Source: Candidatus Levyibacteriota bacterium (GTDB taxonomy: Bacteria > Patescibacteriota > Microgenomatia > Levybacterales > UBA12049). Taken from it: a stretch of DNA of 64,000 bases. Under the pieces are notes generated by a model, which saw nothing but the letters and a program-made list of their open reading frames with translations, did no database searches and was not told the origin of the DNA. Below are positions 1-64,000 of this stretch, one piece after another. Within the stretch, counting starts at the first letter, position 1. Each line of letters starts with the position of its first letter. Location of the stretch: NCBI GenBank assembly GCA_016182425.1, contig JACPGP010000016.1, positions 9,353 to 73,352 of the forward strand, read 5' to 3'. The position numbers were made by a program, and so were the translations under genes.

Positions 1-616
1 CGCCAATAACTGATGATATAACAAATGGTTGTTCTATGCCAGGAAGAAGATATGGAAGAAGTGGAAAAACTCCGGCAATAACAAATGCAACAAATGTGGC
101 AATGCCATGCTTAAAAGGACTATCTTTTTCATCAAGCAATATCCCCAACTCATCCTTCATCATTGTGTCAAGCCAAACTTCTCTGTTGCCTGTAATAATT
201 GAAACCGCTTTTTCTAAATCTTGCCCCATGAACCCTTTCTTTTTATAAATATCCCGTACTTCTTCTATTTCCAATTCCCGAAGATTATCTATTTCCCAAT
301 CTTCTTTTTTTAGCTGTGCCCGGGCAAAATCTTTTTCTGACCTGCTGCCTAAAAAATTACTGGCGCCCATTGATACCCCATCTGCCAGAAGATTAGCAAT
401 ACCTAAAATAATAACAATGGTGGGGCTTAAAGAGGCGCCCGAGGCACCAGCCACAACGGCAAAGGTGGTAATTATGCCATCATTTGCGCCATACACTAAA
501 TCGCCAATGTATTTTCCCACTAAGTGGCGGTGGGCCAAAGATTCGAAACGGGAATATTCTTTATTTTCCAGAAGATATTTTTCTTTTCTCTTGAGGGCTT
601 TTTCCAGGATATCCAC
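1..616 (-). CDS. VIT1/CCC1-family iron/manganese transporter; the C-terminus runs off the window start
   Basis: My own minus-strand translation; this ORF is not in the track. It starts at GTG 616 and is open to base 1. It reads ...LVYGANDGIITTFAVVAGASGASLSP...LGIANLLADGVSMGASNFLG...FKHGIATFVAFVIAGVFPLLPYLL. The + ORFs 36..248 and 417..626 are antisense shadows of it. Confidence 0.75.
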   Translation of the reverse strand, partial: MDILEKALKRKEKYLLENKEYSRFESLAHRHLVGKYIGDLVYGANDGIITTFAVVAGASGASLSPTIVIILGIANLLADGVSMGASNFLGSRSEKDFARAQLKKEDWEIDNLRELEIEEVRDIYKKKGFMGQDLEKAVSIITGNREVWLDTMMKDELGILLDEKDSPFKHGIATFVAFVIAGVFPLLPYLLPGIEQPFVISSVIG

Positions 617-655
617 TGTTTTATGATATACGAAGAAAACCTGTTAATCAACCTC

Positions 656-684
656 TTGACAAATCTAATACAATCTAATATAAT
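656..684 (+). promoter_or_regulatory. Consensus sigma70-type promoter of fic
   Basis: TTGACA (656-661), a 17-nt spacer, then TATAAT (679-684), 15 nt upstream of ATG 700. Confidence 0.6.
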
Positions 685-699
685 CTAACCTAGATAGAT

Positions 700-1749
700 A
701 TGTTTAATCCTAGACTCACTCTAATCTCGCCCGAAATTCTAACTAAGATAGCTCGCATAGATGAGCTTAAAGGTCGGTGGATAGCTTCGGCCAATCTTAA
801 TCCTTATTTACTAGGAAGGCTAAAACGCTCTGTACTTATTACTTCAACAGGTGCTTCAACTCGTATAGAAGGGGCTAAGCTTTCTGATGAGAGTGTGGAA
901 AAACTAATACATGGCATTGCTATGCAAAAATTTGCCGACAGAGACAAACAAGAAGTACGAGGATACTATGAACTTCTGCAAAATATATTTGAAGCTTGGG
1001 AAAACATTCGGTTTAGTGAAAGCAGTATTAAACATTTTCATAGAGAGCTATTAAAGTATGTTGAAAAAGATAAACTTCATCGAGGTGAGTATAAAAAGGG
1101 AGAAAATAGAGTTGAAATGGTAGATGCTCAAGGCAAGAGAATAGGTGTTTTATTTGATACAACCCCTGCTTATCTAACACCCAAACAGATGCAAGAACTT
1201 GTAGAGTGGACCCAGGAAGCTTTACGAGGTAAAAAGTATCATCCACTTCTTATAGTTGGTAATTTCCTAGTGGAGTTTTTAAATATTCACCCTTTTGAAG
1301 ATGGAAATGGTAGATTATCCAGAATTTTAACTAACCTTTTGCTTCTTAAAGAAGGCTATTTATATATGTCTTATGTTTCCCATGAGAAGTTAATAGAGAA
1401 TAAAAAGCCAGATTATTATGTAGCTTTAAGAAAAAGCCAAAAGACTTTTAAGACTAAAGACGACAATATCATTGACTGGCTTAATTTCTTTTTAGATATT
1501 ATTTTAGCTCAGTCAGAAGACGCTATTTTGTTATTATCATCTGAAAATTTAGAGACAATTCTTTCCAACAAACAACTTGCTGTATGGAACTATTTACAGG
1601 GTGTCCCCCAGGCTTCGCCGAAAGATTTAGCTGATAAAACAGGTATTGCTCGTCCAACAGTAAATAAGATCACTCTTAGGCTTCTTCAGCTTAAAAAGAT
1701 TGAAAGACTAGGTCTTGGAAGAAGTGTTAGGTATAGAAAACTTAAGTAA
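700..1749 (+). CDS. fic: Fic family protein (AMPylase-type) with a C-terminal wHTH-like tail
   Basis: Fic motif HPFEDGNGRLSR (HxFx[DE]GNGRxxR). The C-terminus reads LADKTGIARPTVNKITLRLLQLKKIERLG. Confidence 0.9.
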   Translation: MFNPRLTLISPEILTKIARIDELKGRWIASANLNPYLLGRLKRSVLITSTGASTRIEGAKLSDESVEKLIHGIAMQKFADRDKQEVRGYYELLQNIFEAWENIRFSESSIKHFHRELLKYVEKDKLHRGEYKKGENRVEMVDAQGKRIGVLFDTTPAYLTPKQMQELVEWTQEALRGKKYHPLLIVGNFLVEFLNIHPFEDGNGRLSRILTNLLLLKEGYLYMSYVSHEKLIENKKPDYYVALRKSQKTFKTKDDNIIDWLNFFLDIILAQSEDAILLLSSENLETILSNKQLAVWNYLQGVPQASPKDLADKTGIARPTVNKITLRLLQLKKIERLGLGRSVRYRKLK

Positions 1750-2451
1750 CTTTAAACAAATCAGCTCAATTGCAAACACCCGGTGTTGACAGTTAGTTGA
1801 CTTTTGCCTTAAATGCCCTGGTCTATTTTTATAATAATCTGGTCCTCCAAGAGCATATCGACGATTAAACCAGGCAATTTCATTAGGAAAAAGTAGTGGC
1901 ATTAAAGATATATTTAGAGTTTGATTTGCTAGATTTTCAAGTTCGCGCCACTCCTCAAGCTGTTTTTGTTCCTCTTCAGATAATACTCTTGGAACAATAA
2001 CTCGTCTATAACCTTCATTATCTTTTTCTATGGAAAAGGATTCTGGTATAGTATGCATTATTTCAAAAATGGTTTGGTTAGCAACTGCCACACCCTCTAA
2101 CAGACCTAATAACGATTGGTCATCGCCCACCTCACGTACAGTACGAGCCTTTTCCTGTAAATCTGGTTGGACATGACTATGTAGTAATCCTACAGCTTCT
2201 GCTTGTTCTCCAAATGGCATGTCAAGAAACACTCTCCTATCATCACCCCTCGCGTTTTTAGAAGTAGCGAATACTTGGATTGCTTCTAAGACTTGTTTAC
2301 CTATTACTTCTCTTAACTCTTGGTCAGTTAAAATAGGAAACTCCGCTCTAAAGTGATTTTCAAGAAACGTAGCTATTCTGTCAGGATAAGGCAATTCTCT
2401 CAAAACAGATTCAAACTGATCTGGATATCGTTTCTCTACCTCTGGTATCAT
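1708..2451 (-). CDS. Hypothetical protein
   Basis: 247-aa ORF with no motif I recognise. Its 3' end overlaps the fic 3' end convergently by 42 nt. Confidence 0.5.
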   Translation of the reverse strand: MIPEVEKRYPDQFESVLRELPYPDRIATFLENHFRAEFPILTDQELREVIGKQVLEAIQVFATSKNARGDDRRVFLDMPFGEQAEAVGLLHSHVQPDLQEKARTVREVGDDQSLLGLLEGVAVANQTIFEIMHTIPESFSIEKDNEGYRRVIVPRVLSEEEQKQLEEWRELENLANQTLNISLMPLLFPNEIAWFNRRYALGGPDYYKNRPGHLRQKSTNCQHRVFAIELICLKLLKFSIPNTSSKT

Positions 2452-2463
2452 ATGTAACTATTT

Positions 2464-3018
2464 CTATTTTCCAACAATAACCAAAGCGTCGGCAGAGGAG
2501 GAGGCGGAGAGGGTGGCGGAGGTTGAGCCGACTGTGTATTGAGAAGATAAGTCACTTTTAAGAAGCGAGAGATATTTTGAAACTTCGGATTTTACCGAAA
2601 TAGTTACATTCTCATATTCAAAATTATTTGCATTGCCGGTCGCAATAACTCTGTAACCAAGGCTTTTTAAGAAATCCGAAGCACGGCTGGCAGCCCCAAC
2701 TTGCCCACTGCCGTTTTGCACTTCAACAGTTAACTCGCTTCTATCTAATCCTGTTGCCGTATCAATGGGACTTGCTGTTGGCTTGGGAGTAGGTGTGGGA
2801 GATTCTTCTGGAGTTGGTGTGACTTCTTCTGTTGGAGTCGGCGCGTCAGTTGGTGTTAATATGATTTTACTTTCTTCCTCTGAATTTCCTCCAAAAAAAG
2901 CGGTTGCTCCAAAATAACCAATTCCTCCAAGTATTAGAAGAAAAACAATAATAGAAACAAGCTTCCTAAAACTTCTCTTCCTTGGGTTGGGATTAAATGA
3001 AGGCAATTGCTCTTCCAT
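2464..3018 (-). CDS. Membrane-anchored LytR_C (LytR/CpsA/Psr C-terminal) domain protein
   Basis: It has a TM helix IIVFLLILGGIGYFGATAFFGG, a Pro/Thr/Glu linker, then VEVQNGSGQVGAASRASDFLKSLGYRV. I moved the start to MEEQL (3018) because the track start at 3060 leaves only 6 nt to the divergent gene. Confidence 0.65.
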   Translation of the reverse strand: MEEQLPSFNPNPRKRSFRKLVSIIVFLLILGGIGYFGATAFFGGNSEEESKIILTPTDAPTPTEEVTPTPEESPTPTPKPTASPIDTATGLDRSELTVEVQNGSGQVGAASRASDFLKSLGYRVIATGNANNFEYENVTISVKSEVSKYLSLLKSDLSSQYTVGSTSATLSASSSADALVIVGK

Positions 3019-3066
3019 AAAACTTGAGGGGAGTATAGCACACGATTTGCTATAATACAACTTACC

Positions 3067-4785
3067 ATGAAGCGTCTGCTCTTTCTATTTTTTTCTTTTG
3101 TTTTTGTTTTCTGTCTGACTGCTGTTTTTGCGCCAAAAATATCATCGGATGAACTTGATGATATCAACACGCAAATTAACGACTTAACGACATCTTTGAA
3201 TATGTCTATTAAGGCAACGCGGCCGCTGGAGTCAGAATTAAATTCCTTACAGAAACGAATTACCGATATAAAAACGCGAGTTAAAACAATAGAAGAAGAC
3301 GTTGCGCAAAAGCGAAAAAATATTGACAAAGGCTACAAAGATCTGGCCAGACAAGAGGCAATTCTCAATCGAACAATTAGAGATTACTACATAAGAAGCT
3401 ACTATGATTCGCCACTTCTGGTTTTGCTATCTGCCCAATCTGCCTCGGAAATTACCCAAATTTTAGCCTACCAAAAAGCAGCAGCAGATCAGGATAAAGC
3501 AATTATCACCAATATAGCGCTTTCCATAGTTGATCTTGAAGAAAAAAAGGGACAACTTGAAATAGAACAAACACGTCTGGCAGCGCTTAAAACAACACTT
3601 GATGAACAATCGGCAAAGTTAGATAAAATAGTTTCTGGCGCCAAAGCCTACCAAGCAGTACTCTCCTCACAGATTGCCCAACTCTCTGCAAAACAGCAAC
3701 AGTTAATTGCCCAAAGATTGGGAAGTTTGAATATCCCAAGATCTGCTGCCACAGCTGCTCCCGCTTGCATTGATGATCGGGATAAAGATTCAGGTTTCTC
3801 TCCTCGTCTGGCATTTTTTACATACGGCGTTCCCAACAGAACCGGACTTAACCAATATGGTGCCTGGGGGAGAGCAAAGGTAGGACAAGGAGAAGATGAT
3901 ATCCTTCGCGCATACTATGAAGGGATTGGTTTTGAAACAAGAGATAATATAACCATAAAAGTCCAGGGGTATGGAGAAATGTCTCTTGAAACGTATCTTT
4001 TAGGCATTTACGAAATGCCTGATTCTTGGTCTGAAAACAACCTGAGCGCTCTTAAGGCGCAGGTTATCGCAGCCAGATCTTATGCTTTGGCCTATACCAA
4101 CAACGGCGCAGATGAGATTTGTACTACTCAATCGTGTCAGGTCTATAAGGGTGGAGATAAAGGTGGCAATTGGAAAAGCGCTGTTGAGCAAACATCTGGA
4201 AAAGTTATGACAAAGGATGGACAAGTTATCAAAGCATGGTATTCATCAACCCATGGAGGATATGCCTTCCCCACCTCCGAATTACCTGGCTGGTCGGCAA
4301 CATCTTGGACAAAAAAGGTAATTGATACAACAACGGGGAGTGTCGGAAGTTTTGGTGAACTGCAAAGCAATGCTTATGATAGAGAATCTCCCTGGTTTTA
4401 CTGTGACTGGGGATCAAGATCTCAATATAATAAAACTGCTTGGCTTAGACCAGAGGAGGTTGCCGACATCGTTAATGTTATTTTGCTCGCACGTGCTGAT
4501 TCTTCGACGAAAGACCATTTTTATCAAACAGACAAACCTCATCCATATGGGGGAGAGGTTTGGAATGAGGAGAGGGTAAAATCCGAACTTCGGTCAAGAA
4601 ATATCACTCCGTACGATACAATATCTGATATCTCTGTGAATGTTGATTTTTCCTCTGGTAAAACAACCTTTGTTAGTGTATCTGGTCAATCGTTTAGCGG
4701 CTCGGAATTTAAGGATTGGTTTAATCTGCGCGCGCCTGCCAATATACAAATTGTCGGCCCGTTGTATAATGTAGAAAGAAAATAA
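3067..4785 (+). CDS. SpoIID/LytB-domain protein with signal peptide and N-terminal coiled coil
   Basis: AQVIAARSYALAYTNNG...CTTQSCQVYKGG...GKVMTKDGQVIKAWYSSTHGGY matches the SpoIID-type signature. A hydrophobic leader is present at the N-terminus. Confidence 0.8.
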   Translation: MKRLLFLFFSFVFVFCLTAVFAPKISSDELDDINTQINDLTTSLNMSIKATRPLESELNSLQKRITDIKTRVKTIEEDVAQKRKNIDKGYKDLARQEAILNRTIRDYYIRSYYDSPLLVLLSAQSASEITQILAYQKAAADQDKAIITNIALSIVDLEEKKGQLEIEQTRLAALKTTLDEQSAKLDKIVSGAKAYQAVLSSQIAQLSAKQQQLIAQRLGSLNIPRSAATAAPACIDDRDKDSGFSPRLAFFTYGVPNRTGLNQYGAWGRAKVGQGEDDILRAYYEGIGFETRDNITIKVQGYGEMSLETYLLGIYEMPDSWSENNLSALKAQVIAARSYALAYTNNGADEICTTQSCQVYKGGDKGGNWKSAVEQTSGKVMTKDGQVIKAWYSSTHGGYAFPTSELPGWSATSWTKKVIDTTTGSVGSFGELQSNAYDRESPWFYCDWGSRSQYNKTAWLRPEEVADIVNVILLARADSSTKDHFYQTDKPHPYGGEVWNEERVKSELRSRNITPYDTISDISVNVDFSSGKTTFVSVSGQSFSGSEFKDWFNLRAPANIQIVGPLYNVERK

Positions 4786-4786
4786 T

Positions 4787-5401
4787 ATGCCTGATATCTT
4801 TACCGAAAAAACCGAAACGATTACTCCTCCTATTAGCAAGCCTACTCATACTCACCACCTTGCTTCTTTCTGTGATCATCCAGAAGGCATCACATTTGAA
4901 AACCAAGAACCCGATGAGGAAATTTTACTTTTCTTACGGAGGCATTTTATCACCAATATTCCATGGATTTTTTTGGCACTTATACTTGCTCTTCTTCCAC
5001 CTCTTCTCTCTCTTATTGCTCCAACAATCCCAACATTTCTCTTTACTTCTCTCCCCACCACCTTCCTTCATATTTTTCTTATTTTCTACTACCTTGTTAT
5101 CTTCACTTTTGTGCTGGTGGAATTTATTACCTGGTATTTTAATATTTCAATTATCACCCAGAAGCGAATTATCGATATTGACTTTTCTGATCTGATCTAC
5201 CACGATGTGGCAGTAACCAAACTTAATCTTGTCGAAGACACCAACTATACCCAGACTGGATTTATCCGCTCTCTTTTTAACTATGGAGACGTCTTTGTCC
5301 AAACAGCAGGAGAAAAGCTCCATTTCGATTTCTTAGCTGTACCAAGACCAACGACAGTTGTTAACATTATTCAGAATTTGATTGGTAAAAATCATGCCTG
5401 A
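4787..5401 (+). CDS. Membrane protein with a membrane-flanked PH-like (YdbS/YdbT-type) domain
   Basis: Two TM helices are followed by ...ITQKRIIDIDFSDLIYHDVAVTKLNLVEDT...GDVFVQTAGEKLHFDFLAVPRP. Assignment is by resemblance only. Confidence 0.45.
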   Translation: MPDIFTEKTETITPPISKPTHTHHLASFCDHPEGITFENQEPDEEILLFLRRHFITNIPWIFLALILALLPPLLSLIAPTIPTFLFTSLPTTFLHIFLIFYYLVIFTFVLVEFITWYFNISIITQKRIIDIDFSDLIYHDVAVTKLNLVEDTNYTQTGFIRSLFNYGDVFVQTAGEKLHFDFLAVPRPTTVVNIIQNLIGKNHA

Positions 5402-5630
5402 CCCGACAAATATAGTTCAACAATTAGTACAGCCTCTTTTTTTGCTCAAAGTGCTCTTTCTTATCGTGCTTTTTCTTTACATTATTTTTACCTTTGTGGT
5501 TTTTAACCAAGTGCGGGTAATGAATCGGGTGGTCACCGAAACACACTCCTCAGCTATTCTTGCCCTTATCGCCCTTCTCAACTTTCTTGCCGCAATTTCG
5601 CTTTTTATTTACGCTCTTGCTATACTGTAA
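5382..5630 (+). CDS. Small two-TM membrane protein
   Basis: 82-aa ORF with two hydrophobic helices. It overlaps the upstream gene by 20 nt. Confidence 0.4.
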   Translation: MVKIMPDPTNIVQQLVQPLFLLKVLFLIVLFLYIIFTFVVFNQVRVMNRVVTETHSSAILALIALLNFLAAISLFIYALAIL

Positions 5631-5633
5631 GCG

Positions 5634-7331
5634 ATGGAAAACAAAAAGCTTACTTTTGCGACAATCGTGGCCACGCCAACAGCTTCTTCTTGGTCACAGG
5701 CTTATACCGCGGGAAACCTTTTTGCTGCTTTCTCGCTTAGGCAAAACAGTGTTGTCAGTGAAGATAAGAATGAGGAGTCTTTAGCCGCGATCGGCAAAGA
5801 TGTTATCAATACTCTTGAGGCAGAATATTTCACTATAGAAGCCAAAAATCTTGATTCTATAAAACAGGCGGTGGAAATTGCGGTAAAATCGGTCTTGGAA
5901 AAAGAAACAATCACTCTCTCTGCTTCTTTTGCGTCGATTATCGACAACGTGCTCTATTTGGTTGTCATCGGCGGCGCCAAAGTATACATAAAAAGAGACG
6001 ACAGCTTGGGGCTTCTGCTCCAATCTGAAGAGATTCAAAAAACTTCTTCTGCTTCCGGCTTCTTGCGCGATTTAGATACTGTCATTATACAAACAGCTCA
6101 ATTTAACAGCATTGTCCCAAAAGAGAAGTTAAAAACAGCAATTGACCACAATACGCCATCTGAAATTGCCGAAAGACTTTCTCCTTTTGTCCACGAACAA
6201 GAAGAGGGCGGCGCGGCGGCACTTGTTATCTCCTACAAAGAACCAATAATTGAGGTTTTGGACGAAAAGGAAGAAAAAAAATTTTTTGATAAGCTACCAA
6301 AATCCACAGACCTAATTTTCCAAGTCCTCATAGTACGGCTTAGCAACAAAAGAAAAATCTTTTTTGCAGCAGCAGTTCTCTTAACACTCTTACTTATAGG
6401 AAGTATCTTGTTTGTTTCAAAACGGAAAGAGGATGCCAAAAACGAAATACTTTTCCAGGAAGTATTTACTGCCGCGCAAAAAAAATACGAAGAGGGGCAA
6501 AGCTTAATTTCTCTCAACAAAAACCTAGCCCGAGACGATTTTTGGGAAGCAAAAAAAATATTAGCCGAAAACAAAAACAAATTTAAGAAAAATTCCAAGC
6601 ACGAAAAAGAATTATTAGAACTTTCAAAGAAAGTAGAAACCTCTTTGGTAGCCGCGTCCTCTGTAAATATAATACCAGCAAAACCTGTTGGAAAAGAAAG
6701 CAGTATACTGCTTGCCACGTCTATAGACAATACTCCAATATCTATAACGCAGGATGAGAAAAATGTATACGGCATTACCAGTGATGTTGTTTTTACAGTC
6801 GATAAAAAGTCTAAAAATAAAAAAACCATTATCCCAAACAAAGATTATTGGGATGATGTGGGCGGGCTCGGCGTATACTTTGGAAACATTTATGTACTTG
6901 ATAAAAGGGCAGGGCAGATTTTTAAGTTTACCGGCTCTGAATTCAATAAGTCCAATTATCTGGTGGGCGGGATGCAAGATTTTTCAAACGTTCAGTCTAT
7001 AACAATTGATGGATCAGTATTTGTTCTTTTTAATGATGGGGTAATCAAAAAGTTTATTCGAGGAAGACAAGAGGATTTTGGAACCAAAGAACTTGATAAA
7101 CCACTCAAAAATCCATCTCTAATCTTCACCGACGCAGAAACCAACAACCTCTACATTTTAGACAAAGGCAATAGCCGTATTGTAGTGTTAAACAAAAGTG
7201 GTGTCTATCAAACCCAATATCAAGCAGATGTGCTTAAAGACGCAAAAGAATTTGATGTAAAGGAAAAAGATAAAAAGATTTTTGTCTTAAGTGGTGGCAA
7301 ACTGTGGCAAATAGATTTGACAAGTCAGTAA
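5634..7331 (+). CDS. Single-pass membrane protein with C-terminal NHL/beta-propeller-like repeats
   Basis: A central TM helix (IFFAAAVLLTLLLIGSILFV) is present. The C-terminus has repeats such as NIYVLDKRAGQIFKF and NNLYILDKGNSRIVVLNKSG. The N-terminal domain is possibly PP2C-like, at low certainty. Confidence 0.5.
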   Translation: MENKKLTFATIVATPTASSWSQAYTAGNLFAAFSLRQNSVVSEDKNEESLAAIGKDVINTLEAEYFTIEAKNLDSIKQAVEIAVKSVLEKETITLSASFASIIDNVLYLVVIGGAKVYIKRDDSLGLLLQSEEIQKTSSASGFLRDLDTVIIQTAQFNSIVPKEKLKTAIDHNTPSEIAERLSPFVHEQEEGGAAALVISYKEPIIEVLDEKEEKKFFDKLPKSTDLIFQVLIVRLSNKRKIFFAAAVLLTLLLIGSILFVSKRKEDAKNEILFQEVFTAAQKKYEEGQSLISLNKNLARDDFWEAKKILAENKNKFKKNSKHEKELLELSKKVETSLVAASSVNIIPAKPVGKESSILLATSIDNTPISITQDEKNVYGITSDVVFTVDKKSKNKKTIIPNKDYWDDVGGLGVYFGNIYVLDKRAGQIFKFTGSEFNKSNYLVGGMQDFSNVQSITIDGSVFVLFNDGVIKKFIRGRQEDFGTKELDKPLKNPSLIFTDAETNNLYILDKGNSRIVVLNKSGVYQTQYQADVLKDAKEFDVKEKDKKIFVLSGGKLWQIDLTSQ

Positions 7332-7361
7332 AAAGTTGTGTATAATTGTTGTGTATTAACT

Positions 7362-7595
7362 ATGCAAACACAACGCATTAACATTAGCCTACCTTATGAA
7401 GTAATTAAACAATTAAATGGAGCGGTTCCGCAGGGAAAACGCAGCCAATTTATTGCCAAAGCAGTTTCCGAAAAGCTGACCAAAAAAAGAAATATCGAAA
7501 AAGAACTCATAAAAAGCCTCAAAGCCAATTCCAAATTCTACAAAAAGGTTGCTAAGGAATGGGAAGTTACAGAAGTTGAGGGATGGCCAGAATGA
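7362..7595 (+). CDS. Ribbon-helix-helix (CopG/MazE-type) antitoxin
   Basis: MQTQRINISLPYEVIKQLNGAVPQGKRSQFIAKAVSEKL. It overlaps the mazF start. A TATAAT at 7341-7346 lies upstream, so ATG 7362 is preferred over GTG 7338. Confidence 0.8.
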   Translation: MQTQRINISLPYEVIKQLNGAVPQGKRSQFIAKAVSEKLTKKRNIEKELIKSLKANSKFYKKVAKEWEVTEVEGWPE

Positions 7596-7933
7596 AACGA
7601 GGCGAGATTTGGATAATAAATCTTGAACCAGGTTTTGGCCGAGAAATCCACAAAAAAAGACCCGCGCTTATCCTATCAGAAAACTCCATTCACACAAACA
7701 GCGACCATGTTATTATTATTCCCGCAAGTTCTCTTGTTCCAAAGCTAATAGGAATAGAAATGGTGTCTATTGGTAAAAAAGAGGGATTAGATAAGGCATC
7801 TGTTTTATTGCCTCTCTACATACGTAGTGTCGATCAAGAACGACTAATAAAAAAGGCTGGTAGAATATCTAAAGTAAAACTAAAAGAAATCGAAGAGGCA
7901 GTAAAAATTGTTCTGGATTTAAAACATGAGTAA
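7583..7933 (+). CDS. mazF: MazF/PemK family endoribonuclease toxin
   Basis: KRGEIWIINLEPGFGREIHKKRPALILS is a typical PemK N-terminus. The gene overlaps the antitoxin by 13 nt. Confidence 0.9.
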   Translation: MARMKRGEIWIINLEPGFGREIHKKRPALILSENSIHTNSDHVIIIPASSLVPKLIGIEMVSIGKKEGLDKASVLLPLYIRSVDQERLIKKAGRISKVKLKEIEEAVKIVLDLKHE

Positions 7934-7936
7934 GCA

Positions 7937-8377
7937 ATGAAAATTAGTAATAGAAGAGCATTTTACGATTACCAAATTTTTGAGCGGTTTGAGGCAGGCG
8001 TTAACCTGTTAGGATCCGAGGTAAAAGCAATAAGAGGCGGTCACGCCGATTTAAGCGGCTCGCACGTTCGAATTATCGGCTCCGAAGCCTACCTTGTCAA
8101 TGCCAAAATTTTTCCCTACAAGTACGCCAGGCCAGAAAATTATGACGAAAGGCGTACTCGAAAGCTGCTTTTACATAAAAAAGAAATTATTACCCTCAAG
8201 TCAAAAATAGAGGGGCAAAATTTAACCATTGTTCCCCTTTCTTTGTACACCAGCAGCCACTTTATTAAGCTCGAACTAGCCTTAGGAAAGGGTAAAAAGA
8301 AGTACGAGAAAAAAGAAGCTAAAAAGCAAAAAGATCTGGAGCGAGAAATAGCCTCAGAACTCGCTACAGGGGAGTAA
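7937..8377 (+). CDS. smpB: SsrA-binding protein SmpB
   Basis: NRRAFYDYQIFERFEAGVNLLGSEVKAIR...RKLLLHKKEI, followed by a basic C-terminal tail. Confidence 0.95.
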   Translation: MKISNRRAFYDYQIFERFEAGVNLLGSEVKAIRGGHADLSGSHVRIIGSEAYLVNAKIFPYKYARPENYDERRTRKLLLHKKEIITLKSKIEGQNLTIVPLSLYTSSHFIKLELALGKGKKKYEKKEAKKQKDLEREIASELATGE

Positions 8378-8384
8378 ATTTTTG

Positions 8385-8756
8385 TGGAGATGTCCGAGAA
8401 TGACTCGGAGTCCAAGAACTAGATTAAAAAACTTCTACAAGCATAGTCGATTTTTAAGAGTCACTTTATTCTTTGCCAATCGACAGGTATGAATAAAATC
8501 AAGGTTTAATAAATAAAATAAGGACAAAAACCAATCTTCCTTACCATTTCTCAACTGTATTTTTGCTCATACCATCCCGTTGAGAAAGAGGATATGAACA
8601 GGCTTAGTTAAGGTATGCTCTTTGAGGAGCATACGCATAAGCTAGACCGCTAAAGGGGTTAACCTTAGCATTTATATTTGATTCTGTTTTACGACTAGTT
8701 ATCAAAGTCGGCTTGCAGCTTTTTAACGTGCATTCTTGTCGATGCAATGCATCCCC
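8385..8756 (-). ncRNA. ssrA: tmRNA (SsrA)
   Basis: Read on the minus strand. The 5' GGGGAUG pairs with the 3' CAUCUCC-A and includes a G3:U70 wobble. An AUCGAC element follows the 5' strand. CGUUAAAAAGCUGCAA...CUAGUCG resembles the E. coli pre-tag region. GGAC precedes the T-arm UCCGA/UCGGA. Length is about 372 nt, the gene is convergent with smpB, and a consensus promoter lies upstream. Confidence 0.85.
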
Positions 8757-8766
8757 AAGTAAAAGT

Positions 8767-8796
8767 ATTATAATCCAAAAGCAAATAAAAAGTCAA
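8767..8796 (-). promoter_or_regulatory. Promoter of tmRNA
   Basis: On the minus strand: TTGACT (8796-8791), an 18-nt spacer, then TATAAT (8772-8767), 10 nt before the GGGGAUG 5' end. Confidence 0.5.
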
Positions 8797-8803
8797 GTCA
8801 AGG

Positions 8804-9427
8804 CTAATCCCTCGCCAGAGCAAGACCCCAGACGCGCTTTACTCCGGCTTTTTTGAGTACCCTAGTAGCCTCAAGCATGGTTGCGCCTGTGGTAAGAATA
8901 TCGTCAACCAGTACGATATTTGTAAATTGAGACATTAAGGCATTGGAAACGACTTCAAAGGCGCCAGCAACGTTTTTCTTTCGCTCCTCCTTTTTTAAAC
9001 CAAATTGTGAAGATGTTTTCTTGATACGCTTTAGCAAGTCGACGTGAGATAAATCTAATCTCTTTGCTAGATCTTCTGCCAGAATCTGGGCATGATTATA
9101 TCCTCTCTTTTGTAATTTAGATTTATGAAGAGGAATGGGCACTAAAATAGGATTTGTCTCTAAAATCTTCATGAATTCCTCTTGCTGAATTAAACTCTCA
9201 TAAAACAACTCTCCTAAAACTGTCCGAAGGTCGGAAAGGTACGGCTTATACTTAAACTGAAAGATAAGCTTCCTAACCACACCTTTGTAAGCAATAGCAG
9301 AAAAAAATCCCTCCTTTGTATTTTGTTCGCTGAACGAAATATAGGAAAAGCAATTGGCACAAAGATACGACCCTGGCTTTTTACAGTTTACGCAGTATTT
9401 GGGGAAGATAAAATCAAGAACTCCCAC
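8804..9427 (-). CDS. ComF family protein (phosphoribosyltransferase-like, N-terminal Cys4 zinc finger)
   Basis: CVNCKKPGSYLCANCF is followed by the PRTase motif VLVDDILTTGATMLEA. Confidence 0.9.
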   Translation of the reverse strand: MGVLDFIFPKYCVNCKKPGSYLCANCFSYISFSEQNTKEGFFSAIAYKGVVRKLIFQFKYKPYLSDLRTVLGELFYESLIQQEEFMKILETNPILVPIPLHKSKLQKRGYNHAQILAEDLAKRLDLSHVDLLKRIKKTSSQFGLKKEERKKNVAGAFEVVSNALMSQFTNIVLVDDILTTGATMLEATRVLKKAGVKRVWGLALARD

Positions 9428-9451
9428 ATAAATAGTGTAGCAAAAAGAGGG

Positions 9452-9537
9452 CGGAGAGGGTGGGATTCGAACCCACGTGAGCTTGCGCCCAATTGGTTTT
9501 CAAGACCAACGCCGTACGACCACTTGGCTACCTCTCC
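9452..9537 (-). tRNA. tRNA-Ser (anticodon UGA)
   Basis: Cloverleaf folded by hand. Acceptor is GGAGAGG/CCTCTCC, anticodon loop CTTGAAA, T-arm GTGGG-TTCGAAT-CCCAC, with a long variable arm. Confidence 0.9.
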
Positions 9538-9580
9538 AAGTGTTCCAAGTATAACAAATTGAGGCTAACACTACAAGAAA

Positions 9581-10006
9581 TTACAGCGAAGATAGCATCA
9601 AAACTTTTAGCTCTTTAACTACTTTAGTTTTCCGATCATTTGTGATAAAAACTTCAGCTTTTTCTTGAATAGCTGTTGCCAATTGAATAGCATCTGGCGT
9701 CCGAAATCCATATATTCTACGAATCTTTGCCGCTCCAACTGCAATTTTTTGATCTATATCAAGAATTGTTAGGTTAGGAATTGTAAGTACCTTTTTTACT
9801 ATATCTTTGGCTGCTTGATCAGAAAGTTTTTTTGAAGAAAGCATCTCAATAAGGGTTGTGATGCTGGTTATTGCTCGTAACTCATTTTCAGCTAAGGCGT
9901 CAAAAATCAATTTCGAAGCTGTTCCAAACTGTGAACTCTCATTAAAATAATAAATAAAAATATTGCTATCTAAAGCTACTTTTTTTAGATTACTTATCCC
10001 ACTCAT
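9581..10006 (-). CDS. vapC: PIN-domain toxin VapC
   Basis: LDSNIFIYYF...LIEML...PDAIQLATA...ITND shows the acidic PIN residues in the expected order. The gene overlaps the upstream antitoxin by 17 nt. Confidence 0.85.
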   Translation of the reverse strand: MSGISNLKKVALDSNIFIYYFNESSQFGTASKLIFDALAENELRAITSITTLIEMLSSKKLSDQAAKDIVKKVLTIPNLTILDIDQKIAVGAAKIRRIYGFRTPDAIQLATAIQEKAEVFITNDRKTKVVKELKVLMLSSL

Positions 10007-10232
10007 CTCTCATTTTTTCAACCTCTGCGATTGGATCTATTCCCTTCCAATATTTTTTAAGAGCGCCGTAATTCTCATCAGACCAGTTTTGTTTGCTTAC
10101 TTTTACTTCAAGCGTTTCCTCATCTATTGGATATACATGAACCTTATTTCCCGGCCTAATGGCCTTTAATTTTTTACGCACCTCTTTAGGAAGAACAATT
10201 TGATATTTTGACCCAATAGTTACTTGCTGCAT
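9990..10232 (-). CDS. vapB: AbrB/SpoVT-type antitoxin (VapB)
   Basis: VTIGSKYQIVLPKEVRKKLKAIRPGNKVHVYPIDEETLEVKV is a swapped-hairpin AbrB-like signature. Confidence 0.8.
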   Translation of the reverse strand: MQQVTIGSKYQIVLPKEVRKKLKAIRPGNKVHVYPIDEETLEVKVSKQNWSDENYGALKKYWKGIDPIAEVEKMRDEWDK

Positions 10233-10301
10233 GGTATGACGATTTTACTATTTTTTGTCATACTTGTCAAGTGGACAAAAAATCTCTATAATACCTTTTA
10301 G

Positions 10302-10385
10302 GGAGGGTGACTCAGACGGTAACGAGAATGGTTTGCTAAACCATGACCCGTAAGGGTCCAGTGGGTTCGACTCCCACACCCTCCG
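10302..10385 (+). tRNA. tRNA-Ser (anticodon GCU)
   Basis: Acceptor is GGAGGGT/ACCCTCC and the anticodon arm is ATGGT-TTGCTAA-ACCAT. The variable arm is GACCCGTAAGGGTCC and the T-arm GTGGG-TTCGACT-CCCAC. Confidence 0.85.
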
Positions 10386-10388
10386 CAG

Positions 10389-12638
10389 CTAGCTCCCAAA
10401 AAATGAGCCGAAGAAACGTTTTATTCTTCCCCACAGAGTAGGTTTTGCAGTTGCCGTTTCGCTACGACTTATTTGTTGCTCGCGCTGGGTTCTTTCAGTT
10501 TCGGTAGAATGATGTACAGCGGCATCACGCCCATACAAATTGTTTTCTGCTTGCTGTTTTTGTATCTGTTCTTCTTTGGGAGTTTCGCTGGTCTTCGGAA
10601 ATATTTGTGGCGCTACCTCCCGGATCCATTCATTCTTTACCATCTGACATGTTTCGGCAATAGTAAGAACCGGCCTATCTCTTCTCCCCCTAACAGCAAT
10701 TGTATCTGCTACAACATACTGATGGTTTTTTCCTAAAAGAGCAGAACGGTTGCCGATTTTAATACCACGAATAGGCCCATACTCCATTGCATACTCACCT
10801 CTACCCGTATGTTTTAGTAACCGATCAACAAATCCTGCAATAACACATTTTTGTATTTCTACCAGAAGCTCATTATTAGCAACATCAAAAACAACATCTC
10901 TTTCTTCTATACCAAAGCTTTGGGCACCTTCTTCATCTATAAAATCATTTTTGGTCTGCTCTACTTCTTTTAAGACGCTGTAGTTAAGTCCATTACTTTT
11001 ACACCAGTCTACTGCTCTGTCTCTATTTTGCACATACCCATTCCAGACGCGAAGCAATGTTATATAATCTGAATCTCTTGATAAAAACTGTGCATATTTC
11101 TGGTCAAAGCGGGATGTACGGGGATTAAAATCAAAAACCGATCTTTGACTACTCAAAAAACCCACAAGCACAGAAACGGCATTCGTTGTTTTTCTTTTTT
11201 TTGCCTCAACAAGCATACGGGCGTAATGCGGATCAACAGGTAATTCTGCCATTTCTTTCCCCATATCTGTTATTGCGCCTCCAGCATCAAGCGCACCTAG
11301 TTTTTTCAGTGTATTTACTGCAGTATCTAAACGATCCTTTCCAGGATGATCGGGGTAATCAAATTCATACACATTGTCAATACCAATATTTTTAATGCGA
11401 AGAACAAGTGAGGTAAGATCAACATGAAAAACTTCAGCTTCTGGAAAATCAGCCCTTGCCTCAGCTTGCGCCTTAGTGAACAAATACCAGCCATCTCCCG
11501 GCGCAACTCTGCCGGCACGCCCGGCACGCTGGCGCCAATCTGCCTTTGTGTGTTCTGTAAGCCGCAGTGATGTTAACCCTGTTCTGTCATCATATCTACT
11601 AACTTTCTCCCATCCCGAATCAATAACATGCTTTAGATTCTGAAACGTTGCTGATTCTTGGCCAACATTAGTCGATATAAAAACCACTCGGTCTTCATCG
11701 GTAATTCTCTCCATTTCCTGTTTCTGCTTGTTATCTCTTGTTCCTCCTGTTAGGGTAATAACTTTTATCTTTTCTTTATCTGGTACGTCTTCCTTCATAC
11801 GCAACTCTTCCTGAAAACTTCTTGCTGTCGCAGCAATATCAGACCTTCCAGGCATAAAAATAAGAATATTTCCGTCTTTTGTCGTATCAGCAAGAATATC
11901 TGCCGCAACTCTTGCTGCTTCTTTTGGTGCTTCTTCATAGGGAATTTCTTTTTCGGCAAAGTGATCGGTAATTGAGTGCATCCTTCCTTCAACATTATGA
12001 ACCACTGCCTTTGGAAAATATTGTCTTAACTTCTTTTCATCTACTGTACCTGATGCAAGAACAAACTTAATTGGCTTCATGCGTTTTTGTCTTCGTAATT
12101 CCTGCACTTTCTTAAAAAGCGCAAGCGTAAGTTGGCCATCAGTGCTTTCTTTATGCGCTTCATCAAACAGTATTGCTATATTTTCTTTGCTATATTCCTC
12201 AAGAAGGGTGCCATTTTTTATTCCTTCCTGCAACATGTTGAGGAGCGACCCGGTAACCATAAAATCAATCTTTGTGGTGGGAGAAACAGTATTTGTACCC
12301 TTGTATCTTTTCCCAACGTTTTCTTTACCAATCTGAAGACCAACAAAGTCTGTCAGGCTATCAACGGCAAATCTGCGCGGTTGAGTTACCAATACTTTTG
12401 CAGACATACGACCATTGTTAGATACAACATCATAGATAAATTGAGGAAGCACCGTACTTTTTCCCGAACCTGTTTGCCCAATAACAATAATTTCATCGTG
12501 TTCATAAAGTGAATTTTTAATATCACTTTCTACCCGATGCATTGGGGTATCCTCTACCAAAGGCGTCTGTCTTGTTGTAGTAAGTTCTCGTCTTGGTTCA
12601 CTTCCAACGCGTGTTCCGGCTTCTATTGCAGCTGGCAT
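10389..12638 (-). CDS. DEAH-box ATP-dependent helicase (HrpA/HrpB-like)
   Basis: Carries GQTGSGKST (motif I), FDEAH (motif II) and QRAGRAGR (motif VI), plus a HA2-like C-terminal region. Confidence 0.85.
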   Translation of the reverse strand: MPAAIEAGTRVGSEPRRELTTTRQTPLVEDTPMHRVESDIKNSLYEHDEIIVIGQTGSGKSTVLPQFIYDVVSNNGRMSAKVLVTQPRRFAVDSLTDFVGLQIGKENVGKRYKGTNTVSPTTKIDFMVTGSLLNMLQEGIKNGTLLEEYSKENIAILFDEAHKESTDGQLTLALFKKVQELRRQKRMKPIKFVLASGTVDEKKLRQYFPKAVVHNVEGRMHSITDHFAEKEIPYEEAPKEAARVAADILADTTKDGNILIFMPGRSDIAATARSFQEELRMKEDVPDKEKIKVITLTGGTRDNKQKQEMERITDEDRVVFISTNVGQESATFQNLKHVIDSGWEKVSRYDDRTGLTSLRLTEHTKADWRQRAGRAGRVAPGDGWYLFTKAQAEARADFPEAEVFHVDLTSLVLRIKNIGIDNVYEFDYPDHPGKDRLDTAVNTLKKLGALDAGGAITDMGKEMAELPVDPHYARMLVEAKKRKTTNAVSVLVGFLSSQRSVFDFNPRTSRFDQKYAQFLSRDSDYITLLRVWNGYVQNRDRAVDWCKSNGLNYSVLKEVEQTKNDFIDEEGAQSFGIEERDVVFDVANNELLVEIQKCVIAGFVDRLLKHTGRGEYAMEYGPIRGIKIGNRSALLGKNHQYVVADTIAVRGRRDRPVLTIAETCQMVKNEWIREVAPQIFPKTSETPKEEQIQKQQAENNLYGRDAAVHHSTETERTQREQQISRSETATAKPTLWGRIKRFFGSFFGS

Positions 12639-12658
12639 GGTATATATTATACTCTAGC

Positions 12659-12688
12659 TTGACTAGAGAAGAGTAATTCAGTTAGGAT
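12659..12688 (+). promoter_or_regulatory. Promoter placing the -10 box 6 nt from the ATG (leaderless type)
   Basis: TTGACT (12659-12664), an 18-nt spacer, TAGGAT (12683-12688), then 6 nt to ATG 12695. The divergent helicase has TATAAT (12651-12646, minus strand) 7 nt before its ATG at 12638. Confidence 0.5.
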
Positions 12689-12694
12689 AAAAGT

Positions 12695-13204
12695 ATGGAT
12701 CAGTCTCCCTTGCACGAGGTAAAAACGCTTCTTTCCTGGAAAGCGCCAGGCAGGCCGTTTCGAAAGAGAGGAAAAGAATACTATCTAAGCGTTTTTTTAA
12801 TTACAATTCTTATTGAAGTTATTCTCTTTCTTTTCTCTCAATATATGCTGATGATTGTTATCCTTTCTTTTGTGGTAATGGCATTTGCTCTAGTTACCGT
12901 TCCTCCACACAATTTTCAATACCGCATCAGCACCGAGGGCATTACCATTGAAGATCACTTTTATCTTTGGCAAGAACTCTACGATTTCTACTTTAAAAAG
13001 CGCGACGGCGTAGAAACATTGTATGTTCGAACACGAGCTTTTCCCGGAGAAATCATCATAAGCTTAGGGGATGTTAATCGGGAACATCTAAAATCTATCC
13101 TTCTACAATTCCTTCCTTATCGGGAAATTATTAAACCCACCTTTATGGAAAAATCTGCCGACTGGCTCTCGCGCAATTTTCCCCTTGAAAAGCGAACTTC
13201 ATAG
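12695..13204 (+). CDS. Hypothetical two-TM membrane protein
   Basis: 169-aa ORF with hydrophobic helices LSVFLITILIEVILFLF and MIVILSFVVMAFALV. No motif recognised. Confidence 0.5.
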   Translation: MDQSPLHEVKTLLSWKAPGRPFRKRGKEYYLSVFLITILIEVILFLFSQYMLMIVILSFVVMAFALVTVPPHNFQYRISTEGITIEDHFYLWQELYDFYFKKRDGVETLYVRTRAFPGEIIISLGDVNREHLKSILLQFLPYREIIKPTFMEKSADWLSRNFPLEKRTS

Positions 13205-13247
13205 AGATTTGGTATATCATACATATTCTTGTATAATAATTGCGATT

Positions 13248-13322
13248 GCACCCATAGCTCAACGGATAGAGTAGCGGCTTGCGGAGCCGTTGATCCCAGT
13301 TCGATTCTGGGTGGGTGCGCCA
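13248..13322 (+). tRNA. tRNA-Arg (anticodon GCG), CCA encoded
   Basis: Hand fold: GCACCCA-TA-GCTC-AACGGATA-GAGT-A-GCGGC-TTGCGGA-GCCGT-TGAT-CCCAG-TTCGATT-CTGGG-TGGGTGC-G-CCA. Confidence 0.85.
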
Positions 13323-13326
13323 AAAA

Positions 13327-13413
13327 GGAGGAGTGCAAGAGAGGCTTATTTGGCCGGTCTCGAAAACCGAGCGAGTCGCAAGATTCACAGAGGTTCGAAT
13401 CCTCTCTCCTCCG
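13327..13413 (+). tRNA. tRNA-Ser (anticodon CGA)
   Basis: Acceptor is GGAGGAG/CTCCTCC and the anticodon loop is CTCGAAA. The variable arm is GAGTC-GCAA-GATTC and the T-arm AGAGG-TTCGAAT-CCTCT. Confidence 0.85.
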
Positions 13414-13419
13414 CAATTA

Positions 13420-13491
13420 GTCCTCGTAGTTCAATGGATAAAACAAAAGCTTCCGGAGCTTTAGTTGCGGGTTCGACTCCCGCCGAGGACG
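13420..13491 (+). tRNA. tRNA-Arg (anticodon CCG)
   Basis: Acceptor is GTCCTCG/CGAGGAC, the anticodon arm AAAGC-TTCCGGA-GCTTT and the T-arm GCGGG-TTCGACT-CCCGC. Confidence 0.85.
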
Positions 13492-13494
13492 CTT

Positions 13495-13926
13495 ATGAAA
13501 TTTGAGTTTTCAGCTGGTGGCATAGTCCTTCGACAAGCTCAGGATAAAAAAATTGAGATACTTGTCGCGCAGCACTCGCAGCACCATGGCTGGGTTTTCC
13601 CAAAAGGCTTAATTGGTGACAGTGGCAAAAAAGAAACAAAAGAAGAAACAGCGGTAAGGGAAGTGCAGGAAGAAACAGGGGTATGGGCAAAAATTATAAA
13701 GCCATTAACGCCAATTTCATACTGGTACCAGTTTGAAGGTCAAAAAATTAAAAAAACCGTGTATTATTTTATTATGGAGTATGTCTCTGGCGATATAAAA
13801 GACCACGACTGGGAAATGGAAAATGTCGAATGGCTGCCAATTGAAGAAGTTGAAAAAAGGTTGACTTACTCGTCTGATAAACAAGTATGGCAAGAGGCAA
13901 AAAAGTTACTAGGAGAGGTCGCATAG
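13495..13926 (+). CDS. NUDIX hydrolase
   Basis: NUDIX box GWVFPKGLIGDSGKKETKEETAVREVQEETG. The start is taken at MKFEFSAGG (13495) because the track start at 13465 lies inside tRNA-Arg. Confidence 0.9.
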   Translation: MKFEFSAGGIVLRQAQDKKIEILVAQHSQHHGWVFPKGLIGDSGKKETKEETAVREVQEETGVWAKIIKPLTPISYWYQFEGQKIKKTVYYFIMEYVSGDIKDHDWEMENVEWLPIEEVEKRLTYSSDKQVWQEAKKLLGEVA

Positions 13927-13999
13927 TTGGTCTAGTGCGCAGCTTTGGAAAAGCTGTATATCCGCAAGGATATCGGGAGTTCGAATCTCCCCCTCTCCG
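13912..13999 (+). tRNA. tRNA-Ser (anticodon GGA)
   Basis: Acceptor is GGAGAGG/CCTCTCC, the anticodon arm CAGCT-TTGGAAA-AGCTG and the T-arm GGGAG-TTCGAAT-CTCCC. The first 15 nt overlap the NUDIX 3' end. Confidence 0.85.
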
Positions 14000-14076
14000 C
14001 AGCGTAAGAAATTTTTTAAAATTTCAACAAATCTAATAAATGGGTGTTCCGATGGAAGGTTTGGTAAAATAATTCT

Positions 14077-15363
14077 ATGAGAGTAAATCTTTCTCGTTGG
14101 ATGGTTGCGATTCTAATAGGACTGATCATAACCGTAGCTGCATTTGTTTTTTTCAAAAATTTTGGGGGAAAGACTGAAGTAAACTGGAAAATAATGAAGG
14201 GGCGGGAAAAACCTCTGCGTGCCGTACACATGGGGGGCAATTGGGGAGGTACTCAAAGGATAGTGGAAAAGCCGGATGAAAAGTACTTTGAATACTTACG
14301 TGATTTAGCGGTCAACTGGGTGGGAATTTCTGTTGCCCTGCATGTTGATGACAGCACGGATTCAAACGTAAAGCGATCGTATTCCGGAGTAGATATCCCG
14401 ACTTTTACGGATGATAATTTGATCCGCATGATTAAACTACTCCGAAAACACGGTTTTCGAGTCTATCTAACATTAGCTTTTGAAGATCAGGAATCTCAAA
14501 AAGCCACTCGCCCAGTCCATCGCTGGCAACTGGGAGATCCTAACGCAGTTGTCAACGGCGAGATTAAAAATTTCCAAGATTGGCCTTGGGCGTCCAACCA
14601 TCCCAACCATACACGGTTTGTGGATGAATTCTGGCGAGCTTACACTGACCAGGCGGTACATTTTGCCCGGATCGCGCAAGAGAGTGGTGTAGAACTTTAC
14701 TCGATTGGCACAGAGACAGAGCAATTATTCAGAAGCCGTTCTGATGCTGACCACCCCAATCATTTTAAAGATCAAATAATGGAAATGGTCAAAGAAACGC
14801 GGCAAGTTTATAGCGGTAAAATCACCTATGACATGCATTACAGTGCCTTGCTCTACGACTGGCCCGGTTCTAAATTTCTTTTTGAAGACATTGACTTTGA
14901 TGTTGTTGGGATAAGCGCTTATTTTGAGCTTGTTGATCATCCTCCCGCCGGAGTCTTAACCGTTAATCAACTAGAAGAGTCTTGGGAGAAAGTATTCCAG
15001 AAATACTTAGTTCCCCTAAAGAATCAGTATCCCCGTAAATCGATCGTGTTCACCGAATTTGGTTACGTGACAGCGGTTGAAGCGCCATATAATCCAGCTT
15101 CCGAGGAACGAAGAAACACGGTTGAAAAGATAGTCGATAGAGACAATAACGGACTTGACGACGCCCAGGAACAACAAGCTCATATTTATGAGGCCTTCTA
15201 TAACACTGTTGAAAAATACCCTGATACGGTAGAAGGAGCATTCACTTGGCAAGAATCTTTCCCTGGAGCATGGGCTCCTGTGGATATTTGGGGTGTATGG
15301 GGCAAACTTGCTAAAGACACTGTAAAAAAATATTACACAAAATGGCGGGGTATTTCTGGATAA
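14077..15363 (+). CDS. Membrane-anchored putative glycoside hydrolase ((beta/alpha)8, GH5/GH113-like)
   Basis: An N-terminal TM helix is present. Candidate catalytic Glu contexts are LYSIGTETEQLF and SIVFTEFGYV. A TAAAAT box (14065-14070) lies 6 nt before the ATG. Confidence 0.55.
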   Translation: MRVNLSRWMVAILIGLIITVAAFVFFKNFGGKTEVNWKIMKGREKPLRAVHMGGNWGGTQRIVEKPDEKYFEYLRDLAVNWVGISVALHVDDSTDSNVKRSYSGVDIPTFTDDNLIRMIKLLRKHGFRVYLTLAFEDQESQKATRPVHRWQLGDPNAVVNGEIKNFQDWPWASNHPNHTRFVDEFWRAYTDQAVHFARIAQESGVELYSIGTETEQLFRSRSDADHPNHFKDQIMEMVKETRQVYSGKITYDMHYSALLYDWPGSKFLFEDIDFDVVGISAYFELVDHPPAGVLTVNQLEESWEKVFQKYLVPLKNQYPRKSIVFTEFGYVTAVEAPYNPASEERRNTVEKIVDRDNNGLDDAQEQQAHIYEAFYNTVEKYPDTVEGAFTWQESFPGAWAPVDIWGVWGKLAKDTVKKYYTKWRGISG

Positions 15364-15441
15364 TATCAACCGTTCGGATATTTCAAACAGGCACCGCTGC
15401 TTGACAGAAATAAAAAAATCATCCACACTATACTAGCCCTT

Positions 15442-17136
15442 ATGAAACTGCCCGCCCTACCCAAGCGTCTAGCGTCTAGCGTTGCGCGTCTAGTTTTTAT
15501 ATTTATTGCATTTTTCATTTTTACAACTCCTGCTTTTGCTCAAACAAGTCCTGCCTTAACCACCAACACTAACCCCGATGTGCCCAAAAATCTCCATACC
15601 TGGACTCAGAATGTCATGATCGAAGTAATGGCTGCCATGTCCTGCCAACTAACCGGTATTGATCCAATAAATCCAAAACAATCATGCCTTGGCGTTGACT
15701 CACAAACTGGCAAAATTGGTTATGTTCCTTCGGCAAATCAGGGACAAGCAGGCGGCGCTATTGGGGTGATGGGAAATCTTATTGCTATGACCTATACGCC
15801 TGCCATGCATACAGGTGATTATTTTGGCTACCTGGCTCAAAACTTTGGTGTTGTCAAGTCGGCCTATGCCCAAACAACAGGGGCAGGGTTTGACAGTCTT
15901 AACCCTATTATTAATCTCTGGATTGCATTTAGAAACCTTGTCTATCTTCTTTTTGTGGCCGTGTTTGCCATAGTAGGATTTGGCATTATGCTTCGCATTA
16001 ATATTGATCCAAGAACTGTGATGACCATTGCCAACCAACTGCCAAAAATGATCATTGCAATATTACTTGTGACTTTCTCCTTTGCCATTTCCGGCTTTCT
16101 TATTGACCTAATGTGGGCATCTATTTATGTGACAACAAATGTTATCGTTTCATCAGATCCAAACCAAGAACTCATATCTCAAGAAACTGCCCAAAAAATC
16201 GTGCAATCAGCAAATCCGATTGAAGCTGCAAATATTGCGGGGGAAGGGAAAGATAAAAAAATTGGAGGTTTAGCAAGGATTGCCTCTGAACCATCCGAAT
16301 CCTTAGGCGAGGTAGTTACTCCTCTTTTTGACAGTGGTATTGGGAAAAGCTCGCTTGGTGTAGCCACAAGCATTATATTTTTTAGCCTGGCGCAAAAAGC
16401 AGCCTCGCCTTTTCAGGAAGCAATCAAAGCGATAGGAAGCTGGACAGGCCTCCCGGGAAAAGCTATTACTCTCACAATATCTACTGCAATTGGCCTCCTT
16501 GCGGGAGTAGCGGGTGGCGCTAATGCTGGGTCTCTTGGGCCATTCTTTGTCAGCTGGATTGTATTTATCGTTATTGTTATCGCAATCCTCTGGGCACTGT
16601 TTCGACTTACTTTTCAGCTCGTTATTGCTTACGTTACTGTGCTTATTCACACTGTATTCTCGCCATTTTGGATTATTGGCGGGCTTTTCCCGGGAAGCCC
16701 CATTGGCTTTGGCGCCTGGTTTCGGGAAATGCTGGGCGCTCTGTCTGTCTTTCCAGTCACCATTGGCATGTTTCTTTTAGGAAGAATATTTATGGCTGCG
16801 TTTGACCAAAATGCACAAACTCACTTTGCTCCGCCCATGACCGGCAATCCCAATGCAGGTAATTTTGGCGCATTTATTGGACTTGGCATTATTCTTTTGA
16901 CACCGCAGGTTGTAACCATCATGAAGGATCTTTTTAAGTCCCCCCAGTTTAAGTACGGCGGCGCTATTGCCCAACCATTAGCCTTTGGGCTTGGTGCGGT
17001 CAACGCACCACAGATAGCACAGAAACTTGGTATGTGGGGATACTACTCTGGCCAGATGAGACATATACCAATAGTCGGTTCGTTTTTTGGCCGAGAGGAA
17101 ACAGCAAGAGGAAGACCACCTCAACCAGGAGGATAG
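15442..17136 (+). CDS. Polytopic membrane protein with signal peptide; possible VirB6/TrbL-like T4SS channel subunit
   Basis: The leader ends ...TPAFAQT and roughly 8-10 hydrophobic helices follow. Assignment rests on topology and neighbourhood only. TATACT (15429-15434) lies 7 nt before the ATG. Confidence 0.4.
   Translation: MKLPALPKRLASSVARLVFIFIAFFIFTTPAFAQTSPALTTNTNPDVPKNLHTWTQNVMIEVMAAMSCQLTGIDPINPKQSCLGVDSQTGKIGYVPSANQGQAGGAIGVMGNLIAMTYTPAMHTGDYFGYLAQNFGVVKSAYAQTTGAGFDSLNPIINLWIAFRNLVYLLFVAVFAIVGFGIMLRINIDPRTVMTIANQLPKMIIAILLVTFSFAISGFLIDLMWASIYVTTNVIVSSDPNQELISQETAQKIVQSANPIEAANIAGEGKDKKIGGLARIASEPSESLGEVVTPLFDSGIGKSSLGVATSIIFFSLAQKAASPFQEAIKAIGSWTGLPGKAITLTISTAIGLLAGVAGGANAGSLGPFFVSWIVFIVIVIAILWALFRLTFQLVIAYVTVLIHTVFSPFWIIGGLFPGSPIGFGAWFREMLGALSVFPVTIGMFLLGRIFMAAFDQNAQTHFAPPMTGNPNAGNFGAFIGLGIILLTPQVVTIMKDLFKSPQFKYGGAIAQPLAFGLGAVNAPQIAQKLGMWGYYSGQMRHIPIVGSFFGREETARGRPPQPGG
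15464..15491 (+). repeat. Heptanucleotide x4 array (AGCGTCT AGCGTCT AGCGTTG CGCGTCT) inside a CDS
   Basis: Read directly. It is 28 nt long and encodes KRLASSVARLV in the signal-peptide n-region. Confidence 0.8.
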
Positions 17137-17149
17137 CAATAGTTAATAA

Positions 17150-20100
17150 TTACGCTGCTTTCTTCAATTGTTCTAACTGCTCGTTAAGCATCATATAAAT
17201 AAATGCGGCGATAAGCATAGGAATCAACGATCTACTCATCGCCAATCCAAGGTGGTACCATTCAGCGCCCAATCGTTTCTTTAACTTTTCGTATTGGTGT
17301 TCATTCACAATTCCTGCCGCGTGCACTTCATGCAGAAATGCCTGTATATCCAGCTCGTCCCAGGCCATTTGCCCTCTTCCAAAGGCAACCTGGGCGTATG
17401 AAGCATCTCCAGAAACAAAACCATGAAACTTTCCTATGCCAAGCGGTAGTCTTCCCACCCAATCTTTTTTGTAAAACTTCGCCACGCCTTCTGCTAGATA
17501 CCGCATTGCTTCGCTAGCCACATCTTTGTCGTGTCCGGAGAGTGTGCTATGCATCTCCTTCATTGCCTTAACAATATCGCCCTGGCTTTTATACTCGGTT
17601 AAATTTTGAATAAACTTACCATACAGCCCGGCAGTGGCAACAACAGGCCCAATATCCGCATCCCAACGTCTCTTTATGGTATCGCCGGTAATAGCAGCAT
17701 AATCAAATGCCTCGTGCGGCATATCATCTGTGCCAAAGATAAAGGGTACTTTCCACCCTTTATGCTCAAGGTTATGCATTAACTTATCCATATGTTTTTC
17801 CTTAAACTCACCACGAATATGTTCTGCTAGTGCCTTAACTCGTTCCTCTTGTTCTTGTTGATGGCGATATTCTTCTGTGCCAACAGCTGCGGTCTTTAAT
17901 AAAGCAAAATCTTGGTTTTCAAGTCCTGTGGGAAAATGCAAATTCTCAATTTGCTCTGGAGGCTTTGGTTGTGGTCTGTCTTTTTCCTTTACTTCTCCCC
18001 GCGCAAGACGTTCGTTAAATTCGCGCAGACGTTCGTTAAAATTACGAAGTTCATCACTATCTAGATATTTTTTGTATGCATCAATGCGTCTTCGCAACAA
18101 GCGTTCCTGCACCAGAGCCAAGGCAGCTAAATCATGTTGTAATTCTTTACTTGTAATAATAATTTGTCCGGGAGAATCAGCTTCTTCTTTAATTTGATCT
18201 TTATAATGTTTTCTAAGCACGCCTTGGCGTAAACTGATAAGGTTGTTAAAAAATTTAAGCGGCGTTGTTTTTTCGGCTACTCCAATGGCACTACGAATAA
18301 CTTGTTCAGCTTGTTGCGCCTTGTTCTTATCATCACCAACTAATTCTCCTCTTTTTGCTTCAATCAAAAGCCCAACACCTATCAAAGGATTATTCTCATC
18401 ATATTGCAATAATCGGGCAGTGGCGCTGGCCAGGGTAACCTTATCACCTTTCCATCGCCAACCGGTCTGGGTAAAGATTGAGCCAATATGAAACGGGTTT
18501 TTCATCTGACCAAGCACATCATCTCCCCTATCGTTTACCAAAATATCAAGAATTTCCGATGAAGACATGGCCTTAAACCGTTTTAGCTCCTCTGTCGACC
18601 AAGGACCCCTGTTTCCCTCCAATTTATATCCAAGTATGGCATTTTGCCGTCCTCCCACGTCAAAACGCACTATCTGCTCGAAAAAGGCGATATTTTTTAC
18701 CAAGCCGTTGGCCCACCAGCTGTTTAAGGGGACATTTTTGGTGATGCCGTGCATGGCGGCAATTTCAAAAAACCGCGCCGTGACAATACCCATGCCCCGG
18801 GCAAGCGATATGGCCCGCTTTATCTCCCACTCATCCATGTCTTTTGGCAACACCCCCATGGCTTTTGCCTTTGTGGCCATATCCAACACCAGTTGCTCAA
18901 CCTCACCATATGTCCCATCCGGATTATTAACCATTGCTCTGGCCGGAAGATAACCGCCGTTTTTTGCCACCACCTCCAGCATGGCCTGCTCGTAAAGGCG
19001 CAGCATTGACGCAGTACCCCTTTTGCTAAACGCAATGTGGGCTTCCTCTCCGGCAAAGCGGCTGGCTGCTTTAATAATATCCTCTGCGCCAAAATTCCTG
19101 TTGACATAGTAGGTGATGGTATGAAGGTATTCTCTAAGCGTTTGCTCCCTATTTAACATTCTTTCTATCCGCCGCACCTTTTCCTGCTGATCTGGAGTTA
19201 ATAAATTACCTGACGGCAAAATCTTGTTTTCCGCCGCACGTGCCAACACATTATGGAAATCTCTAATCTCCATATCTCCTCCCGGGCCAATGGCTTCCCG
19301 CCATTCGTGGTCCGAATCCACATCTGCATATTTGAAAAGCCTGCTAAATTCTTTCTCCACTTCTTGCCATTTTCTCCATCCTTCAGTCCCCTCTGCTGCA
19401 TCGGGATCCGCGGCTAAAACGTTATCTATAAGCTGTTTTTGCTGATCTCTTCCCATGCGAATTTCACCGTACAGACCGGGGTGGAGAATTGATGAATCCG
19501 TATCCATCTGCGAACGAAGGGCTTCTTTTAACCATTGTGCTTTTGACAAGAGTTTCTGGGCTTGAGCTGCCTGTTCGTCTGCACCGCCCGCAATGCGAGA
19601 CAATTCATCAATGTACTCATTTAGACGACTACTATTTACCTCTGTCTCTGTTCTTAGATCTGTGTTTGGACTGGTTAATTCTCTGCTTAGCCGGTCTGCA
19701 ATATCACGGACTCCTCCTGTATATGTATTTTGCTCAAGATCAAAATCAGCAAGCGTTTGAGACTTAAAGTATGTCAGCTCCTGCGGCAGCTCATTTCTGC
19801 CCATTCTTTGATCTGCTTCTCTTCTCCTTCTATCACCCCCTTCTCTTCTTTCCTGCTCTGCTTGCCGCGCCGTTTCTTCTTCTCTTATCTGTCTTCTTAC
19901 CACTACCAACCGCTCGGTTACTCTTTCCAAAAGCTGTTCTTGCTGGGCTTGATCAACACCGGTCAGAGAACTTACGCTTCTTCGAAGCTCCTCTAAAATT
20001 TGTAATTGTTCTTGGAAATTGCCATCCGGAATATCCTCCAGCAATCTATTCGCAGTTCGCTCTTGCAGCCGCAGTTGAAAATCGGTAATACCTGTCTCTG

Positions 20101-20758
20101 GTATCCTTGGTGCTTCTCCACTCATGGGGAAAATGCCGTGTTCAATCATCATCTGCTGGGTTCTTCTCTCGTCAAGGGATAAGGTTTTCCCTTTATTTAC
20201 CTCTTCCCAAGCCTTTCTGAGCGGATCGTTTTCTTGTGATATACCCCCGAGAAGTTTTATGTAGAAACGAAGTGCCTCGTCGCCTATTTTTTCGTACAAC
20301 TCATCAACCAAAAAATATTCATACTCTCGTACTAAATCCCTTAGTCCCTTATCAGCTCCTTCTCTATGAAGCTCGTAGCCAAGAACAAACATCTCTTCTG
20401 CCGCTTTTTTAAGCTCGCCTTCATTCCAACTCTCAATTGGTTTCTCTTTTGCTTTCTTTTGAAAGGCCTCTATTTTTGCTCTTTGCTGACTGTTTGCTTC
20501 CTCTAAAATCTCTTTCTGCTGCAATCTGCTACCGATAAATTCTTTCCTCTGTTTTTTGGCGGCTGCTTCTTTCTTACTTCGTTCTTCTTGTTTTTCTTCT
20601 TCTGTTTGTGGCTTTCCGCCTTTTTTACCTGCGGCAGGTATTTGATGTGATTTGAGTATTTCTGGACTTGCTACTGTACCATCTGGCATAAAAATACCTC
20701 CATCTCCATGGTACGCGGTTCGTGGTTGTATTGTCAATCGAACTTCCTGCTCTTTCAT
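17150..20758 (-). CDS. Very large (1202 aa) Glu/Arg/Gln-rich coiled-coil protein with a single C-terminal TM helix; function unknown
   Basis: The ORF is uninterrupted and has no N-terminal signal. The C-terminus reads LGLAMSRSLIPMLIAAFIYMML. It is GC-richer than its surroundings (58% in the line at 18961). Confidence 0.7.
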   Translation of the reverse strand: MKEQEVRLTIQPRTAYHGDGGIFMPDGTVASPEILKSHQIPAAGKKGGKPQTEEEKQEERSKKEAAAKKQRKEFIGSRLQQKEILEEANSQQRAKIEAFQKKAKEKPIESWNEGELKKAAEEMFVLGYELHREGADKGLRDLVREYEYFLVDELYEKIGDEALRFYIKLLGGISQENDPLRKAWEEVNKGKTLSLDERRTQQMMIEHGIFPMSGEAPRIPETGITDFQLRLQERTANRLLEDIPDGNFQEQLQILEELRRSVSSLTGVDQAQQEQLLERVTERLVVVRRQIREEETARQAEQERREGGDRRRREADQRMGRNELPQELTYFKSQTLADFDLEQNTYTGGVRDIADRLSRELTSPNTDLRTETEVNSSRLNEYIDELSRIAGGADEQAAQAQKLLSKAQWLKEALRSQMDTDSSILHPGLYGEIRMGRDQQKQLIDNVLAADPDAAEGTEGWRKWQEVEKEFSRLFKYADVDSDHEWREAIGPGGDMEIRDFHNVLARAAENKILPSGNLLTPDQQEKVRRIERMLNREQTLREYLHTITYYVNRNFGAEDIIKAASRFAGEEAHIAFSKRGTASMLRLYEQAMLEVVAKNGGYLPARAMVNNPDGTYGEVEQLVLDMATKAKAMGVLPKDMDEWEIKRAISLARGMGIVTARFFEIAAMHGITKNVPLNSWWANGLVKNIAFFEQIVRFDVGGRQNAILGYKLEGNRGPWSTEELKRFKAMSSSEILDILVNDRGDDVLGQMKNPFHIGSIFTQTGWRWKGDKVTLASATARLLQYDENNPLIGVGLLIEAKRGELVGDDKNKAQQAEQVIRSAIGVAEKTTPLKFFNNLISLRQGVLRKHYKDQIKEEADSPGQIIITSKELQHDLAALALVQERLLRRRIDAYKKYLDSDELRNFNERLREFNERLARGEVKEKDRPQPKPPEQIENLHFPTGLENQDFALLKTAAVGTEEYRHQQEQEERVKALAEHIRGEFKEKHMDKLMHNLEHKGWKVPFIFGTDDMPHEAFDYAAITGDTIKRRWDADIGPVVATAGLYGKFIQNLTEYKSQGDIVKAMKEMHSTLSGHDKDVASEAMRYLAEGVAKFYKKDWVGRLPLGIGKFHGFVSGDASYAQVAFGRGQMAWDELDIQAFLHEVHAAGIVNEHQYEKLKKRLGAEWYHLGLAMSRSLIPMLIAAFIYMMLNEQLEQLKKAA

Positions 20759-20800
20759 ATGTACAGCAGTTTAGGGCAAATGGTATTGGACTACTTGATA

Positions 20801-20829
20801 TTTACATTACAAACACCTTACAGTATGAT
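20801..20829 (+). promoter_or_regulatory. Promoter overlapped by 11-bp-phased TTACA(A/G) repeats
   Basis: TTTACA (20801-20806), a 17-nt spacer, TATGAT (20824-20829), then 9 nt to ATG 20839. TTACAA, TTACAG and TTACAA start at 20807, 20818 and 20829. Confidence 0.45.
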
Positions 20830-20838
20830 TACAAAGCT

Positions 20839-22023
20839 ATGGAGCGATTCGAAGCATCTTTTCCCGCAGGCTACAGAAAAGATGACATTGCCAAAATTTG
20901 TGGCTTTGTTTTACAGGGCAAATTCTGTCAACTTGTTTGTCCTCCAGGAGGCGGCAAGGCAACGCTTTTGAAATTACTTGCTAATAACCAAAATGTCAGA
21001 AATTACCATTTGGGAAAGCAGGCAGAAACGACATATTTTTTATACCTAAATCTTCTTGAACTCTCTGATTTTACCGAAAGCAGTATCTATAAATTTCTTC
21101 TCTTATCTTTAAGTCGGATGCAGGGAAAAACACTTGATGCTACCTCATTACCATCAGATCCAGTTATACTGTTACAATTACTTAAAGACAGCATTGACGC
21201 AATTACCAATCAGGAAAAAAGGACCCCTGTGTTACTTCTTGACCATTTTGATGAATATCAAAACCATCTCTCCCGTTCTTTTTTCCAGATGCTGCGGAGT
21301 CTTAAAAGCTTAGCAAAGTATCGTTTTTCCGTTGTCTTTGCCACCCGTCGAGACTTAAAAGACTTAGTTGACCCAGAAATATTGAAAGAATTTTATGATT
21401 TTTTTGTCGATAACACTGTGTACATGAAACTATCCGATCCTGTAGCATCTTCTTTTATGTTCGAGAAAATTGAAAAAATTACCGAAAAAAAGTTAAGGCA
21501 AAAAGAAAAAGATGATCTTCTTACGTTAACAGGAGGACATGCAAAACTTCTTAAAGTATGTACAGAAACTGTTTTGCAAGAACAGACAAAAATAACTCTC
21601 GAAGATCTTCTTAAAAAACCGCTTGTCCGTGCAGCATTATTTGAGCTTTGGTACTTTGATAAGAAAATAATCATACCTCTGTTTAGCGCATTTGTTAAAC
21701 AGCTATCAGCAACGGCAAAAGAAGAACATCTTTCTTTCAATGAACAAACAAAAGAAATTATGAAAGGCACAACAGCAATATCGGATCTTTTTTCTCCACA
21801 AGAGTTCCGATTGCTCAAGTTCTTACTCGAAAATAAAGATCGAATTATCGAACGAGAAGAAATTATTGCAACTGTCTGGAGAGATGCAAAAACAACTGCA
21901 GGAGTTACCGAACAAGCCCTAGATCAGCTTATTTTCCGCCTTCGCCACAAAATCGAAGATTATCCAAATAATCCTGGACATCTGCAAACAATAAAGGGCC
22001 GAGGGTTTCGTTTTACCACTTGA
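20839..22023 (+). CDS. P-loop NTPase fused to a C-terminal OmpR/PhoB-type winged-helix DNA-binding domain
   Basis: Walker A is CPPGGGKAT and Walker B-like is VLLLDHFDE. The C-terminus (EREEIIATVWRD...LDQLIFRLRHKIE...IKGRGFRF) is the trans_reg_C pattern. The start is at MERFEAS, because 20722 would overlap the divergent gene. Confidence 0.75.
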   Translation: MERFEASFPAGYRKDDIAKICGFVLQGKFCQLVCPPGGGKATLLKLLANNQNVRNYHLGKQAETTYFLYLNLLELSDFTESSIYKFLLLSLSRMQGKTLDATSLPSDPVILLQLLKDSIDAITNQEKRTPVLLLDHFDEYQNHLSRSFFQMLRSLKSLAKYRFSVVFATRRDLKDLVDPEILKEFYDFFVDNTVYMKLSDPVASSFMFEKIEKITEKKLRQKEKDDLLTLTGGHAKLLKVCTETVLQEQTKITLEDLLKKPLVRAALFELWYFDKKIIIPLFSAFVKQLSATAKEEHLSFNEQTKEIMKGTTAISDLFSPQEFRLLKFLLENKDRIIEREEIIATVWRDAKTTAGVTEQALDQLIFRLRHKIEDYPNNPGHLQTIKGRGFRFTT

Positions 22024-22048
22024 CAGTTTTGTATATTTTGGCTAAAAT
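22020..22048 (+). promoter_or_regulatory. Promoter of the phd-vapC cassette (leaderless type)
   Basis: TTGACA (22020-22025), a 17-nt spacer, TAAAAT (22043-22048), then 7 nt to ATG 22056. Confidence 0.55.
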
Positions 22049-22055
22049 GTATAAT

Positions 22056-22316
22056 ATGAACAATATATCCATTTCTGCCAGCGATCTTAAAAAACATATT
22101 TCTGATGTTCTCAATGACGTCTACTTTCACAAAAAAGTAGCTGTTATAGAACGCTACGGCAAGCCTATAGCCGAAATTGTACCTATAGAAAAAGGTGAAA
22201 CAAAATCATCCAATATTCAAAAGGCCTTAGATGCAACCTTTGGTATTCTACCCGATTTTCCTGACGTAACAAAGTACAGAAGGTCTCGAAAGAAAAAATT
22301 TGTTTTATCTTTATGA
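22056..22316 (+). CDS. Phd/YefM-type antitoxin
   Basis: ISASDLKKHISDVLNDVYFHKKVAVIERYGKPIAEIVPIE. It overlaps vapC by 4 nt (ATGA). Confidence 0.85.
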   Translation: MNNISISASDLKKHISDVLNDVYFHKKVAVIERYGKPIAEIVPIEKGETKSSNIQKALDATFGILPDFPDVTKYRRSRKKKFVLSL

Positions 22317-22699
22317 AATATCTTCTTGACACCGATATTGTCATTAATCATTTAAGAAAAAGGGTGATGATTAACAAAGCAGTGTTGGAAAGCGGGGCGG
22401 CAATTAGTATTATTACCTTAGGAGAACTTCTCTACGGAGCAGAAAAATCAGATAATCCAGAAACGTCAGTAACGATATTAGAAAAAAGTCTAAACATTTT
22501 AGGATTGGAGTTAGTAAATCTTAGTAAGAATATTATGGTAGAATTTGCCAAAATAAAGACCGTGCTTGAAAAAAATGGTATAAGATTGGAAGATTTTGAT
22601 TTACTTATCGCAGCGACTGCTAAAGCTAACTCGCTAACCTTAGTTACAAAAAACCTACACCACTTTACCAGAGTCCCAAACTTACAGATTATCAACTAA
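22313..22699 (+). CDS. vapC: PIN-domain toxin VapC
   Basis: MKYLLDTDIVINHL...LGELLYGAEKS...DLLIAATAKANSLTLVTKN. Confidence 0.9.
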   Translation: MKYLLDTDIVINHLRKRVMINKAVLESGAAISIITLGELLYGAEKSDNPETSVTILEKSLNILGLELVNLSKNIMVEFAKIKTVLEKNGIRLEDFDLLIAATAKANSLTLVTKNLHHFTRVPNLQIIN

Positions 22700-22703
22700 C
22701 TGC

Positions 22704-24056
22704 TTGCATCTTCCCCTCTTTTTGCTCTACGATGGAAGGGTGAGAAAAGTTTTTTCTATTTTTGTTTTCACATTTTTGTTTTTCTTCTTCTCATTATTTT
22801 TCTCATATAACAAGGCGTATGCTACCTGCTTGCTCAATGCAAACCCAGCAAACATTCCTGGAGGCTTTACAGGGGATATCATATTTACCAACAAATGTTT
22901 TACAGACCAAAGTACAAGCTATCAAATTTTGGTGTACCCCACCTGTCTTGATGACAAAACGTGCGAAGACAAAAACAAGCAGCCTTATGAACAGTATAAA
23001 AATTATCAAGATGGCAATTGGAATAAGAGCTCTAACACAGATGCTAGCGCAATCGAGAGCGTATTTGATTTTACTAATGTAAAATATAAAAATGGTGGCT
23101 CATGGAGAGTTAAATTCTGCCATGATTTAGGAAGAGGAGTAATAAATGAAACATGTAGCGTTAGTCAGGGGGGCACTGGCAATAGTGGAGAAGTTGCACA
23201 AGCAACTCTTACTATCTTTGCAGCCCCAACAGCAACGACTATTCCACCAACTCCTACTCCAACACCTCGCCAGGACCTGCCAAAACTTCTTAAAATTCCC
23301 AATCAATGTGTATACCAAATACCCATTAAGGAACTTCTTATAACTGTCACAAATGTCGTACCAAAAACTCATTACTACTGGTGGTGGCTAGGAGAACGCG
23401 GATCAGATTTTGCTATTGCTATTCCAAGTAATAACGATCAAACAATTACAACTTTTACAATACCAGGAAATAGAATCAGCGCTGGAACAAAAGTGCTTTG
23501 TGTCAACCACACCCTAGACGTTAAAGGAATCGATTTACCAGGGTGTAATATAGGTGATCCAAATACCCTCACATTTCAGTTTTCCGTGAGCACTCCAACT
23601 GGAGATCTCACCTGTGACAGAAGTGCAGGAGGAGCACCAATAGTCCCAACCATTAGCGCTCCAGTCCCCTCTGCCACCCCTGTTCCTCCTGCTCTTCTTC
23701 CTTGCGCTGAAGGACTCTCAAATCCAGATGATCCAAAATCAATAACAACAGATAAAGCTCTCATTAAAAAATGTACCAAGATTGACAGTGCGGTAGGACC
23801 AATAGATACAGACCCTGCGGAGTTTATTAAAAAAATCTTTACTGTGCTTTTGAGCATGGCTGGGGGATGGGCGGTATATCTTATTATTACTGCCGGATAC
23901 CAATTAATGTTTTCTCATGGCGAGGCAGAGCAAGTACAAGAAGCCAGAGACAAAATAACCTCGGCCATTGTCGGTCTTGTCTTTATGTTATTATCACTGG
24001 TGATACTACGAGTTATTGGAGTAGATATATTTCAGTTGCCCACATTTGGGCAATAA
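22704..24056 (+). CDS. Secreted Cys-rich passenger domain fused to a C-terminal VirB2/TrbC-like T4SS pilin module
   Basis: A signal-like N-terminus is followed by ~330 aa with PT-rich linkers (PTATTIPPTPTPTP). The pilin module reads LLSMAGGWAVYLIITAGYQLMFSHGEAEQVQEARDKITSAIVGLVFMLLSLVIL and aligns with the three downstream pilins. The start is TTG 22704 or GTG 22740. Confidence 0.65.
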   Translation: MHLPLFLLYDGRVRKVFSIFVFTFLFFFFSLFFSYNKAYATCLLNANPANIPGGFTGDIIFTNKCFTDQSTSYQILVYPTCLDDKTCEDKNKQPYEQYKNYQDGNWNKSSNTDASAIESVFDFTNVKYKNGGSWRVKFCHDLGRGVINETCSVSQGGTGNSGEVAQATLTIFAAPTATTIPPTPTPTPRQDLPKLLKIPNQCVYQIPIKELLITVTNVVPKTHYYWWWLGERGSDFAIAIPSNNDQTITTFTIPGNRISAGTKVLCVNHTLDVKGIDLPGCNIGDPNTLTFQFSVSTPTGDLTCDRSAGGAPIVPTISAPVPSATPVPPALLPCAEGLSNPDDPKSITTDKALIKKCTKIDSAVGPIDTDPAEFIKKIFTVLLSMAGGWAVYLIITAGYQLMFSHGEAEQVQEARDKITSAIVGLVFMLLSLVILRVIGVDIFQLPTFGQ

Positions 24057-24396
24057 AATTATGAAAGATCTTGCGCAAAATATCAAAATAGATGGGAAAC
24101 CCTTTCCTACTATTCAAAGCCTCCAGCCAATTTTTGACCTTGACAAAGAAGATAAATTTGGTACTAATATTTTGGTCTTCGGCGTGTACGTCATGATGGT
24201 TGTGGCAATTCTTTTGGCACTGGGATTTCTGATCTGGGGAGGGATCAGTTGGATTACCTCCGAAGGCGATAAAACCAAGCTGCAATCGGCCCGAAATACT
24301 GTGGTTATGGCTGTCATCGGGTTAATTATTACGCTCCTTGCATTTACGATTGTAAACGTCATCGGCTTCTTTTTTGGCCTGAAGCTTTTTGGGTAG
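24046..24396 (+). CDS. VirB2/TrbC-like T4SS pilin paralogue
   Basis: LALGFLIWGGISWITSEGDKTKLQSARNTVVMAVIGLIITLLAF: two TM helices joined by a short charged loop. Confidence 0.7.
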   Translation: MGNKIMKDLAQNIKIDGKPFPTIQSLQPIFDLDKEDKFGTNILVFGVYVMMVVAILLALGFLIWGGISWITSEGDKTKLQSARNTVVMAVIGLIITLLAFTIVNVIGFFFGLKLFG

Positions 24397-24402
24397 TGGG
24401 GC

Positions 24403-24431
24403 TTGACAAACCAAAAAAACCTGCTTATGAT
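24403..24431 (+). promoter_or_regulatory. Consensus promoter, leaderless type
   Basis: TTGACA (24403-24408), a 17-nt spacer, TATGAT (24426-24431), then 7 nt to ATG 24439. Confidence 0.55.
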
Positions 24432-24438
24432 TAAAGTA

Positions 24439-24846
24439 ATGAAAAAACTTATAGCTTCTATTCCTAGTCTAACTGCTGCGTTCCTCGCATTTCCTCCCAT
24501 TGCCTATGCTCAGAATATAATTGACTGCAACCAACCAGGAGGAGAACAATTCAAGGCGCTTTGTGCGCTTACCTCAACTGATCTTGGAAAACGCCTTAGT
24601 CAAGTTATCACCTTTGCCTTTGTTATTGCCATTATTATTGCTCTTGCCTTTCTTATTTGGGGAGGCATCAAGTGGATTACCTCGGGAGGAGATAAAACTG
24701 GTGTTGAAGAGGCAAGAAATCACGTCATCGCTGCTGTGGTAGGACTTATTATTGTTTTCTTATCTTATTTTATTCTCAACATCGTCGTTTTCTTCTTTAC
24801 CGGAACTAATCTCACCGACATTAAAATCCCAAAATTTAATCCATAA
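24439..24846 (+). CDS. VirB2/TrbC-like T4SS pilin paralogue with signal peptide
   Basis: The leader is MKKLIASIPSLTAAFLAFPPIAYA|QN. It is followed by ALAFLIWGGIKWITSGGDKTGVEEARNHVIAAVVGLIIVFLSY. Confidence 0.75.
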   Translation: MKKLIASIPSLTAAFLAFPPIAYAQNIIDCNQPGGEQFKALCALTSTDLGKRLSQVITFAFVIAIIIALAFLIWGGIKWITSGGDKTGVEEARNHVIAAVVGLIIVFLSYFILNIVVFFFTGTNLTDIKIPKFNP

Positions 24847-24894
24847 TTTTCTTCTCTCGTTGCTATTTTCCTTTTTTTCTGCTACTTTTAACCT

Positions 24895-25227
24895 ATGGCT
24901 CCCACCTGGGATACTTGTGTTGCTATTATTAAAAACGCAAAAACCGACGTTGCTACCCTTGATTGTTTCCCGGTGATTTTCCAGCGTTTTGTTATTGCCG
25001 CATTCTGGTTTGCCGGTATCACGGCTGTTATTATGATCGCCTTTGCCGGAATTAGGATAATTTTAGCCCAAGGCGATGCCAAGAAACTGGAAGGCGCCCG
25101 CCACACCCTTACCTACGCTATTATTGGATTAGTTGTTATTTTTACAGCAGCGCTTATTGTCAACATTGTCGCTTTTGTTACAGATGTAACATGTATCAAT
25201 ACTGCATGGTACAATAACTGTAAATAA
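24895..25227 (+). CDS. VirB2/TrbC-like T4SS pilin paralogue
   Basis: VIMIAFAGIRIILAQGDAKKLEGARHTLTYAIIGLVVIFTAALIVNIV. Confidence 0.65.
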   Translation: MAPTWDTCVAIIKNAKTDVATLDCFPVIFQRFVIAAFWFAGITAVIMIAFAGIRIILAQGDAKKLEGARHTLTYAIIGLVVIFTAALIVNIVAFVTDVTCINTAWYNNCK

Positions 25228-25278
25228 ATAATATAACTATCTCACAAAGAAAAATGGTAAGAAACAACATGTACTGTC

Positions 25279-27159
25279 TTATGCAGCAAAGTCATGCGCA
25301 AGTGGCTGTGATGTAGCTCTCATACCAGCTCCTCCTAATGCCGCCGCAGAACCAATACCAGCACCAGTTAACGCACTAAGTCCAGCTATTGGTCCACCAA
25401 TAATTCCAAGAAGCACCAGCAGCCACCAAGGATTTCTCCCAACCTCACGAGTCATCCTTTCAACAAGACCTGGCCCACCCAGAGCGCCCGCACCCGCAAG
25501 TCCTTCAATAGCGCTTCTAAGCTCTGTTTTTACTGCTAGTGCTTGTTCAATCATACCTCGGCCCCACTGACTCATAACAATAATCTGCGCGTCTTCTTGC
25601 GTTACGCCGCCACTTAAGATTCTTTTTGCCAAAAGTTGCTTTACAACCTCTGGCTGCATTTTTTCGACATATGCTTTATCTGCAATAATCGCATTTGCCT
25701 CGGCAGTTGTATACGGGGCCCCTGTTGCCGGATTTACTCTCGTTATAAGTAGTCGCCGCATAACCGCGTCTGGGCCTTGCGTTAAAAGCAGATTATAATC
25801 TCTATCAACTGCAGCCCGGTCAATTGGCCGATATGATTCTTTGTGGAAAATACCTCGTCGCCTCTCGGCTCCAAGCCAAACTTGCTGGAGCGCGTCGTAC
25901 ATTGCTTTCTCATCTGGGTTACGATCAGCAGCCTGTTGCTTTAACTTCTCAAGTTCGGCATTTGCTGCATCTAAGTAGGTTTGCACCTCTCCATCTAATA
26001 CTCCATTTGCTGCTTCAGTAAAAACGCTTTGAAAACCATTCACGATATCATCCTCTTGGCTTTCACGCAGACTTCGTGCATCTTGCAATTTACGTTGGGC
26101 TCGTGTTAACTTAAGCATAGTTTCATTCATCTTTACCTCGTATCCTTGTTTTTCCTTATCTTGTATCCTTTTTTGTTCCTCAAGCCGCTGTTCCTCTTGT
26201 TCTAAAGCCGGGAGCTTTAGAAGATCTGCTTGTCGTTTATCTGCCTCGCCTTGAGCTGTCGTTAACTTTGTCCTCTCGGTAGATATTTCAGTATCTATAT
26301 CAAAAAGGGCCCTCCCAGTATAACCAGGCCTAAGCGCTGCTGTTCTTTCTGCCTGAAGCTGTGTTAACCTAAAATTAGCATCGTTAACCTGTGTTTGAAA
26401 GGTCGTAAGCTCTGTCTGTATACTAGTAATGTTTGTTTTTATTCTTTCAATTTCTGTTGCTTTTGCGCCCATAGGCGTTCCTCCACCAGGTCGAGCAAAT
26501 TCAGCAAGCTGTCCATTAGTTCTTGCTAATCTGCGATCAACGTCATCTATGTCCAATTGCCTATTTCTTCTTTCCAAATCTTCATTTTCAACCTCTGCTT
26601 CTGCTTGAGTAATTGCCTCGCCGAGTTTTCCTTGTTCGCTAAGTGTTTGGAGCATTTTTCCAACTTCTCCACCAAAACGCGGATCTCGTAATCTTCGCCT
26701 AGCCCATTCTTGCTGTTGATTAGCGGTCATGCCGTTAAGCTCCATTGCAAACGCGGGGCGAGTTCTTGCTGCTTGTAATATTCTTGTTTCAAGAACGCCT
26801 TGTTCTAGTGCTGTCATACCATTATAGCCATTATCCAGAAACTTAAAAGCAAGTGCTTCTGCGTTTGTTGCGTTTGTATAGCGTACCGCCTCTGGAGTAC
26901 CTGGTGTTCTTAATTTTGCGCCAGTAGTTGGATCTCTGGTTATTCCTATCTCTTCTATAACTTCTCTTGTCTTTTTTCGATCAACCGCCGGTTTTTTTCC
27001 AAGCTCTGCAGCGATACGCCACTCGCTCTGATTTACTCGTTGGTTCATGGCTTTAATAACCGCTTCTCGAGAACCTTGTGGAGGCGCTGCGGGCTGGGGC
27101 ATTGCCTCCCTAACTATAGCTCGTGCAACAAGCTGATCTGGTGTCGGTAGTGATGGCAT
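25279..27159 (-). CDS. Large (626 aa) coiled-coil protein with a C-terminal Gly-zipper TM segment; function unknown
   Basis: No signal peptide is present and there are long heptad-like stretches. The C-terminus reads NPWWLLVLLGIIGGPIAGLSALTGAGIGSAAALGGAG. It is GC-richer than its surroundings (53% in the line at 25321). Confidence 0.7.
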   Translation of the reverse strand: MPSLPTPDQLVARAIVREAMPQPAAPPQGSREAVIKAMNQRVNQSEWRIAAELGKKPAVDRKKTREVIEEIGITRDPTTGAKLRTPGTPEAVRYTNATNAEALAFKFLDNGYNGMTALEQGVLETRILQAARTRPAFAMELNGMTANQQQEWARRRLRDPRFGGEVGKMLQTLSEQGKLGEAITQAEAEVENEDLERRNRQLDIDDVDRRLARTNGQLAEFARPGGGTPMGAKATEIERIKTNITSIQTELTTFQTQVNDANFRLTQLQAERTAALRPGYTGRALFDIDTEISTERTKLTTAQGEADKRQADLLKLPALEQEEQRLEEQKRIQDKEKQGYEVKMNETMLKLTRAQRKLQDARSLRESQEDDIVNGFQSVFTEAANGVLDGEVQTYLDAANAELEKLKQQAADRNPDEKAMYDALQQVWLGAERRRGIFHKESYRPIDRAAVDRDYNLLLTQGPDAVMRRLLITRVNPATGAPYTTAEANAIIADKAYVEKMQPEVVKQLLAKRILSGGVTQEDAQIIVMSQWGRGMIEQALAVKTELRSAIEGLAGAGALGGPGLVERMTREVGRNPWWLLVLLGIIGGPIAGLSALTGAGIGSAAALGGAGMRATSQPLAHDFAA

Positions 27160-27160
27160 T

Positions 27161-27514
27161 TTAGATTTGTCCTCCTGTTTGCTTTGTTACATCTCCTGCA
27201 GTCTGTATTGCTTCTTCTATTTTATTTTCTTTTATAAGGGTTGAGACCTGGTCAATAACTTGTTTTTCGTTTTCCTCTTTAACCCCACCATGTTCTGCTA
27301 TTAAAATCTGAGAGAACATTGGCCACTTTTTAGATAAATCCGAAAGAAAATCCACAAGTTCAGCATTGCTTTTTGTATTGTCTATATTATCTAAAATGTA
27401 AGAGCAAATTGTGGATAGTTCGTTTTCGTTTATTTCCTGATTCTTGAAGGCCTCAATGACCCGTCTCATTACGCGCTCGCCGATTTTATTTTTGTATGCT
27501 TCATCTGGGCCCAT
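27161..27514 (-). CDS. Hypothetical small acidic protein
   Basis: 117-aa ORF whose stop lies 1 nt upstream of the start of the 626-aa gene, which suggests an operon. No motif recognised. Confidence 0.5.
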   Translation of the reverse strand: MGPDEAYKNKIGERVMRRVIEAFKNQEINENELSTICSYILDNIDNTKSNAELVDFLSDLSKKWPMFSQILIAEHGGVKEENEKQVIDQVSTLIKENKIEEAIQTAGDVTKQTGGQI

Positions 27515-27575
27515 ACCTTAAATTGAAACACACTCAAAAACTAAATGCAAGCACTAACCTTCTTAAGAGATACTA

Positions 27576-27614
27576 CTTTTCCCAAAAAACTCTGATTTTG
27601 TACCCTGTTTGACC
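27576..27614. repeat. Left copy of the 39-nt direct repeat flanking the doc cassette
   Basis: cttttcCcaaaaaactctgattttgtAccctgtttgacc. It differs at 2 positions from the copy at 28325-28363. Confidence 0.85.
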
Positions 27615-28009
27615 TACTTTCTTTTTCTGGTGTGGGTTTTAAGCCATTTGGCGATTTCTTCGATAGCTAAATGCTTATTCTCAACACGAAGCGGAAAATC
27701 GATAAACTCCTTTTTATCTACTTTGAATTCGTATCCATTTATGTAAAGAAATCGAGCGGTTGTGGTGATAGACGTGCGTTTGTTTCCATCTGTAAACGCA
27801 TGATTGAAAATAAGCGAATGGAAAAGCGCGGCAGCTTTATCAAGAATTGTTGGATAAAGATCTTCTCCGCCAAATGACGCCTGTGGTCGAGCAAGCGCTG
27901 ACTGAATCAACCCTAAATCTCTTATACCATGACTCCCTCCATATCGCTCTACCATATCGTCATGAATGGCTAAAACAACATCTAAAGTGATATAAATAAT
28001 CCCTTTCAT
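27614..28009 (-). CDS. doc: Doc (death-on-curing) Fic-fold toxin
   Basis: HSLIFNHAFTDGNKRTS is the Doc-type HxFx(D)GNKR motif. The gene overlaps the antitoxin by 4 nt. Confidence 0.9.
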   Translation of the reverse strand: MKGIIYITLDVVLAIHDDMVERYGGSHGIRDLGLIQSALARPQASFGGEDLYPTILDKAAALFHSLIFNHAFTDGNKRTSITTTARFLYINGYEFKVDKKEFIDFPLRVENKHLAIEEIAKWLKTHTRKRK

Positions 28010-28266
28010 TTTTTGGCTAACTCTTTTAACGCATCTTTATATCGCGCGTTAAATCCCTTGAGCCATTTTAAGAATTCCGGCGTAAGAGAGCCCTTTACTA
28101 TTTTAGATTCTACTGGCACAACTGTAAGTGTTTCGGTATCAAAATCTTCATCTACTCTAACTTTCTGTCCTGGTTTTATCCCTATCTCGTCGGCAAATCC
28201 CCGCGGTATGGTTACAGCATATGAATTCCCAACTTGAATTACTTTTTGTAACATAGAACTTTTCAC
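28006..28266 (-). CDS. AbrB/MazE-fold antitoxin partner of Doc
   Basis: VIQVGNSYAVTIPRGFADEIGIKPGQKVRV. Confidence 0.85.
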   Translation of the reverse strand: MKSSMLQKVIQVGNSYAVTIPRGFADEIGIKPGQKVRVDEDFDTETLTVVPVESKIVKGSLTPEFLKWLKGFNARYKDALKELAKK

Positions 28267-28324
28267 CTCCCTTTATTTTGGTTATAACAATATTATAACA
28301 AAGCTGTTGTTCTGTCAATATCGA

Positions 28325-28363
28325 CTTTTCACAAAAAACTCTGATTTTGTCCCCTGTTTGACC
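28325..28363. repeat. Right copy of the 39-nt direct repeat, followed by a palindrome and a re-duplicated GTTTGACCTA
   Basis: cttttcAcaaaaaactctgattttgtCccctgtttgacc is followed by the palindrome CCCAGCTgAGCTGGG. GTTTGACCTAT then appears at 28376-28386. Confidence 0.85.
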
Positions 28364-28396
28364 CAGCTGAGCTGGGTTTGACCTATTTTGATGATC

Positions 28397-28425
28397 TTGA
28401 ATTCGGATTTTTCACATTATATAAA
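28397..28425 (+). promoter_or_regulatory. Promoter of the prgI-virB4 operon (leaderless type)
   Basis: TTGAAT (28397-28402), a 17-nt spacer, TATAAA (28420-28425), then 7 nt to ATG 28433. Confidence 0.5.
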
Positions 28426-28432
28426 GAAAGTA

Positions 28433-29371
28433 ATGGAAAATCACCCTATCCCACAAGATGTAACCGGGTTTCAGTTTAAGTTAATTGGCAACATGACCAT
28501 CAAACAATTTGCCTACCTGGCAACAGGCATTGTTTTGGCTTGGGTTGTGTATGCCTTACCCTTAAGCCGGTTAATAACATTTCCTCTGGCTTTGATCCTT
28601 GGATTCTTGGGATTTGCGTTGGCCTTTCTCCCTATTGACGGCAGGCCAATGGATGCTATGGTAGCATACTTTATCAAGGCGCTCTTTACTCCCAATCAGT
28701 ATGTTTTTCAAAAAACCGCTCTCCAATCTGCTAATACATCGGCTATTCGCGTATTGCTTTCTACGCCCAAACCAGATCAGGCTCCAAAAGAAAACCTGCC
28801 GAAAGAAGAAAAACAACTCCAAACCAAAACAGAACAAACGGCGCCGCCCGAGCCCCAAACTGAAGAAAGCATCACTAGAAGTCAGTATGAATCTGTTATG
28901 GAGGCGCTTGGTCTTGCTAAAGCAGAAAAAGAACGGCTCGAGCAACAAATCCTAGTGCTTAAAGAAGCCCTGGCAAAAACCCAACAGCAAACAACAGCAG
29001 CACCACCGCCTACTGTCAAAAAAATTCCTGTAAAAACCTCACCGGCCACTCGGGGACTGCTTGTTTCCGATGCTCCCAACGTCCTTTCGGGCATTGTAAA
29101 AGATCCTAGAGGAAATGTATTATCAAACATCCTAGTTGAGGTCAAAGATAAAGACGGAAATCCTGTACGGGCTTTCAAAACTAACGCATTTGGTCAGTTT
29201 GCCTCTGCTACGCCGCTTCTTAATGGTGTTTATACACTTGAGTTCGACGATTCGCAAGGAAAGCAAAAATTCGATGCCGCCGAGCTTACCATAACAGGCG
29301 AGATTATTAACCCAATTGAAGTGACAAGTATCGATCAACGAGAAGAACTGCGAAAAACGTTATTTGGATAA
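28433..29371 (+). CDS. PrgI/VirB3-like T4SS membrane protein fused to a carboxypeptidase-regulatory-like beta-sandwich
   Basis: IPQDVTGFQFKLIGNMTIKQFAYLATGIVLAWVVYALPL...FLPIDGRPMDAMVAYFIKALFTP matches the PrgI pattern. The C-terminus reads GIVKDPRGNVLSNILVEVKDKDGNPVRAFKTNAFGQF...GVYTLEF. Confidence 0.65.
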   Translation: MENHPIPQDVTGFQFKLIGNMTIKQFAYLATGIVLAWVVYALPLSRLITFPLALILGFLGFALAFLPIDGRPMDAMVAYFIKALFTPNQYVFQKTALQSANTSAIRVLLSTPKPDQAPKENLPKEEKQLQTKTEQTAPPEPQTEESITRSQYESVMEALGLAKAEKERLEQQILVLKEALAKTQQQTTAAPPPTVKKIPVKTSPATRGLLVSDAPNVLSGIVKDPRGNVLSNILVEVKDKDGNPVRAFKTNAFGQFASATPLLNGVYTLEFDDSQGKQKFDAAELTITGEIINPIEVTSIDQREELRKTLFG

Positions 29372-29386
29372 TAACCATAAATTGCT

Positions 29387-31726
29387 ATGAACACTGCCCG
29401 AAGCATTTCAGCATCAACGCAGAAGTTTACCGAAATACAAGACATACGAGAAAACATTGTTTTACAAACAAGGGGAAACTCATGTTTGATAATCGAAGTG
29501 ACAGCCACCAATTTTTCCCTTCTTTCGCAAGAAGAGCAAGAGGCAAAAATCTTTTCATACGCATCGCTCCTAAACTCTCTCTCCTTCCCTATCCAAATCT
29601 TAATCCGCAATAAGCGCGTCGACATCTCTTCTTACACTAAAAAGTTAGATGAAAATCTGGCAAAACTGGCTCAAGAACAGCCCTCTCACCAGAAAAAAAT
29701 TTCTTACATTCAAAACTACCGATCTTTCGTGCAAGAACTAATTAAAGTAAATACGGTTTTGGACAAAACATTTTATATTATAATCTCTTTCTCTTCCTTG
29801 GAAAGCGGCATAGGCGGCGTGGTGATAAAAAAAGACGATTTTTTCCTCCAGGCCAAAGCAGGACTTCGTACCAAAGCGGAGTCTATTTTAAGCCAGCTGG
29901 GCCGGCTGGGACTTCGCAGTAAAATCCTGGATAAAGAACAGCTTATGCAACTTTTCTACAACATATACAACGATGGGTATGCTGGGGCATTGGCTTTTGA
30001 AACGCCGAATTCTTCCGTGGTTGATCTTATAGCGCCGCCTTCTGTTGAGATTGACTTTCGCTCCGTTCGTGTTGGCACAAAAACCGCTCGCACATTTTTT
30101 ATTGTCGGCTATCCACGTTTTGTTTCCGCGAATTGGCTAGCGCCCTTAGTCGATTTCGACCACGAACTCGATATTTCCTTTTTTATTTATCCCGCGTCAT
30201 CTCCAGACATTCTCTCGGATCTTCGGCGCAAAATCGCCGAGATGGAAGCAACCATCTCATCGCAAGCACAAGCTGGACAAGTTATTGACCCAACGGTAAC
30301 AGCAACCCTTGAGGATGCGCTGGGACTGCAGGAAGAACTGGCTAAGGGAGTTGAACGATTTTTTCTCTTCAGTCTTTATATAACGATATCTGCCGAAAAT
30401 CAAGCCGATCTTGAAAGCTCGGTAAAACGCCTCACAGCTACCATGGCCAGTCTTTTGCTTATAGCCAAACCAGCCACACTGCAAATGGAAGAGGGATATA
30501 AGGCCACTCTTCCATTGGGACAAGACAAGCTTTTTATGACCCGCAATATGGATACGACTTCTCTTGCTTCGATGTTTCCTTTTACCTCGGCCATGCTCAC
30601 GCAGGATAAAGGTACTCTCTACGGCATTAATCAGCAGAATAGTTCTCTTGTTATCTTCGATCGCTTTTCTCTGGAGAATGCCAACGAGGTTGTTTTTGGC
30701 AAGTCGGGCTCTGGCAAATCCTACTGCATTAAGCTGGAGATTCTGCGTCAGTTTATGCTTGGCACCGAGATAATTGTAATTGACCCTGAAGGAGAGTACG
30801 AAACCATTGCTCAAGCCTTAGGCGGCGAATATCTTAATTTTACGCCCTCCTCCCCGATTAAAATTAATCCTTTTGATCTTTCCGGGCTTTATGAAGAGGG
30901 CGAAAACGAGCTGGGACTAAAAATACTTTCTCTCCATGCGCTGTTAAAAATTGTTTTAGGAGAACTGGACGCTTCACACGACGCAATTTTAGATCGCGCG
31001 CTGGTGCAAACCTATCAACAAAAAGGTATTACCCATGATCCTAGCACCCAGAAAAATGAGCCGCCTCTTATGGAAGATCTCTACAAAGTACTTCTGGGCA
31101 TGGAGGACGCGGCAGCTTCGGAACTAGCTCTTCGCCTGGAAAAGTTTATCAAGGGAAGTTTAAGCGGTATTTTTAATCAGCAGTCAAACATCAACCTTGA
31201 CAATCCACTAACCGTCTTCTCCGTTAAACAACTCGAAGATCAGCTGCGGCCAATTGCCATGCACATTATTTTAGATTTTGTCTGGATCAGGATCCGAAAA
31301 ACTCTCAAAAGGCGGCTTTTGGTGTTGGATGAAGCATGGTATATGATGAAGTACGAAGACAGCGCATCCTTTGTCTATGGGATTGCCAAACGCGCCCGTA
31401 AATACTATTTAGGCTTAACAACCGCTACCCAGGACGTTGAGGATTTCCTCTCCACCGATTATGGAAAAGCTGTTTTATCTAATTCCTCACTGCAAATTTT
31501 ACTTAAGCAGGGAACATCAGAAATCGACATTGTCAGTAAAATCTTTTATCTTTCTTCGGGAGAAAAACAATTGCTTCTGGCAGCAAATATTGGTGAAGGG
31601 CTTTTTTTCGCCGGACAAAATCATGTGGCCATGAAGGTGGTAGCAGCGCCATTTGAACACCAACTCATTACCTCAAACCCGCAGGAAATTCTACAAAAAC
31701 AGCAAAATATACCACCAGCAGGATAA
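29387..31726 (+). CDS. virB4: VirB4/TraC/PrgJ-class T4SS ATPase
   Basis: Walker A is VVFGKSGSGKSY and Walker B is RRLLVLDEAWYMM. Size (779 aa) and the position after the prgI-like gene also fit. Confidence 0.9.
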   Translation: MNTARSISASTQKFTEIQDIRENIVLQTRGNSCLIIEVTATNFSLLSQEEQEAKIFSYASLLNSLSFPIQILIRNKRVDISSYTKKLDENLAKLAQEQPSHQKKISYIQNYRSFVQELIKVNTVLDKTFYIIISFSSLESGIGGVVIKKDDFFLQAKAGLRTKAESILSQLGRLGLRSKILDKEQLMQLFYNIYNDGYAGALAFETPNSSVVDLIAPPSVEIDFRSVRVGTKTARTFFIVGYPRFVSANWLAPLVDFDHELDISFFIYPASSPDILSDLRRKIAEMEATISSQAQAGQVIDPTVTATLEDALGLQEELAKGVERFFLFSLYITISAENQADLESSVKRLTATMASLLLIAKPATLQMEEGYKATLPLGQDKLFMTRNMDTTSLASMFPFTSAMLTQDKGTLYGINQQNSSLVIFDRFSLENANEVVFGKSGSGKSYCIKLEILRQFMLGTEIIVIDPEGEYETIAQALGGEYLNFTPSSPIKINPFDLSGLYEEGENELGLKILSLHALLKIVLGELDASHDAILDRALVQTYQQKGITHDPSTQKNEPPLMEDLYKVLLGMEDAAASELALRLEKFIKGSLSGIFNQQSNINLDNPLTVFSVKQLEDQLRPIAMHIILDFVWIRIRKTLKRRLLVLDEAWYMMKYEDSASFVYGIAKRARKYYLGLTTATQDVEDFLSTDYGKAVLSNSSLQILLKQGTSEIDIVSKIFYLSSGEKQLLLAANIGEGLFFAGQNHVAMKVVAAPFEHQLITSNPQEILQKQQNIPPAG

Positions 31727-31732
31727 AAATGT

Positions 31733-33400
31733 ATGGATCCCCAATTACGTATTAAAACTCACCCTCGGCAAGCAGATGTCCTCGCGCGAGAATGGGGCAT
31801 ATTTCTTAAAAAACACCCAGACGCTCCTCATTTTGAGATTAAAGAGCAGTTTGTTTCTTGGGCAAAAGAGCATGATGTTAACCTAAAATTGTGGGAGGGT
31901 AAGGAAATTACAGACGCCTATTTTTCCCTTAGGGAACAGCAGGAAGAAACGCAGATGCAAACAAAAGGATTTATTGACACTACCGATATTCCCATTGAGC
32001 TGACCTTTTTGCCTTTTTTGGCGGCCGCTTTTATCCGGGAAAAGCCTAAAAAGATCATGCAAAATGATGAAGAATACAAAAAAATTGTAGAGAAAAAAAA
32101 GGCGCAGTGGCAAGAGGAAAACCCAGGGAAAGATCAAACAAGTATTGAGTGGATAAACTATCAATATGGATCTCTTGAGAATCCAAATGCGCTAAGCGTT
32201 CATAATATCGCAGAAAAGGAATTCCGAGAAAATCCCCAATATGCAAACCGTGTAAAAAAGCATGATGATGAAAAAAAGAAGATCTATAATAATCCAGCAC
32301 ATGATCCAATTATCGCATGGCAAGAAGAAGAGATAGAAAAACATGCGCGAGCACGCCACGAATATCTTAAAAAACAAGATCCCTTAATAACAATTGGGCA
32401 AACGCGCGAACGGGTTGCTAAACGCGCTTGGGATCAGTTTGTGGAAGATCACCCAACAAAAGCCAAAACGTATGCCTTGGAACATGAAGGAATAAAAACA
32501 GCCATTGCTCGTATTACGGAGCAAAAAAAGCAAATAGCAACGCCAAAAATAGAGCAAAGAGTCATACCACAACCACCACCTTCAATACAGCAACCAAGAA
32601 CCCCACCGGCGAGTACCGGCCGTCCTCCTCTTCCTTTTCCAGGCATTCCGGGCGCAGGACTTACCCAAAAACTTGCTCAAGCCGCAGCAGGAAGAGCCGT
32701 ATTTATTGCATTTATTGGAGGTTTTATTGGTCTCTTTCTAGCAACGCTCGTCATTGTCATGGGAACAGCAACAACCCTCGAAGCCTCCCCAGAAGAAAAC
32801 AAGAGTGGAATATCTCCGACCATATCCCCCCCCTCTCAATCACCTTTATCAGAAACTGCAAAAAAAATACTTGATTGGACAATTAAAATAAGCAATGTCT
32901 TAGAAGAAGGACCGCTTGGTGACTACAATAAGATGATTGCAAATATTACAAATGGCTCTTACAATTCTACGAAACGAACAGGTGAATTCATAAACACAGG
33001 TCCTCGTGGTCTCTACTGGTGTACAAACCTTGTTATTGATGTGTATAATCTTGCTGGTAAATCTGGGCTCAATGATAATCACCAAGCTGTAGTTTCCATG
33101 AGAAATTTCTGGAAAACAGCACCAGGATATATCCACTTAGATTATCTAAGCGGTAATCATCAAAATATTCTATCTACTATCTTTCCCGGCTTTGCAATTT
33201 TTTTTGAATCACAACCAGGTGTTTTTACTGGTAATGAACATGTTGCTATAATTAAATCTAAAAGCCTTGACTCTAGAGGAAATGGATTTATAGAAACATA
33301 TGACGCTAATACTAACGCAAAAACACAACGCTATCCTGTTGTTAACTGGGATGTCAAAAATCAACTGTATACCCTAGTTGCCTTTGGCATTGTACAGTAA
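31733..33400 (+). CDS. Bitopic protein with a C-terminal CHAP/NlpC-P60-like cell-wall hydrolase (VirB1/PrgK functional analogue)
   Basis: A cytoplasmic N-terminal half, a Pro-rich segment and a TM helix AVFIAFIGGFIGLFLATLVIVMG come first. Cys (LYWCTNLVIDVY) and His (GNEHVAIIKS) contexts follow. Confidence 0.55.
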   Translation: MDPQLRIKTHPRQADVLAREWGIFLKKHPDAPHFEIKEQFVSWAKEHDVNLKLWEGKEITDAYFSLREQQEETQMQTKGFIDTTDIPIELTFLPFLAAAFIREKPKKIMQNDEEYKKIVEKKKAQWQEENPGKDQTSIEWINYQYGSLENPNALSVHNIAEKEFRENPQYANRVKKHDDEKKKIYNNPAHDPIIAWQEEEIEKHARARHEYLKKQDPLITIGQTRERVAKRAWDQFVEDHPTKAKTYALEHEGIKTAIARITEQKKQIATPKIEQRVIPQPPPSIQQPRTPPASTGRPPLPFPGIPGAGLTQKLAQAAAGRAVFIAFIGGFIGLFLATLVIVMGTATTLEASPEENKSGISPTISPPSQSPLSETAKKILDWTIKISNVLEEGPLGDYNKMIANITNGSYNSTKRTGEFINTGPRGLYWCTNLVIDVYNLAGKSGLNDNHQAVVSMRNFWKTAPGYIHLDYLSGNHQNILSTIFPGFAIFFESQPGVFTGNEHVAIIKSKSLDSRGNGFIETYDANTNAKTQRYPVVNWDVKNQLYTLVAFGIVQ

Positions 33401-33409
33401 AGGTGTTTT

Positions 33410-33880
33410 ATGTTTAATATTATGTTTAAAAAAATAAGCATTATTACTTTTCTCTCTACCGTTAGTATTTTATTTATAATCGTGCTCTTTAATTACTTTA
33501 CAAAAAAAACAATTAATCAACCGCCACTTTTGCAGAATCCAACCCCTACAACTTTTATTCCTATAAACACAACTCCCTCTATTGAGGATCAATTAAAAAT
33601 TCAAACACAGAGTGACAAGAAGTTTTCTGATTGGCAAAAAGACATTTATAAAAATTATCCGTGGTATAATAGTCTTCCTCTTCAAACAGATAATTATTTT
33701 GTTTATTTTGATTTAGATGAAAAAAAATTTATTGCATACCTATATCCTAAAACATCCTCCAAAGCTTCTCTTGAGGAACAAGTTATCTCTTTCAAAAATG
33801 AAATAATTACACAATTGGGCGTGCTAGGTGCTGATAGCTCTAAATATATTTTTCAATGGATTATTCAGTCTGAACCCTAA
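33410..33880 (+). CDS. Small N-terminally anchored protein (VirB8-position candidate)
   Basis: A TM helix ISIITFLSTVSILFIIVLF is followed by a ~120-aa ectodomain. It overlaps the dnaN 3' end convergently by 20 nt. No motif recognised. Confidence 0.45.
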   Translation: MFNIMFKKISIITFLSTVSILFIIVLFNYFTKKTINQPPLLQNPTPTTFIPINTTPSIEDQLKIQTQSDKKFSDWQKDIYKNYPWYNSLPLQTDNYFVYFDLDEKKFIAYLYPKTSSKASLEEQVISFKNEIITQLGVLGADSSKYIFQWIIQSEP

Positions 33881-34979
33881 TTGGCATGATGAGGTGGAGA
33901 AAGGAGGAATCTCCTTTAATCTTAAATACCCCGGGGCTCGTTGCTGTCGTCATTTCAAATACCAAATCTTGCTCCTCTATATTGGCAAACAGATCAAGAA
34001 GGTAACGCGCGTTAAACGCAATATCATTATCCTCCCCTGTTATTTTTGCTTCAACCTCCACTGTATTTTCTCCTGTTTGGGGAGCGTTTGCAGATACCAC
34101 AATACTATCTTTTTTCAACGAAAGCCTCACAATATTTGCCGATTCCCTGGCAAAAATAGCGCACATTTTAACCGCTTTCTCCATTTCGGTCTTATCAAAA
34201 ATTGCTTTAGTGAGTATATCTTGTGGGATGATTTTCTCATACTCTGGAAATTGCGCCTCAAGAAGCCTCCCTACAATTATCGTATCTCCCTGCTCGAATA
34301 ACACCTGGTTTGTTTTCTCTATCACAAACATTTTTACCAATGTATCTTCGTTATTTTTTACCATGGCTGCTTCTCGTAGCGCTCGGGCGCTGACTAACAG
34401 CGGCTTTTCCAGACTAAAAGGAATTTGATTATATATCAAAGAAAGTCTATATCCATCAGTAGCAACAAGATAAAATTTTTTACCTAAACTTTCTTCTTCT
34501 CTTTTTATATAAATCCCAGACAGGGCAGGACGTGAAGTATCGATGCTGGCGGAAAAAAGTACATGTAAAAGTGTTTTTTGAAACAGGTCTTTTTTTATCT
34601 CTCCCACTCTTTCTCCTTTTTCTTCATATAATTTTGGAAATTCGTCTGATGATATTGTTTGAAAAACGCTTTTGGTATGTTTTGTGGTAATAATAATATT
34701 TTTATCATTTGTCTCTATTAATATTTTTTCCTGGGGTAAAGTGTTTATAAGCTCTGAGAATGATTTTGCGGGGATTGTTGTTTCTCCTTCCTCTTCTATG
34801 TTGGCTGTTATTTTAATGTCAATACCTATTTCTAAATCAGTAGCGCTTATTTTTAATTTTCCATTCCTTGCTTGGAAAAAAATATTTTGTAGTACTGGAA
34901 GCTGGGAATGTGATGATATTGCTTTATTAACAAAAGGAAGCGTTTTTTGTAAATATTCAGATAAGACATATAGTTTCAT
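33861..34979 (-). CDS. dnaN: DNA polymerase III beta sliding clamp
   Basis: LQKTLPFVNKAISSHSQLPVLQNIFFQARNGKLKISATDLEIGI. Size is 372 aa and the gene lies downstream of dnaA. Confidence 0.95.
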   Translation of the reverse strand: MKLYVLSEYLQKTLPFVNKAISSHSQLPVLQNIFFQARNGKLKISATDLEIGIDIKITANIEEEGETTIPAKSFSELINTLPQEKILIETNDKNIIITTKHTKSVFQTISSDEFPKLYEEKGERVGEIKKDLFQKTLLHVLFSASIDTSRPALSGIYIKREEESLGKKFYLVATDGYRLSLIYNQIPFSLEKPLLVSARALREAAMVKNNEDTLVKMFVIEKTNQVLFEQGDTIIVGRLLEAQFPEYEKIIPQDILTKAIFDKTEMEKAVKMCAIFARESANIVRLSLKKDSIVVSANAPQTGENTVEVEAKITGEDNDIAFNARYLLDLFANIEEQDLVFEMTTATSPGVFKIKGDSSFLHLIMPIRVQTE

Positions 34980-35022
34980 ACAATATATTATTCTTTAGTA
35001 GTTTTAGTAGTGTAATAGGAAA

Positions 35023-35065
35023 AGTGGAAAAAAGCAAGAAGAAGAAGGTAGAAAAATGTGGAAAA
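35023..35065. promoter_or_regulatory. DnaA-box-like pair in the dnaA-dnaN spacer (oriC candidate)
   Basis: AGTGGAAAA (35023-35031) matches the TGTGGATAA consensus at 7/9 and TGTGGAAAA (35057-35065) at 8/9. An AT tract tatattttaaaaaaaggttgattttttt follows. Confidence 0.5.
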
Positions 35066-35130
35066 CCAGTTGATAAACATGGGTATATGTTGTTTATATT
35101 TTAAAAAAAGGTTGATTTTTTTAAAGTTAT

Positions 35131-36501
35131 TCATAATGTAATATTGGTTATCCCCATAATTTCCAGAGAAAGATTATTGTTTTTTGTATTTGGTAAAGAT
35201 AATAATTTATCTATTTTTTCAACACCATGCATAATGGTAGTATGATCTCTGCCCCCCAAGACATTTCCTATCTCAACCAAAGGTAATCCAAGCTCCTTTT
35301 TAAGAAGAAACATTGCTATATGTCTTGCTTTTACCAGACGTGAATCACGTTTGGGGCCTTTTATTTGGGTCGATTTTATGTTGTAATAGGAGCAGACCTT
35401 ATTTATTATGTCATCTGGATGACGGTGTTCTTCTGTGCTTCCCCTCTGGTGTTTTAAGATTTTCGCGGCGAATTGTTCGGTGATTTCCTCACTTTTTGTT
35501 TTTGCCTCCGTGATAACTCTTAAAAGCGCCCCTTCCAGACTTCTGGTGTCCAACGAGTTTTGGGCGATGAGTCTTGCTACATCAATCGGCAATTCTATTT
35601 CGTATTTCACCGCTTTGATTAAAAGAATGGCTGTTCTAAGCTCAAAATCTGGTGGCTCAATATCAACAGTAAGCCCAGAGGAAAAACGAGAGGAGAGACG
35701 CCTCTCCAGTTTTTTTATCTCATTGGGAGGGCGATCAGAAGAAAGCACCACCTGCGAGGCATTATCGATTAGGATGTTAAATGTATGAAACAATTCTTCC
35801 TGAATTTTATCTTTTCCCGCAATAAACTGCACATCATCAATTATTAAAAGATCAACTGTTCGAAATCTCCTTTTCATCCTGGCAGTATCATTTGAACGTA
35901 TTGCTCCCACAACATCATTGGTAAATTCCTCGCTGGTAATGTAGATGATTTTTTTATCAGGGTATTTTTCGTACACCTCATTTGCTATTGCCTGCATGAG
36001 ATGGGTTTTGCCAACACCGGTCGGTCCATAAATAAATAGCGGATTATAGGACCGACCTATATTTTTAGCCACTGTTTGCGCTGAAACAAAAGCCAGTTGA
36101 TTACTGGAAGAGACAGCCATTGTTTGGAATCGGAATTCCGGGCGAACACGAGACAAAGATTTGGAAAATGGAGTTTTAAGGAGAGAGTCTTTGGAAATTA
36201 AACTATCCGAAAACAACGGCTCCTCCTTTTTTTCAATGTTTTTTTCAGGCAACGTTTTGGCTATAAACACAAGCAGATAATCTTTACCGGTATGTTTTTT
36301 TAATATCTTTTTAATAACGTCCGAAAATCGCTTCTTAAGCAAATCAATACCAATTGATGAGTGAGCTGCGATTGTTGCCACATTATTTTCCAGCGACACC
36401 AGCGCTGTTTTTTTAAAGAAGGTAAGAAAGTGCGCTTTTGATACTTCTGTTTCGACTTCTCCAAGCGCGGTTTTCCAAAGCTCATCAACATCTGTCCTCA
36501 T
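35131..36501 (-). CDS. dnaA: Chromosomal replication initiator DnaA
   Basis: Carries GPTGVGKTHLMQAI and box VII/VIII-like regions. The C-terminal HTH reads ...RDHTTIMHGVEKI. Start MRTDVDELW (36501) is preferred because the track start at 36555 would put a perfect DnaA box inside the CDS. Confidence 0.93.
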   Translation of the reverse strand: MRTDVDELWKTALGEVETEVSKAHFLTFFKKTALVSLENNVATIAAHSSIGIDLLKKRFSDVIKKILKKHTGKDYLLVFIAKTLPEKNIEKKEEPLFSDSLISKDSLLKTPFSKSLSRVRPEFRFQTMAVSSSNQLAFVSAQTVAKNIGRSYNPLFIYGPTGVGKTHLMQAIANEVYEKYPDKKIIYITSEEFTNDVVGAIRSNDTARMKRRFRTVDLLIIDDVQFIAGKDKIQEELFHTFNILIDNASQVVLSSDRPPNEIKKLERRLSSRFSSGLTVDIEPPDFELRTAILLIKAVKYEIELPIDVARLIAQNSLDTRSLEGALLRVITEAKTKSEEITEQFAAKILKHQRGSTEEHRHPDDIINKVCSYYNIKSTQIKGPKRDSRLVKARHIAMFLLKKELGLPLVEIGNVLGGRDHTTIMHGVEKIDKLLSLPNTKNNNLSLEIMGITNITL

Positions 36502-36528
36502 ACATTTTATGTATGAAGACTTTACTAA

Positions 36529-36567
36529 TGTGGATAACTTTTTGTCAAGAAGCATAAAATGGATAAA
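36529..36567. promoter_or_regulatory. DnaA boxes upstream of dnaA (oriC/autoregulation candidate)
   Basis: TGTGGATAA (36529-36537) is a perfect complement of TTATCCACA. ATGGATAAA (36559-36567) is a 7/9 match. Confidence 0.55.
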
Positions 36568-36586
36568 ACTATATCAAGACTGACGA

Positions 36587-36615
36587 TTTACAAATTTCGC
36601 AATTCTTGCTATACT
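36587..36615 (+). promoter_or_regulatory. rpmH promoter, leaderless type
   Basis: TTTACA (36587-36592), a 17-nt spacer, TATACT (36610-36615), then 7 nt to ATG 36623. Confidence 0.5.
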
Positions 36616-36622
36616 TTGCGTG

Positions 36623-36757
36623 ATGGAGAAATTTGTAAAACTTAAGAAAGTAAAAAGGAAGCGAAAACACGGTTTTCGCAGTCGCATGGAGACCCATACA
36701 GGTAGGAAAGTGTTGAAGCGAAGAAGAGATAAGAAGCGAAAAAGGCTTGCAGTGTAA
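36623..36757 (+). CDS. rpmH: 50S ribosomal protein L34
   Basis: My own translation; at 44 aa it is below the track cutoff. It reads MEKFVKLKKVKRKRKHGFRSRMETHTGRKVLKRRRDKKRKRLAV. The stop overlaps the rnpA ATG. Confidence 0.95.
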   Translation: MEKFVKLKKVKRKRKHGFRSRMETHTGRKVLKRRRDKKRKRLAV

Positions 36758-37086
36758 TGTTTAAGAAAAAATACCGCTTGAGCGCAAGGGTTTACTTACG
36801 CCAGGCCTTAGTTATTCATACTCTGTTTTTTACGCTTCGCATTGCCAAGAGCAGTCTCCCTTTCAGCAGGTTTGGCTTTGTTGTTTCCAAAAAGATCGAC
36901 CAGCGCTCGGTAGTAAGAAATAAAGTTAAGAGAAAGGTAAGGTTATGCATAGAGGAACTAATAACTCGTATAAAGGGAGGTTATGATATGTTGTTCTATA
37001 TCAAAAATCGCGCGGTCGAAGATAAACAGATGATTATTTGTAAAGAAACACAAAGGGTGTTTGAGGAGAACAAGTTGTTAATATGA
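36757..37086 (+). CDS. rnpA: RNase P protein component
   Basis: FGFVVSKKIDQRSVVRNKVKRKVR. The rpmH-rnpA-yidD-yidC order is conserved. Confidence 0.9.
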   Translation: MFKKKYRLSARVYLRQALVIHTLFFTLRIAKSSLPFSRFGFVVSKKIDQRSVVRNKVKRKVRLCIEELITRIKGGYDMLFYIKNRAVEDKQMIICKETQRVFEENKLLI

Positions 37087-37298
37087 AACACTTTTTTATT
37101 TTTGGAATAACAGTATATCAGCAGATATTTTCGAATCTTCTAAAAACATTGATTGGAACAACTCAAGTGTGCCGTTATTTCCCTACCTGTTCGGAGTACG
37201 CCAAGCAGTCAATAATAAAGTATGGCGTAATTAAAGGGGGCTATTTTTCAGTTAAGAGGATACTAAGCTGCCAACCATTTAGTAAGCTTTATGTTTGA
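37083..37298 (+). CDS. yidD: Membrane protein insertion efficiency factor YidD
   Basis: YQQIFSNLL...CRYFPTCSEYAKQSIIKYGVIKG. Confidence 0.9.
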   Translation: MKHFFIFGITVYQQIFSNLLKTLIGTTQVCRYFPTCSEYAKQSIIKYGVIKGGYFSVKRILSCQPFSKLYV

Positions 37299-38106
37299 TC
37301 AATTGCTAGTTTACCCACTACTTAATATACTTGTTGGTATTTATCAAGGGTTAACGTTTCTGCATATCCCTTATGCTCTGGGATTTTCTATTGTTATTCT
37401 AACTGCTCTTATTAGGCTTGTTATGTATCCCATGATTACTTCACAGCTTAGAGCGTCAAAAAAAATGCAGGATTTAGCTCCGCACATTTCGGCATTGAAA
37501 GACAAACACAAGGGGGACAATACAAAACTTCATCAGGAAACAATGCGTCTTTACAAAGAGCACGGAGTAAACCCGGCGGCCGGCTGTCTGTCGGCAGTTG
37601 TCCAAATGGCTATTATTATTTTTGGACTTTATCCGGCATTTATTAAAGTTATAAACCTTGATCCGGCAAAGGCACTTGCCGAGGTAAACAACAATATTAT
37701 TTACACAGATTTTATTCGGCTTACAAAACCATGGGACACTTTATTTTTTGGTGTTCCTCTTGCCAAAAACCCATCAGAGTTGATGGCGGTGATGCCGATG
37801 GTAGCAATTCTTATACCGCTTATGACAGGGCTCTTGCAATTTATTCAGTCGAAGATGATGTTTAGTAAACCAAAAGAAGCATTGCAGAAAGAACAGCAGA
37901 ATAAAAAGGAAGATTTTGCCACCGCGTTTCAGGCGCAATCGCTCTACATATTTCCTGTTATGATTGGCTTTTTTTCCTACACGTTTCCCGTTGGACTATC
38001 TTTATATTGGAATACGTTTACTGTTTTTGGTATACTGCAGCAGTATCATGTTTCAGGTCTTGGAGGCTTGGTAAGTTGGAATATATGGAAAAGGGAGAAA
38101 AAGTAA
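37291..38106 (+). CDS. yidC: Membrane insertase YidC (short form)
   Basis: LTALIRLVMYPMITSQLRASKKMQDLAPHISALKDKHKGD...GCLSAVVQMAIIIFGLY. Confidence 0.9.
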   Translation: MFDQLLVYPLLNILVGIYQGLTFLHIPYALGFSIVILTALIRLVMYPMITSQLRASKKMQDLAPHISALKDKHKGDNTKLHQETMRLYKEHGVNPAAGCLSAVVQMAIIIFGLYPAFIKVINLDPAKALAEVNNNIIYTDFIRLTKPWDTLFFGVPLAKNPSELMAVMPMVAILIPLMTGLLQFIQSKMMFSKPKEALQKEQQNKKEDFATAFQAQSLYIFPVMIGFFSYTFPVGLSLYWNTFTVFGILQQYHVSGLGGLVSWNIWKREKK

Positions 38107-38537
38107 TAAAGAAAGTTATAGAAGGCGTATTAAAATCACTTGATATAGAGGGCGATTTTTCGTTTGTTATCAGCGAAGACGTAATTGATGTAACGCTTAA
38201 TACAAACGACACAGGTATAGTGATTGGATATCACGGAGAAATTCTTGAGGCACTACAGCTTGTTCTTTCTCTTTGCGTCTCAAAGAAAATTGGCAAGTTT
38301 TTGCGAGTCTCGATAGAGGTGGGAGATTATAAGAAAAATAGAACAGACTACCTTTTTCAGCTGGCGTCACAGACTAAACAGCGCGTTCTTTTGGAAAAGA
38401 AAGAAGCATCTATTCCCAATTTGCGTTCGTGGGAAAGAAGAATCGTTCATGTCTTCTTCCAGGAAGATCCGGATGTTGTTTCGGAGTCAGCCGGAGAAGG
38501 CAGAGACCGGACACTCGTGGTTAAGCCGAGGGAATAA
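38085..38537 (+). CDS. jag: Jag/KhpB-like KH + R3H RNA-binding protein
   Basis: A KH-like segment (GIVIGYHGEILEALQ) and an R3H-like segment (WERRIVHVFFQEDPDVVSESAGEG) are present. The start is at MEKGEKV (38085), after the end of yidC. Confidence 0.8.
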   Translation: MEKGEKVIKKVIEGVLKSLDIEGDFSFVISEDVIDVTLNTNDTGIVIGYHGEILEALQLVLSLCVSKKIGKFLRVSIEVGDYKKNRTDYLFQLASQTKQRVLLEKKEASIPNLRSWERRIVHVFFQEDPDVVSESAGEGRDRTLVVKPRE

Positions 38538-38540
38538 AAT

Positions 38541-39803
38541 CTGCAAAATTTTATTTTTTACTCTATTGTTCTTTTTTTACCTACGCAACTTGGTCGTCAC
38601 TTCTGGCCGTCTTGGGCGTATATTTCTGGACTTAGAGTTGATTATCTTTCTCCCACTCTTTATCTTACAGATATTTTAATTGGAATTTTGTTCGTTTTGT
38701 GGTTATTGAAAAATCTTTCTTTTGTAAAGTTGCTATTTTCAAATTTCCCGCCTGCCAAGGCCCGGCACTGGCGGGCAGGCAAATTTAAAATTTTATTTTT
38801 CATTCTCATTGTTATATTTGGTATTATTTTCTCAAAAAGCCCAATGGCAGGACTATATGGTTTATTGAAATTATTGGAGTTTAGTTTTTTTGGATTTTAT
38901 ACATCGAGAGCAATTAGGAATCAAAAAGACGTAAAAGCGCTTATAATCATGCTGTCATTAGGGGTCTTGTTTGAGTCTTTATTGGCTGCTTTGCAATTTC
39001 TTAAACAGAGTTCGCTAGGGGGTGTGTTTTATTTTTTTGGCGAGAGAACTTTTACGTCTCAAACTCCTGGTATTGCTAATGCATCAATAGAAGGAAAACT
39101 TATATTGCGTCCCTATGGTACTTTTTCTCACCCGAATGTTTTGGCGGGATATTTAATCATTGCTCTGGCGATGGTAATATCAAACATCAAATATCAAAAA
39201 GCAAATATAATGAAAATATTTTTTTTAAGCTCAATAGCAATAGGTTCAATCGCACTCCTTTTAACTATGAGTAGAACAGCTATTATTTTGTGGATAGCAA
39301 TTTTATTTTATCTATTAAAACCCTTAACGCTTAATACAAAATACTTAATACTTTTTCTGGTATGTATTGGTAGCATTTTTTTTTCTCCTTTTGGCTCTCG
39401 TTTTTTTAATGCTGCTCAAACTGATGAATCTTTTATTCGCAGAAAAGAATTAACCATTACCGCTTTAGAAATGATAAAATCCAGCCCGATTATTGGTGTG
39501 GGACTTATGAATTTTCTTCCAAATCTACCATTGTTTCAAGAAACATCTGCAAGTTCGCTGTTTACGCAATTGCAGCCCGTACACAACATTTTTCTTTTGG
39601 TATTTGCGGAAACTGGTATAATTGGATTATCTTTTTTTCTGTGGTTTCTTAAGAAAACCTTCAAAAGATTTACGATTTTTTCTATTGTTTTAATTCTCGG
39701 TTTTTTTGATCATTATTTTTTAACTCTGCAACAGGGACAGTTGCTTTTTTCGTTTGTTTTTGGATATTGTTGGACGAGAAGTTTTGAGTTACACTCCATT
39801 TAA
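38541..39803 (+). CDS. O-antigen ligase/polymerase (Wzy_C-like) family membrane protein; start unresolved
   Basis: The protein is multi-TM with LLLTMSRTAIILWIAILF and PVHNIFLLVFAETGIIG. The frame is open from 38538 and encodes ...PTQLGRHFWPSWAYISGLRVDYLSPTLYLTDIL upstream of the track start at 38688. No ATG, GTG or TTG lies in that stretch. Confidence 0.7.
   Translation: MQNFIFYSIVLFLPTQLGRHFWPSWAYISGLRVDYLSPTLYLTDILIGILFVLWLLKNLSFVKLLFSNFPPAKARHWRAGKFKILFFILIVIFGIIFSKSPMAGLYGLLKLLEFSFFGFYTSRAIRNQKDVKALIIMLSLGVLFESLLAALQFLKQSSLGGVFYFFGERTFTSQTPGIANASIEGKLILRPYGTFSHPNVLAGYLIIALAMVISNIKYQKANIMKIFFLSSIAIGSIALLLTMSRTAIILWIAILFYLLKPLTLNTKYLILFLVCIGSIFFSPFGSRFFNAAQTDESFIRRKELTITALEMIKSSPIIGVGLMNFLPNLPLFQETSASSLFTQLQPVHNIFLLVFAETGIIGLSFFLWFLKKTFKRFTIFSIVLILGFFDHYFLTLQQGQLLFSFVFGYCWTRSFELHSI
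38747..38780. repeat. GC-rich 34-nt palindromic mini-element inside a CDS
   Basis: CCCGCCTGCCAAGGCCCGGCACTGGCGGGCAGGC is flanked on both sides by AAATTT. Its termini CCCGCCTGC and CGGGCAGGCA recur at 62880-62922. Confidence 0.75.
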
Positions 39804-39885
39804 TTTTGTCAAAATTGATTGCCAACACAATCTATTACGCATATCGGGTTCGATAATTTTTGCATAAATAGAGTATAATGTTAAT

Positions 39886-40314
39886 ATGATATGTGTTTAT
39901 ACCGATGGGGGCGCGCGGGGAAATCCTGGAGCTGCTGCTATTGGTGTTTTTATCACCGACGAGAAAGAGAAGGTTATAGTCGAGTTTGGTAAAGCAATAG
40001 GAGAAGCAACAAATAATGTGGCCGAGTACGAGGCAGTCAATGCTGCTTTGAGGTGGCTTCTTTTGAATAAACACGTGCTTTGGGGACAGAAAGAAATCCA
40101 TGTTTTTTTAGATTCATTGCTTCTTGTTTCTCAAATAAACAGATTGTACAAAGTAAAAAGCCCAAACCTTAGATTGTTGCTTTTTAGTCTTCGAGAAAAA
40201 GAATCTTTATTGTCTCTTCCGATCCGCTATTTTCATATACCGCGGGAGAAAAATAAACGAGCAGATAAACTCGTAAACATAGCCCTTGATCAAGATGTTG
40301 ATTCCTCTTTTTAA
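39886..40314 (+). CDS. rnhA: Ribonuclease HI family protein
   Basis: YTDGGARGNPGAAAIG...ATNNVAEYEAVNAALRW...DSLLLVSQI...NKRADKLVN shows the DEDD residues in order. TATAAT (39874-39879) lies 6 nt before the ATG. Confidence 0.9.
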   Translation: MICVYTDGGARGNPGAAAIGVFITDEKEKVIVEFGKAIGEATNNVAEYEAVNAALRWLLLNKHVLWGQKEIHVFLDSLLLVSQINRLYKVKSPNLRLLLFSLREKESLLSLPIRYFHIPREKNKRADKLVNIALDQDVDSSF

Positions 40315-40339
40315 AGCTGGCGTGCTACAATAAACGGTA

Positions 40340-42892
40340 ATGGCAAAAATTACAGCAGGCAAAACCATTTTGCTTCTTGTTGATAAGCAGGCAATTATAG
40401 GAAGCGCTGTTGTTTCCGAAATACAAAAAGAGCAAAGCCAACAGCAAGTAGTATTTGTAACAGGAGCTATTTTTTTTGACCAAAAAGAGAACGTGTTTAC
40501 GCTTTCCTATAGCAGAAAACTCCCTGTTATCCCAGATGGAGACTATTCACATATTATGGTGGTATACGCCGGAGAACAGGAAATCCTTGGGTCTTTAGAT
40601 TCTTTAATTAAAAAAGCACAAGAAACAAAAGGCAGATTTATTTTTGTTCTTCCCCAAGTGCTTAGCGAGAATAAAATTGTTAATGATGTTCTTTCTTCTT
40701 ACGGGGAAGCGGTGGTTGTTTTTGTTGGCGATGTTTTTGGAGCAAACAGCAAGCAACAAACAGTTGTGGAGCAATTCTTGCATCAAGCAAAGACAGAAGA
40801 GCGCCTCGTTATTGAAGGCATGGGACTTGGGAAGACGCATCCGGTGTTTGTTGGGGATGTTGCCCAGGGAATACTGGAAGTGCTGTTTGGAAATATTGGA
40901 AAAGAGCGCAGGTTTTTTCTTTTTCCTAAGCACCCACCAACTAAACTCGGCTTAGCCAGAATCTTGCAGAAGATAGACCCAATTTTACGTATTGACTTTG
41001 TTGGCCAGGAGAAAGAGGAAAAAGAAAAAAAAACAAAAGAAGGGAAGTTTCTTTTGCCCGATTCCTACCCATTGGCAAAACGGATAAAGGAAGCATATGA
41101 GTCGTTGAGTTTGGAAGAAAAGCAAACACTTGACAATACCAGGGTCAGGCAGCGGATAAAAACTATTTTCTTTTTTAGCACATACTTTTTGTTTATCTTC
41201 TTTTTTTTACTATTTGCGGCCACATTTTTATTTTCGTTTGCTGGAGTAAAAAAGCTAGAGATGGCGATAGATGCGGTAAAAACAGGAGATATTCCCAAGG
41301 CTCGTGAAAGCGCTTCGTTAGCATCTGCCCTTTTTGTAACCGCTCAAAAAACGGCAACGGTTTTTTCAATGGATATGCTACAGGATAGGATTAAAGCGGG
41401 AAAAGACACGGCGTTTCTAATTGCTACGTTTATTCGTGGACTCGATGCTTTTTTCAAAGAAGAGGGAGAAGTTGCCGTTTCTCATTTTAGACAAGCACTT
41501 CAGTTGTGGCAGGTAATGAGAGCATCAGGGGATGTTCCTCAAGAAGCGTTTTATCTTTCAACAGAAAAGGTCACCGGTATTATTGATGTTTTGCCTAAAC
41601 TACTTGGTTTTTATGAAGATAGAGTATATTTGGTATTGTTTCAAAACAACATGGAGCTGCGTCCCGGCGGCGGATTTATTGGGTCGTATGCCATTGCAAA
41701 GCTTAAAAAAGGGAAGCTTTTAGATTTTTCTATTCACGACGTCTATGATGCCGACGGACAGTTAAAAGGACATATTGAGCCTCCATTTGCCATTCGTCGC
41801 CACTTACCCTCTGTCCATTGGTACCTAAGAGACAGCAATTTTAATGTTGATTTTCCAAAAAGCGCATCTGCTTCTTCTTTTTTCCTAAAAACAGAAACCG
41901 GAACAAACGTAGATGGGGTAATTGCTGTAGATGTTTCTTTTGTCCGGCTTTTGCTTTCGGTAATAGGCAAGGTTGAGGTTTCCGATTATAAAGAGACAGT
42001 GGATGCAGAAAATTTGTATCTTCTCACACAAAAACACGCACAAGAGAATTTTTTTCCTGGCAGCAATCAAAAGAAGGATTTTTTACGCTCTCTTTTCCAA
42101 GCTGTACAGATGCGTCTCTCTTCGGATAAATCTATTTCTTATATTGCGCTTCTTGAAGCACTTGTCAAAGGAATAAAAGAAAAACATTTACTTTTTGTAT
42201 TTACCAATCAAAGCATACAGAATGTATTTACTGTCAATAGAATGTCCTCATCGCTTTGGGATGCGCGCGAAAAACAAAAGGATGACCTTAACGATTTCTT
42301 GGGTATTAGCGAGGTAAACCTGGGGGTAAATAAGGCAAATTACTTTGTGACAAGAAAGATAAAGCAGGAAGTGACTCTTACAAAAGATTTGGCAATCTTA
42401 GAAAAACTTACTATTAGATACAAAAATAATAGTGAAGACAAAATCCTGGGCGGAGATTATAAAAATTACATCCGTCTTATTCTTCCTTTAGGAACAAAGC
42501 TTTCCGAAATTACAATTGATAATGCTCCTCAGTCTATTATCAAAGCAGTGACAGACCCAAGCGTGTATGAAGGAAAACGTTTTGTAGCGCCTGTAGGATT
42601 AGAAGTAGAACAAACACAAGAAAATACGAAGGCGCTGTTTGGCTTTCTTCTTACTGTGCCACAGGGAAAAGAGGTAACAGTTGTGGTTTCGTATGAGTTG
42701 CCTAAAAAAGAGCTTCTTAATAATCAGTTTTATTATAATTTATGGCTTTTTAAGCAGCCGGGCACAGACGAATACCCATATGAATTTTCTATTTCTTACC
42801 CAGATTCAATAAAGGTGATTAAGGGGAGAGTCTTTGTTAAAAAGACTATCTCTGAGGACGAGCTGATTGATGTTTCTTTTGCAAAGAAGTAG
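40340..42892 (+). CDS. DUF4012-domain membrane protein with an N-terminal Rossmann-like region
   Basis: MELRPGGGFIGSYAIAKLKKGKLLDFSIHDVYDADGQL matches the DUF4012 core as I recall it. A central TM helix is present. Confidence 0.7.
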   Translation: MAKITAGKTILLLVDKQAIIGSAVVSEIQKEQSQQQVVFVTGAIFFDQKENVFTLSYSRKLPVIPDGDYSHIMVVYAGEQEILGSLDSLIKKAQETKGRFIFVLPQVLSENKIVNDVLSSYGEAVVVFVGDVFGANSKQQTVVEQFLHQAKTEERLVIEGMGLGKTHPVFVGDVAQGILEVLFGNIGKERRFFLFPKHPPTKLGLARILQKIDPILRIDFVGQEKEEKEKKTKEGKFLLPDSYPLAKRIKEAYESLSLEEKQTLDNTRVRQRIKTIFFFSTYFLFIFFFLLFAATFLFSFAGVKKLEMAIDAVKTGDIPKARESASLASALFVTAQKTATVFSMDMLQDRIKAGKDTAFLIATFIRGLDAFFKEEGEVAVSHFRQALQLWQVMRASGDVPQEAFYLSTEKVTGIIDVLPKLLGFYEDRVYLVLFQNNMELRPGGGFIGSYAIAKLKKGKLLDFSIHDVYDADGQLKGHIEPPFAIRRHLPSVHWYLRDSNFNVDFPKSASASSFFLKTETGTNVDGVIAVDVSFVRLLLSVIGKVEVSDYKETVDAENLYLLTQKHAQENFFPGSNQKKDFLRSLFQAVQMRLSSDKSISYIALLEALVKGIKEKHLLFVFTNQSIQNVFTVNRMSSSLWDAREKQKDDLNDFLGISEVNLGVNKANYFVTRKIKQEVTLTKDLAILEKLTIRYKNNSEDKILGGDYKNYIRLILPLGTKLSEITIDNAPQSIIKAVTDPSVYEGKRFVAPVGLEVEQTQENTKALFGFLLTVPQGKEVTVVVSYELPKKELLNNQFYYNLWLFKQPGTDEYPYEFSISYPDSIKVIKGRVFVKKTISEDELIDVSFAKK

Positions 42893-42897
42893 CTTTT

Positions 42898-43809
42898 ATG
42901 GAATTTGCCTCAATTATTTTAACCATACTTGGTTTAGCGTTGTTTGAAACAGTAAGTTCTGTTGATAATGCCATCATTAACGCAGAGGTGCTTTCTACCA
43001 TGCAGCAAAAAGCGCGAAAATGGTTTTTGCTCTGGGGAATCTTGTTTGCGGTATTTATTATGCGTGGTCTTTTACCAACTGTTATTATTTGGGCGACAAA
43101 CCCGTCCTTGGGACCAATTGAGGCGATCACAGCCACATTTAGCAATGATCCCAAGGTTATCGAGTCAATTGAAGCATCTTCTCCCATACTTTTAATGGGA
43201 GGCGGTGTTTTTTTGCTCTTTCTCTTTTTCCACTGGCTTTTTGTCGAGCCAAAACACTATGGTTTAAAAGGGGAGCGGTTTTTCTACTCCCAAGCTCCGT
43301 GGTTTTACGCAGTCGTTTCGGTGCTGCTAACAATTATTGTGTGGTTTGCTCTCCAAGAAAACCCGCTCGTGGCATTTGGCGCGGTTGTTGGTTCTACAGC
43401 CTTTTTTATCACCCATGGATTTAAACAGAACGCCGAGGCAGAAGAAAAACGACTGATGGAAAAAGGAAGATCAGACATAAGTAAAATTTTGTATCTGGAA
43501 GTTATTGATGCCACGTTTTCTATAGATGGTGTTTTGGGAGCTTTTGCCTTTACGCTTTCTGTGCCACTCATTCTTCTTGGTAATGGCTTAGGATCTATAG
43601 TATTGCGTCAGTTAACTATTGGTAATATAGAGCGGATTAAAAAATATATCTATTTAAAAAATGGCGCCATGTATTCAATTTTGTTTTTAGGAACAATTAT
43701 GGTGCTCGATGCTTTTGGATTTCACATTCCACCTTACGCCTCACCTGTTGCCACATTTGGCGCGGTTGGATACTTCTTTTATCGCTCAACAAAAGAGAAG
43801 AAAGAATAA
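42898..43809 (+). CDS. TerC/DUF475 family integral membrane protein
   Basis: ETVSSVDNAIINAEVL and a second half with VIDATFSIDGVLGAFAF. The protein is multi-TM. Confidence 0.65.
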   Translation: MEFASIILTILGLALFETVSSVDNAIINAEVLSTMQQKARKWFLLWGILFAVFIMRGLLPTVIIWATNPSLGPIEAITATFSNDPKVIESIEASSPILLMGGGVFLLFLFFHWLFVEPKHYGLKGERFFYSQAPWFYAVVSVLLTIIVWFALQENPLVAFGAVVGSTAFFITHGFKQNAEAEEKRLMEKGRSDISKILYLEVIDATFSIDGVLGAFAFTLSVPLILLGNGLGSIVLRQLTIGNIERIKKYIYLKNGAMYSILFLGTIMVLDAFGFHIPPYASPVATFGAVGYFFYRSTKEKKE

Positions 43810-43811
43810 GC

Positions 43812-44453
43812 TTACTTTTTTAAAATTTGCGCAATAAGTGAAACAAATACCACGCGAAGTTGCGCTCGTTGCTCCTTGGTTTTTACTGCCTGATAAATAC
43901 CAGGGGCGATAGATATAAGAATAATAGCAGCAATAATTGGAAGAAGATACCGATCAACATCTGGGATGGTTTTCCCTAAGTAAAATCCTGCCAAGGGTAA
44001 TCCCACTGCCCAGAGAAACGCACCAACAATATTGTAGGAGAGAAATTTTACATAAGGCATATCGCCCATACCGGCAACGATTGGCGCAAAAGTACGAATA
44101 AGTGGCATGAATCGTGCCAGAATAATTGTTTTACCTCCGTGTTTGTCATAAAAGTTTTTTGCCCGGATAAGATGATCTTTATGGAAGAAAAATGAATCCG
44201 AACGTCGAAAAAGTCGTTTTCCCACCCGGTGTCCAAACGCATACCCCGTACTGTCTCCTAGAACAGCAGCAAGAAAAAGAAGAGCACAGACAGCTCTTAT
44301 ATCTAAATATCCTTGTGAGGCTATAAAGCCTGTGGTAAAAAGAAGACTGTCGCCTGGAAGAAAAAATCCAACCAAAAGCCCTGTCTCTGCAAAGACAATG
44401 GAAAAAATACCAACGTAACCAACGGTTTTAATGAACACCTCTAAATCAGGCAC
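43812..44453 (-). CDS. DedA family membrane protein
   Basis: VFAETGLLVGFFLPGDSLLFTTGFIASQG...ARFMPLIRTFAPIVAG. Confidence 0.9.
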   Translation of the reverse strand: MPDLEVFIKTVGYVGIFSIVFAETGLLVGFFLPGDSLLFTTGFIASQGYLDIRAVCALLFLAAVLGDSTGYAFGHRVGKRLFRRSDSFFFHKDHLIRAKNFYDKHGGKTIILARFMPLIRTFAPIVAGMGDMPYVKFLSYNIVGAFLWAVGLPLAGFYLGKTIPDVDRYLLPIIAAIILISIAPGIYQAVKTKEQRAQLRVVFVSLIAQILKK

Positions 44454-45561
44454 TTTTCCTCCTTAGGGCTTCGATGCCGGGAAGGGTGCCTTTTTCGATC
44501 AGCTCCAGCATGGCGCCGCCGCCTGTTGAAACATGGGTGATTTTGTCAAGGTCTTTGTTTCCAGAAACAGATGCAAGCGTATCTCCACCACCAACAAGAG
44601 AAAACGCACGCTTATTATTTACAACTGCCCTAAAAATTGCATTGGTGCCTTTGGCAAATCGTTTATCTTCAACAAGCCCCACAGGCCCATTCCAGACAAT
44701 TGTTTTTGCTTTACTGATTACATCAGTAAATGCTTTTGCTGTTCTCGGGCCAATATCAAGAATTTTGTTTTCAAGACCAGCTGTGTCTATGGGTAAGAGA
44801 AGAGAAACATTTTTTTTCTTGGCAAGATTTAATATTTTTTGGGTTATTTCTGGTTCTTGGTTTTGAAGAAATGCATTGGCAATGCCTCCTCCTAAAAGAA
44901 GATAATCAACAACATCAAGAAGCTTGGAAAGCAGAATAATTTTGGTGGAGATTTTTGCTCCTCCAATTATTGCCACTACCGGTTTTTGGGGTTTTTGCAT
45001 AAGTTTTTGAATTGCTCGTATTTCTTTTTCCAAAAGTAATCCAGCGTAAGAGGGGAGAAGTCTGGTAATACCAACAACAGATGCAGCATCTCTGTGTGAA
45101 ACCCCAAATGCATCATTAACATATACAGTTCCTAACTGGCTAAGTTTTTGGGCAAAAATATCGTCGTTTATTTTCTCGCCTGGATAGAACCGAATATTTT
45201 CCAGAAGAACAATATCGTTTGCGGTTTGTTTTTGAAGAGTTAGCTTTTCTTTTCCCGAAAGAAAATCCTCAATAAGTATGATATGTTTTTTAGACAAGAG
45301 TTTTTGCAGATACAAAACCACAGGTTTAAGGGAGAACTTATGCTCGCGTCCATTTGGACGGCCAAGATGAGAAACGAGGATGACTTTGTTTTTTTGTTTG
45401 AGTAGTAATTCTATAGTTGGGAGAGATTTAATAATGCGAATACCATCAGCGACTGTTTGTTTTTCGGTTAGGGGCACATTAAAGTCAACACGCAAAAGCA
45501 CACGTTTTCCTTCAATTTTATTTTGACTAAGCAGTCTTATACCCCTGAGAAGATTATTCAT
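44446..45561 (-). CDS. pgk: Phosphoglycerate kinase
   Basis: KRVLLRVDFNVPL...SHLGRP...GGGDT...STGGGAMLE. Confidence 0.95.
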   Translation of the reverse strand: MNNLLRGIRLLSQNKIEGKRVLLRVDFNVPLTEKQTVADGIRIIKSLPTIELLLKQKNKVILVSHLGRPNGREHKFSLKPVVLYLQKLLSKKHIILIEDFLSGKEKLTLQKQTANDIVLLENIRFYPGEKINDDIFAQKLSQLGTVYVNDAFGVSHRDAASVVGITRLLPSYAGLLLEKEIRAIQKLMQKPQKPVVAIIGGAKISTKIILLSKLLDVVDYLLLGGGIANAFLQNQEPEITQKILNLAKKKNVSLLLPIDTAGLENKILDIGPRTAKAFTDVISKAKTIVWNGPVGLVEDKRFAKGTNAIFRAVVNNKRAFSLVGGGDTLASVSGNKDLDKITHVSTGGGAMLELIEKGTLPGIEALRRKSA

Positions 45562-46510
45562 GTATTATCTTGAGGAATTCTTTCACATTTTCCTTACTAC
45601 CTATAGCAATCGGAACTCGTTGGCTTATGCTCGTTGGCTCAATAGAGAGGGGATTTTTCCCGTTTGATACTGCCATGCCGCCTGCTTTTTCCACAATAAA
45701 ACTCATTGGATTTACCTCAAGTAAGAGACGCAGTTTCCCCTCTTTGTTTTTGGCATCAGCAGGGTAGAGAAAAATACCCCCCCTAAGAAGCGTTCTGTGT
45801 ATATCCGCCACCATAGCGCCTATATAGCGCGCTTTATAAGTTTTAGAGGTTTTTAAGTGGGTAAGGTAGCGTTTTATTGGCTCGTCGTACAGTTCGTAAT
45901 TACCCTCGTTTAGAGAATAGATGTTTCCCTTTTCTGGCATTTTTAGGTTAGGGGAGGAGAGAAGAAAGCTGCCAATGGCCGGATCGAGAGTGAATCCATT
46001 TATTGAATATTTAGAAGCATAGATAAATACAGTGCTTGGGCCGTAGAGGATGTAGCCGGCGGCAACTTGGTTTTCTCCCTTTTGCAAAATATTAGAGTTT
46101 CTGTGGTAGATAGAAAAAATTGTGCCGATAGGGCTATTACTGTCTATATTTGAGGAACCATCGAGCGGGTCAAAAAAAACGATGTAATTACCAGCATTAC
46201 TTTTTGGTGTGTAGATAATATCAGGAAGCTCTTCGGAGGCAATGGCAAAGACCTGCCCGCTTTCCAAAAGTATCTTGACAAGTAAGTCATTGCTGTATTC
46301 ATCCAGCTTCTGCACCTCCTCGTCGTAAGCATTTTTATTGCCAGTTTTCCCCAAGATATCCACAAGGCCACTGCAACGAACATGACTGGCGATAATTTTA
46401 GCAGCATCCTGAATTTGCATCATGAGTATTGTAAAGCTGCCAGAAGCAGTTTTGGCTTTTCGTTCTTCTTCAAGAATAATGTCGCTTAAGGTTTTTATGT
46501 GATTAAACAT
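45554..46510 (-). CDS. fbp: Fructose-1,6-bisphosphatase class 1
   Basis: FDPLDGSSNID...ARYIGAMVADIHRTLLRGGIFLYP. Confidence 0.9.
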   Translation of the reverse strand: MFNHIKTLSDIILEEERKAKTASGSFTILMMQIQDAAKIIASHVRCSGLVDILGKTGNKNAYDEEVQKLDEYSNDLLVKILLESGQVFAIASEELPDIIYTPKSNAGNYIVFFDPLDGSSNIDSNSPIGTIFSIYHRNSNILQKGENQVAAGYILYGPSTVFIYASKYSINGFTLDPAIGSFLLSSPNLKMPEKGNIYSLNEGNYELYDEPIKRYLTHLKTSKTYKARYIGAMVADIHRTLLRGGIFLYPADAKNKEGKLRLLLEVNPMSFIVEKAGGMAVSNGKNPLSIEPTSISQRVPIAIGSKENVKEFLKIIHE

Positions 46511-46513
46511 AAT

Positions 46514-47506
46514 CTAAAGTTTACCCTGCCTTGCAAGAGAGACCTTTTTACACCTTGCTAAAAATGAACCTTGGGCAAGTTTTATATTTTCATCTTTTCC
46601 AGCCCATGAAATTATGGCTTCATCTTGCAGTGCCCTGCCATAGGAATAACTTAATTGCCACCGTCTACCAGGAATTAAGTTTATCTCATACAAATTTTCT
46701 GTTGCCTGATTGGGTGTTTGTCCGCCGGAAAGAAATACTATTCCCGGCACTTCTTTTGGTACTACTTCCAAAAATGTTTCAACTGTGGCTTTAGCAATTT
46801 CTTTTGCAGAAGCTTTTGTAGTAGACAATTTAGCAGAAATTATCATGTTTGGCTTTAAAATAACTCCTTCCAAAACTACTTTATGGGCTCTCAACTTTTC
46901 AAAAGTCTTTTTTAAAGTTTTAGTGGAAACCTCCTTACATTTTTCTAAATCAAAGTCTCCATCCATCAATACTTCTGGCTCAACTATGGGAACAATGCTT
47001 TGCTCCTGACAGAAAGCTGCATATATTGCTAAATTTTGGGCATTTGCTTCAATACAAGTATCTGTTGGTATGCCTTCACCAATTGTAATAACTGCTCTCC
47101 ATTTGGCAAACTTTGCCCCAAAAGCTTTATACTCTTCTAGACGGCTCCTTAAGGAATCCAAACCTTCTGTGATTTTTTCCCCTGTGAAGTTAGGTAGATC
47201 AACAACGCCACGATCGACCTTTATTCCCGCTATTACACCTTTTCTTTGCAAATATTGCGGCACAGGAGTGCCATCAATACTTTGTCTTATGGTTTCATCA
47301 TACAAAATCACGCCTGAAATATATTTCTCAAATTGAGGAGTTGAAAAAAGCATCTTTCTATAAGAAATATTTGTCTCGGGAGTTGATTTAAGGCCAATTT
47401 TGTCAAACCTTTTCTGAATGGTTTTAGAAGATTCATCTGCGGCCAAGATACCTTTGCCTTTTGCAACCATAGCTTGAGCTGTCGATTTAAGAATTGTTAT
47501 GTCCAT
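46514..47506 (-). CDS. fba: Fructose-bisphosphate aldolase, class I
   Basis: GILAADESSKTIQKRF...ILKPNM...FLSGGQ. Confidence 0.9.
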   Translation of the reverse strand: MDITILKSTAQAMVAKGKGILAADESSKTIQKRFDKIGLKSTPETNISYRKMLFSTPQFEKYISGVILYDETIRQSIDGTPVPQYLQRKGVIAGIKVDRGVVDLPNFTGEKITEGLDSLRSRLEEYKAFGAKFAKWRAVITIGEGIPTDTCIEANAQNLAIYAAFCQEQSIVPIVEPEVLMDGDFDLEKCKEVSTKTLKKTFEKLRAHKVVLEGVILKPNMIISAKLSTTKASAKEIAKATVETFLEVVPKEVPGIVFLSGGQTPNQATENLYEINLIPGRRWQLSYSYGRALQDEAIISWAGKDENIKLAQGSFLARCKKVSLARQGKL

Positions 47507-47519
47507 AATTTAGCAGCAA

Positions 47520-48782
47520 TTATTTTTGCTGTTTTTTCCAAGCTTTCTGTATTCTTTCCAGCGCTACAATATATGCTGCGTCGCGCAAACTCACCTGTCT
47601 TTTAGACTTCGCCATAAATACATCATCAACCGCTTTTTTCATATATGTTTTTAGTTTTTTATTTACCTTGTCTTCTGTCCAATCCTGGTTATGCATATTT
47701 TGATACCACTCAAAATACGATACGCAAACACCACCAGCATTGGCTAAAATATCGGGTATTACTATAACGTTGTTTTTTTTCAATATCACATCAGCTTCAT
47801 TTGTGGTTGGGCCATTGGCCAGCTCTAAGATAATTTTTGCCGATGTTTTTGCCGCGTTTGAGGCAGTAATAACATTTTCCAAAGCAGCGGGGACAAGTAT
47901 GTCAACAGGAAGAGTTAGAAGCTCTTGGTTTTGGATCCATTTACCATTTTTTATATCACACACAGAGCCAACACAGTAGCAACCGGCAAGCATGCCCTTT
48001 TCCTTTTTACATTCAAGTGTTTTTTCTGGGCTTAATCCTTTTTCAACATATATACCTTCTTTTGAATCTGATACGGCTACAACTTTCATACCAGCTTCTG
48101 CTAAAAAAAGAGCAGTATGATAGCCCACATTACCAAATCCTTGAACAGCAACAGTCATGCCTTTTGGATTTAGCCCAAGCTTTTGTAGTGTATGGAGAAG
48201 TGCGTAGCAACCGCCTCTTCCCGTTGCTTCATTTCTGCCAAGAGATCCACCTTCGTCAACTGGTTTTCCCGTAACCACAGCCGGAGAATTTTTTCCTGCA
48301 ATTTTACTGTATTCATCAACCAGCCAACCCATAATTTTTGCATTTGTATTGACATCCGGAGCAGGAACGTCAGTGGTTGGACCCAAAATAGGGAAGAGTT
48401 TTTGCGTAAACGCTCGGGTTAATGTTTCGAGTTCTCTTTCCGAAAGTATTTTTGGATCAACTGTAATACCGCCTTTTCCGCCACCAAAGGGAACATTAAT
48501 AACAGCACATTTTATTGTCATCCAAAAAGCCAGAGCTTTAACCTCGTCCATGGAGACGTGGGGATGATAGCGAATTCCGCCTTTATATGGCCCAAGGGCG
48601 TTATTGTGCTGAACGCGGTAAGCAGGAAATGTAGTTATTGTGCCATCGTCGCGGCGAATTGGTAAAGAAACAGTAACAATCCTTTCCGGTTCGATAAGCG
48701 ATGCAAGAAGAAGGGGGTCAAGGTTAATTTGCGATGCAACGCTATGGAGTTTTTGCTGGGCGCGCTTCCAAGGATTGTCCAT
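47520..48782 (-). CDS. gdhA: Glutamate dehydrogenase (Glu/Leu/Phe/Val dehydrogenase family)
   Basis: GPYKGGIRYHP...PFGGGKGG...VQGFGNVG. Confidence 0.9.
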   Translation of the reverse strand: MDNPWKRAQQKLHSVASQINLDPLLLASLIEPERIVTVSLPIRRDDGTITTFPAYRVQHNNALGPYKGGIRYHPHVSMDEVKALAFWMTIKCAVINVPFGGGKGGITVDPKILSERELETLTRAFTQKLFPILGPTTDVPAPDVNTNAKIMGWLVDEYSKIAGKNSPAVVTGKPVDEGGSLGRNEATGRGGCYALLHTLQKLGLNPKGMTVAVQGFGNVGYHTALFLAEAGMKVVAVSDSKEGIYVEKGLSPEKTLECKKEKGMLAGCYCVGSVCDIKNGKWIQNQELLTLPVDILVPAALENVITASNAAKTSAKIILELANGPTTNEADVILKKNNVIVIPDILANAGGVCVSYFEWYQNMHNQDWTEDKVNKKLKTYMKKAVDDVFMAKSKRQVSLRDAAYIVALERIQKAWKKQQK

Positions 48783-48833
48783 GAAAGAAATTATATCATA
48801 TTCTTGATATCTTCTGCTACAATAGAGAGTATC

Positions 48834-49805
48834 ATGAGGATACTTGTTACCGGCGGAGCAGGGTATATTGGCAGTTTTGCTACTAAGGCACTTTTGGATA
48901 AGGGTTATAGCGTTGTTGTTTTAGATAGTTTGGAGAGAGGATATAAAGATGCAATTGATAAACGAGCAGAAATTGTTGAGCTAGATATTTTAGATGCACA
49001 ACGTCTTAGTAATGTTTTTGACAAGTATAGTTTTGAAGGAGTCATGCATTTTGCAGGCTATATTTCTATGGAAGAATCAATGCAAGATCCAGGACTGTAT
49101 TTTCATAAAAACACCACTGGTGGGCAAATGTTGATAGAGCAGGCAATAAAACATAACGTAAAATATTTTATTTTCTCCTCCACAGCTGGTGTATATGGTA
49201 ATCCAGTAAAAGTGCCAATCCCAGAAGATCATCCTAAAAATCCCACCAATCCATATGGAGAAAGTAAGCTAATGGTGGAGAGAGTTCTTTCTTGGTATCA
49301 AAAAATTCATGGGATTAGTTTTGCTGCGCTTCGTTATTTTAATGCTGCGGGAGCTTCTCTTGATGGAACCTTAGGCGAAGACCATCAGCCAGAAACTCAT
49401 ATTATTCCGCTGGCCATTAAAGCAGCATTAACAGGAGAAGAATTCATTTTATACGGCAGTGATTATAATACTAAAGATGGTAGTTGTGTTCGTGATTACA
49501 TTCATGTCATAGATTTGGTAGAGGCACATCTTTTAGCCCTTCAGAAACTACAAAGAGAAAAGGGTGACTACTTCTACAACGTGGGAACGGGCAAAGGTTA
49601 CTCCAACAAAGAAGTTATAGCAACGGTACAAAAAATCAGCGGCATTAATTTTGCTATAAAAGAAGCGTCAAGACGAGCAGGTGACGCAGAAACACTTATT
49701 GCCGATCCAACTCATATCCAAAAAGATCTTGGATTTTCCCCAAAGTACTCGGATCTTGAAACAATTGTGAAATCTGCCTGGAAGTGGCATAGAAGGAAGC
49801 AGTAG
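48834..49805 (+). CDS. galE: UDP-glucose 4-epimerase
   Basis: MRILVTGGAGYIGS...YGESK...DGSCVRDYIHV. The track start at 48729 overlaps gdh, so ATG 48834 is used. Confidence 0.9.
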   Translation: MRILVTGGAGYIGSFATKALLDKGYSVVVLDSLERGYKDAIDKRAEIVELDILDAQRLSNVFDKYSFEGVMHFAGYISMEESMQDPGLYFHKNTTGGQMLIEQAIKHNVKYFIFSSTAGVYGNPVKVPIPEDHPKNPTNPYGESKLMVERVLSWYQKIHGISFAALRYFNAAGASLDGTLGEDHQPETHIIPLAIKAALTGEEFILYGSDYNTKDGSCVRDYIHVIDLVEAHLLALQKLQREKGDYFYNVGTGKGYSNKEVIATVQKISGINFAIKEASRRAGDAETLIADPTHIQKDLGFSPKYSDLETIVKSAWKWHRRKQ

Positions 49806-49812
49806 AAGTAGT

Positions 49813-50883
49813 TTAGGAAACAAGCTTCGTGGCCCCAATAATTGGGCTGTTTGGAATCTCCACAAACGTAACTGTATACTCTGGCACAAGTTTTTTCACA
49901 GTTTCCTCAACAATTTGTTTGTAGGAAAGACCTTTCCAAAAAAGACTTCCTTCCATAACAAACGTAATGTCAGTTTGTTTGAATCTAGTAATACCTGCTA
50001 TTTGGCAAGCGATCAGCTGGGCAGATTGCCTAATGGTATTTTGGGCAAGTTTTGAAACTGCAGGTTTGCCGGTTAACATAACTATATCAAGTTCTTTTGT
50101 TTCAGAAAGAGGAGGAAACGATACTTTCTGTTTCTCTATCATGTGATTGAAGTGTTTGTAAAGATATGCTCCTGATGTTTCCTTTTCAAATAGAGACGAT
50201 CCTGGTCTGACTGAGGCTTTGTCTATAAGTTTTCCCTCTTCAGTTTGGGGGAATTTATTAAAATTTCCTGCTTCCAGATTGATGATGTGATTTTCTGTGG
50301 TAAAAAAAGAAAAATTAACGCCTGTTCCCACAATCCCACCGGCCAATTCTCGCCAGGGGTATTTTATGAGCCCTGAAAGCAGTAGGCAAACAGCATCGTT
50401 TGCCAAAGAGACGGTAATGCGTCTTCCTTTCTTGGCAAAATAAGCCTCAATTGTTTGCCCAACCGCTTTACCAATAAGCCCCTTAAAGGCGCTTTCTTTT
50501 GTTCCATTAAGCAGAATCCCATCTAGTCTGTTATGCTTAAAAACTGGAGTAATGGCCTGGGCAAAGTTAAGAGCAAGAGTTGTTACGGAAGGAGCCAGGT
50601 GCGTTTCTACACAGCTAAGGAAATCCTGCAAAGTTTTGAAGGGAGGCTGTTGAAATGTAAGCTGCTTGAGAAGACAGTGTGTGCCCTTTTGTTTTTTTAT
50701 AAGCGCAACTTTTGTTACACCTCCGCCAATACTTAACACTTGAAAGAGTTGTCCATCTTTAACAAGCGCAGTTGTGGGAAGTTGATTGACAATAAAAGAC
50801 AAACTTGATTTTTTCCCACTCTTCGCAGTCTCTAATTCTTTGACAAAATTTCTCTGTATTACCTTAAGCACAGGAAGATCCAT
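49813..50883 (-). CDS. Hexokinase-family sugar kinase
   Basis: LSIGGGVTKVAL, SLANDAVCLL, GGIVGTGVNFSF and VMEGSLF parallel the hexokinase phosphate-1, connect, phosphate-2 and adenosine motifs. Confidence 0.6.
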   Translation of the reverse strand: MDLPVLKVIQRNFVKELETAKSGKKSSLSFIVNQLPTTALVKDGQLFQVLSIGGGVTKVALIKKQKGTHCLLKQLTFQQPPFKTLQDFLSCVETHLAPSVTTLALNFAQAITPVFKHNRLDGILLNGTKESAFKGLIGKAVGQTIEAYFAKKGRRITVSLANDAVCLLLSGLIKYPWRELAGGIVGTGVNFSFFTTENHIINLEAGNFNKFPQTEEGKLIDKASVRPGSSLFEKETSGAYLYKHFNHMIEKQKVSFPPLSETKELDIVMLTGKPAVSKLAQNTIRQSAQLIACQIAGITRFKQTDITFVMEGSLFWKGLSYKQIVEETVKKLVPEYTVTFVEIPNSPIIGATKLVS

Positions 50884-50943
50884 AGAAAATATTATATCTT
50901 ATTTAGACTTATAAAAATAGATTTGATATACTAGTATTCCTTT

Positions 50944-51822
50944 ATGTCAAGAGAGTTTTTCAATTCTAAAACACATGCATTTTTGCGAGAGGAAAGTTTA
51001 AGAAGCGAGTATTCTTATGAGGCACGGCAAGCCCTTGAGGGTTTTTATAACAGTCTTTTTAGAGAAGCACCGCCTCTTCTTCGAGAATGGCACTCACAAC
51101 ATCATGGTATTGTTATGCCTTTTGGTTCTGTTTTGTTTGGAACAGCAATAAAGGGCATTTCAGATATAGATGAGTTTGGTATTTATGATGGGGAATTATC
51201 AATAGGTGAAAGAAATGCTGTTGGAAACGCTCTCTTGGGTAATGTTTTGTTAGGAGAAGAAACGATAAATCAGTCAAAAAAGCTAGATGAAGTCCTTTTG
51301 GCAATTCGCAGTGTGTATGATAGTCCTCCTATTACCGTAGGCCTGCTCTCGCAAGAACAGATTATAGCTGCGATAAGAGACCCTCTTTACGCAGATCCTT
51401 ATTTTAATTCTTTACCAAGCGATGAAGATAAACTGCAGACAATAGCCATCGTTACACTTTTTGTTATTCCAGATCATCTAGTATTGCCTAACAATGTAGA
51501 TCTTGCGCCAGTAACGCTACAAAATCTACGGCATCATAGACTACAGGTTGCTCGAGCGTTAATACGCGCAACTGAGAATAATCCACGATACTATGATATG
51601 CAGACAGCTCTTAACAAGGCGTACCTAAATTCTTTTAATCGATCTTTAAGAAAACATCCAGAGGAGTGGAGACAGCTTGCGCAGCAAATATTTGCTTTTA
51701 GAAATAAACAGAGAGCAAGCAAAAATCCAAAACGAGCTGCTGATTTATTAGTTAGATTGAGAAGAGAGCCAAAAAATTTTCCTTCGCCAGCGCAAATAAT
51801 TGGATGGCTAAGTGAAATATAA
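50944..51822 (+). CDS. Stand-alone Pol-beta-superfamily nucleotidyltransferase with a long helical C-terminal region
   Basis: PFGSVLFGTAIKGISDIDEFGIY is the G[GS]x9-13DxD NTase signature. Confidence 0.5.
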   Translation: MSREFFNSKTHAFLREESLRSEYSYEARQALEGFYNSLFREAPPLLREWHSQHHGIVMPFGSVLFGTAIKGISDIDEFGIYDGELSIGERNAVGNALLGNVLLGEETINQSKKLDEVLLAIRSVYDSPPITVGLLSQEQIIAAIRDPLYADPYFNSLPSDEDKLQTIAIVTLFVIPDHLVLPNNVDLAPVTLQNLRHHRLQVARALIRATENNPRYYDMQTALNKAYLNSFNRSLRKHPEEWRQLAQQIFAFRNKQRASKNPKRAADLLVRLRREPKNFPSPAQIIGWLSEI

Positions 51823-51838
51823 TATCTTTCCCAAAGAT

Positions 51839-53227
51839 CTAAAGAAGCATTTTTCTTTCGATAATATCTTTGTACCAATAATAGCTTTTTTTAGGAGTTC
51901 GTTTTAAGGTTTCTCGGTCAATGTGAATAAGGCCAAAATTTGATCCGGGCTTATGTCCTAGATCCCATTCATAATTATCCATTAATGTCCATAAAAAATA
52001 CGCTTTTACAGGTATGCCAGCCAAAATTGCTTTTTGCACTTGGCGTAAATGTTTGTGAACATAGTAAATTCTAAATTCATCGTCTACTTTTCCTTTTTTA
52101 TCAACCTTATCATCCCAACATGTGCCATTTTCTGTTATGTAGATTTGCTTCATGCCAAAGTTTTCATACTTGTGATAGAGTTCGCAAAGAAGGTCATAGA
52201 AGGCTTCAGGATAGGTAGGAGGAATGCTTACAGGCCAACCGAGACCATTCGTTACACCTTGAGGATATCGTACCTCAGAAAATTTAATGTCCTTTTCTCC
52301 ATCATAACGAACAATTCTGCCTCGGTAAAAATTAATCCCAAAGGCATGAAGGTTTGAACCAACCTTAATTATTTCCATATCGTTTTTTTCTATTTTTGGC
52401 ATTTTATTTCCAAAGAGTTCTGCCATGTACTCTGGATATCTCCCAAGATATAAAGGGTCAGTAAACATACCTGTTTGATAGCCAAATTGGTATTGAGCAG
52501 CTTTTATATCTTCTGGAGAGCTACTTGCAGCATAGCTTATGGTGGTATTAAATGCTGTACTTAACTTTATATTTTTATCTTCATTTTTTAGAGCTCGAAA
52601 AACCATCCCCTGCGCTAAAAGGATATGATGTACTGCGGCTAGCGCTCCTTTTAAATCTTTTTCACCCGGCGCATGAACGCCCAGGTGATAACTTTCAAAA
52701 GTTGCTTGATACGGTTCGTTAAGAATAAAGTATTCATCAATAAATTCACCTAAGTATTTATGAACAATTTTTGCATGCTCAACAAGATACAATGTTGTTT
52801 CTCTATTTTTCCAACCTCCTTTTTTTGAAAGATATTGGGGCAACTCCCAGTGATAGAGCGTTGCGTATATTTTTATCCCGTTTTTTTGTAATTCCGCGAA
52901 GTATTTTTTGTACCATTCAAGCGCTTTTTTATTAGGCGTTTTATCTTGCGTCATGATTCTTGCCATAGAAATAGAAGTTCTATAGTCTTTTATTCCAAGC
53001 TCTTTCATTAAGATTATGTCTTCTTTCCATCTATGGTACCGATCAATGCCTTCAAGTGGGGTTTGATTTTGATAAACTCTAGGAGATGATTTTGCAAAAT
53101 GCGTCCACATGGTTGGTTCTGAATTTTCATTCTTCAATGTATATTGTTCTCCGATGACCTGCAGGTCTGCATCGGCAACGCCAAATTTGAAATTAGAAGG
53201 AAAATTAAAGTATTGAAGTTGATACAT
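51839..53227 (-). CDS. GH1 beta-glucosidase
   Basis: FKFGVADADLQVIGE...ILNEP...YITENG: both catalytic Glu contexts are present. Confidence 0.9.
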   Translation of the reverse strand: MYQLQYFNFPSNFKFGVADADLQVIGEQYTLKNENSEPTMWTHFAKSSPRVYQNQTPLEGIDRYHRWKEDIILMKELGIKDYRTSISMARIMTQDKTPNKKALEWYKKYFAELQKNGIKIYATLYHWELPQYLSKKGGWKNRETTLYLVEHAKIVHKYLGEFIDEYFILNEPYQATFESYHLGVHAPGEKDLKGALAAVHHILLAQGMVFRALKNEDKNIKLSTAFNTTISYAASSSPEDIKAAQYQFGYQTGMFTDPLYLGRYPEYMAELFGNKMPKIEKNDMEIIKVGSNLHAFGINFYRGRIVRYDGEKDIKFSEVRYPQGVTNGLGWPVSIPPTYPEAFYDLLCELYHKYENFGMKQIYITENGTCWDDKVDKKGKVDDEFRIYYVHKHLRQVQKAILAGIPVKAYFLWTLMDNYEWDLGHKPGSNFGLIHIDRETLKRTPKKSYYWYKDIIERKMLL

Positions 53228-53272
53228 AGGGTAGACTCTATTATAGCAAAGTCATTAGGGGCAGGATTGACT

Positions 53273-55075
53273 CTATCTTTGAAATACGACAACTTCTGAG
53301 CCTGGATGATTTTTTATTGACGCCTGTGCTGGAACATACTCAACGACAGGATAGTTACCTCTTTGTATGAGTTTTTGCGCCTCAATGATAACAGTAGGCA
53401 TGGCGTCTAAAACATCTGCAAAAAAGTTTAATTGTCGAGCAACCTCTCTGTTTAAATGATAATAAAATGTTTCAAAACTAGAACCACCTAATTTTCTTTT
53501 GATAGATCCTAAAACATCAAGGTATTTATCCGTTTTCTCGGCAATGTCTCTTAAGTCTTCTGGCGCGCTTGTTGCTAGTTTTCGTGATGATAAATCTTTT
53601 AATTTCCTTGTACATATTTCAGCTAAGCCATCCATTAAGCTATAAACTTGCTCAGCATGATCTCTGGGGGCAACATAGTCTGGATCAACTCGAGTCATGC
53701 GTATTCTTACAGCAGAAGGATCAAAATGAAGACGTCTTGAAGCTTCTAATGCGGCAATATTGCCAACTAAAGAGGCAGTTGCTTGTTCGTGAAGGTCAGG
53801 TCTGTATCCTGTTCGAGCGCGATTATGATATACCTGTGTATCTATGCCAGAAAGATAGGCATACTGTTGACCTATCCGTTCATATACTACCTGTAGCCAA
53901 ACAGGAAGTAATTCGTTGTCAGCTCGGTAATGTCCTGTGACTGTCTGAAGAGGGTTCTCTCGAGATATTCTATCATTTGAAACAAACCACCATGGCCAAA
54001 AAGCAGTATTTTCATCGATTTGTCTTGCAATACACGCAGAATCGACATTTGTATCAGCTTTTCTATAAACGAAGAGCTCACTTGGGCCTGAAGGATAAGA
54101 ACTTATCGGGATTTCTTCTTCTGGAAATTCAGCTTCTAAATGTGCTTGCGCTATTTTTACAGTCCGATAATCAGGAACACCATGTTTTGTGGCGGTAGTT
54201 GCTACAATTAGTGAATTATCTGCATCTGGAAGATCATCTTCTTCTATGTCTGCATGAGTTACCACAAACTGGGCAGATTCACCTTTTATTGCTTTTTCTA
54301 ATTCTCCGTGCATAGTATCTTTAAACTTATGCGTTGCTCTCATTCCTGGATGTTTTTGTCTAACTTCACCGACAGTTTTTCCAAGTTCAGTAAAGAATGG
54401 ACTTATTGTATTTGTTATAACATCAAACATTTTTTCTGAAAGAGCTTCTCTGTCATCAAGGAGTACTTGACTATTTGGTTTTCGAGTAAGACCGTGAGGC
54501 AAAACGTCTTCTTTTAATACTCCATAGTGTTCTGGAATTATTGTGTCGTCATCAAGCTCTAATGTCTTTAATGGTCGATTTGCAACGAGGGCAAGTCCGC
54601 CCGCAACTACATCAAGTTTGGCCCGTTGGCTTGCATAACCAGTCATAGTTAAAACAGCGTCAACAATCTCTCGGGGAATTTTTGCCTTTCCCGCTATAAT
54701 ATCCGCAGTTTTTCTTTGAGTTTCAGGTGTGAGAAGAAATAATCGTGAAGGATGTGGAATTTCATGAAGACGTTGTAGGGTAGAAAGGCGGGCAACATCT
54801 GTTCCAGGTTGATTAGAGGCATCACCAAGAATTACCCATGTATCTTTAATTAATCCTTCTCGACTTAAAGCACCTTGGACAGAATAAAGCATGTTGGGAA
54901 GATGTGCGGGTTGACCATTTATTCCCCAGCGATTCATCGTAGGACTTAAAACAATGTTATCTGGAGCATCAGGAGGTAAAGTGGTGGTAATAAGTTCGCC
55001 AGCAGCATTAGGGCTATGTCCATGTATAGGAAGATGGCCATTAGGCGCAATAATTCCCTTATATGCCTCTTTCAT
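53273..55075 (-). CDS. Large (600 aa) uncharacterised soluble protein with a DxD-like motif
   Basis: The ORF is uninterrupted and GC-richer than its surroundings (52% in the line at 53761). It contains LELDDDTIIP. No family recognised. Confidence 0.6.
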   Translation of the reverse strand: MKEAYKGIIAPNGHLPIHGHSPNAAGELITTTLPPDAPDNIVLSPTMNRWGINGQPAHLPNMLYSVQGALSREGLIKDTWVILGDASNQPGTDVARLSTLQRLHEIPHPSRLFLLTPETQRKTADIIAGKAKIPREIVDAVLTMTGYASQRAKLDVVAGGLALVANRPLKTLELDDDTIIPEHYGVLKEDVLPHGLTRKPNSQVLLDDREALSEKMFDVITNTISPFFTELGKTVGEVRQKHPGMRATHKFKDTMHGELEKAIKGESAQFVVTHADIEEDDLPDADNSLIVATTATKHGVPDYRTVKIAQAHLEAEFPEEEIPISSYPSGPSELFVYRKADTNVDSACIARQIDENTAFWPWWFVSNDRISRENPLQTVTGHYRADNELLPVWLQVVYERIGQQYAYLSGIDTQVYHNRARTGYRPDLHEQATASLVGNIAALEASRRLHFDPSAVRIRMTRVDPDYVAPRDHAEQVYSLMDGLAEICTRKLKDLSSRKLATSAPEDLRDIAEKTDKYLDVLGSIKRKLGGSSFETFYYHLNREVARQLNFFADVLDAMPTVIIEAQKLIQRGNYPVVEYVPAQASIKNHPGSEVVVFQR

Positions 55076-55230
55076 AAATCCACAAGATTACTTTGTTAGA
55101 GGATACTTTTCGTATTGTATCTTATGTCATTAGTCCACCTGCTTGACTATTGGGGAATTTTTTACAGACAGCAACCTGACAAATAGTCCTTGCTAAAAGG
55201 GTAAAAACGCATTACAATACATTGGTCTAT

Positions 55231-56538
55231 ATGGAAAATTTGGTTGTCGAGGCAACCTATCCGATTACCTTTCGCCAAGATGATGCGCAAACGCTTGGAA
55301 AATACCTCCAAGGCCATCACTCGGTAGTTCTTATTGGCATGAAGCGGGTAGGAATCAGCAATTTTTTGAGATTTTTCCTTAATCACAAGGACATTATTCC
55401 AACCTACATTAGTAGAACCGATAAACACCTTTTTATTCCCGTTGACTTAAGCGATCTGGTGGAGCGGGAAATTTTTCCATTCTGGATATTAACCCTAAAG
55501 CGAATCTCCGATACTGTAGCGCAATCTTCTCTTGTTGACAGGAAAGTAAAAAAAGAAATTGAAGGGCTTTTTCTCAGCAGCATTCAGTCGAAAGATCTTT
55601 TTTTGGTTATTGATAATGTCAGAAGAAGCTTGCGTGTTATTATTCAGAGCGGTGTCTACCCAACGCTTTTTTTTCTGCGGTTTGATAGGATAAAAGAAGT
55701 AGTAACTGCTGAATTTTTCGATAATCTGCAGGGGTTAAAAGACGCCACGCATCAGAAGATGTCGTATGTGTTCACAAGCTACAGAGGGCTTGATAAACTC
55801 GCTCCATCAGTTTTTACCAAATCGTCTCTTTCCATGTTTTCGCACGATATGTACATAAAACCCGTAAGACAAGAGGATGTGCGGGTTGTTTGCAAGTCGT
55901 ATCAAAAAATGTATCGGCAACATCTCCCGTTAGATGTGCGCAGTTGGTTACACGAAATTGTCGATGGATACATTCAGTATTTGCAGCTGGGGCTTATTTT
56001 GTTGCGCACAAAGCACATTGCAATAAAAAGCAAGGAAGATCTTTTTAGTTTTGTTATGAATGATGAGCAAATCAATCTGCAGTCAGAGGAGTTATGGGAG
56101 AGTTTTGATCCGGCAGAACAGGGACTTCTTATAAAAGTTGTCCAAGGTGCAAGAATAAGCAGTGAAGACAAAACAGCGGCTAAATACCTTTGGGATACTG
56201 GTGTCTTGACGGAAAAAGCAGAGAAGCAGATATTCTTTAGCCCCCTATTTTTGTATTATGTAAAGCAAAAAATAGATAAGAAGGTGGATCAAAACGGCAT
56301 TGAGTTCACAAAAAAAGAACACCTCCTTTTTCAGGTGCTCAAAGAGCAGCAAAACCAGGTGTGCGAGCGGGAGATTATTATTGAACGTGTTTGGAAAGAA
56401 GCAGAAAGCTTTGGTGTTTCTGATTGGGCAATAGATCGTTTGGTAGCTAGAGTTAGAGGAAAATTAAAAAGACAGGGAAGTGAGTACGAAATTCAAACAA
56501 TTAAAACCAGAGGATATAAACTCGTAAGTAGTAAGTAG
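55231..56538 (+). CDS. Paralogue of 20839..22023: degenerate NTPase domain + OmpR/PhoB-type wHTH
   Basis: The C-terminus reads EREIIIERVWKE...IDRLVARVRGKLKR...IKTRGYKL. The Walker A position reads GMKRVGIS, so the conserved Lys is absent. The promoter is TTGCTA-17-TACAAT (55190-55218). Confidence 0.7.
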   Translation: MENLVVEATYPITFRQDDAQTLGKYLQGHHSVVLIGMKRVGISNFLRFFLNHKDIIPTYISRTDKHLFIPVDLSDLVEREIFPFWILTLKRISDTVAQSSLVDRKVKKEIEGLFLSSIQSKDLFLVIDNVRRSLRVIIQSGVYPTLFFLRFDRIKEVVTAEFFDNLQGLKDATHQKMSYVFTSYRGLDKLAPSVFTKSSLSMFSHDMYIKPVRQEDVRVVCKSYQKMYRQHLPLDVRSWLHEIVDGYIQYLQLGLILLRTKHIAIKSKEDLFSFVMNDEQINLQSEELWESFDPAEQGLLIKVVQGARISSEDKTAAKYLWDTGVLTEKAEKQIFFSPLFLYYVKQKIDKKVDQNGIEFTKKEHLLFQVLKEQQNQVCEREIIIERVWKEAESFGVSDWAIDRLVARVRGKLKRQGSEYEIQTIKTRGYKLVSSK

Positions 56539-56547
56539 TAAGGGATT

Positions 56548-57036
56548 TTATTCATTGAAATCAATTTCTTCAATTTTCCCGTCTTTTATTACTAATAATA
56601 CTCCTGTTTTTGGGTAATCATATAATTGAAATAAGGTAAATTTGTTTCTTAAAACCAGGTTTTTTATTGCAGCAATAACAGCGCCGTGGGTGCAGATAAG
56701 AACACTTTGGTAATTTGATTTCTCAATATATTGCAGAAAATCTTTTACCCGATCACGTAAATCATTAAATGATTCTTCGTTGTATTCATTCAGCCGTTTG
56801 TCAAAAGTAAATTTCTTTCCGGTTTTTTTGGTTACAATGGCTGCAGTTTGGCGGCATCTAACAAACTCTGAACATACATTGAATTGGGATGGTATCTTTT
56901 TTAGATAATTTGCCATTTTTTCTATTGGCGGTTTGCCTTCAGCAAGAAGCTCTGCGGTGACAATTTTGTCTCCGTACCCAAACAAGCTTTTTGTTGCCAG
57001 GCCGTGGCGGAATATATAAAAAGTTTTGTTGCTCAT
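56548..57036 (-). CDS. Histidine phosphatase (phosphoglycerate mutase-like) family protein
   Basis: FYIFRHGLAT carries the RHG motif and ...LICTHGAVI the second His. Confidence 0.85.
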   Translation of the reverse strand: MSNKTFYIFRHGLATKSLFGYGDKIVTAELLAEGKPPIEKMANYLKKIPSQFNVCSEFVRCRQTAAIVTKKTGKKFTFDKRLNEYNEESFNDLRDRVKDFLQYIEKSNYQSVLICTHGAVIAAIKNLVLRNKFTLFQLYDYPKTGVLLVIKDGKIEEIDFNE

Positions 57037-58271
57037 AATAGTTTTTTATACGCTGTTGTAACTTGTTTTGCAACGTTTTTCCAAGAGAGTGTTTCAACTC
57101 GTTTGTGAACAAGTTTGCTTATTTTTTCATACTCATTTGTATTTGTAAGCAAAAACGCAATTTGAGAAGCAAGAAGAAGGGGATTATTAACAGAGGTAAT
57201 TAATCTCTGGTATTGTTTATCAAAAAGACTTGTTATGCCTGAAACATTTGTTGTTATAACAGGTGTTCCGCAGCTCATTGCTTCAAGTGCACTCATCCCG
57301 AATGATTCATAGTGTGACGGCATAACGACCACCTCTGCTGCATTGTAATAGTAGGGAAGTTTGTGTTGATGCTTTTTACCTACAAAATATACAACTGTTT
57401 CCATGTTAAGAAGGTTTCTTAATTTTTCAAGTCTTTGAAGCTCTTTTGACCAAAGATGTTTTTTTTGGGATATGTCGCCACCAATAATCCATAAACACAC
57501 CTTAATGTTTGGATTTTGTTTAAGTAAAATTTTTAATGCATACAAAAGCATATCAATGCCTTTAAGCGGTTCTATTCTTCCAACGAATAAAACAAGTTTG
57601 TGGTCAGGACTTGCGCCGATATGTTTTTTTGCCTTTACTTTATCCATAGGTTGAAAAAGTGTTGTGTCAACGCCCGGGTAGACAACTATTATTTTTTCTT
57701 TAGGACAGTTGTAAAGATACTGCAGGTATTGAGCATCGGTTTGGCTTGATGCAACAATGTGATTTGCTTCTTTTACTAGCGTTATTTCAGCATCAATACG
57801 TTCTTTTTCTTCGCGTTCAAGCTCGTCCCTTGCAACTAAGTTTTTCATAAGAGCTAGGGTATGAAAGTTGATAATAAACGGTGTGTCGGCAAACTCTTTT
57901 TGTTGTAGTTTTTGACACACCATGCCTGAAAGGTAGTAATGTGCATGAAATAAATTATAGGATACAGTTTCTTTATGAGTAAAGGAGAGAAAACTTTCTA
58001 CAAACTCGTCTACGTACGCAATAACTTGTTTTTTGGGTATGGGTTTTTCAGGGCCTGCGACAAGATGAATAACTCGGAGGTTTTTATTGACAGCAACGAT
58101 CTTAGGATGGACTTTGCTTTGCGATCTTGTAAAGATATCAATAATAAACCCACGTTTTGCAAGCTCTTTTGAGAGCGCCATAACATATACATTCATGCCG
58201 CCGGTTTCCTTGCCTTCCTGGAAAGCTAGAGGACAGGTATGAACCGAGAATATGGCGATTCGCTTTTGCAT
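57033..58271 (-). CDS. GT4-family glycosyltransferase (MshA/sucrose-phosphate-synthase-like N-terminus)
   Basis: IAIFSVHTCPLAFQEGKETGGMNVYV...VVMPSHYESFGMSALEAMSCGTPVI carries the EX7E motif. Confidence 0.85.
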   Translation of the reverse strand: MQKRIAIFSVHTCPLAFQEGKETGGMNVYVMALSKELAKRGFIIDIFTRSQSKVHPKIVAVNKNLRVIHLVAGPEKPIPKKQVIAYVDEFVESFLSFTHKETVSYNLFHAHYYLSGMVCQKLQQKEFADTPFIINFHTLALMKNLVARDELEREEKERIDAEITLVKEANHIVASSQTDAQYLQYLYNCPKEKIIVVYPGVDTTLFQPMDKVKAKKHIGASPDHKLVLFVGRIEPLKGIDMLLYALKILLKQNPNIKVCLWIIGGDISQKKHLWSKELQRLEKLRNLLNMETVVYFVGKKHQHKLPYYYNAAEVVVMPSHYESFGMSALEAMSCGTPVITTNVSGITSLFDKQYQRLITSVNNPLLLASQIAFLLTNTNEYEKISKLVHKRVETLSWKNVAKQVTTAYKKLL

Positions 58272-58368
58272 ATCTGGATATTATAGCATTCGGGAATATA
58301 TCGGGGAATATGCGGGAATTATGATCTCATTGAGCACCTAAGCTTCTTATGTTAGAATTAGCTTCAGC

Positions 58369-60462
58369 ATGGATAAAGTGTACAACCATAAAGAAATTGA
58401 GGAGAAAATTTATAAAGAGTGGGAAGAGAAGAGATATTTTAAACCAGAAATAAATCCAAACGGAAAACCCTACACAATTATTTTGCCCCCCCCAAACGCC
58501 AACGGCGCATTGCATTTTGGCCATGCCATGTTTACGGTTGAGGATATTTTAATTCGCTACCACCGAATGAAGGGTGATGCTGCGTTGTGGCTTCCGGGAA
58601 CAGATCATGCGGGAATTGAAACACAGTTTGTCTTTGAGAGAAAATTAAAGCTCGAGGGGAAATCTAGATTAGACTATGACCAAGAAACATTTTATAAAAT
58701 GATTTGGGGATATGTCGAAGAGCACAGGGGAGGAATACAAAATCAACTTCGAAAACTTGGGTTTTCTTTAGACTGGAGCCGGGAAAAATATACCCTTGAT
58801 CCGGCAGTTATTAAATTAGTTTACAAAACATTTAAAAGAATGTTTGATGAAGGAATTGCTTATCGAGACTACAGACTTGTAAATTACTGCACAAGAGATG
58901 GTACCAGCTTTTCGGATTTAGAAGTTAAGCAAGTTGAACAAAAAGACCCGCTTTATTACCTGAAATACGGTCCGTTTGTCTTGGCAACTGTCCGTCCTGA
59001 AACAAAATTTGGCGACACAGCAGTGGCTGTTAATCCAAATGACAAAAGATATCAAAAATGGATTGGAAGGGAAATAGAAGTAGAAGGACTACTTGGAAAG
59101 TTTAAGCTAAAAGTAATTGCCGATGATGTGATAGATCCAAATTTTGGAACAGGTGTTGCTAAAGTAACTCCATCTATTGACATGAAAGATTTTGAAATAG
59201 GGAAGCGGCATAATTTGCCACTTAAACTTATTGTTGGTTTTGATGGAAAACTAACAGATATCGCAGGGCCGTATGCTGGTTTGTATGTTAAAGAAGCTAG
59301 GAAAAAAGTTGTCCAAGATTTGCAAAAGAAAGGTCTTATTGAAAAAATTGATGACAATTATATACATACTATTGCTACTTGCTACAAATGCGGTATGACA
59401 CTTGAGCCATTACCCAAAGAGCAATGGTTTGTGAAGGTAAAGCCACTTGCGCAGCGGGCAATAGAGGTGGTTAAAAAAGGAGAAATTAAAATTACGCCAA
59501 GAAATTTTGAAAACACATATTTTCAATGGCTTGAAAATCTGCGCGACTGGAATATTTCTCGTCAGATTGTTTGGGGGATTCGTATTCCTGCATGGAGAAA
59601 CAAAAAAACAGGAGAGTGGGTAGTAACAGAAGGTGATATACCAAGTGGTAATGAATGGGAGCAAGATACAGATACATTTGACACCTGGTTTTCATCAGGA
59701 CAATGGCCATATATAACGCTTCTAACAACGAAACCAGGTGATTTTGAAAAGTTTTACCCAACATCGGTTATGGAAACTGGCTACGATATTCTCAAAGCAT
59801 GGGTAAGCAGAATGATGATGATGGGAATTTATGCTACCGGAAAAGTTCCATTCAGAGATATCGTATTGCATGGATTGGTGAATGATCCATATGGCAAAAA
59901 AATGAGCAAAAGCAAGGGAAATGTGGTAAATCCTCTAGAACTTGTGGAGCAGTACGGCGCAGATGCAGTGCGTTTTGCCTTAATGTATGGGAATGCCACA
60001 GGAAATGATCAGAGTTTGTCATATCCAAAACTTGACGCAGCACGCAAGTTTACTAATAAACTATGGAACATAGGTCGTTTCATTAATATGAAACGGATTT
60101 ACGATTTACGATTTACGATTTACGATTCAAGAGACGAGTTACTAAAACATGCGATACATGAGAAGGACAGAGAGATGGTTAAACGGGTAGAAAAACTTGC
60201 AAAAGAAATAACTAAAGATATTGATAATTATAACTTTAATTTCGCCGCGGAAAAGTTGTATGATTTTATCTGGCATATGTTTGCAGATAAGTATATAGAA
60301 GATGTCAAAACTCGCATTGATGAAAATTCTTGCTTAGTACTTACTACTTTATACTTAATACTGTTAAAATTACTGCATCCTTTTATGCCGTTTGTGACAG
60401 AAGAGATATATAAACGTCTTGGTGGGCAAGAATCAATTATGATATCAAAATGGCCAAAGTAA
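58369..60462 (+). CDS. valS: Valine--tRNA ligase, short form (697 aa)
   Basis: PPPNANGALHFGHAM (HIGH), KMSKSKGN (KMSKS) and ETGYDILKAWVSRM. Confidence 0.85.
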   Translation: MDKVYNHKEIEEKIYKEWEEKRYFKPEINPNGKPYTIILPPPNANGALHFGHAMFTVEDILIRYHRMKGDAALWLPGTDHAGIETQFVFERKLKLEGKSRLDYDQETFYKMIWGYVEEHRGGIQNQLRKLGFSLDWSREKYTLDPAVIKLVYKTFKRMFDEGIAYRDYRLVNYCTRDGTSFSDLEVKQVEQKDPLYYLKYGPFVLATVRPETKFGDTAVAVNPNDKRYQKWIGREIEVEGLLGKFKLKVIADDVIDPNFGTGVAKVTPSIDMKDFEIGKRHNLPLKLIVGFDGKLTDIAGPYAGLYVKEARKKVVQDLQKKGLIEKIDDNYIHTIATCYKCGMTLEPLPKEQWFVKVKPLAQRAIEVVKKGEIKITPRNFENTYFQWLENLRDWNISRQIVWGIRIPAWRNKKTGEWVVTEGDIPSGNEWEQDTDTFDTWFSSGQWPYITLLTTKPGDFEKFYPTSVMETGYDILKAWVSRMMMMGIYATGKVPFRDIVLHGLVNDPYGKKMSKSKGNVVNPLELVEQYGADAVRFALMYGNATGNDQSLSYPKLDAARKFTNKLWNIGRFINMKRIYDLRFTIYDSRDELLKHAIHEKDREMVKRVEKLAKEITKDIDNYNFNFAAEKLYDFIWHMFADKYIEDVKTRIDENSCLVLTTLYLILLKLLHPFMPFVTEEIYKRLGGQESIMISKWPK
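60097..60127 (+). repeat. Heptanucleotide array (ATTTACG)x4 + ATT inside valS
   Basis: Read directly. It encodes IYDLRFTIYDS. Confidence 0.9.
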
Positions 60463-60800
60463 AATTACATTTACCGAGCATTTTCCGATCTTTTTCCGAC
60501 AAACTATTTGGGATATTAGTTTTTTTGCTCTTAATTGCAGTAATTGCATCTGGTATCCGAGTCTACGATCATTTTCAGAAGCGTCAATTTGTGCTGGGAG
60601 AACGACTTGCTATTTTAGAAAAAATAACCTTCTGGGAAGAAGTTGCAAAAAAATATAAAGGATACAGAGATGGATATTTCCAGCTGGCAGTTTTAGAGTA
60701 TCAATTAGGAGAGAAAGAAAAGGCAAAAATGTATCTTGAGAAAGTCTTTGAGCTTGATCCGAATTTTGAAGAAGGAAGGAGCTTGGAAAAACTACTCTGA
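60450..60800 (+). CDS. Small N-terminally anchored TPR-like protein
   Basis: A TM helix LFGILVFLLLIAVIASGI is followed by GYFQLAVLEYQLGEKEKAKMYLEKVFELDPNF. It overlaps the valS end by 13 nt. Confidence 0.5.
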   Translation: MAKVKLHLPSIFRSFSDKLFGILVFLLLIAVIASGIRVYDHFQKRQFVLGERLAILEKITFWEEVAKKYKGYRDGYFQLAVLEYQLGEKEKAKMYLEKVFELDPNFEEGRSLEKLL

Positions 60801-61520
60801 CTTTTCCTCAGGCTTCTTATTCTCTTTCTGTGCTTCTGCGGGTTTTTCTCCTTCTGTCTTTGCTTCTCCTTCGGCTGGAGCCTCACCTTCCGCAGGAGCA
60901 GCTTCGGCTTTTGCTGCTTCTTTGGCTGCAGCTTCAGCTGCTGCCTCTTTCTCAGCCTCTTTGGTGACAAGTTCGGCTATTTTTACAACAATCTGCGCGG
61001 GCTCTGTTAAAACAGTAACGCCGCTTCCAACTTTTAGATCGCCAATAGTTATTTGATCGCCAACATTTGTCAAATGTTCGATGTTAACCTCGATTTTTTC
61101 TGGTAGATCTGCTGGAAGCGCCTCTACTTCAACTTCATTGAGAGTTTGCATAAGAAGTCCAAGCTTGTCTGTAATGGCTTTTGGTTCACCAATAGTGGTA
61201 ACAGGCACAAACGTTTTTACTTTTTCTTTTAGGTTTACTTGGTAAAAATCTGCATGAAGAGGAATTTTTGTGATGTAGTCTTTTTGGACATTATGAATAA
61301 GAACAGGGCGTGTCTCTCCACCTACTTCAAGATCAATAAGACCGGTTTCCCCAGCTTCTTTATACGTTGCTTCAAAATCTTTAAATGGAGCTTGAACAGC
61401 AAGAGACTTAATGCCTTTTCCGTAAATATTAGCAGGGAAAATACCGTTTTTGCGCAGTTTCTTAACTTTTTTTCCAAGTGCATCTCGTTTTTCAGCTTTT
61501 AATGTTGGTTTTTTCGCCAT
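60792..61520 (-). CDS. rplY: 50S ribosomal protein L25/Ctc with an Ala/Glu/Lys-rich tail
   Basis: LKAEKRDALGKKVKKLRKNGIFPANIYGKG...VLIHNVQKD...PLHADFYQV. Confidence 0.9.
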   Translation of the reverse strand: MAKKPTLKAEKRDALGKKVKKLRKNGIFPANIYGKGIKSLAVQAPFKDFEATYKEAGETGLIDLEVGGETRPVLIHNVQKDYITKIPLHADFYQVNLKEKVKTFVPVTTIGEPKAITDKLGLLMQTLNEVEVEALPADLPEKIEVNIEHLTNVGDQITIGDLKVGSGVTVLTEPAQIVVKIAELVTKEAEKEAAAEAAAKEAAKAEAAPAEGEAPAEGEAKTEGEKPAEAQKENKKPEEKSE

Positions 61521-61564
61521 AAAGATTAGTATAGCATATTTAGGTGGTATAATCTACTTATGTT

Positions 61565-62062
61565 ATGGTTGTTTTAGGAATTGATCCGGGGATTGGAAGA
61601 ATGGGGTGGGGAGCTATAATAGTGCAAAGTTCAAAGTGCAAAGTTCAAAGCTGCGGATGCATTGAAACGGCGGCGAAGTTAAGGACCGAAGAACGGTTGC
61701 TGCAAATTTATCAAGACCTCACAAAGATTATAAAAGAATATCAGCCGGATGTATTGGCAATTGAGGAGCTTTTTTTTGGCGCAAATGCCAAGACAGCCTT
61801 AGTTGTTGGTCAGGCGCGAGGAGTTGCGCTTTTGGTTGCAGGACAAAATAAATTACCTATTGCAGTCTACACACCGCTTCAAGTAAAAGTTGCCTTAACT
61901 GGGTATGGAAGAGCAGAAAAAAATCAAATTGGGCAGATGGTCAAAGTATTACTCAAGCTTTCATCAATCCCAAAACCAGATGATACAGCAGATGCCCTAG
62001 CTGTTGCCCTCACCCACGCATTTTCGAGAAAATACGGCGTTTTGACAAGCAAGAAAAGATAG
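61565..62062 (+). CDS. ruvC: Holliday junction resolvase RuvC
   Basis: VLGIDPGIGRMGWG...LAIEELFF...GQARG...PDDTADALAVALTH. Confidence 0.9.
   Translation: MVVLGIDPGIGRMGWGAIIVQSSKCKVQSCGCIETAAKLRTEERLLQIYQDLTKIIKEYQPDVLAIEELFFGANAKTALVVGQARGVALLVAGQNKLPIAVYTPLQVKVALTGYGRAEKNQIGQMVKVLLKLSSIPKPDDTADALAVALTHAFSRKYGVLTSKKR
61622..61649 (+). repeat. Heptanucleotide array (GTGCAAA GTTCAAA)x2 inside ruvC
   Basis: Read directly. It is 28 nt long and encodes VQSSKCKVQS in the first beta-hairpin. Confidence 0.9.
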
Positions 62063-62079
62063 ACTACAATGCACTTGTT

Positions 62080-62301
62080 ATGAAAAAGATACAACAAACG
62101 TTACAAAGCAGTATCGAACAAGAAACCCTCTTTAGAAATTGGGAAAAATATAGAGGGAGCATTGTTATGGTGGTGGGCAACGAAGTTTTTTCGACAAAAC
62201 GAGCAAAAAATGTTGATAAAATGCTTATGGAGATAGAAGACAAATACCATAAACAACCACTCATTACCTATATTCCAAAAGAAGGAACCCTTATTCTTTA
62301 G
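62080..62301 (+). CDS. Small DUF5678-like protein
   Basis: WEKYRGSIVMVVGNEVFSTKRAKNVDKMLMEIEDKYHKQPLITYIPKEGTLIL resembles DUF5678 as I recall it. The call is low certainty. Confidence 0.45.
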   Translation: MKKIQQTLQSSIEQETLFRNWEKYRGSIVMVVGNEVFSTKRAKNVDKMLMEIEDKYHKQPLITYIPKEGTLIL

Positions 62302-62304
62302 TAT

Positions 62305-62715
62305 ATGGCTATATCCTTTCCATTTAAGGAGGAGCACTCGCCGATATTTGGCAAAATTCGTCGCCCAGTAGCAGAAGTTTACTTTAAGCATACAAATATT
62401 GCTATTTGGCGAAAAGCAACAATGATCGTTGATACAGGAGCAGATTACACGCTTTTACCGCATTTCTTCGCTTCGACATTAGGTATTGCTGTTACAAAAG
62501 ATTGCCGAGTTATTGATACACAAGGAGTGGGAGGAAAAAGCAGGGTGTATCTTGTAAAAGAAAAAATGCATGTAAAAATTGGGGAGTTTGAGCGGAAAAT
62601 TCCGTTGGGATTTCTCGCTAACGATTACATTCCGCCTCTTTTAGGAAGACAGGAATTCTTTGAGACATTTCGAGTGGTGTTTGAAAAATTCTCTCCCACC
62701 TTTGAGGAGACATAG
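62305..62715 (+). CDS. Retropepsin-like (clan AA) aspartic protease
   Basis: ATMIVDTGADYTLLP carries the D-T-G-A active-site motif, and ...PPLLGRQEFFETFRVVFE is present. Confidence 0.75.
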   Translation: MAISFPFKEEHSPIFGKIRRPVAEVYFKHTNIAIWRKATMIVDTGADYTLLPHFFASTLGIAVTKDCRVIDTQGVGGKSRVYLVKEKMHVKIGEFERKIPLGFLANDYIPPLLGRQEFFETFRVVFEKFSPTFEET

Positions 62716-62755
62716 CCCATGCACTTTCCTAGAAGCTCAAAAATACCCCATAATA

Positions 62756-62784
62756 TTGACTTATACTTCATTTTCTGTTAGGAT
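62756..62784 (+). promoter_or_regulatory. Orphan promoter in the ruvC-ruvA insertion
   Basis: TTGACT (62756-62761), a 17-nt spacer, TAGGAT (62779-62784). This is the same hexamer pair as the promoter at 12659. A TTG lies 6 nt downstream, at 62791. Confidence 0.45.
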
Positions 62785-62878
62785 AGGATATTGCAGATAG
62801 ATAAATCCAGGCGTATTTTGCTGCCTGTTTACCCTGAGCATTGTCGAAGGGTTTTTTGTCTTTTTGTATTTTATTTTT

Positions 62879-62922
62879 GCCCGCCTGCAGCGCTTTATTG
62901 CGCAGCAATTAACGGGCAGGCA
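62879..62922. repeat. Second copy of the GC-rich palindromic mini-element
   Basis: GCCCGCCTGCAGCGCTTTATTGCGCAGCAATTAACGGGCAGGCA shares its termini with 38747-38781 but has a different interior. Confidence 0.7.
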
Positions 62923-63017
62923 CGTTGATAAGTTGCGGAAAGTTTAAGTGGATGCTACTTTGGATATCTTAAGAAAGGTATGTAGAGTGGTGTCCACTTA
63001 GCGAAAAGGAGGTCATA

Positions 63018-63197
63018 GTGTCTACCCCTGATCTGATAGCCATTGAAAAGGTTCTTGCAGAGAGCCTTAGAGGAGGAGGTGGTTCAGTTGCTGTACAGGC
63101 AATAGCTATCCTGCTCAAAGCGCTCGATGAGCTGGCAAGACAAGCACAGCTGATCAAGGAAGAACTGCAATCGGCAAAAGCGGCTGCTTCACAATAA
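63018..63197 (+). CDS. Small helical protein (59 aa) of the GC-rich island
   Basis: My own translation; the ORF is below the track cutoff. It starts at GTG 63018, 5 nt after AAGGAGG (63006-63012). It reads VSTPDLIAIEKVLAESLRGGGGSVAVQAIAILLKALDELARQAQLIKEELQSAKAAASQ. Confidence 0.55.
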   Translation: MSTPDLIAIEKVLAESLRGGGGSVAVQAIAILLKALDELARQAQLIKEELQSAKAAASQ

Positions 63198-63260
63198 GTA
63201 GAATATTCGCCATGTGTCGTGGCAAGATCCAGCACGTGCTGATATAAACAGGAGTAAATC

Positions 63261-63665
63261 ATGGTTAGCATTCCTCCCTACGAGGTAGAATTCAAGAAGA
63301 TTGATCCGCTCCTGCTCGAGGTAGAAGTACGAATGTTTTTGCCAATCGTGCTACATCTATCGATCATGCCTGGACACCCTATCGGCCTAATGGTAGGCGA
63401 GCTCACGGGTAAAGTGGGGCCAGGAGTTGGCTTCACTAACGGAACCAACAGTGCCCTCAAAGTGAGTATCACCTATGTCAATGGTGACGAGCCGATGGAT
63501 ATTGATCTCTCGCCAAACAGGCTTGAGGTGGTAGGATTTGATCTGCAAGGTGTCGGGCCATTCACGGCGACCTTCTCCGTGGTAAGGAAAAGGCGTGGTC
63601 GTCCTCTGCCGACAATCATTGTACATGTTCGTCCTCCCTTTTTCGGTCCCCCGCGGAACAACTAA
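63261..63665 (+). CDS. Hypothetical 134-aa protein of the GC-rich island
   Basis: ATG is preceded by AGGAG (63250-63254) with a 6-nt spacer. One line counted about 60% GC. No motif recognised. Confidence 0.6.
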   Translation: MVSIPPYEVEFKKIDPLLLEVEVRMFLPIVLHLSIMPGHPIGLMVGELTGKVGPGVGFTNGTNSALKVSITYVNGDEPMDIDLSPNRLEVVGFDLQGVGPFTATFSVVRKRRGRPLPTIIVHVRPPFFGPPRNN

Positions 63666-63672
63666 CTTTCCA

Positions 63673-63764
63673 ACGATCAACGTGCATAATGCACTCCCAC
63701 CCGTAAGGGTTCCAACGAAAGTTGGGTGTTTGGATCGTCACGATTCAAATAGGGGGTGCTTTTT
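63673..63764 (+). terminator. Multi-hairpin RNA element / complex intrinsic terminator candidate
   Basis: ACGATC (63673-63678) and GATCGT (63733-63738) enclose three hairpins: GTGCA-TAA-TGCAC, ACCC-GTAA-GGGT and CCAAC-GAAA-GTTGG. An alternative pairing is GCACTCCC (63691-63698) with GGGGGTGC (63752-63759), followed by TTTTT. Confidence 0.4.
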
Positions 63765-63801
63765 GCTGTTTATGGGGTATGTTATAATCGAGCTACTTTT
63801 T

Positions 63802-64000
63802 ATGATTGCTGCCTTAAAAGGAATAGTAGATAGCATTGATGCTCCATATATTATTGTTGATGTCCAAGGCGTTGGGTATAAAGTTTTGGTGCCAACAACA
63901 TTGCTTTCCTCGGTATCAGCAGGACAAACCATAAAACTGTTTACCTACACTCATGTTCGGGAAGATATTTTAGAGCTTTTTGGTTTTTTGCAGCAACAGG
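63802..64000 (+). CDS. ruvA: Holliday junction helicase subunit RuvA; the N-terminal part continues past the window end
   Basis: My own translation: MIAALKGIVDSIDAPYIIVDVQGVGYKVLVPTTLLSSVSAGQTIKLFTYTHVREDILELFGF. TGTTATAAT (63781-63789) lies upstream. Confidence 0.9.
   Translation, partial: MIAALKGIVDSIDAPYIIVDVQGVGYKVLVPTTLLSSVSAGQTIKLFTYTHVREDILELFGFLQQQ

Follow-up and report, generated by a model that had tools for sequence, protein, structure and literature searches.

An uncharacterised GT-A-fold enzyme family and a conserved regulator with a degenerate AAA+ module, side by side in a Levybacteria genome

The gene for a 600-aa protein (X600) lies back to back with that for a putative regulator (REG438) in a Levybacteria (CPR) genome. 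A second regulator gene of the analysed 64,000-nt stretch (the window), that of REG433, is likewise divergent from a large reading frame. The initial annotation read this recurrence as a dedicated regulator-cargo relationship. Does each regulator belong with the large protein that it faces, or do unrelated genes merely share a boundary? The 600-aa minus-strand ORF and its divergence from the regulator gene are real. The outcome is a new GT-A family (X600) and a conserved uncharacterised regulator (REG438), two separate things that happen to be neighbours. Table 1 lists the features.

Table 1. Position and nature of the features discussed (window coordinates)
Feature	Position	Strand	Description
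1202-aa unknown ORF	17150..20758	(-)	divergent from REG433; positionally conserved, hypervariable, unrelated to X600
REG433, paralogous regulator	20839..22023	(+)	AAA_22/AAA + Trans_reg_C; keeps Walker A Lys (GGGKAT) and DHFDE
Hexokinase-like sugar kinase	49813..50883	(-)	Pfam Hexokinase_2 1.2e-16; outer boundary of variable sugar slot
U292, unknown 292-aa ORF	50944..51822	(+)	opposite strand, between GH1 and hexokinase
GH1 beta-glucosidase	51839..53227	(-)	45 bp downstream of X600, same strand; Pfam Glyco_hydro_1 4.6e-111
X600	53273..55075	(-)	soluble, 600 aa; founds an uncharacterised family of glycosyltransferase-like proteins with the GT-A fold
LELDDDTIIP, X600 residues 172-181	54533..54562	(-)	candidate DxD metal/NDP-sugar site, end of fourth beta strand
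Divergent intergenic region	55076..55230	(.)	155 bp; REG438 promoter, candidate operator half-sites, possible X600 promoter
REG438 regulator	55231..56538	(+)	degenerate AAA+ (Orc/Cdc6/archaeal-ATPase-like) module + C-terminal PhoB/OmpR-type wHTH
Degenerate Walker A GMKRVGIS, REG438 residues 36-43	55336..55359	(+)	Ile replaces catalytic Lys; from alignment and clade comparison
Degenerate Walker B FFLRFDR, REG438 residues 147-153	55669..55689	(+)	paralogue clade: LLLDHFDE
OmpR/PhoB wHTH output domain, REG438 residues 356-431	56296..56523	(+)	Pfam PF00486
His_Phos_1 phosphatase	56548-57036	(-)	Pfam; overlaps GT4, pair inserted between REG438 and valS
GT4 MshA-like glycosyltransferase	57033-58271	(-)	Pfam; NCBIfam MshA 311 bits, below cut-off
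valS (valine-tRNA ligase)	58369..60462	(+)	NCBIfam 834 bits vs cut-off 704; conserved downstream neighbour of REG438

X600 had been described as a soluble protein of unknown family encoded by a GC-richer gene. The first two descriptions hold: it has no sequence match in Pfam, NCBIfam or the PDB, and no membrane span is suggested (no hydrophobic segment; Kyte-Doolittle maximum 1.02 over 19 aa). The third fails, as the GC content of the gene (0.400) hardly differs from the window mean (0.398), and the quoted 52% is that of one 60-nt line alone; its GC3 (0.225) is the lowest of the area. The family is tiny, with 57 homologues in a database search and 69 representatives among 1.84 billion in an exhaustive search, mostly from CPR and DPANN MAGs.

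The AF2 model of X600 (pLDDT 91.4, pTM 0.92) was compared by Foldseek with the PDB, where the leading matches are all GT-A transferases: MpgS (2wvm/2wvk; E 6e-4, probability 0.99-1.0), ppGalNAc-T2, ColGalT1 and GtrB. The best matches in BFVD are named "Glyco_tranf_GTA_type" and "Glycosyltransferase". These matches are weak, the probabilities being 0.9-1.0 but the E values 6e-4 to 1e-2 and the TM-scores 0.26-0.38, and the stretch alignable to known GT-A proteins covers only ~140-180 N-terminal residues. The C-terminal 400 residues, which include a modelled three-helix bundle (residues 471-571), are without a known counterpart; among them K297, D302, D345, R384, H417 and R425 are invariant. By both Foldseek and hhalign, the N-terminal part has the alpha/beta/alpha nucleotide-binding core of the GT-A superfamily. 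The acidic DxD motif that follows the fourth strand in this superfamily is also found: in the model, strand-helix repeats run up to strand 169-174, after which comes the DDD motif.

The motif LELDDDTIIP is present as annotated, and its D175-D176-D177 are invariant in 50 family sequences. A profile bridge connects it to proteins annotated as GT-A. The X600 family aligns in hhalign with P0221 and P0224 (probability 95% and 92%), pairing PTMNRW with PTFNRP, GDASN with SSASN and LDDDTIIPEHY with IDDDHVLPEHY, so that LELDDDTIIP falls on ITIDDDHVLP of the bridge family. P0221, a remote member of the X600 family, has sub-threshold Pfam matches to Glycos_transf_2 (E 5e-4) and Osmo_MPGsynth (E 0.0076), and its sole homologue carries the NCBI name "glycosyltransferase family A protein". 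The earlier suggestion of a GT-A/DxD enzyme is thus upheld at the level of the fold, by the Foldseek matches in PDB and BFVD and by the PTxNR, D-A-S and DDD correspondences in hhalign. The RGP-like (GT75) option is not: there is no Pfam match at E <= 0.01, and neither a reversibly glycosylated polypeptide nor a UDP-arabinopyranose mutase is among the Foldseek matches. Judged from the confident AF2 model, the fold searches and the profile bridge, the N-terminal half of X600 is a predicted GT-A fold, and X600 is the first protein to be described from a small family of soluble enzymes with this modelled fold. It is most likely a divalent-metal-dependent, nucleotide-sugar-using glycosyltransferase in which the invariant DDD would serve as the DxD site.

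The sugar genes reported around X600 (GH1, GT4, hexokinase-like) are confirmed by Pfam. The GH1 protein has its best NCBIfam match in BGL TIGR03356 (401 bits, under the equivalog cut-off of 478.5). Directly downstream of X600 there is a GH1 gene in 11 of 15 loci, a gene for an uncharacterised ~390-aa protein in three and hexokinase in one. A hexokinase-like gene is near X600 in 8/15 loci, seven by tblastn and one (L038) by Pfam only. In the window the hexokinase is not co-transcribed with X600-GH1 because the opposite-strand ORF U292 intervenes. U292 has no match in Pfam, NCBIfam, PADLOC or PHROGs; inspected by eye only, it contains a G-S-x11-D-I-D motif resembling that of Pol-beta nucleotidyltransferases. 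In L038 the operon order is X600-GH1-NTP_transferase-hexokinase, where the NTP_transferase (1.6e-29) is a sugar-1-phosphate nucleotidylyltransferase. What X600 keeps as its partner is GH1, usually with hexokinase near, and not the regulator.

GH1 and hexokinase are catabolic partners, which leaves room for a different use of the GT-A scaffold. X600 might, for example, be a glycoside phosphorylase, a transglycosylase, a nucleotidyltransferase or a hydrolase of NDP-sugars that works with GH1 and hexokinase in breaking down scavenged beta-glucosides. The confinement of the GT-A resemblance to the N-terminal ~180 residues, the large, conserved and unique C-terminal part and the replacement of GH1 by the ~390-aa protein in three loci would fit such a role. 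The motifs of X600, on the other hand, are those of GT-A transferases proper, with PTxNR after strand 1, an Asp after strand 2 and DDD after strand 4; the G-x-G-x-R signature of sugar-1-P nucleotidylyltransferases is absent, and we know of no GT-A-fold phosphorylase. Furthermore, the separate NTP_transferase gene in the L038 operon implies a consumer of NDP-sugar. We therefore hold chemistry other than acceptor glycosyl transfer to be unlikely, if still worth keeping in mind, and retain the glycosyltransferase assignment.

REG438 is 435 aa long from its ATG; the longest ORF begins at a TTG at position 55222. Its C-terminal domain belongs to the OmpR/PhoB-type winged helices (Trans_reg_C, 51.3 bits against a cut-off of 26.2, E 1.3e-13), and the best NCBIfam matches are partial ones to PhoB, over the C-terminal ~100 residues only and far under the cut-offs. 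No Response_reg (REC) match is found in Pfam, and REG438 is thus not a two-component response regulator. The AF2 model (pLDDT 88) instead has an AAA+ base with a helical lid. Its Foldseek matches are headed by the archaeal AAA+ protein PABY2304 (2qen, E 7.7e-8), with 1w5t, 2fna and 1fnn also found, and include SSO1545, Orc1/Cdc6, CED-4 and Apaf-1. There are 122 PDB matches at E <= 1e-3, and the best 50 of the 122 consist almost wholly of AAA+ proteins and related STAND NTPases (Orc/Cdc6, archaeal ATPases, RuvB, TnsC, MuB, RFC, CED-4/Apaf-1).

The dead Walker A of REG438 is real, lies on an AAA+ fold and is conserved through the clade. The Lys-Ser/Thr pair was said to be lost at GMKRVGIS; the Lys has indeed given way to Ile, while the following Ser is kept. 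Since the Ile is nearly invariant among the orthologues, the change is fixed in the family and no sign of decay. The acidic residues of Walker B are lost as well (LRFDR against DHFDE in the paralogue), a change that had escaped notice. REG438 has neither a canonical Walker A (GxxxxGK[ST]) nor a canonical Walker B (hhhhD[DE]), and both degenerate forms are conserved across its clade, whereas the REG433 clade keeps GxGKAT and LLDHFDE. The proposal of a non-hydrolysing sensor is plausible on these residues. The two regulators are true, distant paralogues: BLASTP aligns their wHTH domains at 35% identity (E 1e-11) and 190 aa of their N-terminal domains at 25% (E 4e-10).

That paralogy underlies the proposal that REG438/X600 and REG433/1202-aa ORF are two dedicated modules, each paralogue having co-evolved with, and controlling, one large protein. 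The X600 pair has a 155-bp shared control region and is kept in a second locus, L037 (70% identity in X600, 72% in the regulator), and the REG433 clade is divergent from an ORF of 1059-1357 aa in 7/7 loci. But 13 of the 15 X600 loci, including that of another Levybacteria genome (L006), have no regulator homologue within fetched flanks of up to 10 kb. An adjoining regulator occurs at two, the window and L037, with an X600 identity of 70% or more, and an adjoining X600 at 2/8 regulator loci; co-occurrence beyond close relatives is not seen. REG438 orthologues at 57-69% identity face other genes: hexokinase directly, FBA-FBPase-PGK, HAD-PRK, GH63 with an uncharacterised protein, GATase...PfkB, or IMPase with an uncharacterised 1078-aa protein, none of the uncharacterised ones being similar to X600. 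Searched for in one and the same database, the regulator family yields at least 1641 members and the X600 family 57. The two large proteins of the window are unrelated (best BLASTP E 4.5), the large ORFs opposite the REG433 clade have no detectable homology among themselves or likeness to X600, and a comparison of the two intergenic regions gave no shared motif beyond chance. Beyond close relatives, in short, the divergent neighbours differ between genomes, an outcome that the initial annotation had itself named as refuting. The synteny data largely refute the regulator-cargo model, which we regard as very improbable.

What surrounds REG438 is a conserved backbone with a variable slot. In 6/6 orthologue loci the order is hexokinase ... 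variable genes <-> regulator -> (HisPhos-GT4) -> aaRS-TPR-L25-RuvC, with RuvA/RuvB also in most of them. The hexokinase orthologues that bound the slot are 48-53% identical. The gene after the REG438 orthologue is a class-I aaRS with the Pfam domains of valS in L014-L016 and L034-L036, and the His_Phos_1/GT4 pair occurs in L034, L036 and L037 but not in L014-L016 or L035. Seven different sets fill this variable sugar slot, bounded by hexokinase, across the six orthologue loci and the window; X600-GH1 is thus one choice among at least seven. The REG438 contexts number only eight, all from related Microgenomates, and REG438 could adjoin valS and hexokinase through backbone synteny and nothing else.

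If so, REG438 might be a global or chromosome-associated DNA-binding factor, Orc/Cdc6-like or of nucleoid type, whose neighbours merely reflect the valS-L25-ruvCAB backbone. Its Orc/Cdc6-like fold, the housekeeping genes downstream and a very high conservation (the top 120 matches are 56-72% identical over the full length) would agree with this. A PhoB/OmpR-type wHTH, however, is typical of promoter-specific regulators, and the divergent side, though its gene identities vary, always carries carbohydrate or central-carbon genes ending in hexokinase. Phased direct repeats also adjoin the -35 box of the REG438 promoter. A scan placed this promoter at TTGCTA (-35, 55190-55195) and TACAAT (-10, 55213-55218). 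The candidate half-sites are TGACT (55144-55148), AGACAG (55166-55171) and TGACAA (55177-55182), spaced by 22 and 11 bp; a possible minus-strand -10 box for X600, TACAAT at 55119-55114, can be read from the sequence. L034, L036 and L037 keep promoter and repeats at matching offsets. Measured from the -35 box, the repeat positions are -45, -23 and -12 in the window and in L036 and -45, -22 and -11 in L037; L034 has those at -23 and -12. Phased pairs number 14 against 0.09 in shuffles; four of the repeat-bearing promoters are alignable with one another and hence not independent. L015 has four sites in exact 11-bp phasing and by itself, with five GAC sites taken into account, gives a P of about 2e-4; the L016 promoter is without the repeats. 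Taken together, we consider a global factor distinctly unlikely, and the phased xGACA repeats upstream of the promoter a candidate operator.

The account that we think probable is therefore that of an X600 enzyme in a GH1 cassette and, separately, a conserved degenerate-AAA+ regulator that happens to adjoin it. X600 and GH1 form a conserved two-gene cassette, usually beside hexokinase. Hexokinase and a nucleotidylyltransferase may supply NDP-hexose to X600, which would form a glucoside that GH1 hydrolyses or recycles. This logic of a beta-glucoside made and then recycled is not backed by MpgS, because the product of that enzyme would be no GH1 substrate. REG438 would be this genome's orthologue of a transcription factor highly conserved in Microgenomates, one in which an Orc/Cdc6-like AAA+ module replaces the receiver domain of PhoB/OmpR. 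Since the Walker A Lys and the acidic residues of Walker B are lost as fixed traits, this module probably works by ligand binding or oligomerisation, with no ATP hydrolysis. Placed upstream of valS and divergent from the hexokinase-bounded slot, of which X600-GH1 is the occupant in this lineage, REG438 probably binds the phased xGACA direct repeats and so may control its own promoter and the divergent operon.

Among characterised enzymes, the closest relative of X600 by Foldseek is the GT55 enzyme MpgS (PF09488, Osmo_MPGsynth), which is also the best PDB sequence match of P0221 (E 0.13). Both are soluble GT-A proteins with an acidic DxD-type site and N-terminal motifs like "VVPT.N...ASNSS". 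X600 differs in being ~200 residues longer, with its own conserved C-terminal half, and the TM-scores stay low, at 0.26 and 0.38. The partners differ too: MpgS, a retaining alpha-mannosyltransferase, goes with a phosphatase and X600 with a beta-glucosidase. Membership of GT55/PF09488 was rejected: X600 has no match and P0221 reaches 15.6 bits against a cut-off of 27. GT2/GT27 enzymes (GtrB, ppGalNAc-T2, DPM synthase; PF00535) have the same core at the level of the fold, and their PTxNR, D-x-S and DxD motifs align with X600 through P0221 and P0224. Sequence identity to them is ~10%, and X600 lacks both a membrane anchor and a lectin domain. As members of GT2/PF00535, too, the proteins fall short, X600 having no match and P0221 and P0224 scoring 20.5 and 15.7 bits against a cut-off of 23.3.

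REG438 shares with the OmpR/PhoB response regulators a Trans_reg_C wHTH in the same C-terminal position and, in its candidate operator, 11-bp-phased direct repeats beside a -35 box; read on the opposite strand, these repeats (TTGTCA/CTGTCT) resemble a pho box. Unlike those regulators it has no receiver domain, phospho-acceptor Asp or adjacent cognate histidine kinase, and its N-terminal 350 residues form an AAA+ base, lid and winged-helix module where OmpR/PhoB have REC. The order of base, lid and winged helix is that of Orc1/Cdc6 and PABY2304/SSO1545 (Foldseek E 8e-8 to 1e-5), and an N-terminal NTPase followed by a C-terminal DNA-binding domain is also the layout of the STAND-type regulator MalT. 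REG438 differs from all of these in the change of Walker A Lys to Ile and of Walker B DxxDE to LRFDR, in its extra OmpR-type wHTH and in its small size (435 aa), with no repeat sensor domain.

The divergent pair consists of X600, a 600-aa protein, and the regulator REG438, both found where the initial annotation had placed them, on either side of a shared 155-bp intergenic region. The motifs quoted for them are also present: LELDDDTIIP corresponds to X600 residues 172-181, GMKRVGIS to REG438 residues 36-43, and the wHTH tail is in place. GH1, hexokinase-like and GT4 genes all flank the pair, bearing out the proposed sugar-gene setting. X600 is not GC-richer as had been stated, its GC content being 0.400 against a window mean of 0.398 (GC3 0.225); the quoted 52% is that of a single 60-nt line. 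Horizontal transfer of X600 on the grounds of GC content was ruled out by the same values. No Rfam family or tRNA was detected in the region of the pair.

Coordinates of features in the window and in database loci (L numbers) carrying homologues of X600 or of a regulator
Feature	Source	Position	Strand
tmRNA and tRNA gene region	window	8382-14000	
tmRNA gene	window	8382-8756	-
Membrane protein (564 aa)	window	15442-17136	
Three-gene block with REG433	window	15442-22023	
1202-aa ORF	window	17150-20758	-
REG433 upstream region	window	20795-20838	
REG433	window	20839-22023	+
Hexokinase-like gene	window	49813-50883	-
U292 (292 aa)	window	50944-51822	+
GH1	window	51839-53227	-
X600	window	53273-55075	-
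Intergenic region of the pair	window	55076-55230	
TACAAT, X600 side	window	55119-55114	-
Candidate half-site TGACT	window	55144-55148	
Candidate half-site AGACAG	window	55166-55171	
Candidate half-site TGACAA	window	55177-55182	
REG438 promoter, TTGCTA	window	55190-55195	
REG438 promoter, TACAAT	window	55213-55218	
REG438, TTG of longest ORF	window	55222	
REG438	window	55231-56538	+
GT4 and His_Phos_1 genes	window	56548-58271	-
~390-aa protein in GH1 position	L001	9834-11015	
~390-aa protein in GH1 position	L005	3414-4583	
~390-aa protein in GH1 position	L009	1765-2904	
Alanine-racemase-like gene	L003	6784-8001	
Alanine-racemase-like gene	L011	5018-6259	
Alanine-racemase-like gene	L013	6100-7842	
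GH63/MGH1-like gene	L034	3229-4395	
GH63/MGH1-like gene	L011	11839-12963	
GH63/MGH1-like gene	L003	13804-14964	
1264-1276-aa protein	L013	849-4643	
1264-1276-aa protein	L003	1-3814	

X600 is 100% identical to a hypothetical protein (P0001) of a Candidatus Levybacteria MAG, which places the window in a CPR/Microgenomates genome. Searches with the single sequence and with a 50-sequence profile gave no match in Pfam, NCBIfam, PADLOC, PHROGs or PDB sequences. A word-indexed search returned 57 homologues (30-73% identity), all unnamed and none with a precomputed Pfam domain. An exhaustive HMM search recovered only 69 family proteins among 1.84 billion cluster representatives, hence the family is small and isolated; this search gave no link to an annotated family except through the weak bridge members P0221 and P0222. 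The genome records carrying X600 are labelled Levybacteria, Gottesmanbacteria, Peribacteria and Woesearchaeota; the two further carriers are short contigs that had been binned as Delta- and Gammaproteobacteria. Nineteen residues are invariant in the 50-member alignment, among them R49, D85, R151, D175-D176-D177, D253, K297, D302, D345, R384, H417 and R425. Two members, P0184 (964 aa) and P0195 (776 aa), have N-terminal extensions of ~390 and ~190 residues, respectively, without a Pfam match; these may be fusions that hint at function.

The AlphaFold2 model of X600, built from the 50-member alignment (pLDDT 91.4, pTM 0.92), has an N-terminal part of alternating strands and helices, in which strand 40-46 is followed by PTMNRW, strand 79-85 ends at D85, and strand 169-174 leads into the DDD motif; three long helices (residues 471-571) form the C-terminus. 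Every top-ranked Foldseek match in the PDB is a GT-A glycosyltransferase: mannosyl-3-phosphoglycerate synthase (MpgS, GT55; 2wvm/2wvk, E 6e-4 to 6e-3, probability 0.97-1.0), ppGalNAc-T2, ColGalT1 and GtrB, all of them weak matches with TM-scores of 0.26-0.38 that cover mainly the first 140-180 residues. An independent viral structure library likewise ranked 'Glyco_tranf_GTA_type' and 'Glycosyltransferase' first. A sequence bridge is provided by P0221, which has sub-threshold Pfam matches to Glycos_transf_2 (E 5e-4) and Osmo_MPGsynth (E 0.0076), and MpgS as its best PDB sequence match (E 0.13). The only relative that a homologue search gave for it carries the NCBI name 'glycosyltransferase family A protein'. 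Aligned with the X600 profile by hhalign (95% probability for P0221, 92% for the relative), the bridge proteins pair PTFNRP with PTMNRW, SSASN with GDASN, and IDDDHVLPEHY with LDDDTIIPEHY of X600. The fold matches and this bridge together persuaded us both of the GT-A fold and of the DxD reading, which the initial annotation had offered as a guess. The Pfam thresholds for GT55 and GT2 were not reached, therefore X600 is placed in no defined GT family, and ~400 of its residues, including many invariant positions, are without a known counterpart. X600 stands for a candidate new GT-A family whose genes, in CPR/DPANN genomes, are locked to those of GH1 and hexokinase.

The gene context of X600 was surveyed in 15 distinct loci. 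GH1 is the next gene downstream on the same strand in 11 of these, its products being 55-80% identical to the window GH1, which itself lies 45 bp downstream of X600. The window GH1 sequence contains the catalytic motifs NEP and ITENG as well as the DNYEW motif typical of non-phospho beta-glucosidases, and its best NCBIfam model is BGL. At three loci the GH1 position is occupied by an uncharacterized ~390-aa protein without Pfam or PDB match, which may be a non-homologous functional substitute. The hexokinase-like gene follows X600 directly in one locus and is found in the fetched flanks of eight of the 15, several of the others being contigs of only 3-6 kb. In L038, X600, GH1, a sugar-1-phosphate nucleotidylyltransferase and hexokinase form a tight same-strand operon; nothing else in the gene context hints as strongly that a nucleotide sugar is consumed by X600. 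Three loci have an alanine-racemase-like gene (Ala_racemase_N/C) immediately upstream of X600: in L003 and L011 the two genes overlap at the X600 start, and in L013 they are 158 bp apart. U292, on the opposite strand between GH1 and hexokinase and without family match, has a G-S-x11-D-I-D motif (FGSVLFGTAIKGISDIDEF) that by eye may resemble that of Pol-beta-type nucleotidyltransferases; a conventional NTP_transferase is at its position in L038. In several genomes a GH63/MGH1-like (mannosylglycerate-hydrolase-like) gene is again found close to either X600 or the regulator slot.

The longest REG438 ORF starts at a TTG; both the NCBI model and the orthologues in the database begin at the ATG. Database relatives of REG438 number at least 1641; the best 120 are full-length (~433 aa, 56-72% identity) and come from Levybacteria and other Patescibacteria. 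Pfam recognizes only the C-terminal Trans_reg_C, and the best partial NCBIfam matches are to PhoB. The AF2 model (pLDDT 88.4) matches the archaeal AAA+ ATPases PABY2304 and SSO1545, Orc1/Cdc6, ORC subunits, CED-4, Apaf-1 and RuvB with E-values of 8e-8 to 1e-5, which gives an architecture of AAA+ base, lid and winged helix followed by an OmpR/PhoB wHTH. The Walker A Lys-Ser/Thr had been reported as lost: the Lys is indeed gone, but the following Ser is retained. The P-loop reads G[MI]KRVGISNF throughout the REG438 clade, and the Lys loss is accompanied by loss of the Walker B acidic residues (FFLRFDR); the clade of the paralogue REG433 retains PGxGKAT and LLDHFDEY, being itself slightly deviant in having Ala directly after the Walker A Lys. 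From this clade-wide comparison the dead Walker A of REG438, as first annotated, is real, ancient and clade-defining.

Six REG438 orthologue loci (57-69% identity) share a backbone with the window, in which the hexokinase-like gene lies on one side and the regulator points away from it toward valS, a TPR protein gene, L25 and ruvC; most of the loci continue with ruvA and ruvB. A His_Phos-GT4 pair is inserted between regulator and valS only in the window, L034, L036 and L037, and is absent from L014-L016 and L035. In the window these two genes overlap by 4 bp, and the best NCBIfam match of the GT4 is MshA (D-inositol-3-phosphate glycosyltransferase; 311 bits, short of the cut-off). Together they resemble a unit that works in two steps, 'glycosyl-phosphate synthase plus phosphatase'. 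The slot between hexokinase and regulator holds different genes in every genome, apart from the X600-GH1 common to the window (with U292 in addition) and L037, whose X600 is 70% identical to that of the window. It is without genes in L014, and contains HAD and HAD-PRK genes with a transposase remnant in L015; FBP aldolase, FBPase, PGK and one uncharacterized gene in L016; a GH63-like hydrolase and uncharacterized 524-aa and 227-aa proteins in L034; GATase, HAD-like and PfkB genes with uncharacterized 450-aa and 187-aa proteins in L035; and IMPase-like and alpha/beta hydrolase genes with an uncharacterized 1078-aa protein in L036. The uncharacterized proteins of L034, L035 and L036 were ruled out as X600 homologues, none resembling it. 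Conversely, the flanks fetched around X600 (up to 10 kb) harbour neither a REG438 nor a REG433 homologue except in the window and L037; another Levybacteria genome, L006, has X600 without a nearby regulator. The dedicated regulator-cargo module that had been proposed is not borne out: since the slot contents vary and include proteins unlike X600, X600-GH1 is one alternative occupant rather than the dedicated cargo of REG438. The slot is variable and carbohydrate-themed, anchored by hexokinase and regulator, and REG438, located at this variable slot, is an abundant, uncharacterized AAA+-wHTH regulator in which the loss of the ATPase motifs is fixed.

The proposed module drew on the similar arrangement of REG433, which matches Pfam AAA_22, AAA and Trans_reg_C and is divergent from a 1202-aa ORF. 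REG433 orthologues at seven loci (L017, L019, L022, L024, L025, L027 and L028; 44-63% identity) are in every case divergently paired with a 1059-1357-aa ORF, and this ORF converges with the gene of a conserved multi-pass membrane protein (phmmer E 1e-37 to 1e-156 to that of the window); the three-gene block is common to the window and all seven. The large ORFs fall into at least two groups without detectable similarity (hhalign probability 0.4%) and one orphan, and their common homology was rejected for lack of profile-profile similarity between groups even though the flanking genes are conserved. Thus the REG433 pair is positionally conserved but hypervariable. The 1202-aa ORF and X600, earlier taken as one kind of cargo, have nothing in common, and homology between them was rejected. 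Two observations are added here. The 1202-aa ORF is weakly similar (pairwise BLASTP E 0.005, 21% identity over 184 aa) to a 1264-1276-aa uncharacterized protein adjoining hexokinase in X600 loci L003 and L013, which could be chance or very remote homology. The window also has a tmRNA gene and six clustered tRNA genes, four for Ser and two for Arg. The initial observation on the X600/REG438 pair was largely correct; two look-alike divergent pairs in 64 kb do not make one recurring module, a tempting over-reading that is corrected here.

The REG438 promoter (TTGCTA, 17-nt spacer, TACAAT) is conserved in orthologous loci, and upstream of it in the window are three candidate half-sites spaced 22 and 11 bp apart. 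Relative to the -35 box the sites are at -45, -23 and -12 in L036, at -45, -22 and -11 in L037, and at -23 and -12 in L034. L015, not alignable in this region, has four (-48, -37, -26 and -15); there is one site in L014 and none in L016. There are 14 phased GAC pairs where shuffles give 0.09, a pooled figure that overstates independence because four of the sequences are mutually related; L015 alone gives P ~2e-4 for phasing, conditional on its five GAC sites. Direct repeats one helical turn apart beside a -35 box are the classic OmpR/PhoB-family binding layout, and the other-strand readings TTGTCA and CTGTCT resemble a pho box. On the X600 side, a perfect minus-strand TACAAT lies 39 nt upstream of the start and has no good -35 box; judged from the sequence, an activator-dependent promoter for X600-GH1 would fit this arrangement. 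Upstream of REG433, in the window, L017, L019, L024 and L027, T[TA]ACA direct repeats with 11-bp spacing follow a conserved CTTGATATTTA; their architecture is analogous to that of the REG438 xGACA repeats, whereas the half-site is different. The two window intergenic regions, which the initial annotation proposed to compare, have no motif in common beyond chance, one 8-mer being shared where chance alone would give 0.65.

The metabolism of CPR and DPANN organisms is minimal; to our knowledge, the majority of their conserved gene families lack an assigned function and the organisms are not yet genetically manipulable. Neither the X600 nor the REG438 family turned up in the literature that was searched. 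With a confident GT-A-like fold, no sequence family, and ties to a beta-glucosidase and hexokinase across several phyla, X600 is a concrete candidate for a new glycosyltransferase family and points to unrecognized sugar handling in these symbionts. REG438 is among the best-conserved Microgenomates transcription factors, yet unstudied, and its fixed loss of ATPase motifs, variable-slot position and candidate operator offer a testable entry into gene regulation in these organisms. A far-reaching reading, which we think unlikely, would have X600 found a CAZy-level GT family, mostly of ultra-small CPR/DPANN, that with GH1, hexokinase and sometimes an NDP-sugar pyrophosphorylase forms a self-contained synthesis/recycling cycle for a glucoside (e.g., a storage compound or compatible solute), and at the same time REG438 represent a new class of one-component regulator, whose dead AAA+ P-loop with its conserved K-R pair would sense a phosphorylated sugar or nucleotide and govern a hot-swappable, hexokinase-anchored sugar island via the pho-box-like phased repeats.

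Follow-up and report, generated by a model that had tools for sequence, protein, structure and literature searches.

Simple sequence repeats (SSRs) are generally avoided in prokaryotic genes, most strongly so for the most mutable types, according to PMC3315296, and tandem repeats that persist in open reading frames (ORFs) normally have units divisible by three (PMC9879509). Among the long simple sequence repeats (LSSRs), whose units span 5-11 nt, those with heptanucleotide units are the most abundant (Mrazek et al., 2007, summarized in PMC4679880 and PMC4692102). The former places LSSRs mostly in non-pathogens and in opportunistic pathogens with large genomes, and states that occurrence in coding regions is most probable for unit lengths divisible by three (PMC4679880). 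Contingency loci are phase-variable SSRs found for example in Haemophilus and Neisseria, and 7-bp repeats occur at the hmw promoters (PMC8262952). The GGGAATC and GGGGAYT heptamers of Xanthomonas and Nostoc have a reported preference for four units, and four copies of GGGAATC form a G-quadruplex (PMC4692102). The TAACTGA direct repeats of Beggiatoaceae, Cyanobacteria and Bacteroidetes come in sets of 2-6 copies of a single conserved unit immediately ahead of start codons, where they have been proposed to regulate translation (PMC4679880). Finally, the tandem repeats found in ORFs of Borgs have unit lengths that are all divisible by three (PMC9879509).

In the window, the entire 64,000-nt stretch of Candidatus Levyibacteriota DNA analyzed here, heptanucleotide arrays of mostly four units lie inside genes, and the same format recurs in other CPR genomes. 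Like LSSRs, these arrays consist of head-to-tail 7-nt units, favor period 7 over its neighbors and are presumed to involve polymerase slippage; unlike LSSRs, they occupy orthologous positions in housekeeping ORFs of tiny genomes, are quantised at four units and evolve in concert. They share with contingency loci a unit that is not a multiple of three, each unit shifting the frame, and possibly a hint of length heterogeneity. However, their hosts are core enzymes and not surface or virulence genes, they have about four units and no N-terminal bias, and no out-of-frame allele was seen among ~180 CPR orthologues. The heptamer unit and the four-unit preference recall the repeats of Xanthomonas and Nostoc and the STRR heptamers of cyanobacteria, while the CPR arrays differ from those of Xanthomonas and Nostoc in lacking G-tracts, in using many units per genome and in being mostly coding; the four G-tracts (GGG or longer) of a G-quadruplex-type heptamer repeat are absent. 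Compared with TAACTGA, also a heptamer direct repeat, the CPR unit is variable and lies within ORFs. Borg repeats are similarly fast-evolving, perfect and A-rich, with loop or disordered peptides in ORFs and strong selection on the frame, but the frame of the CPR arrays is kept by copy number (4, 7) and not by unit length. A Borg-type aaTR, with a unit length divisible by three and a repeated peptide, was rejected as a class, since a 7-nt unit would give a peptide period of 7 aa, of which only ~1.4 are present. Our literature search found no published description of heptamer arrays in CPR genes, and heptamers are not mentioned by Lin and Kussell (2012).

In the window, valS carries two arrays:

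58369 to 60462, plus strand: valS, valine-tRNA ligase of 697 aa (PF00133, PF08264), array host
60096 to 60127, plus strand: perfect heptanucleotide array (GATTTAC)x4.6 in valS (sequence, TRF, perfect run)
60333 to 60362, plus strand: second, imperfect period-7 array in valS, TACTTAA/CTTAATA family (TRF, 4.3 copies, 82%)

The initial annotation had described the first array as four ATTTACG units followed by ATT, and TRF confirmed it at period 7 with 4.6 copies of the unit GATTTAC and 100% matches. In the valS frame it encodes RIYDLRFTIYDS, residues R576-S587, a loop flanked in the anticodon-binding domain by helices 552-574 and 588-594. The array site corresponds to loop 575-587 in an AF2 model of ValRS, which is poor overall (pLDDT 59) and was used for the C-terminal domain only (pLDDT 72-92). 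This loop is ~10 aa longer than in T. thermophilus ValRS (1GAX), and the window ValRS is 100% identical to a Levybacteria MAG protein at NCBI. The second array sits in the conserved helix ...LVLTTLYLILLKLLHPF at ValRS site ~658 (helix 652-669 in the model), where 12 further valS genes also have arrays; its unit includes TAA, so one unit has to deviate. Across orthologues, the arrays of valS fall between residues 414 and 660 of 697, within the final third of the gene. Sites 414 and 453 are hot spots in insertion-tolerant loops where other insertions gather too, and GC-rich palindromic insertions also accumulate in array-bearing ValRS loops. Compared with most orthologues, the site 453 arrays represent inserted sequence, and one gene (L018) is exactly 7 aa longer there, which equals three units. 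In model bacteria valS is essential and ruvC is not, and of the two hosts initially taken as essential only the former can be regarded as such.

The second host encodes a Holliday junction resolvase:

61565 to 62062, plus strand: ruvC, Holliday junction resolvase of 165 aa (PF02075), array host
61621 to 61650, plus strand: four-unit ruvC array AGTGCAA AGTTCAA AGTGCAA AGTTCAA AG, perfect at period 14

At period 7 the ruvC array is 86% matched, with AGTGCAA and AGTTCAA units alternating. The encoded VQSSKCKVQS forms the beta-hairpin after GIDPGIGRMGWG and aligns without gaps to E. coli RuvC (1HJR), leaving the length unchanged; all 72 unique ruvC hairpins are of the same length. Perfect arrays with six units (AAGTTCA, AAGTGCA, AAATTCG, AAAATCA, AAATCAC and AAGCTCG) were found among these 72 genes.

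The remaining arrays of the window are weaker or shorter:

15442 to 17136, plus strand: VirB6-like host gene, 564-aa multi-pass membrane protein without a Pfam match of its own
15464 to 15493, plus strand: decayed four-unit array AGCGTCT AGCGTCT AGCGTTG CGCGTCT AG (TRF, 73% matches)
39176 to 39208, plus strand: imperfect period-7/14 array (AATATCA) encoding ISNIKYQKANI in a 371-aa membrane protein (TRF)
39330 to 39353, plus strand: period-7 array CTTAATA x3.4 in the same 371-aa membrane protein, peptide LTLNTKYLIL (TRF)
56524 to 56542, no strand assigned: perfect (GTAAGTA)x2.7 between genes, immediately downstream of the stop codon that closes the minus-strand gene 56548-57036 (TRF, perfect run)

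The VirB6-like array codes for KRLASSVARL in the n-region of a signal peptide, and orthologues carry KRLASSVKRLV, QRLVFSVQRLVF, KIENCKLKI and similar peptides at the same place; some homologues of this protein have PF04610 (TrbL/VirB6). The three arrays initially reported as sharing one format do have four units each, but the ruvC array alternates and the VirB6-like one has decayed. Their units were also called unrelated, which holds within the window (GATTTAC, AGTGCAA, AGTTCAA, AGCGTCT, CTTAATA and AATATCA within one genome) but not across relatives, where the valS and ruvC sites draw on common unit families (AGTTCAA and derivatives).

Period 7 stands out far beyond chance. Arrays of at least four units at a self-match of at least 18/21 number two in the window, versus none in each of 200 dinucleotide shuffles, and at periods 6 and 8-15 the window scan returned no array of at least four units at that threshold. 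In 1.42 Mb of CPR DNA there are 31 arrays of at least four units at period 7, compared to 0-4 at each other period from 4 to 15. Generic tandem-repeat richness is ruled out, as other periods are near absent. The valS array is a head-to-tail repeat longer than expected by chance and is in this respect a simple sequence repeat of the heptanucleotide class. In 2.02 Mb of CPR DNA, perfect period-7 runs are bimodal, at 17-21 nt (51 runs) and 28-36 nt (29 runs), and none exceeds 36 nt. No arrays were found in 50 kb of phage T4, the sole non-CPR control, while loci labeled Saccharibacteria (0.4 Mb), a low-density internal control, have 0.75 arrays per 100 kb; the density of 9.2 per 100 kb in Levybacteria is inflated by the choice of loci around ruvC and valS. 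The CPR hosts include ValRS, RuvC, TsaD, IleRS, RuvB and RecG, and the arrays were recovered by independent assemblers and projects. Distant CPR phyla bear arrays at the same sites (ValRS 453, ValRS 581 and two TsaD loops), which could reflect great age, perhaps with a function, or repeated birth at permissive loops.

The periodicity resides in the DNA. Given the peptide and the codon usage of the window, the synonymous codons found in the arrays have a probability of 6.5e-5 in valS, 1.0e-5 in ruvC and 2.1e-8 in the VirB6-like gene. Across ruvC genes, Lys7 is AAG in 35/61 versus a background of 23.5%, and Phe8 is TTC in 11/11, compared to 2/25 for the flanking Phe13. Codon choice thus tracks the 7-nt register, against codon preference, and substitutions common to all units alter three different residues at once. 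In 24 imperfect arrays the majority unit includes a stop triplet, and in the cases read out (ATACTTA, AAGTTGA, AAGTTAA and AAACTGA arrays) the deviating unit is where the in-frame stop would fall. The initial annotation had pointed out that gain or loss of one 7-nt unit would frameshift the host genes, which is correct, and that four copies may be held by selection. Such a shift would cut the protein short. Copy number four does look constrained by selection: by TRF, 82 ORF arrays have 4.0-5.0 copies and one has 7.6 (L008 valS, in frame), while non-coding arrays have anything between 2 and 7.6 units, although they number only 39 and most have 3-4.5 units, so that the frame filter is not the sole limit on length. 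Four non-coding arrays with 6-7.6 units (L024, L096, L114 and L124) and the coding 7.6-unit array of L008 make a fixed ruler of ~32 nt less likely. All ~180 assembled orthologues (~100 valS and ~80 ruvC) are in frame.

The position of the arrays is conserved while their units change. In six Levybacteria (the window, L177, L178, L082, L004 and L002) the valS array begins at the same alignment column and has four units plus a partial unit of 3-4 nt, but the units are GATTTAC, AGTGATA, AGTTCAT, AACTCAA, AGTTCAA and AAATTCG, respectively. The DNA alignment of valS has no indel between the window, L177 and L178, ruling out a recent insertion into this gene. In 72 ruvC arrays, unit identity is 0.755 within a gene versus 0.582 at the same position between genes, whereas the flanks behave in reverse (0.33/0.22 within, 0.75/0.63 between), and column patterns are mainly XXXX, one base being common to all four units. 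Paralogous units are thus more alike than orthologous ones, which is what defines concerted evolution of repeats. For example, L087 and L116, with 87% identity beyond the array, have two distinct perfect arrays that differ at 12/28 nt. Perfect arrays persist across lineages whose flanks differ by 13-35%; such lasting perfection calls for either a very active process or selection for perfection. In L097 and L140 the arrays reach 5.1-5.4 units with unchanged length, the flanks being overwritten.

We propose, with a probability of roughly 0.6, that these elements are heptanucleotide microsatellites homogenized by out-of-register copying, for which the frame and the protein length allow four, rarely seven, units. 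The valS element would then probably be a coding microsatellite of this kind, the local version of an old array in the same ValRS loop throughout Levybacteria. A DNA-level process with a 7-nt step may repeatedly copy units onto their neighbors, likely by slipped-strand mispairing, out-of-register templated repair or intra-array conversion. A substitution in one unit would be either lost or spread to all units, and the array could overwrite flanking bases with its length unchanged. Copy numbers other than four and, rarely, seven (three more units) would be removed by purifying selection, which would act both on the frame and on the length of the loop or hairpin. Where a unit would create an in-frame stop, one unit would be forced to stay different, giving ABAB arrays such as that of the window ruvC. 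The encoded peptide may be no more than a passenger, the loops, hairpins and signal-peptide n-regions in question being permissive. Since single-unit intermediates should be lethal in an essential gene, homogenization would proceed without length change or by three-unit steps. Generic slippage leaves the scarcity of the frame-neutral periods 6, 9 and 12, against plentiful period 7, unaccounted for.

An unlikely alternative is a contingency switch, in which reversible 7-nt slippage would alternately silence and restore ValRS, RuvC, TsaD and others, or toggle in-frame loops of four and seven units, and would generate population heterogeneity, e.g., for bet-hedging, dormancy or phage escape. The unit length, the perfection and long life of the arrays and the in-frame 7.6-unit array in one valS would suit such a switch, as would the behavior of k=31 Logan contigs from the strain to which the window belongs, which stop exactly at the valS array. 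Right-hand contigs from four different samples begin at 60096, 60096, 60098 and 60099, and a left-hand contig ends at 60125, with 7 more contigs listed as similar. As a 32-nt array holds no repeated 31-mer, a branch in the graph implies reads with at least 33 periodic nt; (GATTTAC)3 occurs nowhere else among the 178 loci searched, so that no other same-unit array in these loci causes the breaks. These breaks hint at longer alleles, but they could also stem from rare slippage products or PCR stutter, for which at least 2 reads suffice. Furthermore, every assembled valS and ruvC orthologue is in frame, a four-unit tract is short and relatively stable, and an OFF state of the essential valS would be lethal and not a phase. 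The dispensable, environment-facing hosts of contingency loci are not what we observe, and only the VirB6-like array is N-terminal, whereas frameshift switches are usually enriched near the N-terminus (PMC3315296), and valS arrays lie in the last third. It appears equally improbable that CPR actively maintain four-heptad arrays in ValRS, IleRS, TsaD, RuvC, RuvB and RecG, either as hypermutable switches (7-nt frameshift or 4/7-unit toggling) with heterogeneity in growth and repair or through dedicated, lineage-specific machinery that writes or homogenizes 7-nt units.

Even less probable is a functional nucleic-acid element in coding sequence, with the heptads serving as a protein-binding platform (omega/ribbon-helix-helix type) or a structure (G-quadruplex type). 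The format fixed at ~30-34 nt and the positions conserved across phyla would fit this, and the unit AATCACA of L007 and L140 matches the omega heptad consensus, which is WATCACW, although this match looks coincidental. The intergenic heptamer repeats of Xanthomonas also prefer four units (PMC4692102). Against it, units vary within one genome and between orthologues with no common recognition sequence, copy number outside coding sequence varies between 2 and 7.6, and GATTTAC, AGTGCAA, AGTTCAA and AGCGTCT lack G-tracts. Compared with shuffles, the array regions show no better folding (z of -0.12, +0.73, -0.09 and +0.22 for the three arrays and the valS antisense strand), and the arrays are unpaired in MFE structures, so a structured RNA was rejected; omega/RHH operator arrays, in which one heptad consensus recurs at promoters or centromeres, were rejected on the differing units and the mostly intragenic location. 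We consider it just as doubtful that the arrays are footprints of blocks newly deposited by a mobile element, a repair polymerase or one-step stuttering, independently at permissive loops, in line with the initial suggestion of a process depositing 28-nt blocks. The site 453 arrays inserted relative to most orthologues, the three-unit excess of L018, the longer loop than in T. thermophilus and the GC-rich palindromic insertions in the same loops are compatible with deposition. Yet ruvC arrays entail no length change, either among 72 genes or relative to E. coli, the valS array is orthologous to equally long arrays with a shared start column and four-unit format in six lineages, arrays enter their flanks by overwriting, and there was no sign of terminal repeats, target duplications or associated genes. 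Selection for a repeated peptide with DNA periodicity as a by-product, or chance or assembly artefact, is hardly credible: the peptides are hydrophilic and loop-like and site 658 is a conserved helix, but the codons follow the 7-nt register against preference, all-unit substitutions hit three different residues together, 0/200 shuffles yield such arrays and independent assemblers and projects recover them.

Frame-breaking 7-nt repeats are kept lineage-wide in an essential gene and in other core genes, across deep divergence, in orthologues down to 63-82% protein identity. In practical terms, short-k assemblies break at such arrays, as the Logan contigs do, and 7-aa periodic peptides can mislead the alignment and annotation of CPR proteins. 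If active maintenance were true instead, the age, perfection and cross-phylum positions of the arrays would reflect function and not mutational drive plus tolerance. The arrays offer a natural system in which intra-array homogenization can be measured against point mutation, and in which it may be asked why bacterial slippage prefers a 7-nt step and whether hypermutable tracts in the core genes of streamlined episymbionts are just tolerated or put to use.

The initial annotation had described one format, 28 nt of four tandem heptanucleotides, in three genes; it is perfect in valS, takes the form of alternating units in ruvC and reaches only 73% matches in the VirB6-like gene.

58369-60462: valS (valine-tRNA ligase, 697 aa; Pfam tRNA-synt_1 and Anticodon_1), with the array in frame
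61621-61650: ruvC array, four units, AGTGCAA and AGTTCAA alternating, perfect at period 14
15464-15493: array of the VirB6-like gene, four units, 73% matches, in the signal-peptide n-region

The valS array (60096-60127) consists of GATTTAC GATTTAC GATTTAC GATTTAC GATT (period 7, perfect, 4.6 units by TRF) and encodes R576-S587, RIYDLRFTIYDS. The window ValRS is 100% identical to a protein from a Candidatus Levybacteria MAG. In an AlphaFold model of poor overall quality and with a confident array domain (pLDDT 72-92), helices 552-574 and 588-594 flank a loop formed by residues 575-587. N-termini of the VirB6-like family carry like peptides, e.g., KRLASSVKRLV and QRLVFSVQRLVF.

Two arrays with at least four units and a self-match of at least 18/21 were found in the window and none in 200 dinucleotide shuffles, while the same criteria returned none in the window at period 6 or at periods 8-15. 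For the encoded peptides under the window codon usage, the probability of the observed codons was 6.5e-5, 1.0e-5 and 2.1e-8 for valS, ruvC and the VirB6-like gene, respectively. The survey set comprised 80 valS loci taken from GTDB genomes, 80 ruvC loci of metagenomic origin (fetched loci bear L-numbers) and the window, i.e., 2.0 Mb, nearly all CPR. Period 7 was enriched in the first 1.42 Mb, where 31 arrays of at least four units had this period, compared with 0-4 for any of the other periods in the range 4-15. Perfect period-7 runs were bimodal in length over the 2.0 Mb (51 at 17-21 nt, 8 at 24-27 nt, 29 at 28-36 nt, none beyond 36 nt), and the inspected 24-27-nt examples (e.g., L083) were four-unit arrays with one mismatch. 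Array density was highest in Levybacteria-like loci, where the choice of loci inflates it, and in Berkelbacteria loci, and low in Saccharibacteria-labelled ones; 50 kb of phage T4 contained zero arrays.

The position of the arrays is conserved, while the unit changes. In a DNA alignment of the valS loop from the window and five relatives, all six arrays share one start column and comprise four units plus a partial unit of 3-4 nt, with the units GATTTAC, AGTGATA, AGTTCAT, AACTCAA, AGTTCAA and AAATTCG. This excludes a recent insertion in the window: its array is the local form of an old one, all four copies of which have had their unit replaced. In 100 ValRS genes the arrays concentrate at residues ~414, 453-455, 581 (the site of the window) and 658-660; sites 414 and 453 are loops where other insertions also gather, and site 658 lies within a conserved helix. 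The RuvC array forms the beta-hairpin after GIDPGxGRxGWG (120 orthologous proteins, 72 unique DNA sequences), and six different units occur among the perfect four-unit ruvC arrays.

Homogenisation takes place at the DNA level. Among the 72 ruvC sequences, unit identity was 75.5% within a gene versus 58.2% at the same position between genes, with the flanks showing the opposite, and in variable columns mostly all four units shift together (e.g., GGGG in 24 genes, AAAA in 13). The perfect arrays of loci L087 and L116 differ at 12/28 nt against 87% identity in the remaining sequence, while L087 and L108 share identical arrays at 84% identity outside; turnover is therefore punctuated. Lys7 of ruvC is AAG in 35/61 cases (background 23.5%), and Phe8 is TTC in 11/11, as against 2/25 for the neighbouring Phe13. 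Array codons thus follow the 7-nt register and not codon preference, and this codon evidence rules out a protein-driven origin of the repeat.

Copy number is tightly confined in coding sequence. TRF copy numbers of 82 coding arrays peak at 4.0-5.0 and those of 39 non-coding arrays range from 2 to 7.6, in agreement with the proposal that copies are held at four by selection. The only larger TRF value in coding sequence comes from an in-frame 7.6-unit array in L008 valS; an apparent coding 6.0-unit array actually lies upstream of the pth start and is non-coding. Immediately upstream of the ruvA start in L124 (697-749) there is an intergenic (ATACTTA)x7.6. In L097 and L140 arrays reach 5.1-5.4 units with flanking bases overwritten and length unchanged. 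Among 60 imperfect coding arrays the majority unit contains a stop triplet in 24, and in the cases read out the deviating unit is the one whose stop would otherwise be read in frame (e.g., ATACTTA ATACTTA ATACTTt ATACTTA). The perfect ABAB arrays AAGTTGA/AAGTTCA, AAGTTAA/AAGTTCA and AAACTGA/AAACTCA obey the same rule. The unit family ATACTTA/TACTTAA (window 60333-60362 and 39330-39353; L008 8751-8784; valS C-termini of L106, L111, L114 and L121) is never perfect within an ORF because TAA is present in both orientations; its peptides are hydrophobic helix segments (YLILNTLYLIL, LNTKYLIL) in differing genes and genomes.

Arrays also occur in TsaD of four unrelated CPR lineages. They occupy the same two loops, which precede FP.LAL.VSGGHT and R.PRP, respectively, and the four units (AAATACT, CTACCAC, AGACAGT, GAATCAT) are unrelated to one another.

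L041, 9293-9327 and 9511-9543: TsaD arrays
L043, 8995-9022: TsaD array
L053, 8768-8802: TsaD array
L080, 8149-8180 and 8460-8486: TsaD arrays

Further hosts are IleRS, RecG, RuvB and a pseudouridine synthase, all of which, like TsaD (Kae1/Gcp-like), were named from sequence motifs alone. GC-rich, partly palindromic in-frame insertions of ~24 nt or more were seen inside or adjoining heptamer arrays in the same permissive loops.

L104 ~792-850, L146 ~5141-5200, L160 ~1752-1810: insertions in the ruvC hairpin
L108, L112, L115, L121, L129: insertions at valS site ~414
L080: insertion at the TsaD N-terminus
L018: insertion at the IleRS C-terminus

Their peptides are of the type STLRLRSGREL, CHPERSEGSRD and CHSELVSES, and the insertions resemble copies of a small dispersed repeat.

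Other features were recorded around the arrays. L003 (7790-7905) has a 115-nt AT-rich intergenic spacer of GAAATTT/GAAAATT-like units, and two arrays (AAAAGTC/AAAATTA type) lie directly past the valS stop in L034 (6539-6621), inverted around a 15-nt spacer, which could form a ~30-bp hairpin. Between valS and ruvC the window encodes a 242-aa protein (60792-61520, minus strand), whose syntenic homologues in L177 and L178 match Pfam L25/TL5; Logan contigs break (~60950-61013) in its low-complexity, Ala/Glu/Lys-rich C-terminal tail. Four small ORFs (62080-63665), among them a retropepsin-like aspartic protease (PF13650/PF13975 in L162), part ruvC from ruvA, which directly follows ruvC in the relative L178. 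A ~21-22-nt repeat at 18000-18040 (x1.9 copies, 95% matches; CGCGCAAGACGTTCGTTAAATT), within a minus-strand 1202-aa ORF, is unrelated to the heptamer arrays.

The valS array is the exact point at which same-strain Logan contigs (k=31; L162, L163, L164, L167, L173) start or end. Four samples gave right-hand contigs that start at 60096, 60096, 60098 and 60099, one left-hand contig stops at 60125, seven further contigs are listed as similar, and one sample and the MAG itself span the array at 4.6 units. No 31-mer occurs twice in a 32-nt array, so where the graph branches at the fully periodic 31-mer, some reads must carry a periodic run of greater length. The breaks hint at length variation; genuine alleles with more units (in frame at 7.6 units), infrequent slippage products or PCR stutter could each account for them. 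L154, from a different assembler, begins inside a ruvC array.

Regarding the origin of the arrays, the initial annotation had also considered that 28-nt blocks are deposited. The window ValRS does have ~10 residues more than T. thermophilus ValRS (1GAX), exactly at the array. However, the window valS array shows no indel against its two nearest relatives, and RuvC hairpin length is constant, also versus E. coli RuvC, apart from an 8-aa insertion in three loci (L104, L146 and L160, listed above) and in P0223; deposition was rejected, as ruvC and valS show no change in length. Structured RNA (fold z-scores ~0), G-quadruplexes (units without G-tracts) and a common binding motif (units vary within one genome) were also discarded. 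For the observed homogenised, position-conserved pattern, we infer that out-of-register copying with a 7-nt step would make units uniform, through slipped-strand mispairing, templated repair or intra-array conversion as candidate routes, while frame and loop length would filter copy number to four, occasionally seven, the encoded peptide being presumably a passenger. Lethal intermediates in an essential gene might be avoided by in-frame 4-to-7-to-4 steps or by conversion without length change. The proposed mechanism leaves the near-absence of the frame-neutral periods 6, 9 and 12 unexplained.

Heptanucleotide SSRs are described as over-represented in bacteria (PMC4679880, PMC4692102), and G-rich repeats of Xanthomonas prefer four units (PMC4692102). 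In Borg tandem repeats within ORFs every unit is divisible by three (PMC9879509), whereas the CPR unit is 7 nt. Our literature search found no account of heptamer arrays in CPR genes. The bacterial excess and the four-unit preference in Xanthomonas were thus known already; what is new is that such arrays are coding and reside in CPR core genes, as position-conserved, copy-number-quantised heptanucleotide microsatellites evolving in concert.

Follow-up and report, generated by a model that had tools for sequence, protein, structure and literature searches.

The GC-rich island between ruvC and ruvA of Candidatus Levyibacteriota bacterium is probably a clade-specific, self-contained accessory expression unit that spans approximately positions 62756-63765 of the window, the stretch of 64,000 nucleotides of contig JACPGP010000016.1 which was analysed here. 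It is proposed that a near-consensus promoter would drive a bicistronic mRNA of about 0.97 kb, with a structured leader of about 227 nucleotides in which a 26-bp hairpin would abut the Shine-Dalgarno (SD) sequence of the first gene. This gene would encode an all-helical protein of 59-77 amino acids that is conserved and inherited within the clade, and the second position would be a slot for unrelated, GC3-rich orphan ORFs, occupied here by an ORF of 134 codons. A helix of about 20 bp between a box in the leader and the sequence following the second stop codon would close the coding region into a loop, and a four-helix junction followed by a U-tract would end transcription ahead of the leaderless-type promoter of ruvA itself.

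The gap is bordered on the left by ruvC (61565-62062; Pfam RuvC, E 9e-50) and on the right by ruvA, which runs off the window (63802-64000; Pfam RuvA_N, E 4e-22) and which is present at full length, followed by ruvB, on the additional contig L001; these and all features below lie on the + strand unless stated otherwise. It measures 1739 nucleotides, which bears out both the gene identities and the separation of about 1.7 kb given in the original prediction, and the adjacency without an insert that was held there to be normal is found in 50 of the 58 other loci that have both genes. Other inserts occur between ruvC and ruvA in five of 11 close Patescibacteria, and all four members of the clade, the window and the relatives L010, L011 and L012, carry differing toxin-antitoxin (TA) or defence-like cargo there; on these sequence comparisons the gap appears to be a cargo hotspot in this lineage. 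The variable cargo of the window consists of a 73-aa DUF5678-like ORF (62080-62301; DUF5678 at E 1e-3, under the Pfam cut-off) and a 136-aa retropepsin-like aspartyl protease (62305-62715; Pfam gag-asp_proteas and Asp_protease_2, E 1e-7) that also matches PADLOC PDC-M08B (E 7e-9). Both have a normal GC content and lie outside the GC-rich unit, and the relatives carry AAA_14/DUF4143, Phd-PIN or PIN genes at the same position. The neighbourhood genes in the four loci are ruvC, ruvA, ruvB, L25 and TA genes, with no phage genes among the gene calls.

An abrupt change in composition of this kind could also arise if the assembler had joined a GC-rich piece of another organism to the contig, and some short Logan contigs do start or end inside the unit (at window positions 62758, 62827, 63196, 63241 and 63797). 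However, nine contigs from independent assemblies of two run series (SRR43434xx and SRR121133xx-121134xx) match the window at 100% (99.97% for one of them), and five of the nine, which come from different runs, reach into ruvA from ruvC or from a point upstream of it, L001 running on through ruvB. The relatives moreover share the architecture between ruvC and ruvA. Comparison thus shows the assembly to be continuous, and the chimera that the original prediction had allowed for is already refuted, barring a systematic artefact shared by independent assemblies; its probability is negligible.

The compositional signal itself is real. The region 62990-63770 has a GC content of 49.7% compared with 39.8% over the window as a whole. 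With a z of +2.9 it is the joint highest of the 781-nt windows, tied with the one at 18.3-18.9 kb, and GC peaks at 0.53 in 200-nt windows. The deviating composition first noticed in the distal 0.8 kb or so therefore stands, although the native background of 30-35% assumed at the time was too low, and the limits drawn then hold for composition, whereas the probable functional unit is wider. Within the island the two ORFs behave differently. The 134-aa ORF has a GC3 of 0.54 against 0.33±0.055 in native genes (z +3.8) and a synonymous-codon log-likelihood of z -5.7, with CTC, GTG and CCG raised. The shift in codon choice noted previously is thus strong in this ORF, with the exception of GGC, which is not raised, and does not extend to the GC3 of the 59-aa ORF, which at 0.37 is native-like. 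The GC richness of the latter is due to its GC-rich first codon positions (GC1 0.70), which reflect an Ala/Gly/Glu/Leu-rich product, and its synonymous-codon choice deviates somewhat (z -3.3, over 59 codons only).

These deviations in GC content and codon choice favour a reading in which the whole island of 0.8-1 kb, including both ORFs, is a recent import from a higher-GC donor or phage, as does the combination of its own promoter, its own terminator and a differing GC content, by which phage morons are defined (PMC3594210). This is nevertheless decidedly unlikely. Besides the native-like third positions of the small ORF, the 59-aa ORF, the leader and the terminator are conserved at this very locus in relatives in which third positions of ruvC, ruvA and ruvB differ by 47-55%, and neither protein, DNA nor pattern searches link the island to phages or plasmids. 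PHROGs gives no significant matches (all at E of at least 0.02), BLAST against phages and plasmids gives none, and a phage origin finds no link in PHROGs, IMG/VR or GenBank phages. Peptide patterns, and exact DNA patterns of the junction and the leader, uncovered no relatives in GTDB genomes, JGI metagenomes or IMG/VR. A search of the window and of 80 ruvC loci by nhmmer and covariance model likewise detected no further copies, and the more distant Levybacteria are without the unit. As regards the small ORF and its RNA frame, import is already largely refuted, and the recent two-gene cargo of the original prediction survives in its second half: the 134-aa ORF is replaceable and foreign-looking, but the 59-aa ORF, the promoter and the leader, together with the terminator where contigs reach it, are conserved.

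Both ORFs are preceded by an SD sequence, AAGGAGG (63006-63012) located 5 nucleotides upstream of the GTG start of the first, for which the homologues carry AAAGGAGG or ATAGGAGA, and AGGAG (63250-63254) located 6 nucleotides upstream of the ATG of the second; the coordinates and spacing first reported for the two ORFs are correct. The scarcity of SD sequences at native starts is equally real, since of 58 long ORFs that were scanned, including the two in the island, 46 lack an SD-like match of at least 4 nucleotides and a match of 6-7 nucleotides is found in only two of the 58, both native. This scarcity is explained by a genome with largely leaderless starts, as suggested by -10 boxes which end 4-16 nucleotides before the start in 23 of 54 putative native genes compared with 3.8±1.8 at random positions. 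The SD sites had been taken as a sign of foreignness, which they are not. A long-leader bicistronic mRNA requires them in an otherwise leaderless genome, and they would mark an mRNA of this type rather than foreign DNA.

Such an mRNA would start from a predicted sigma-70 promoter (62756-62784, consensus scan) composed of TTGACT and TAGGAT separated by 17 nucleotides, with an upstream TG; the TTGAC of the -35 and the TG-extended -10 are kept in six copies of the unit from four genomes. The predicted 5' leader of about 227 nucleotides (62791-63017) is highly structured, with a minimum free energy of -87.9 kcal/mol (z -5.3) that was reached by none of 200 shuffles. Its 5' part is common to the six units; the leader of the window includes a hairpin A at approximately 62807-62827 and two window-specific hairpins. 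A conserved, imperfect hairpin of 26 bp (62944-63001, RNAalifold) ends 4 nucleotides before the SD sequence and has 96% of its cells paired, compared with 38-49% when the partners are slid. The changes in seven of its pairs are one-sided and covariation does not exceed that of the shuffle control, while G.U is the commonest pair at six of the 26 positions, which fits an RNA of the + strand. Rfam 15 has no match in 62716-63801 at E≤10 and none in the matching parts of L010-L012 at E≤1, and a hammerhead or other ribozyme was rejected on the same grounds.

The first gene of the unit (63018-63197, GTG start) encodes a protein of 59 amino acids (MBI2430821.1, hypothetical in the NCBI annotation) which has three homologues of 76-77 amino acids and 52-64% identity in L010, L011 and L012, all between ruvC and ruvA; the RuvC proteins of these relatives are 74-79% identical to that of the window. 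Divergence between the small ORFs amounts to 0.34 at third positions and 0.10-0.20 at positions 1 and 2, their alignment contains an in-frame indel of 51 nucleotides, and theirs is the sole frame open in all four genomes. Comparison on these three counts shows the small ORF to be coding, and the gene, its promoter and its leader are by the same kind of evidence inherited within the clade. The recent acquisition first proposed for it is contradicted by this conservation at the same locus in three relatives, an outcome that the original prediction had itself named as refuting it. An antisense ORF of 100 amino acids (62969-63271) was discarded as a gene, as it shares its third positions with the small ORF and is open in the window only. 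The AlphaFold2 model of a homologue consists of three helices (pLDDT 71) and supports the all-helical product anticipated from the sequence. Foldseek returns nothing below E 2 for this model in PDB and BFVD, a DNA-binding fold is not recognisable, and a profile search with the small ORF recovers the same four proteins and none further. Neither island protein matches a family in Pfam, NCBIfam, PADLOC or PHROGs with a meaningful E-value, and searches of PDB sequences with them are empty or insignificant and give no fold match. The double-glycine leader of class II bacteriocins was also considered for the small protein. In such leaders the GG is preceded by Glu at -8 and by hydrophobic residues at -4, -7 and -12, and a C39 ABC exporter is encoded nearby, but in the alignment the residue register does not fit: on inspection only Glu -8 agrees, the other positions being Gly/Glu (-4), Asn/Ser (-7) and Lys (-12), and there are no transporter genes among the called genes of the four loci.

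The second ORF (63261-63665, ATG start) begins 63 nucleotides 3' of the small ORF and is, on sequence evidence, replaceable and compositionally foreign cargo. Among 5.8 billion and 1.8 billion proteins its only homologue is itself; it forms a singleton cluster whose sole listed source is Logan, hence its absence under NCBI accessions. Exhaustive HMMER searches add two very large repeat proteins (E 7e-5 and 5e-4), which are treated as unproven; one of them is a cadherin of 27 repeats whose score is the sum over 13 near-identical repeats, each contributing about 30 bits at a domain boundary. AlphaFold2 applied to the ORF alone gives an unusable model (pLDDT 32) and no confident fold. In the relatives the slot is occupied by SD-led ORFs that are unrelated to it, with no mutual similarity among those of the window, L010 and L011/L012. 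All are GC3-rich (0.54-0.63) singleton orphans and none has a Pfam or PHROG match.

Such an orphan could be a by-product of high GC content, in which case 63198-63665 would not be a gene at all and would belong to a structured non-coding RNA or to the 3' UTR of the small ORF. This is consistent with the orphan status, the missing NCBI accession and confident fold, and with codon usage that is atypical in the way expected of non-coding sequence; the whole transcript folds more stably than shuffles (z -5.7), and the antisense strand also has ORFs of 62-100 amino acids. On the other hand, the SD sequence lies 6 nucleotides before the ATG, the length of the ORF is improbable in dinucleotide shuffles (P=0.006), and its codon positions are of a coding type, with the first rich in G and poor in T and the second rich in T. 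Of the six possible frames, this one scores best in amino-acid composition, with a likelihood comparable to that of real genes. Every relative has an SD-led ORF in the slot, the stop codon of the L010 ORF is the same aligned TAA, and the L011 and L012 ORFs differ by an in-frame indel of 9 nucleotides. A functional non-coding RNA would furthermore be expected to align between relatives, which 63198-63665 does not. The non-coding reading is therefore unlikely, and the 134-aa ORF is probably translated.

Replacement in the slot is also supported by L011 and L012, whose cassettes align over 319 nucleotides, with 98% identity in the first 85 nucleotides after the stop, and are more alike than their ruvC genes, which differ at 40% of third positions. 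The lower synonymous divergence of the unit compared with flanking genes could, instead of exchange, reflect constraint by RNA structure. Variation of the type generated by diversity-generating retroelements was rejected, as there is no reverse transcriptase and substitutions are on inspection not adenine-specific, and so was recombination with silent copies, as the island is not repeated elsewhere in the window. Between the two ORFs a small hairpin, GCCA...TGGC (63207-63225), directly follows the stop codon of the first; it is conserved in L011 and L012, and inspection of the L010 version, CCCA...TGGG, reveals a compensatory change.

The predicted closing helix pairs the leader box GCACGTTGATAAGTTGCGGAAAG (62920-62942), which contains the motif TTGCGGAAA with GCAC and sits approximately 64-95 nucleotides upstream of the first SD sequence, with the 3' box CTTTCCAACGATCAACGTGC (63667-63686) just after the second stop codon. 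RNAduplex gives this helix of about 20 bp an energy of -25.2 kcal/mol compared with -11.3±2.9 kcal/mol for shuffles, none of 500 of which is as stable. The helix recurs, and is significant, in each of the five units that have a known 3' end (the window, L012, both units of L010 and unit 1 of L011), pairs of non-cognate boxes are weaker than cognate ones, and it is present in both the minimum free energy and the centroid structure of the 980-nt transcript. Immediately downstream, a four-helix junction followed by UUUUU (63691-63764, fold z -4.35) is probably a branched intrinsic terminator, as predicted from the sequence. Its helix P0 (63691-98 with 63752-59) closes P1, P2 and P3, whose loops are GUAA, GAAA and UCA, respectively. 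All 83 cells are paired in three copies, with three compensatory pairs and five one-sided, G.U-compatible changes, and the terminal multi-hairpin RNA element of the original prediction is thus both real and conserved. The covariation is matched by 24 of 500 shuffles; covariation statistics are weak because only four genomes with six units are known. The hits of a covariance model of the junction are limited to the two L010 copies and one in L012 (23 bits, E 5e-4); the latter is divergent and has the same architecture, but its arms differ in sequence and its junction contains unpaired bases. In L010 and L012, the two relatives whose contigs extend far enough, the terminator region can be aligned. 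A mimic of the Holliday junction for RuvA was rejected, given that a second copy precedes an ATPase gene, that the L012 junction is imperfect and that the G.U pairs point to RNA. A literature search did not find a described class of branched bacterial terminators, and both the closing helix and the four-helix terminator, as modelled, qualify as candidates for new RNA motifs.

The closing helix may have a regulatory role, for which two options are conceivable. It could be processed by an RNase III-type enzyme, or a competing hairpin, GUGCAU-A-AUGCAC (63682-63694), which shares sequence with the 3' box as well as with the 5' strand of P0, could set the balance between termination and read-through into ruvAB. 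In L010 this hairpin reads GUGUAU-AG-UACAC, a compensatory change on inspection, and its layout would suit a switch. The same layout, and the fact that a unit always lies directly upstream of ruvA in the same orientation, would also be expected if the unit were a regulatory appendage of ruvAB in which the small protein and the RNA of leader and terminator tune read-through into ruvA, for example after DNA damage, with the second ORF as a passenger. This is very unlikely, as ruvA has its own predicted extended -10 promoter TGTTATAAT (63780-63788), which ends 13 nucleotides before the ATG and is conserved in L010 and L012, and as second units in L010 and L011, which share the promoter, the leader box and the 3' box, are followed by ATPase or TA genes and not by ruvA. 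The absence of the unit from more distant Levybacteria also argues against a role tied to ruvAB.

An accessory expression unit of this kind is reminiscent of phage morons, which are autonomous transcription units inserted between genes which in relatives are neighbours (PMC3594210). Like morons, it has a predicted promoter and terminator of its own and a GC content that differs from that of its neighbours, although the GC3 of the small ORF is native-like; it is inserted between genes which adjoin in most relatives, and its cargo is apparently exchanged horizontally. Unlike a moron it is part of a bacterial chromosome; its neighbourhood is free of phage genes, phage databases give no match, and only its second ORF looks imported, the frame and the first ORF being inherited within the clade. 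To our knowledge, neither a long structured leader nor a helix closing 5' and 3' ends is known from morons. Pairing between 5' and 3' UTRs regulates mRNAs of the Staphylococcus aureus icaR type, and stems processed by RNase III bracket rRNAs. The closing helix, predicted in silico with covariation across five units, similarly joins sequences flanking the coding part into a loop and would be a plausible substrate for a double-strand-specific RNase. In icaR the 3' UTR pairs with the SD sequence itself, which leads to cleavage by RNase III, whereas here the partner box lies well upstream and the SD sequence is not masked. Integron gene cassettes, which are promoterless ORFs with an attC site next to intI/attI, were rejected, as each unit has its own promoter, no integrase is among the called genes of the loci, and the 3' structure, which has G.U pairs, is one of + strand RNA and not a DNA hairpin of the attC type.

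Like type II TA systems, the unit consists of two small, adjacent and co-oriented genes under one predicted promoter and terminator, and as in TA or defence islets a constant partner is combined with a polymorphic one, in a gap that across the four genomes also holds Phd-PIN, PIN, AAA_14/DUF4143 and the PDC-M08B-like retropepsin. Unlike in type II TA systems, no toxin, antitoxin or defence family is recognised in Pfam, NCBIfam, PADLOC or PHROGs. From the neighbourhood and the pattern of constant and polymorphic partners, which are its sole basis, it may tentatively be guessed that the protein pair is a conflict-type module, either toxin and immunity protein or defence-like. It is a considerably longer shot that the unit represents an undescribed, RNA-framed type of cassette, with the 5' and 3' frame as a riboregulatory device, the small protein as the constant partner and the frame as a platform for swapping. 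Were this so, the promoter and leader, the 3' box and the junction terminator would loop the mRNA and act jointly, in RNase III processing or as a switch between termination and read-through that feeds ruvAB, and the conserved frame would provide homology for the exchange of unrelated orphan genes among Levybacteria. Genomes of the CPR/Patescibacteria are small with many unannotated genes, and the unit offers a compact case in which comparison separates an inherited small protein, a replaceable orphan gene and a conserved RNA architecture; given its narrow known distribution (four genomes) its wider impact is uncertain.

The branched terminator also resembles cloverleaf RNAs, among them the tRNA-like 3' elements of the mascRNA type and the enterovirus 5' cloverleaf, which likewise consist of three hairpins closed by a fourth helix (PMC10082201, PMC11693755). 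As in these RNAs, the junction has no unpaired nucleotides in three copies and carries stable GNRA and UUCG loops. It differs from them in having tetraloops rather than 7-nt loops, no CCA end and a U-tract directly after it, and in being bacterial. Unlike a tRNA-type cloverleaf it is not recognised by ARAGORN or Rfam; ARAGORN reports none at 63691-63759 and six tRNAs elsewhere in the window. A tmRNA is located at 8382-8756 of the window.

In the window ruvC and ruvA are separated by 1739 nt, as originally observed; Pfam confirms both genes, RuvC covering 61565-62062 and the N-terminal domain of RuvA starting at 63802. First in the gap come two ORFs of normal composition, one of 73 aa and DUF5678-like, the other a 136-aa retropepsin-like protease, and after them a GC-rich part which, judged from sequence comparison, is best read as a clade-specific, self-contained expression unit (about 62756-63765, + strand) of promoter, leader, 59-aa ORF (63018-63197), 134-aa ORF (ORF134, 63261-63665) and four-helix junction. 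In this reading the frame and first gene of the unit are inherited, while the second gene is replaceable and compositionally foreign. Both ORFs and their Shine-Dalgarno (SD) sites are present as first described. The GC-richness also holds, with 49.7% at 62990-63770 compared to 39.8% for the window (z +2.9), but the native background of 30-35% had been set too low. This top value is tied with 18.3-18.9 kb (about 49% GC), the sole other stretch as GC-rich, located inside a 1202-aa orphan ORF (17150-20758, - strand) which has no Pfam domain and whose GC3 of 0.40 implies that its GC-richness comes from amino-acid composition.

The island had also been suspected of being an assembly chimera, which it is not. 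Thirteen Logan contigs encode the ORF134 product. The nine that were retrieved each come from a separate run, the runs belonging to two series, and over 0.8-3.9 kb they agree with the window at 100% identity in all but one, which reaches 99.97%. In five of the nine the sequence reaches from ruvC, or from a point upstream of it, into ruvA, and one goes on through ruvB. Short contigs from some runs begin or end at module boundaries (62758, 62827, 63196, 63241 and 63797), that is at the unit start, the small-ORF end, just before ORF134 and the unit end; this could mean that cassette variants co-exist and branch the assembly graph, or just that coverage was low.

Of the 58 other loci found to have both genes, 50 have ruvC and ruvA side by side. 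In a set of eleven close Patescibacteria the pair is adjacent in six and interrupted by unrelated inserts in five; from reading of the translated ORFs rather than a family search, these inserts include proteins labelled methyltransferase-like and EEP-like and an MFS transporter, besides others. The unit occurs in the window and on contigs of three related Levybacteria (L010, L011 and L012), and the cargo between ruvC and the unit differs in all four genomes: the DUF5678-like ORF and retropepsin in the window, an orphan unit plus AAA_14/DUF4143 in L010, an orphan unit plus Phd-PIN in L011, and PIN with a small partner ORF in L012. Together with the inserts in relatives, this varied gene content indicates that the gap is an accessory-gene hotspot. 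The window cargo is a tight pair (62080-62715, 4-nt spacer) right after ruvC. The pair has a near-consensus promoter to itself (TTGACA-17-TACAAT, 62042-62070), which overlaps the stop codon of ruvC, and in PADLOC the aspartyl protease matches PDC-M08B, a candidate defence protein (E 7e-9). Just upstream of each unit lies a likeness to the ruvC 3' end including its stop (AATAGCCTATAAT-like; window 62057-62069 and 62742-62754, L010 about 420-432 and about 2992-3004), which suggests that the cargo between ruvC and the unit came in at this junction or duplicated it. The whole unit is bracketed by an inverted repeat (62740-62753 AAAATACCCCATAA / 63770-63783 TTATGGGGTATGTT) which co-varies in L012 (about 1155-1175 and 2093-2111, ACATACCCTATAA / TTATAGGTATGT); its right arm overlaps the ruvA extended -10, and it may stem from promoters that mirror each other or be the scar of an old insertion. 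The known sample is four genomes with six units, and searches of JGI metagenomes, GTDB genomes and IMG/VR returned no further members.

Three proteins of 76-77 aa are homologous to the product of the 59-aa ORF (MBI2430821.1 at NCBI, from a Candidatus Levybacteria MAG), with 52-64% identity. Each is encoded downstream of a partial ruvC sharing 74-79% identity with the one in the window; in L010 ruvA and ruvB then follow. Substitutions favour third codon positions (0.34, versus 0.10-0.20 at the first two), the difference in length stems from an in-frame indel of 51 nt and, of the six frames, this one alone is open in every one of the four genomes. These comparisons show that the gene is genuine and has been inherited in the clade. 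Its GC3 of 0.37 is native-like; an abundance of Ala, Gly, Glu, Leu and Gln in the product puts the GC-richness in first codon positions (0.70). Synonymous-codon choice in the ORF nevertheless deviates somewhat (z -3.3, on 59 codons). AlphaFold2 predicts three helices for a 76-aa homologue (pLDDT 71), and the window version lacks the segment joining helices 2 and 3.

The promoter, terminator and pairing of the unit are all computational predictions. The predicted promoter (62756-62784; TTGACT, 17 nt, TAGGAT with TG) and the first part of the leader exist in six copies: all four genomes have one ahead of the small ORF, and L010 and L011 have a second ahead of another GC-rich orphan pair that comes immediately after ruvC. 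These second units (L010:428-1744 and L011:425-1593) have the same promoter, 5' leader and box pairing as the studied unit and differ in the distal leader and the orphan ORFs (113+179 aa and 121+140 aa, respectively). The window leader (fold z -5.3) includes a 26-bp imperfect hairpin (62944-63001) ending 4 nt before the SD, which is 96% paired across four sequences with weak covariation; G.U is the commonest pair at 6 of 26 positions, which fits a + strand RNA. Compared to its homologues the leader has two extra hairpins (62831-62852 and 62877-62919), one being ACCCU...AGGGU followed by a long U-rich tract, resembling a weak attenuator, and the other GCCCGCCUGCAGCGC...GCGCAGC...CGGGC. The four-helix junction (63691-63759) follows the second stop codon and is itself followed by UUUUU. 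L010 keeps it in two copies, one of them ending the additional unit after ruvC, with pairing in 100% of the cells, three pairs that change in a compensatory way, and GNRA and UUCG loops. In L012 a divergent version has the same architecture with different arm sequences, and the L011 unit that directly follows ruvC (unit 1) ends in a simple hairpin terminator. Neither Rfam nor ARAGORN matched leader, hairpin or junction to a known family. Downstream, ruvA has its own conserved predicted promoter (TGTTATAAT) ending 13 nt before the ATG.

The leader contains an invariant box (62920-62942) whose complement is found in the 20 nt immediately past the ORF134 stop (3' box, 63667-63686); the RNAduplex energy is -25.2 kcal/mol versus -11.3±2.9 for shuffles, none of 500 being as stable. 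Equivalent pairings reach -20.7 in L012, -18.3 and -16.8 in the L010 units and -26.0 in L011 unit 1. The sequences co-vary (GTTGAT/ATCAAC in the window, TTAACAGTT/AACTGTTGA in L010), and non-cognate pairing of the window leader with L010 boxes falls to background level. When the 980-nt transcript is folded (z -5.7), the predicted MFE and centroid structures alike contain the helix. A small conserved hairpin (63682-63694) overlaps the 3' box and the 5' strand of the junction closing helix, a layout which could conceivably work as a switch.

ORF134 found only itself among 5.8 billion clustered proteins, and when 1.8 billion representatives were searched exhaustively with HMMER, only marginal matches to repeat proteins were added. 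Its GC3 is 0.54 versus 0.33±0.055 for native genes (maximum 0.46), and its synonymous-codon likelihood lies 5.7 sd below theirs. The same slot holds an unrelated 108-aa ORF in L010 and a third unrelated 95-aa type common to L011 and L012, all of the slot ORFs being SD-led, GC3-rich singleton orphans. The L011 and L012 cassettes (319 nt aligned) are closer than their ruvC genes (40% third-position difference) and 98% alike in the first 85 nt past the small-ORF stop, which suggests recent exchange or nucleotide-level constraint. The distal part (63198-63665) might have a structured non-coding role, which we consider improbable. Translation of ORF134 is favoured by a correctly spaced SD and ATG, its length (P=0.006 versus dinucleotide shuffles), coding-type positional composition, the best amino-acid likelihood among six frames and a stop aligned with that of the L010 ORF, none of them decisive.

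The scarcity of SD sites originally noted stands: 46 of 58 long ORFs, the two island ORFs included, have no SD-like match, and a 6-7 nt match occurs in only two, both native. A TATAAT-like -10 box ends 4-16 nt before the start of 23 of 54 putative native genes compared to 3.8±1.8 at random positions; examples of this leaderless type precede ruvC (61545-61564) and ruvA (63780-63801). The genome looks predominantly leaderless or short-leader, which accounts for the scarcity and makes the SD a requirement of a long-leader or internal cistron and not a mark of foreign origin.

The layout is like that of a phage moron (PMC3594210), but no phage connection was found for the island in PHROGs, IMG/VR or GenBank phages. 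It also resembles mRNAs with 5'-3' UTR pairing, although the island pairing does not mask the SD, and TA or defence pairs by neighbourhood only. Our best guess for the two proteins, a tentative one, is a conflict-type module of a constant and a polymorphic partner. Elsewhere the window contains ordinary features, including a tmRNA gene (8382-8756, Rfam 106 bits), a tRNA cluster (Arg, Ser, Arg, Ser; 13248-14000) and further tRNA-Ser genes at 9449-9538 and 10302-10386.
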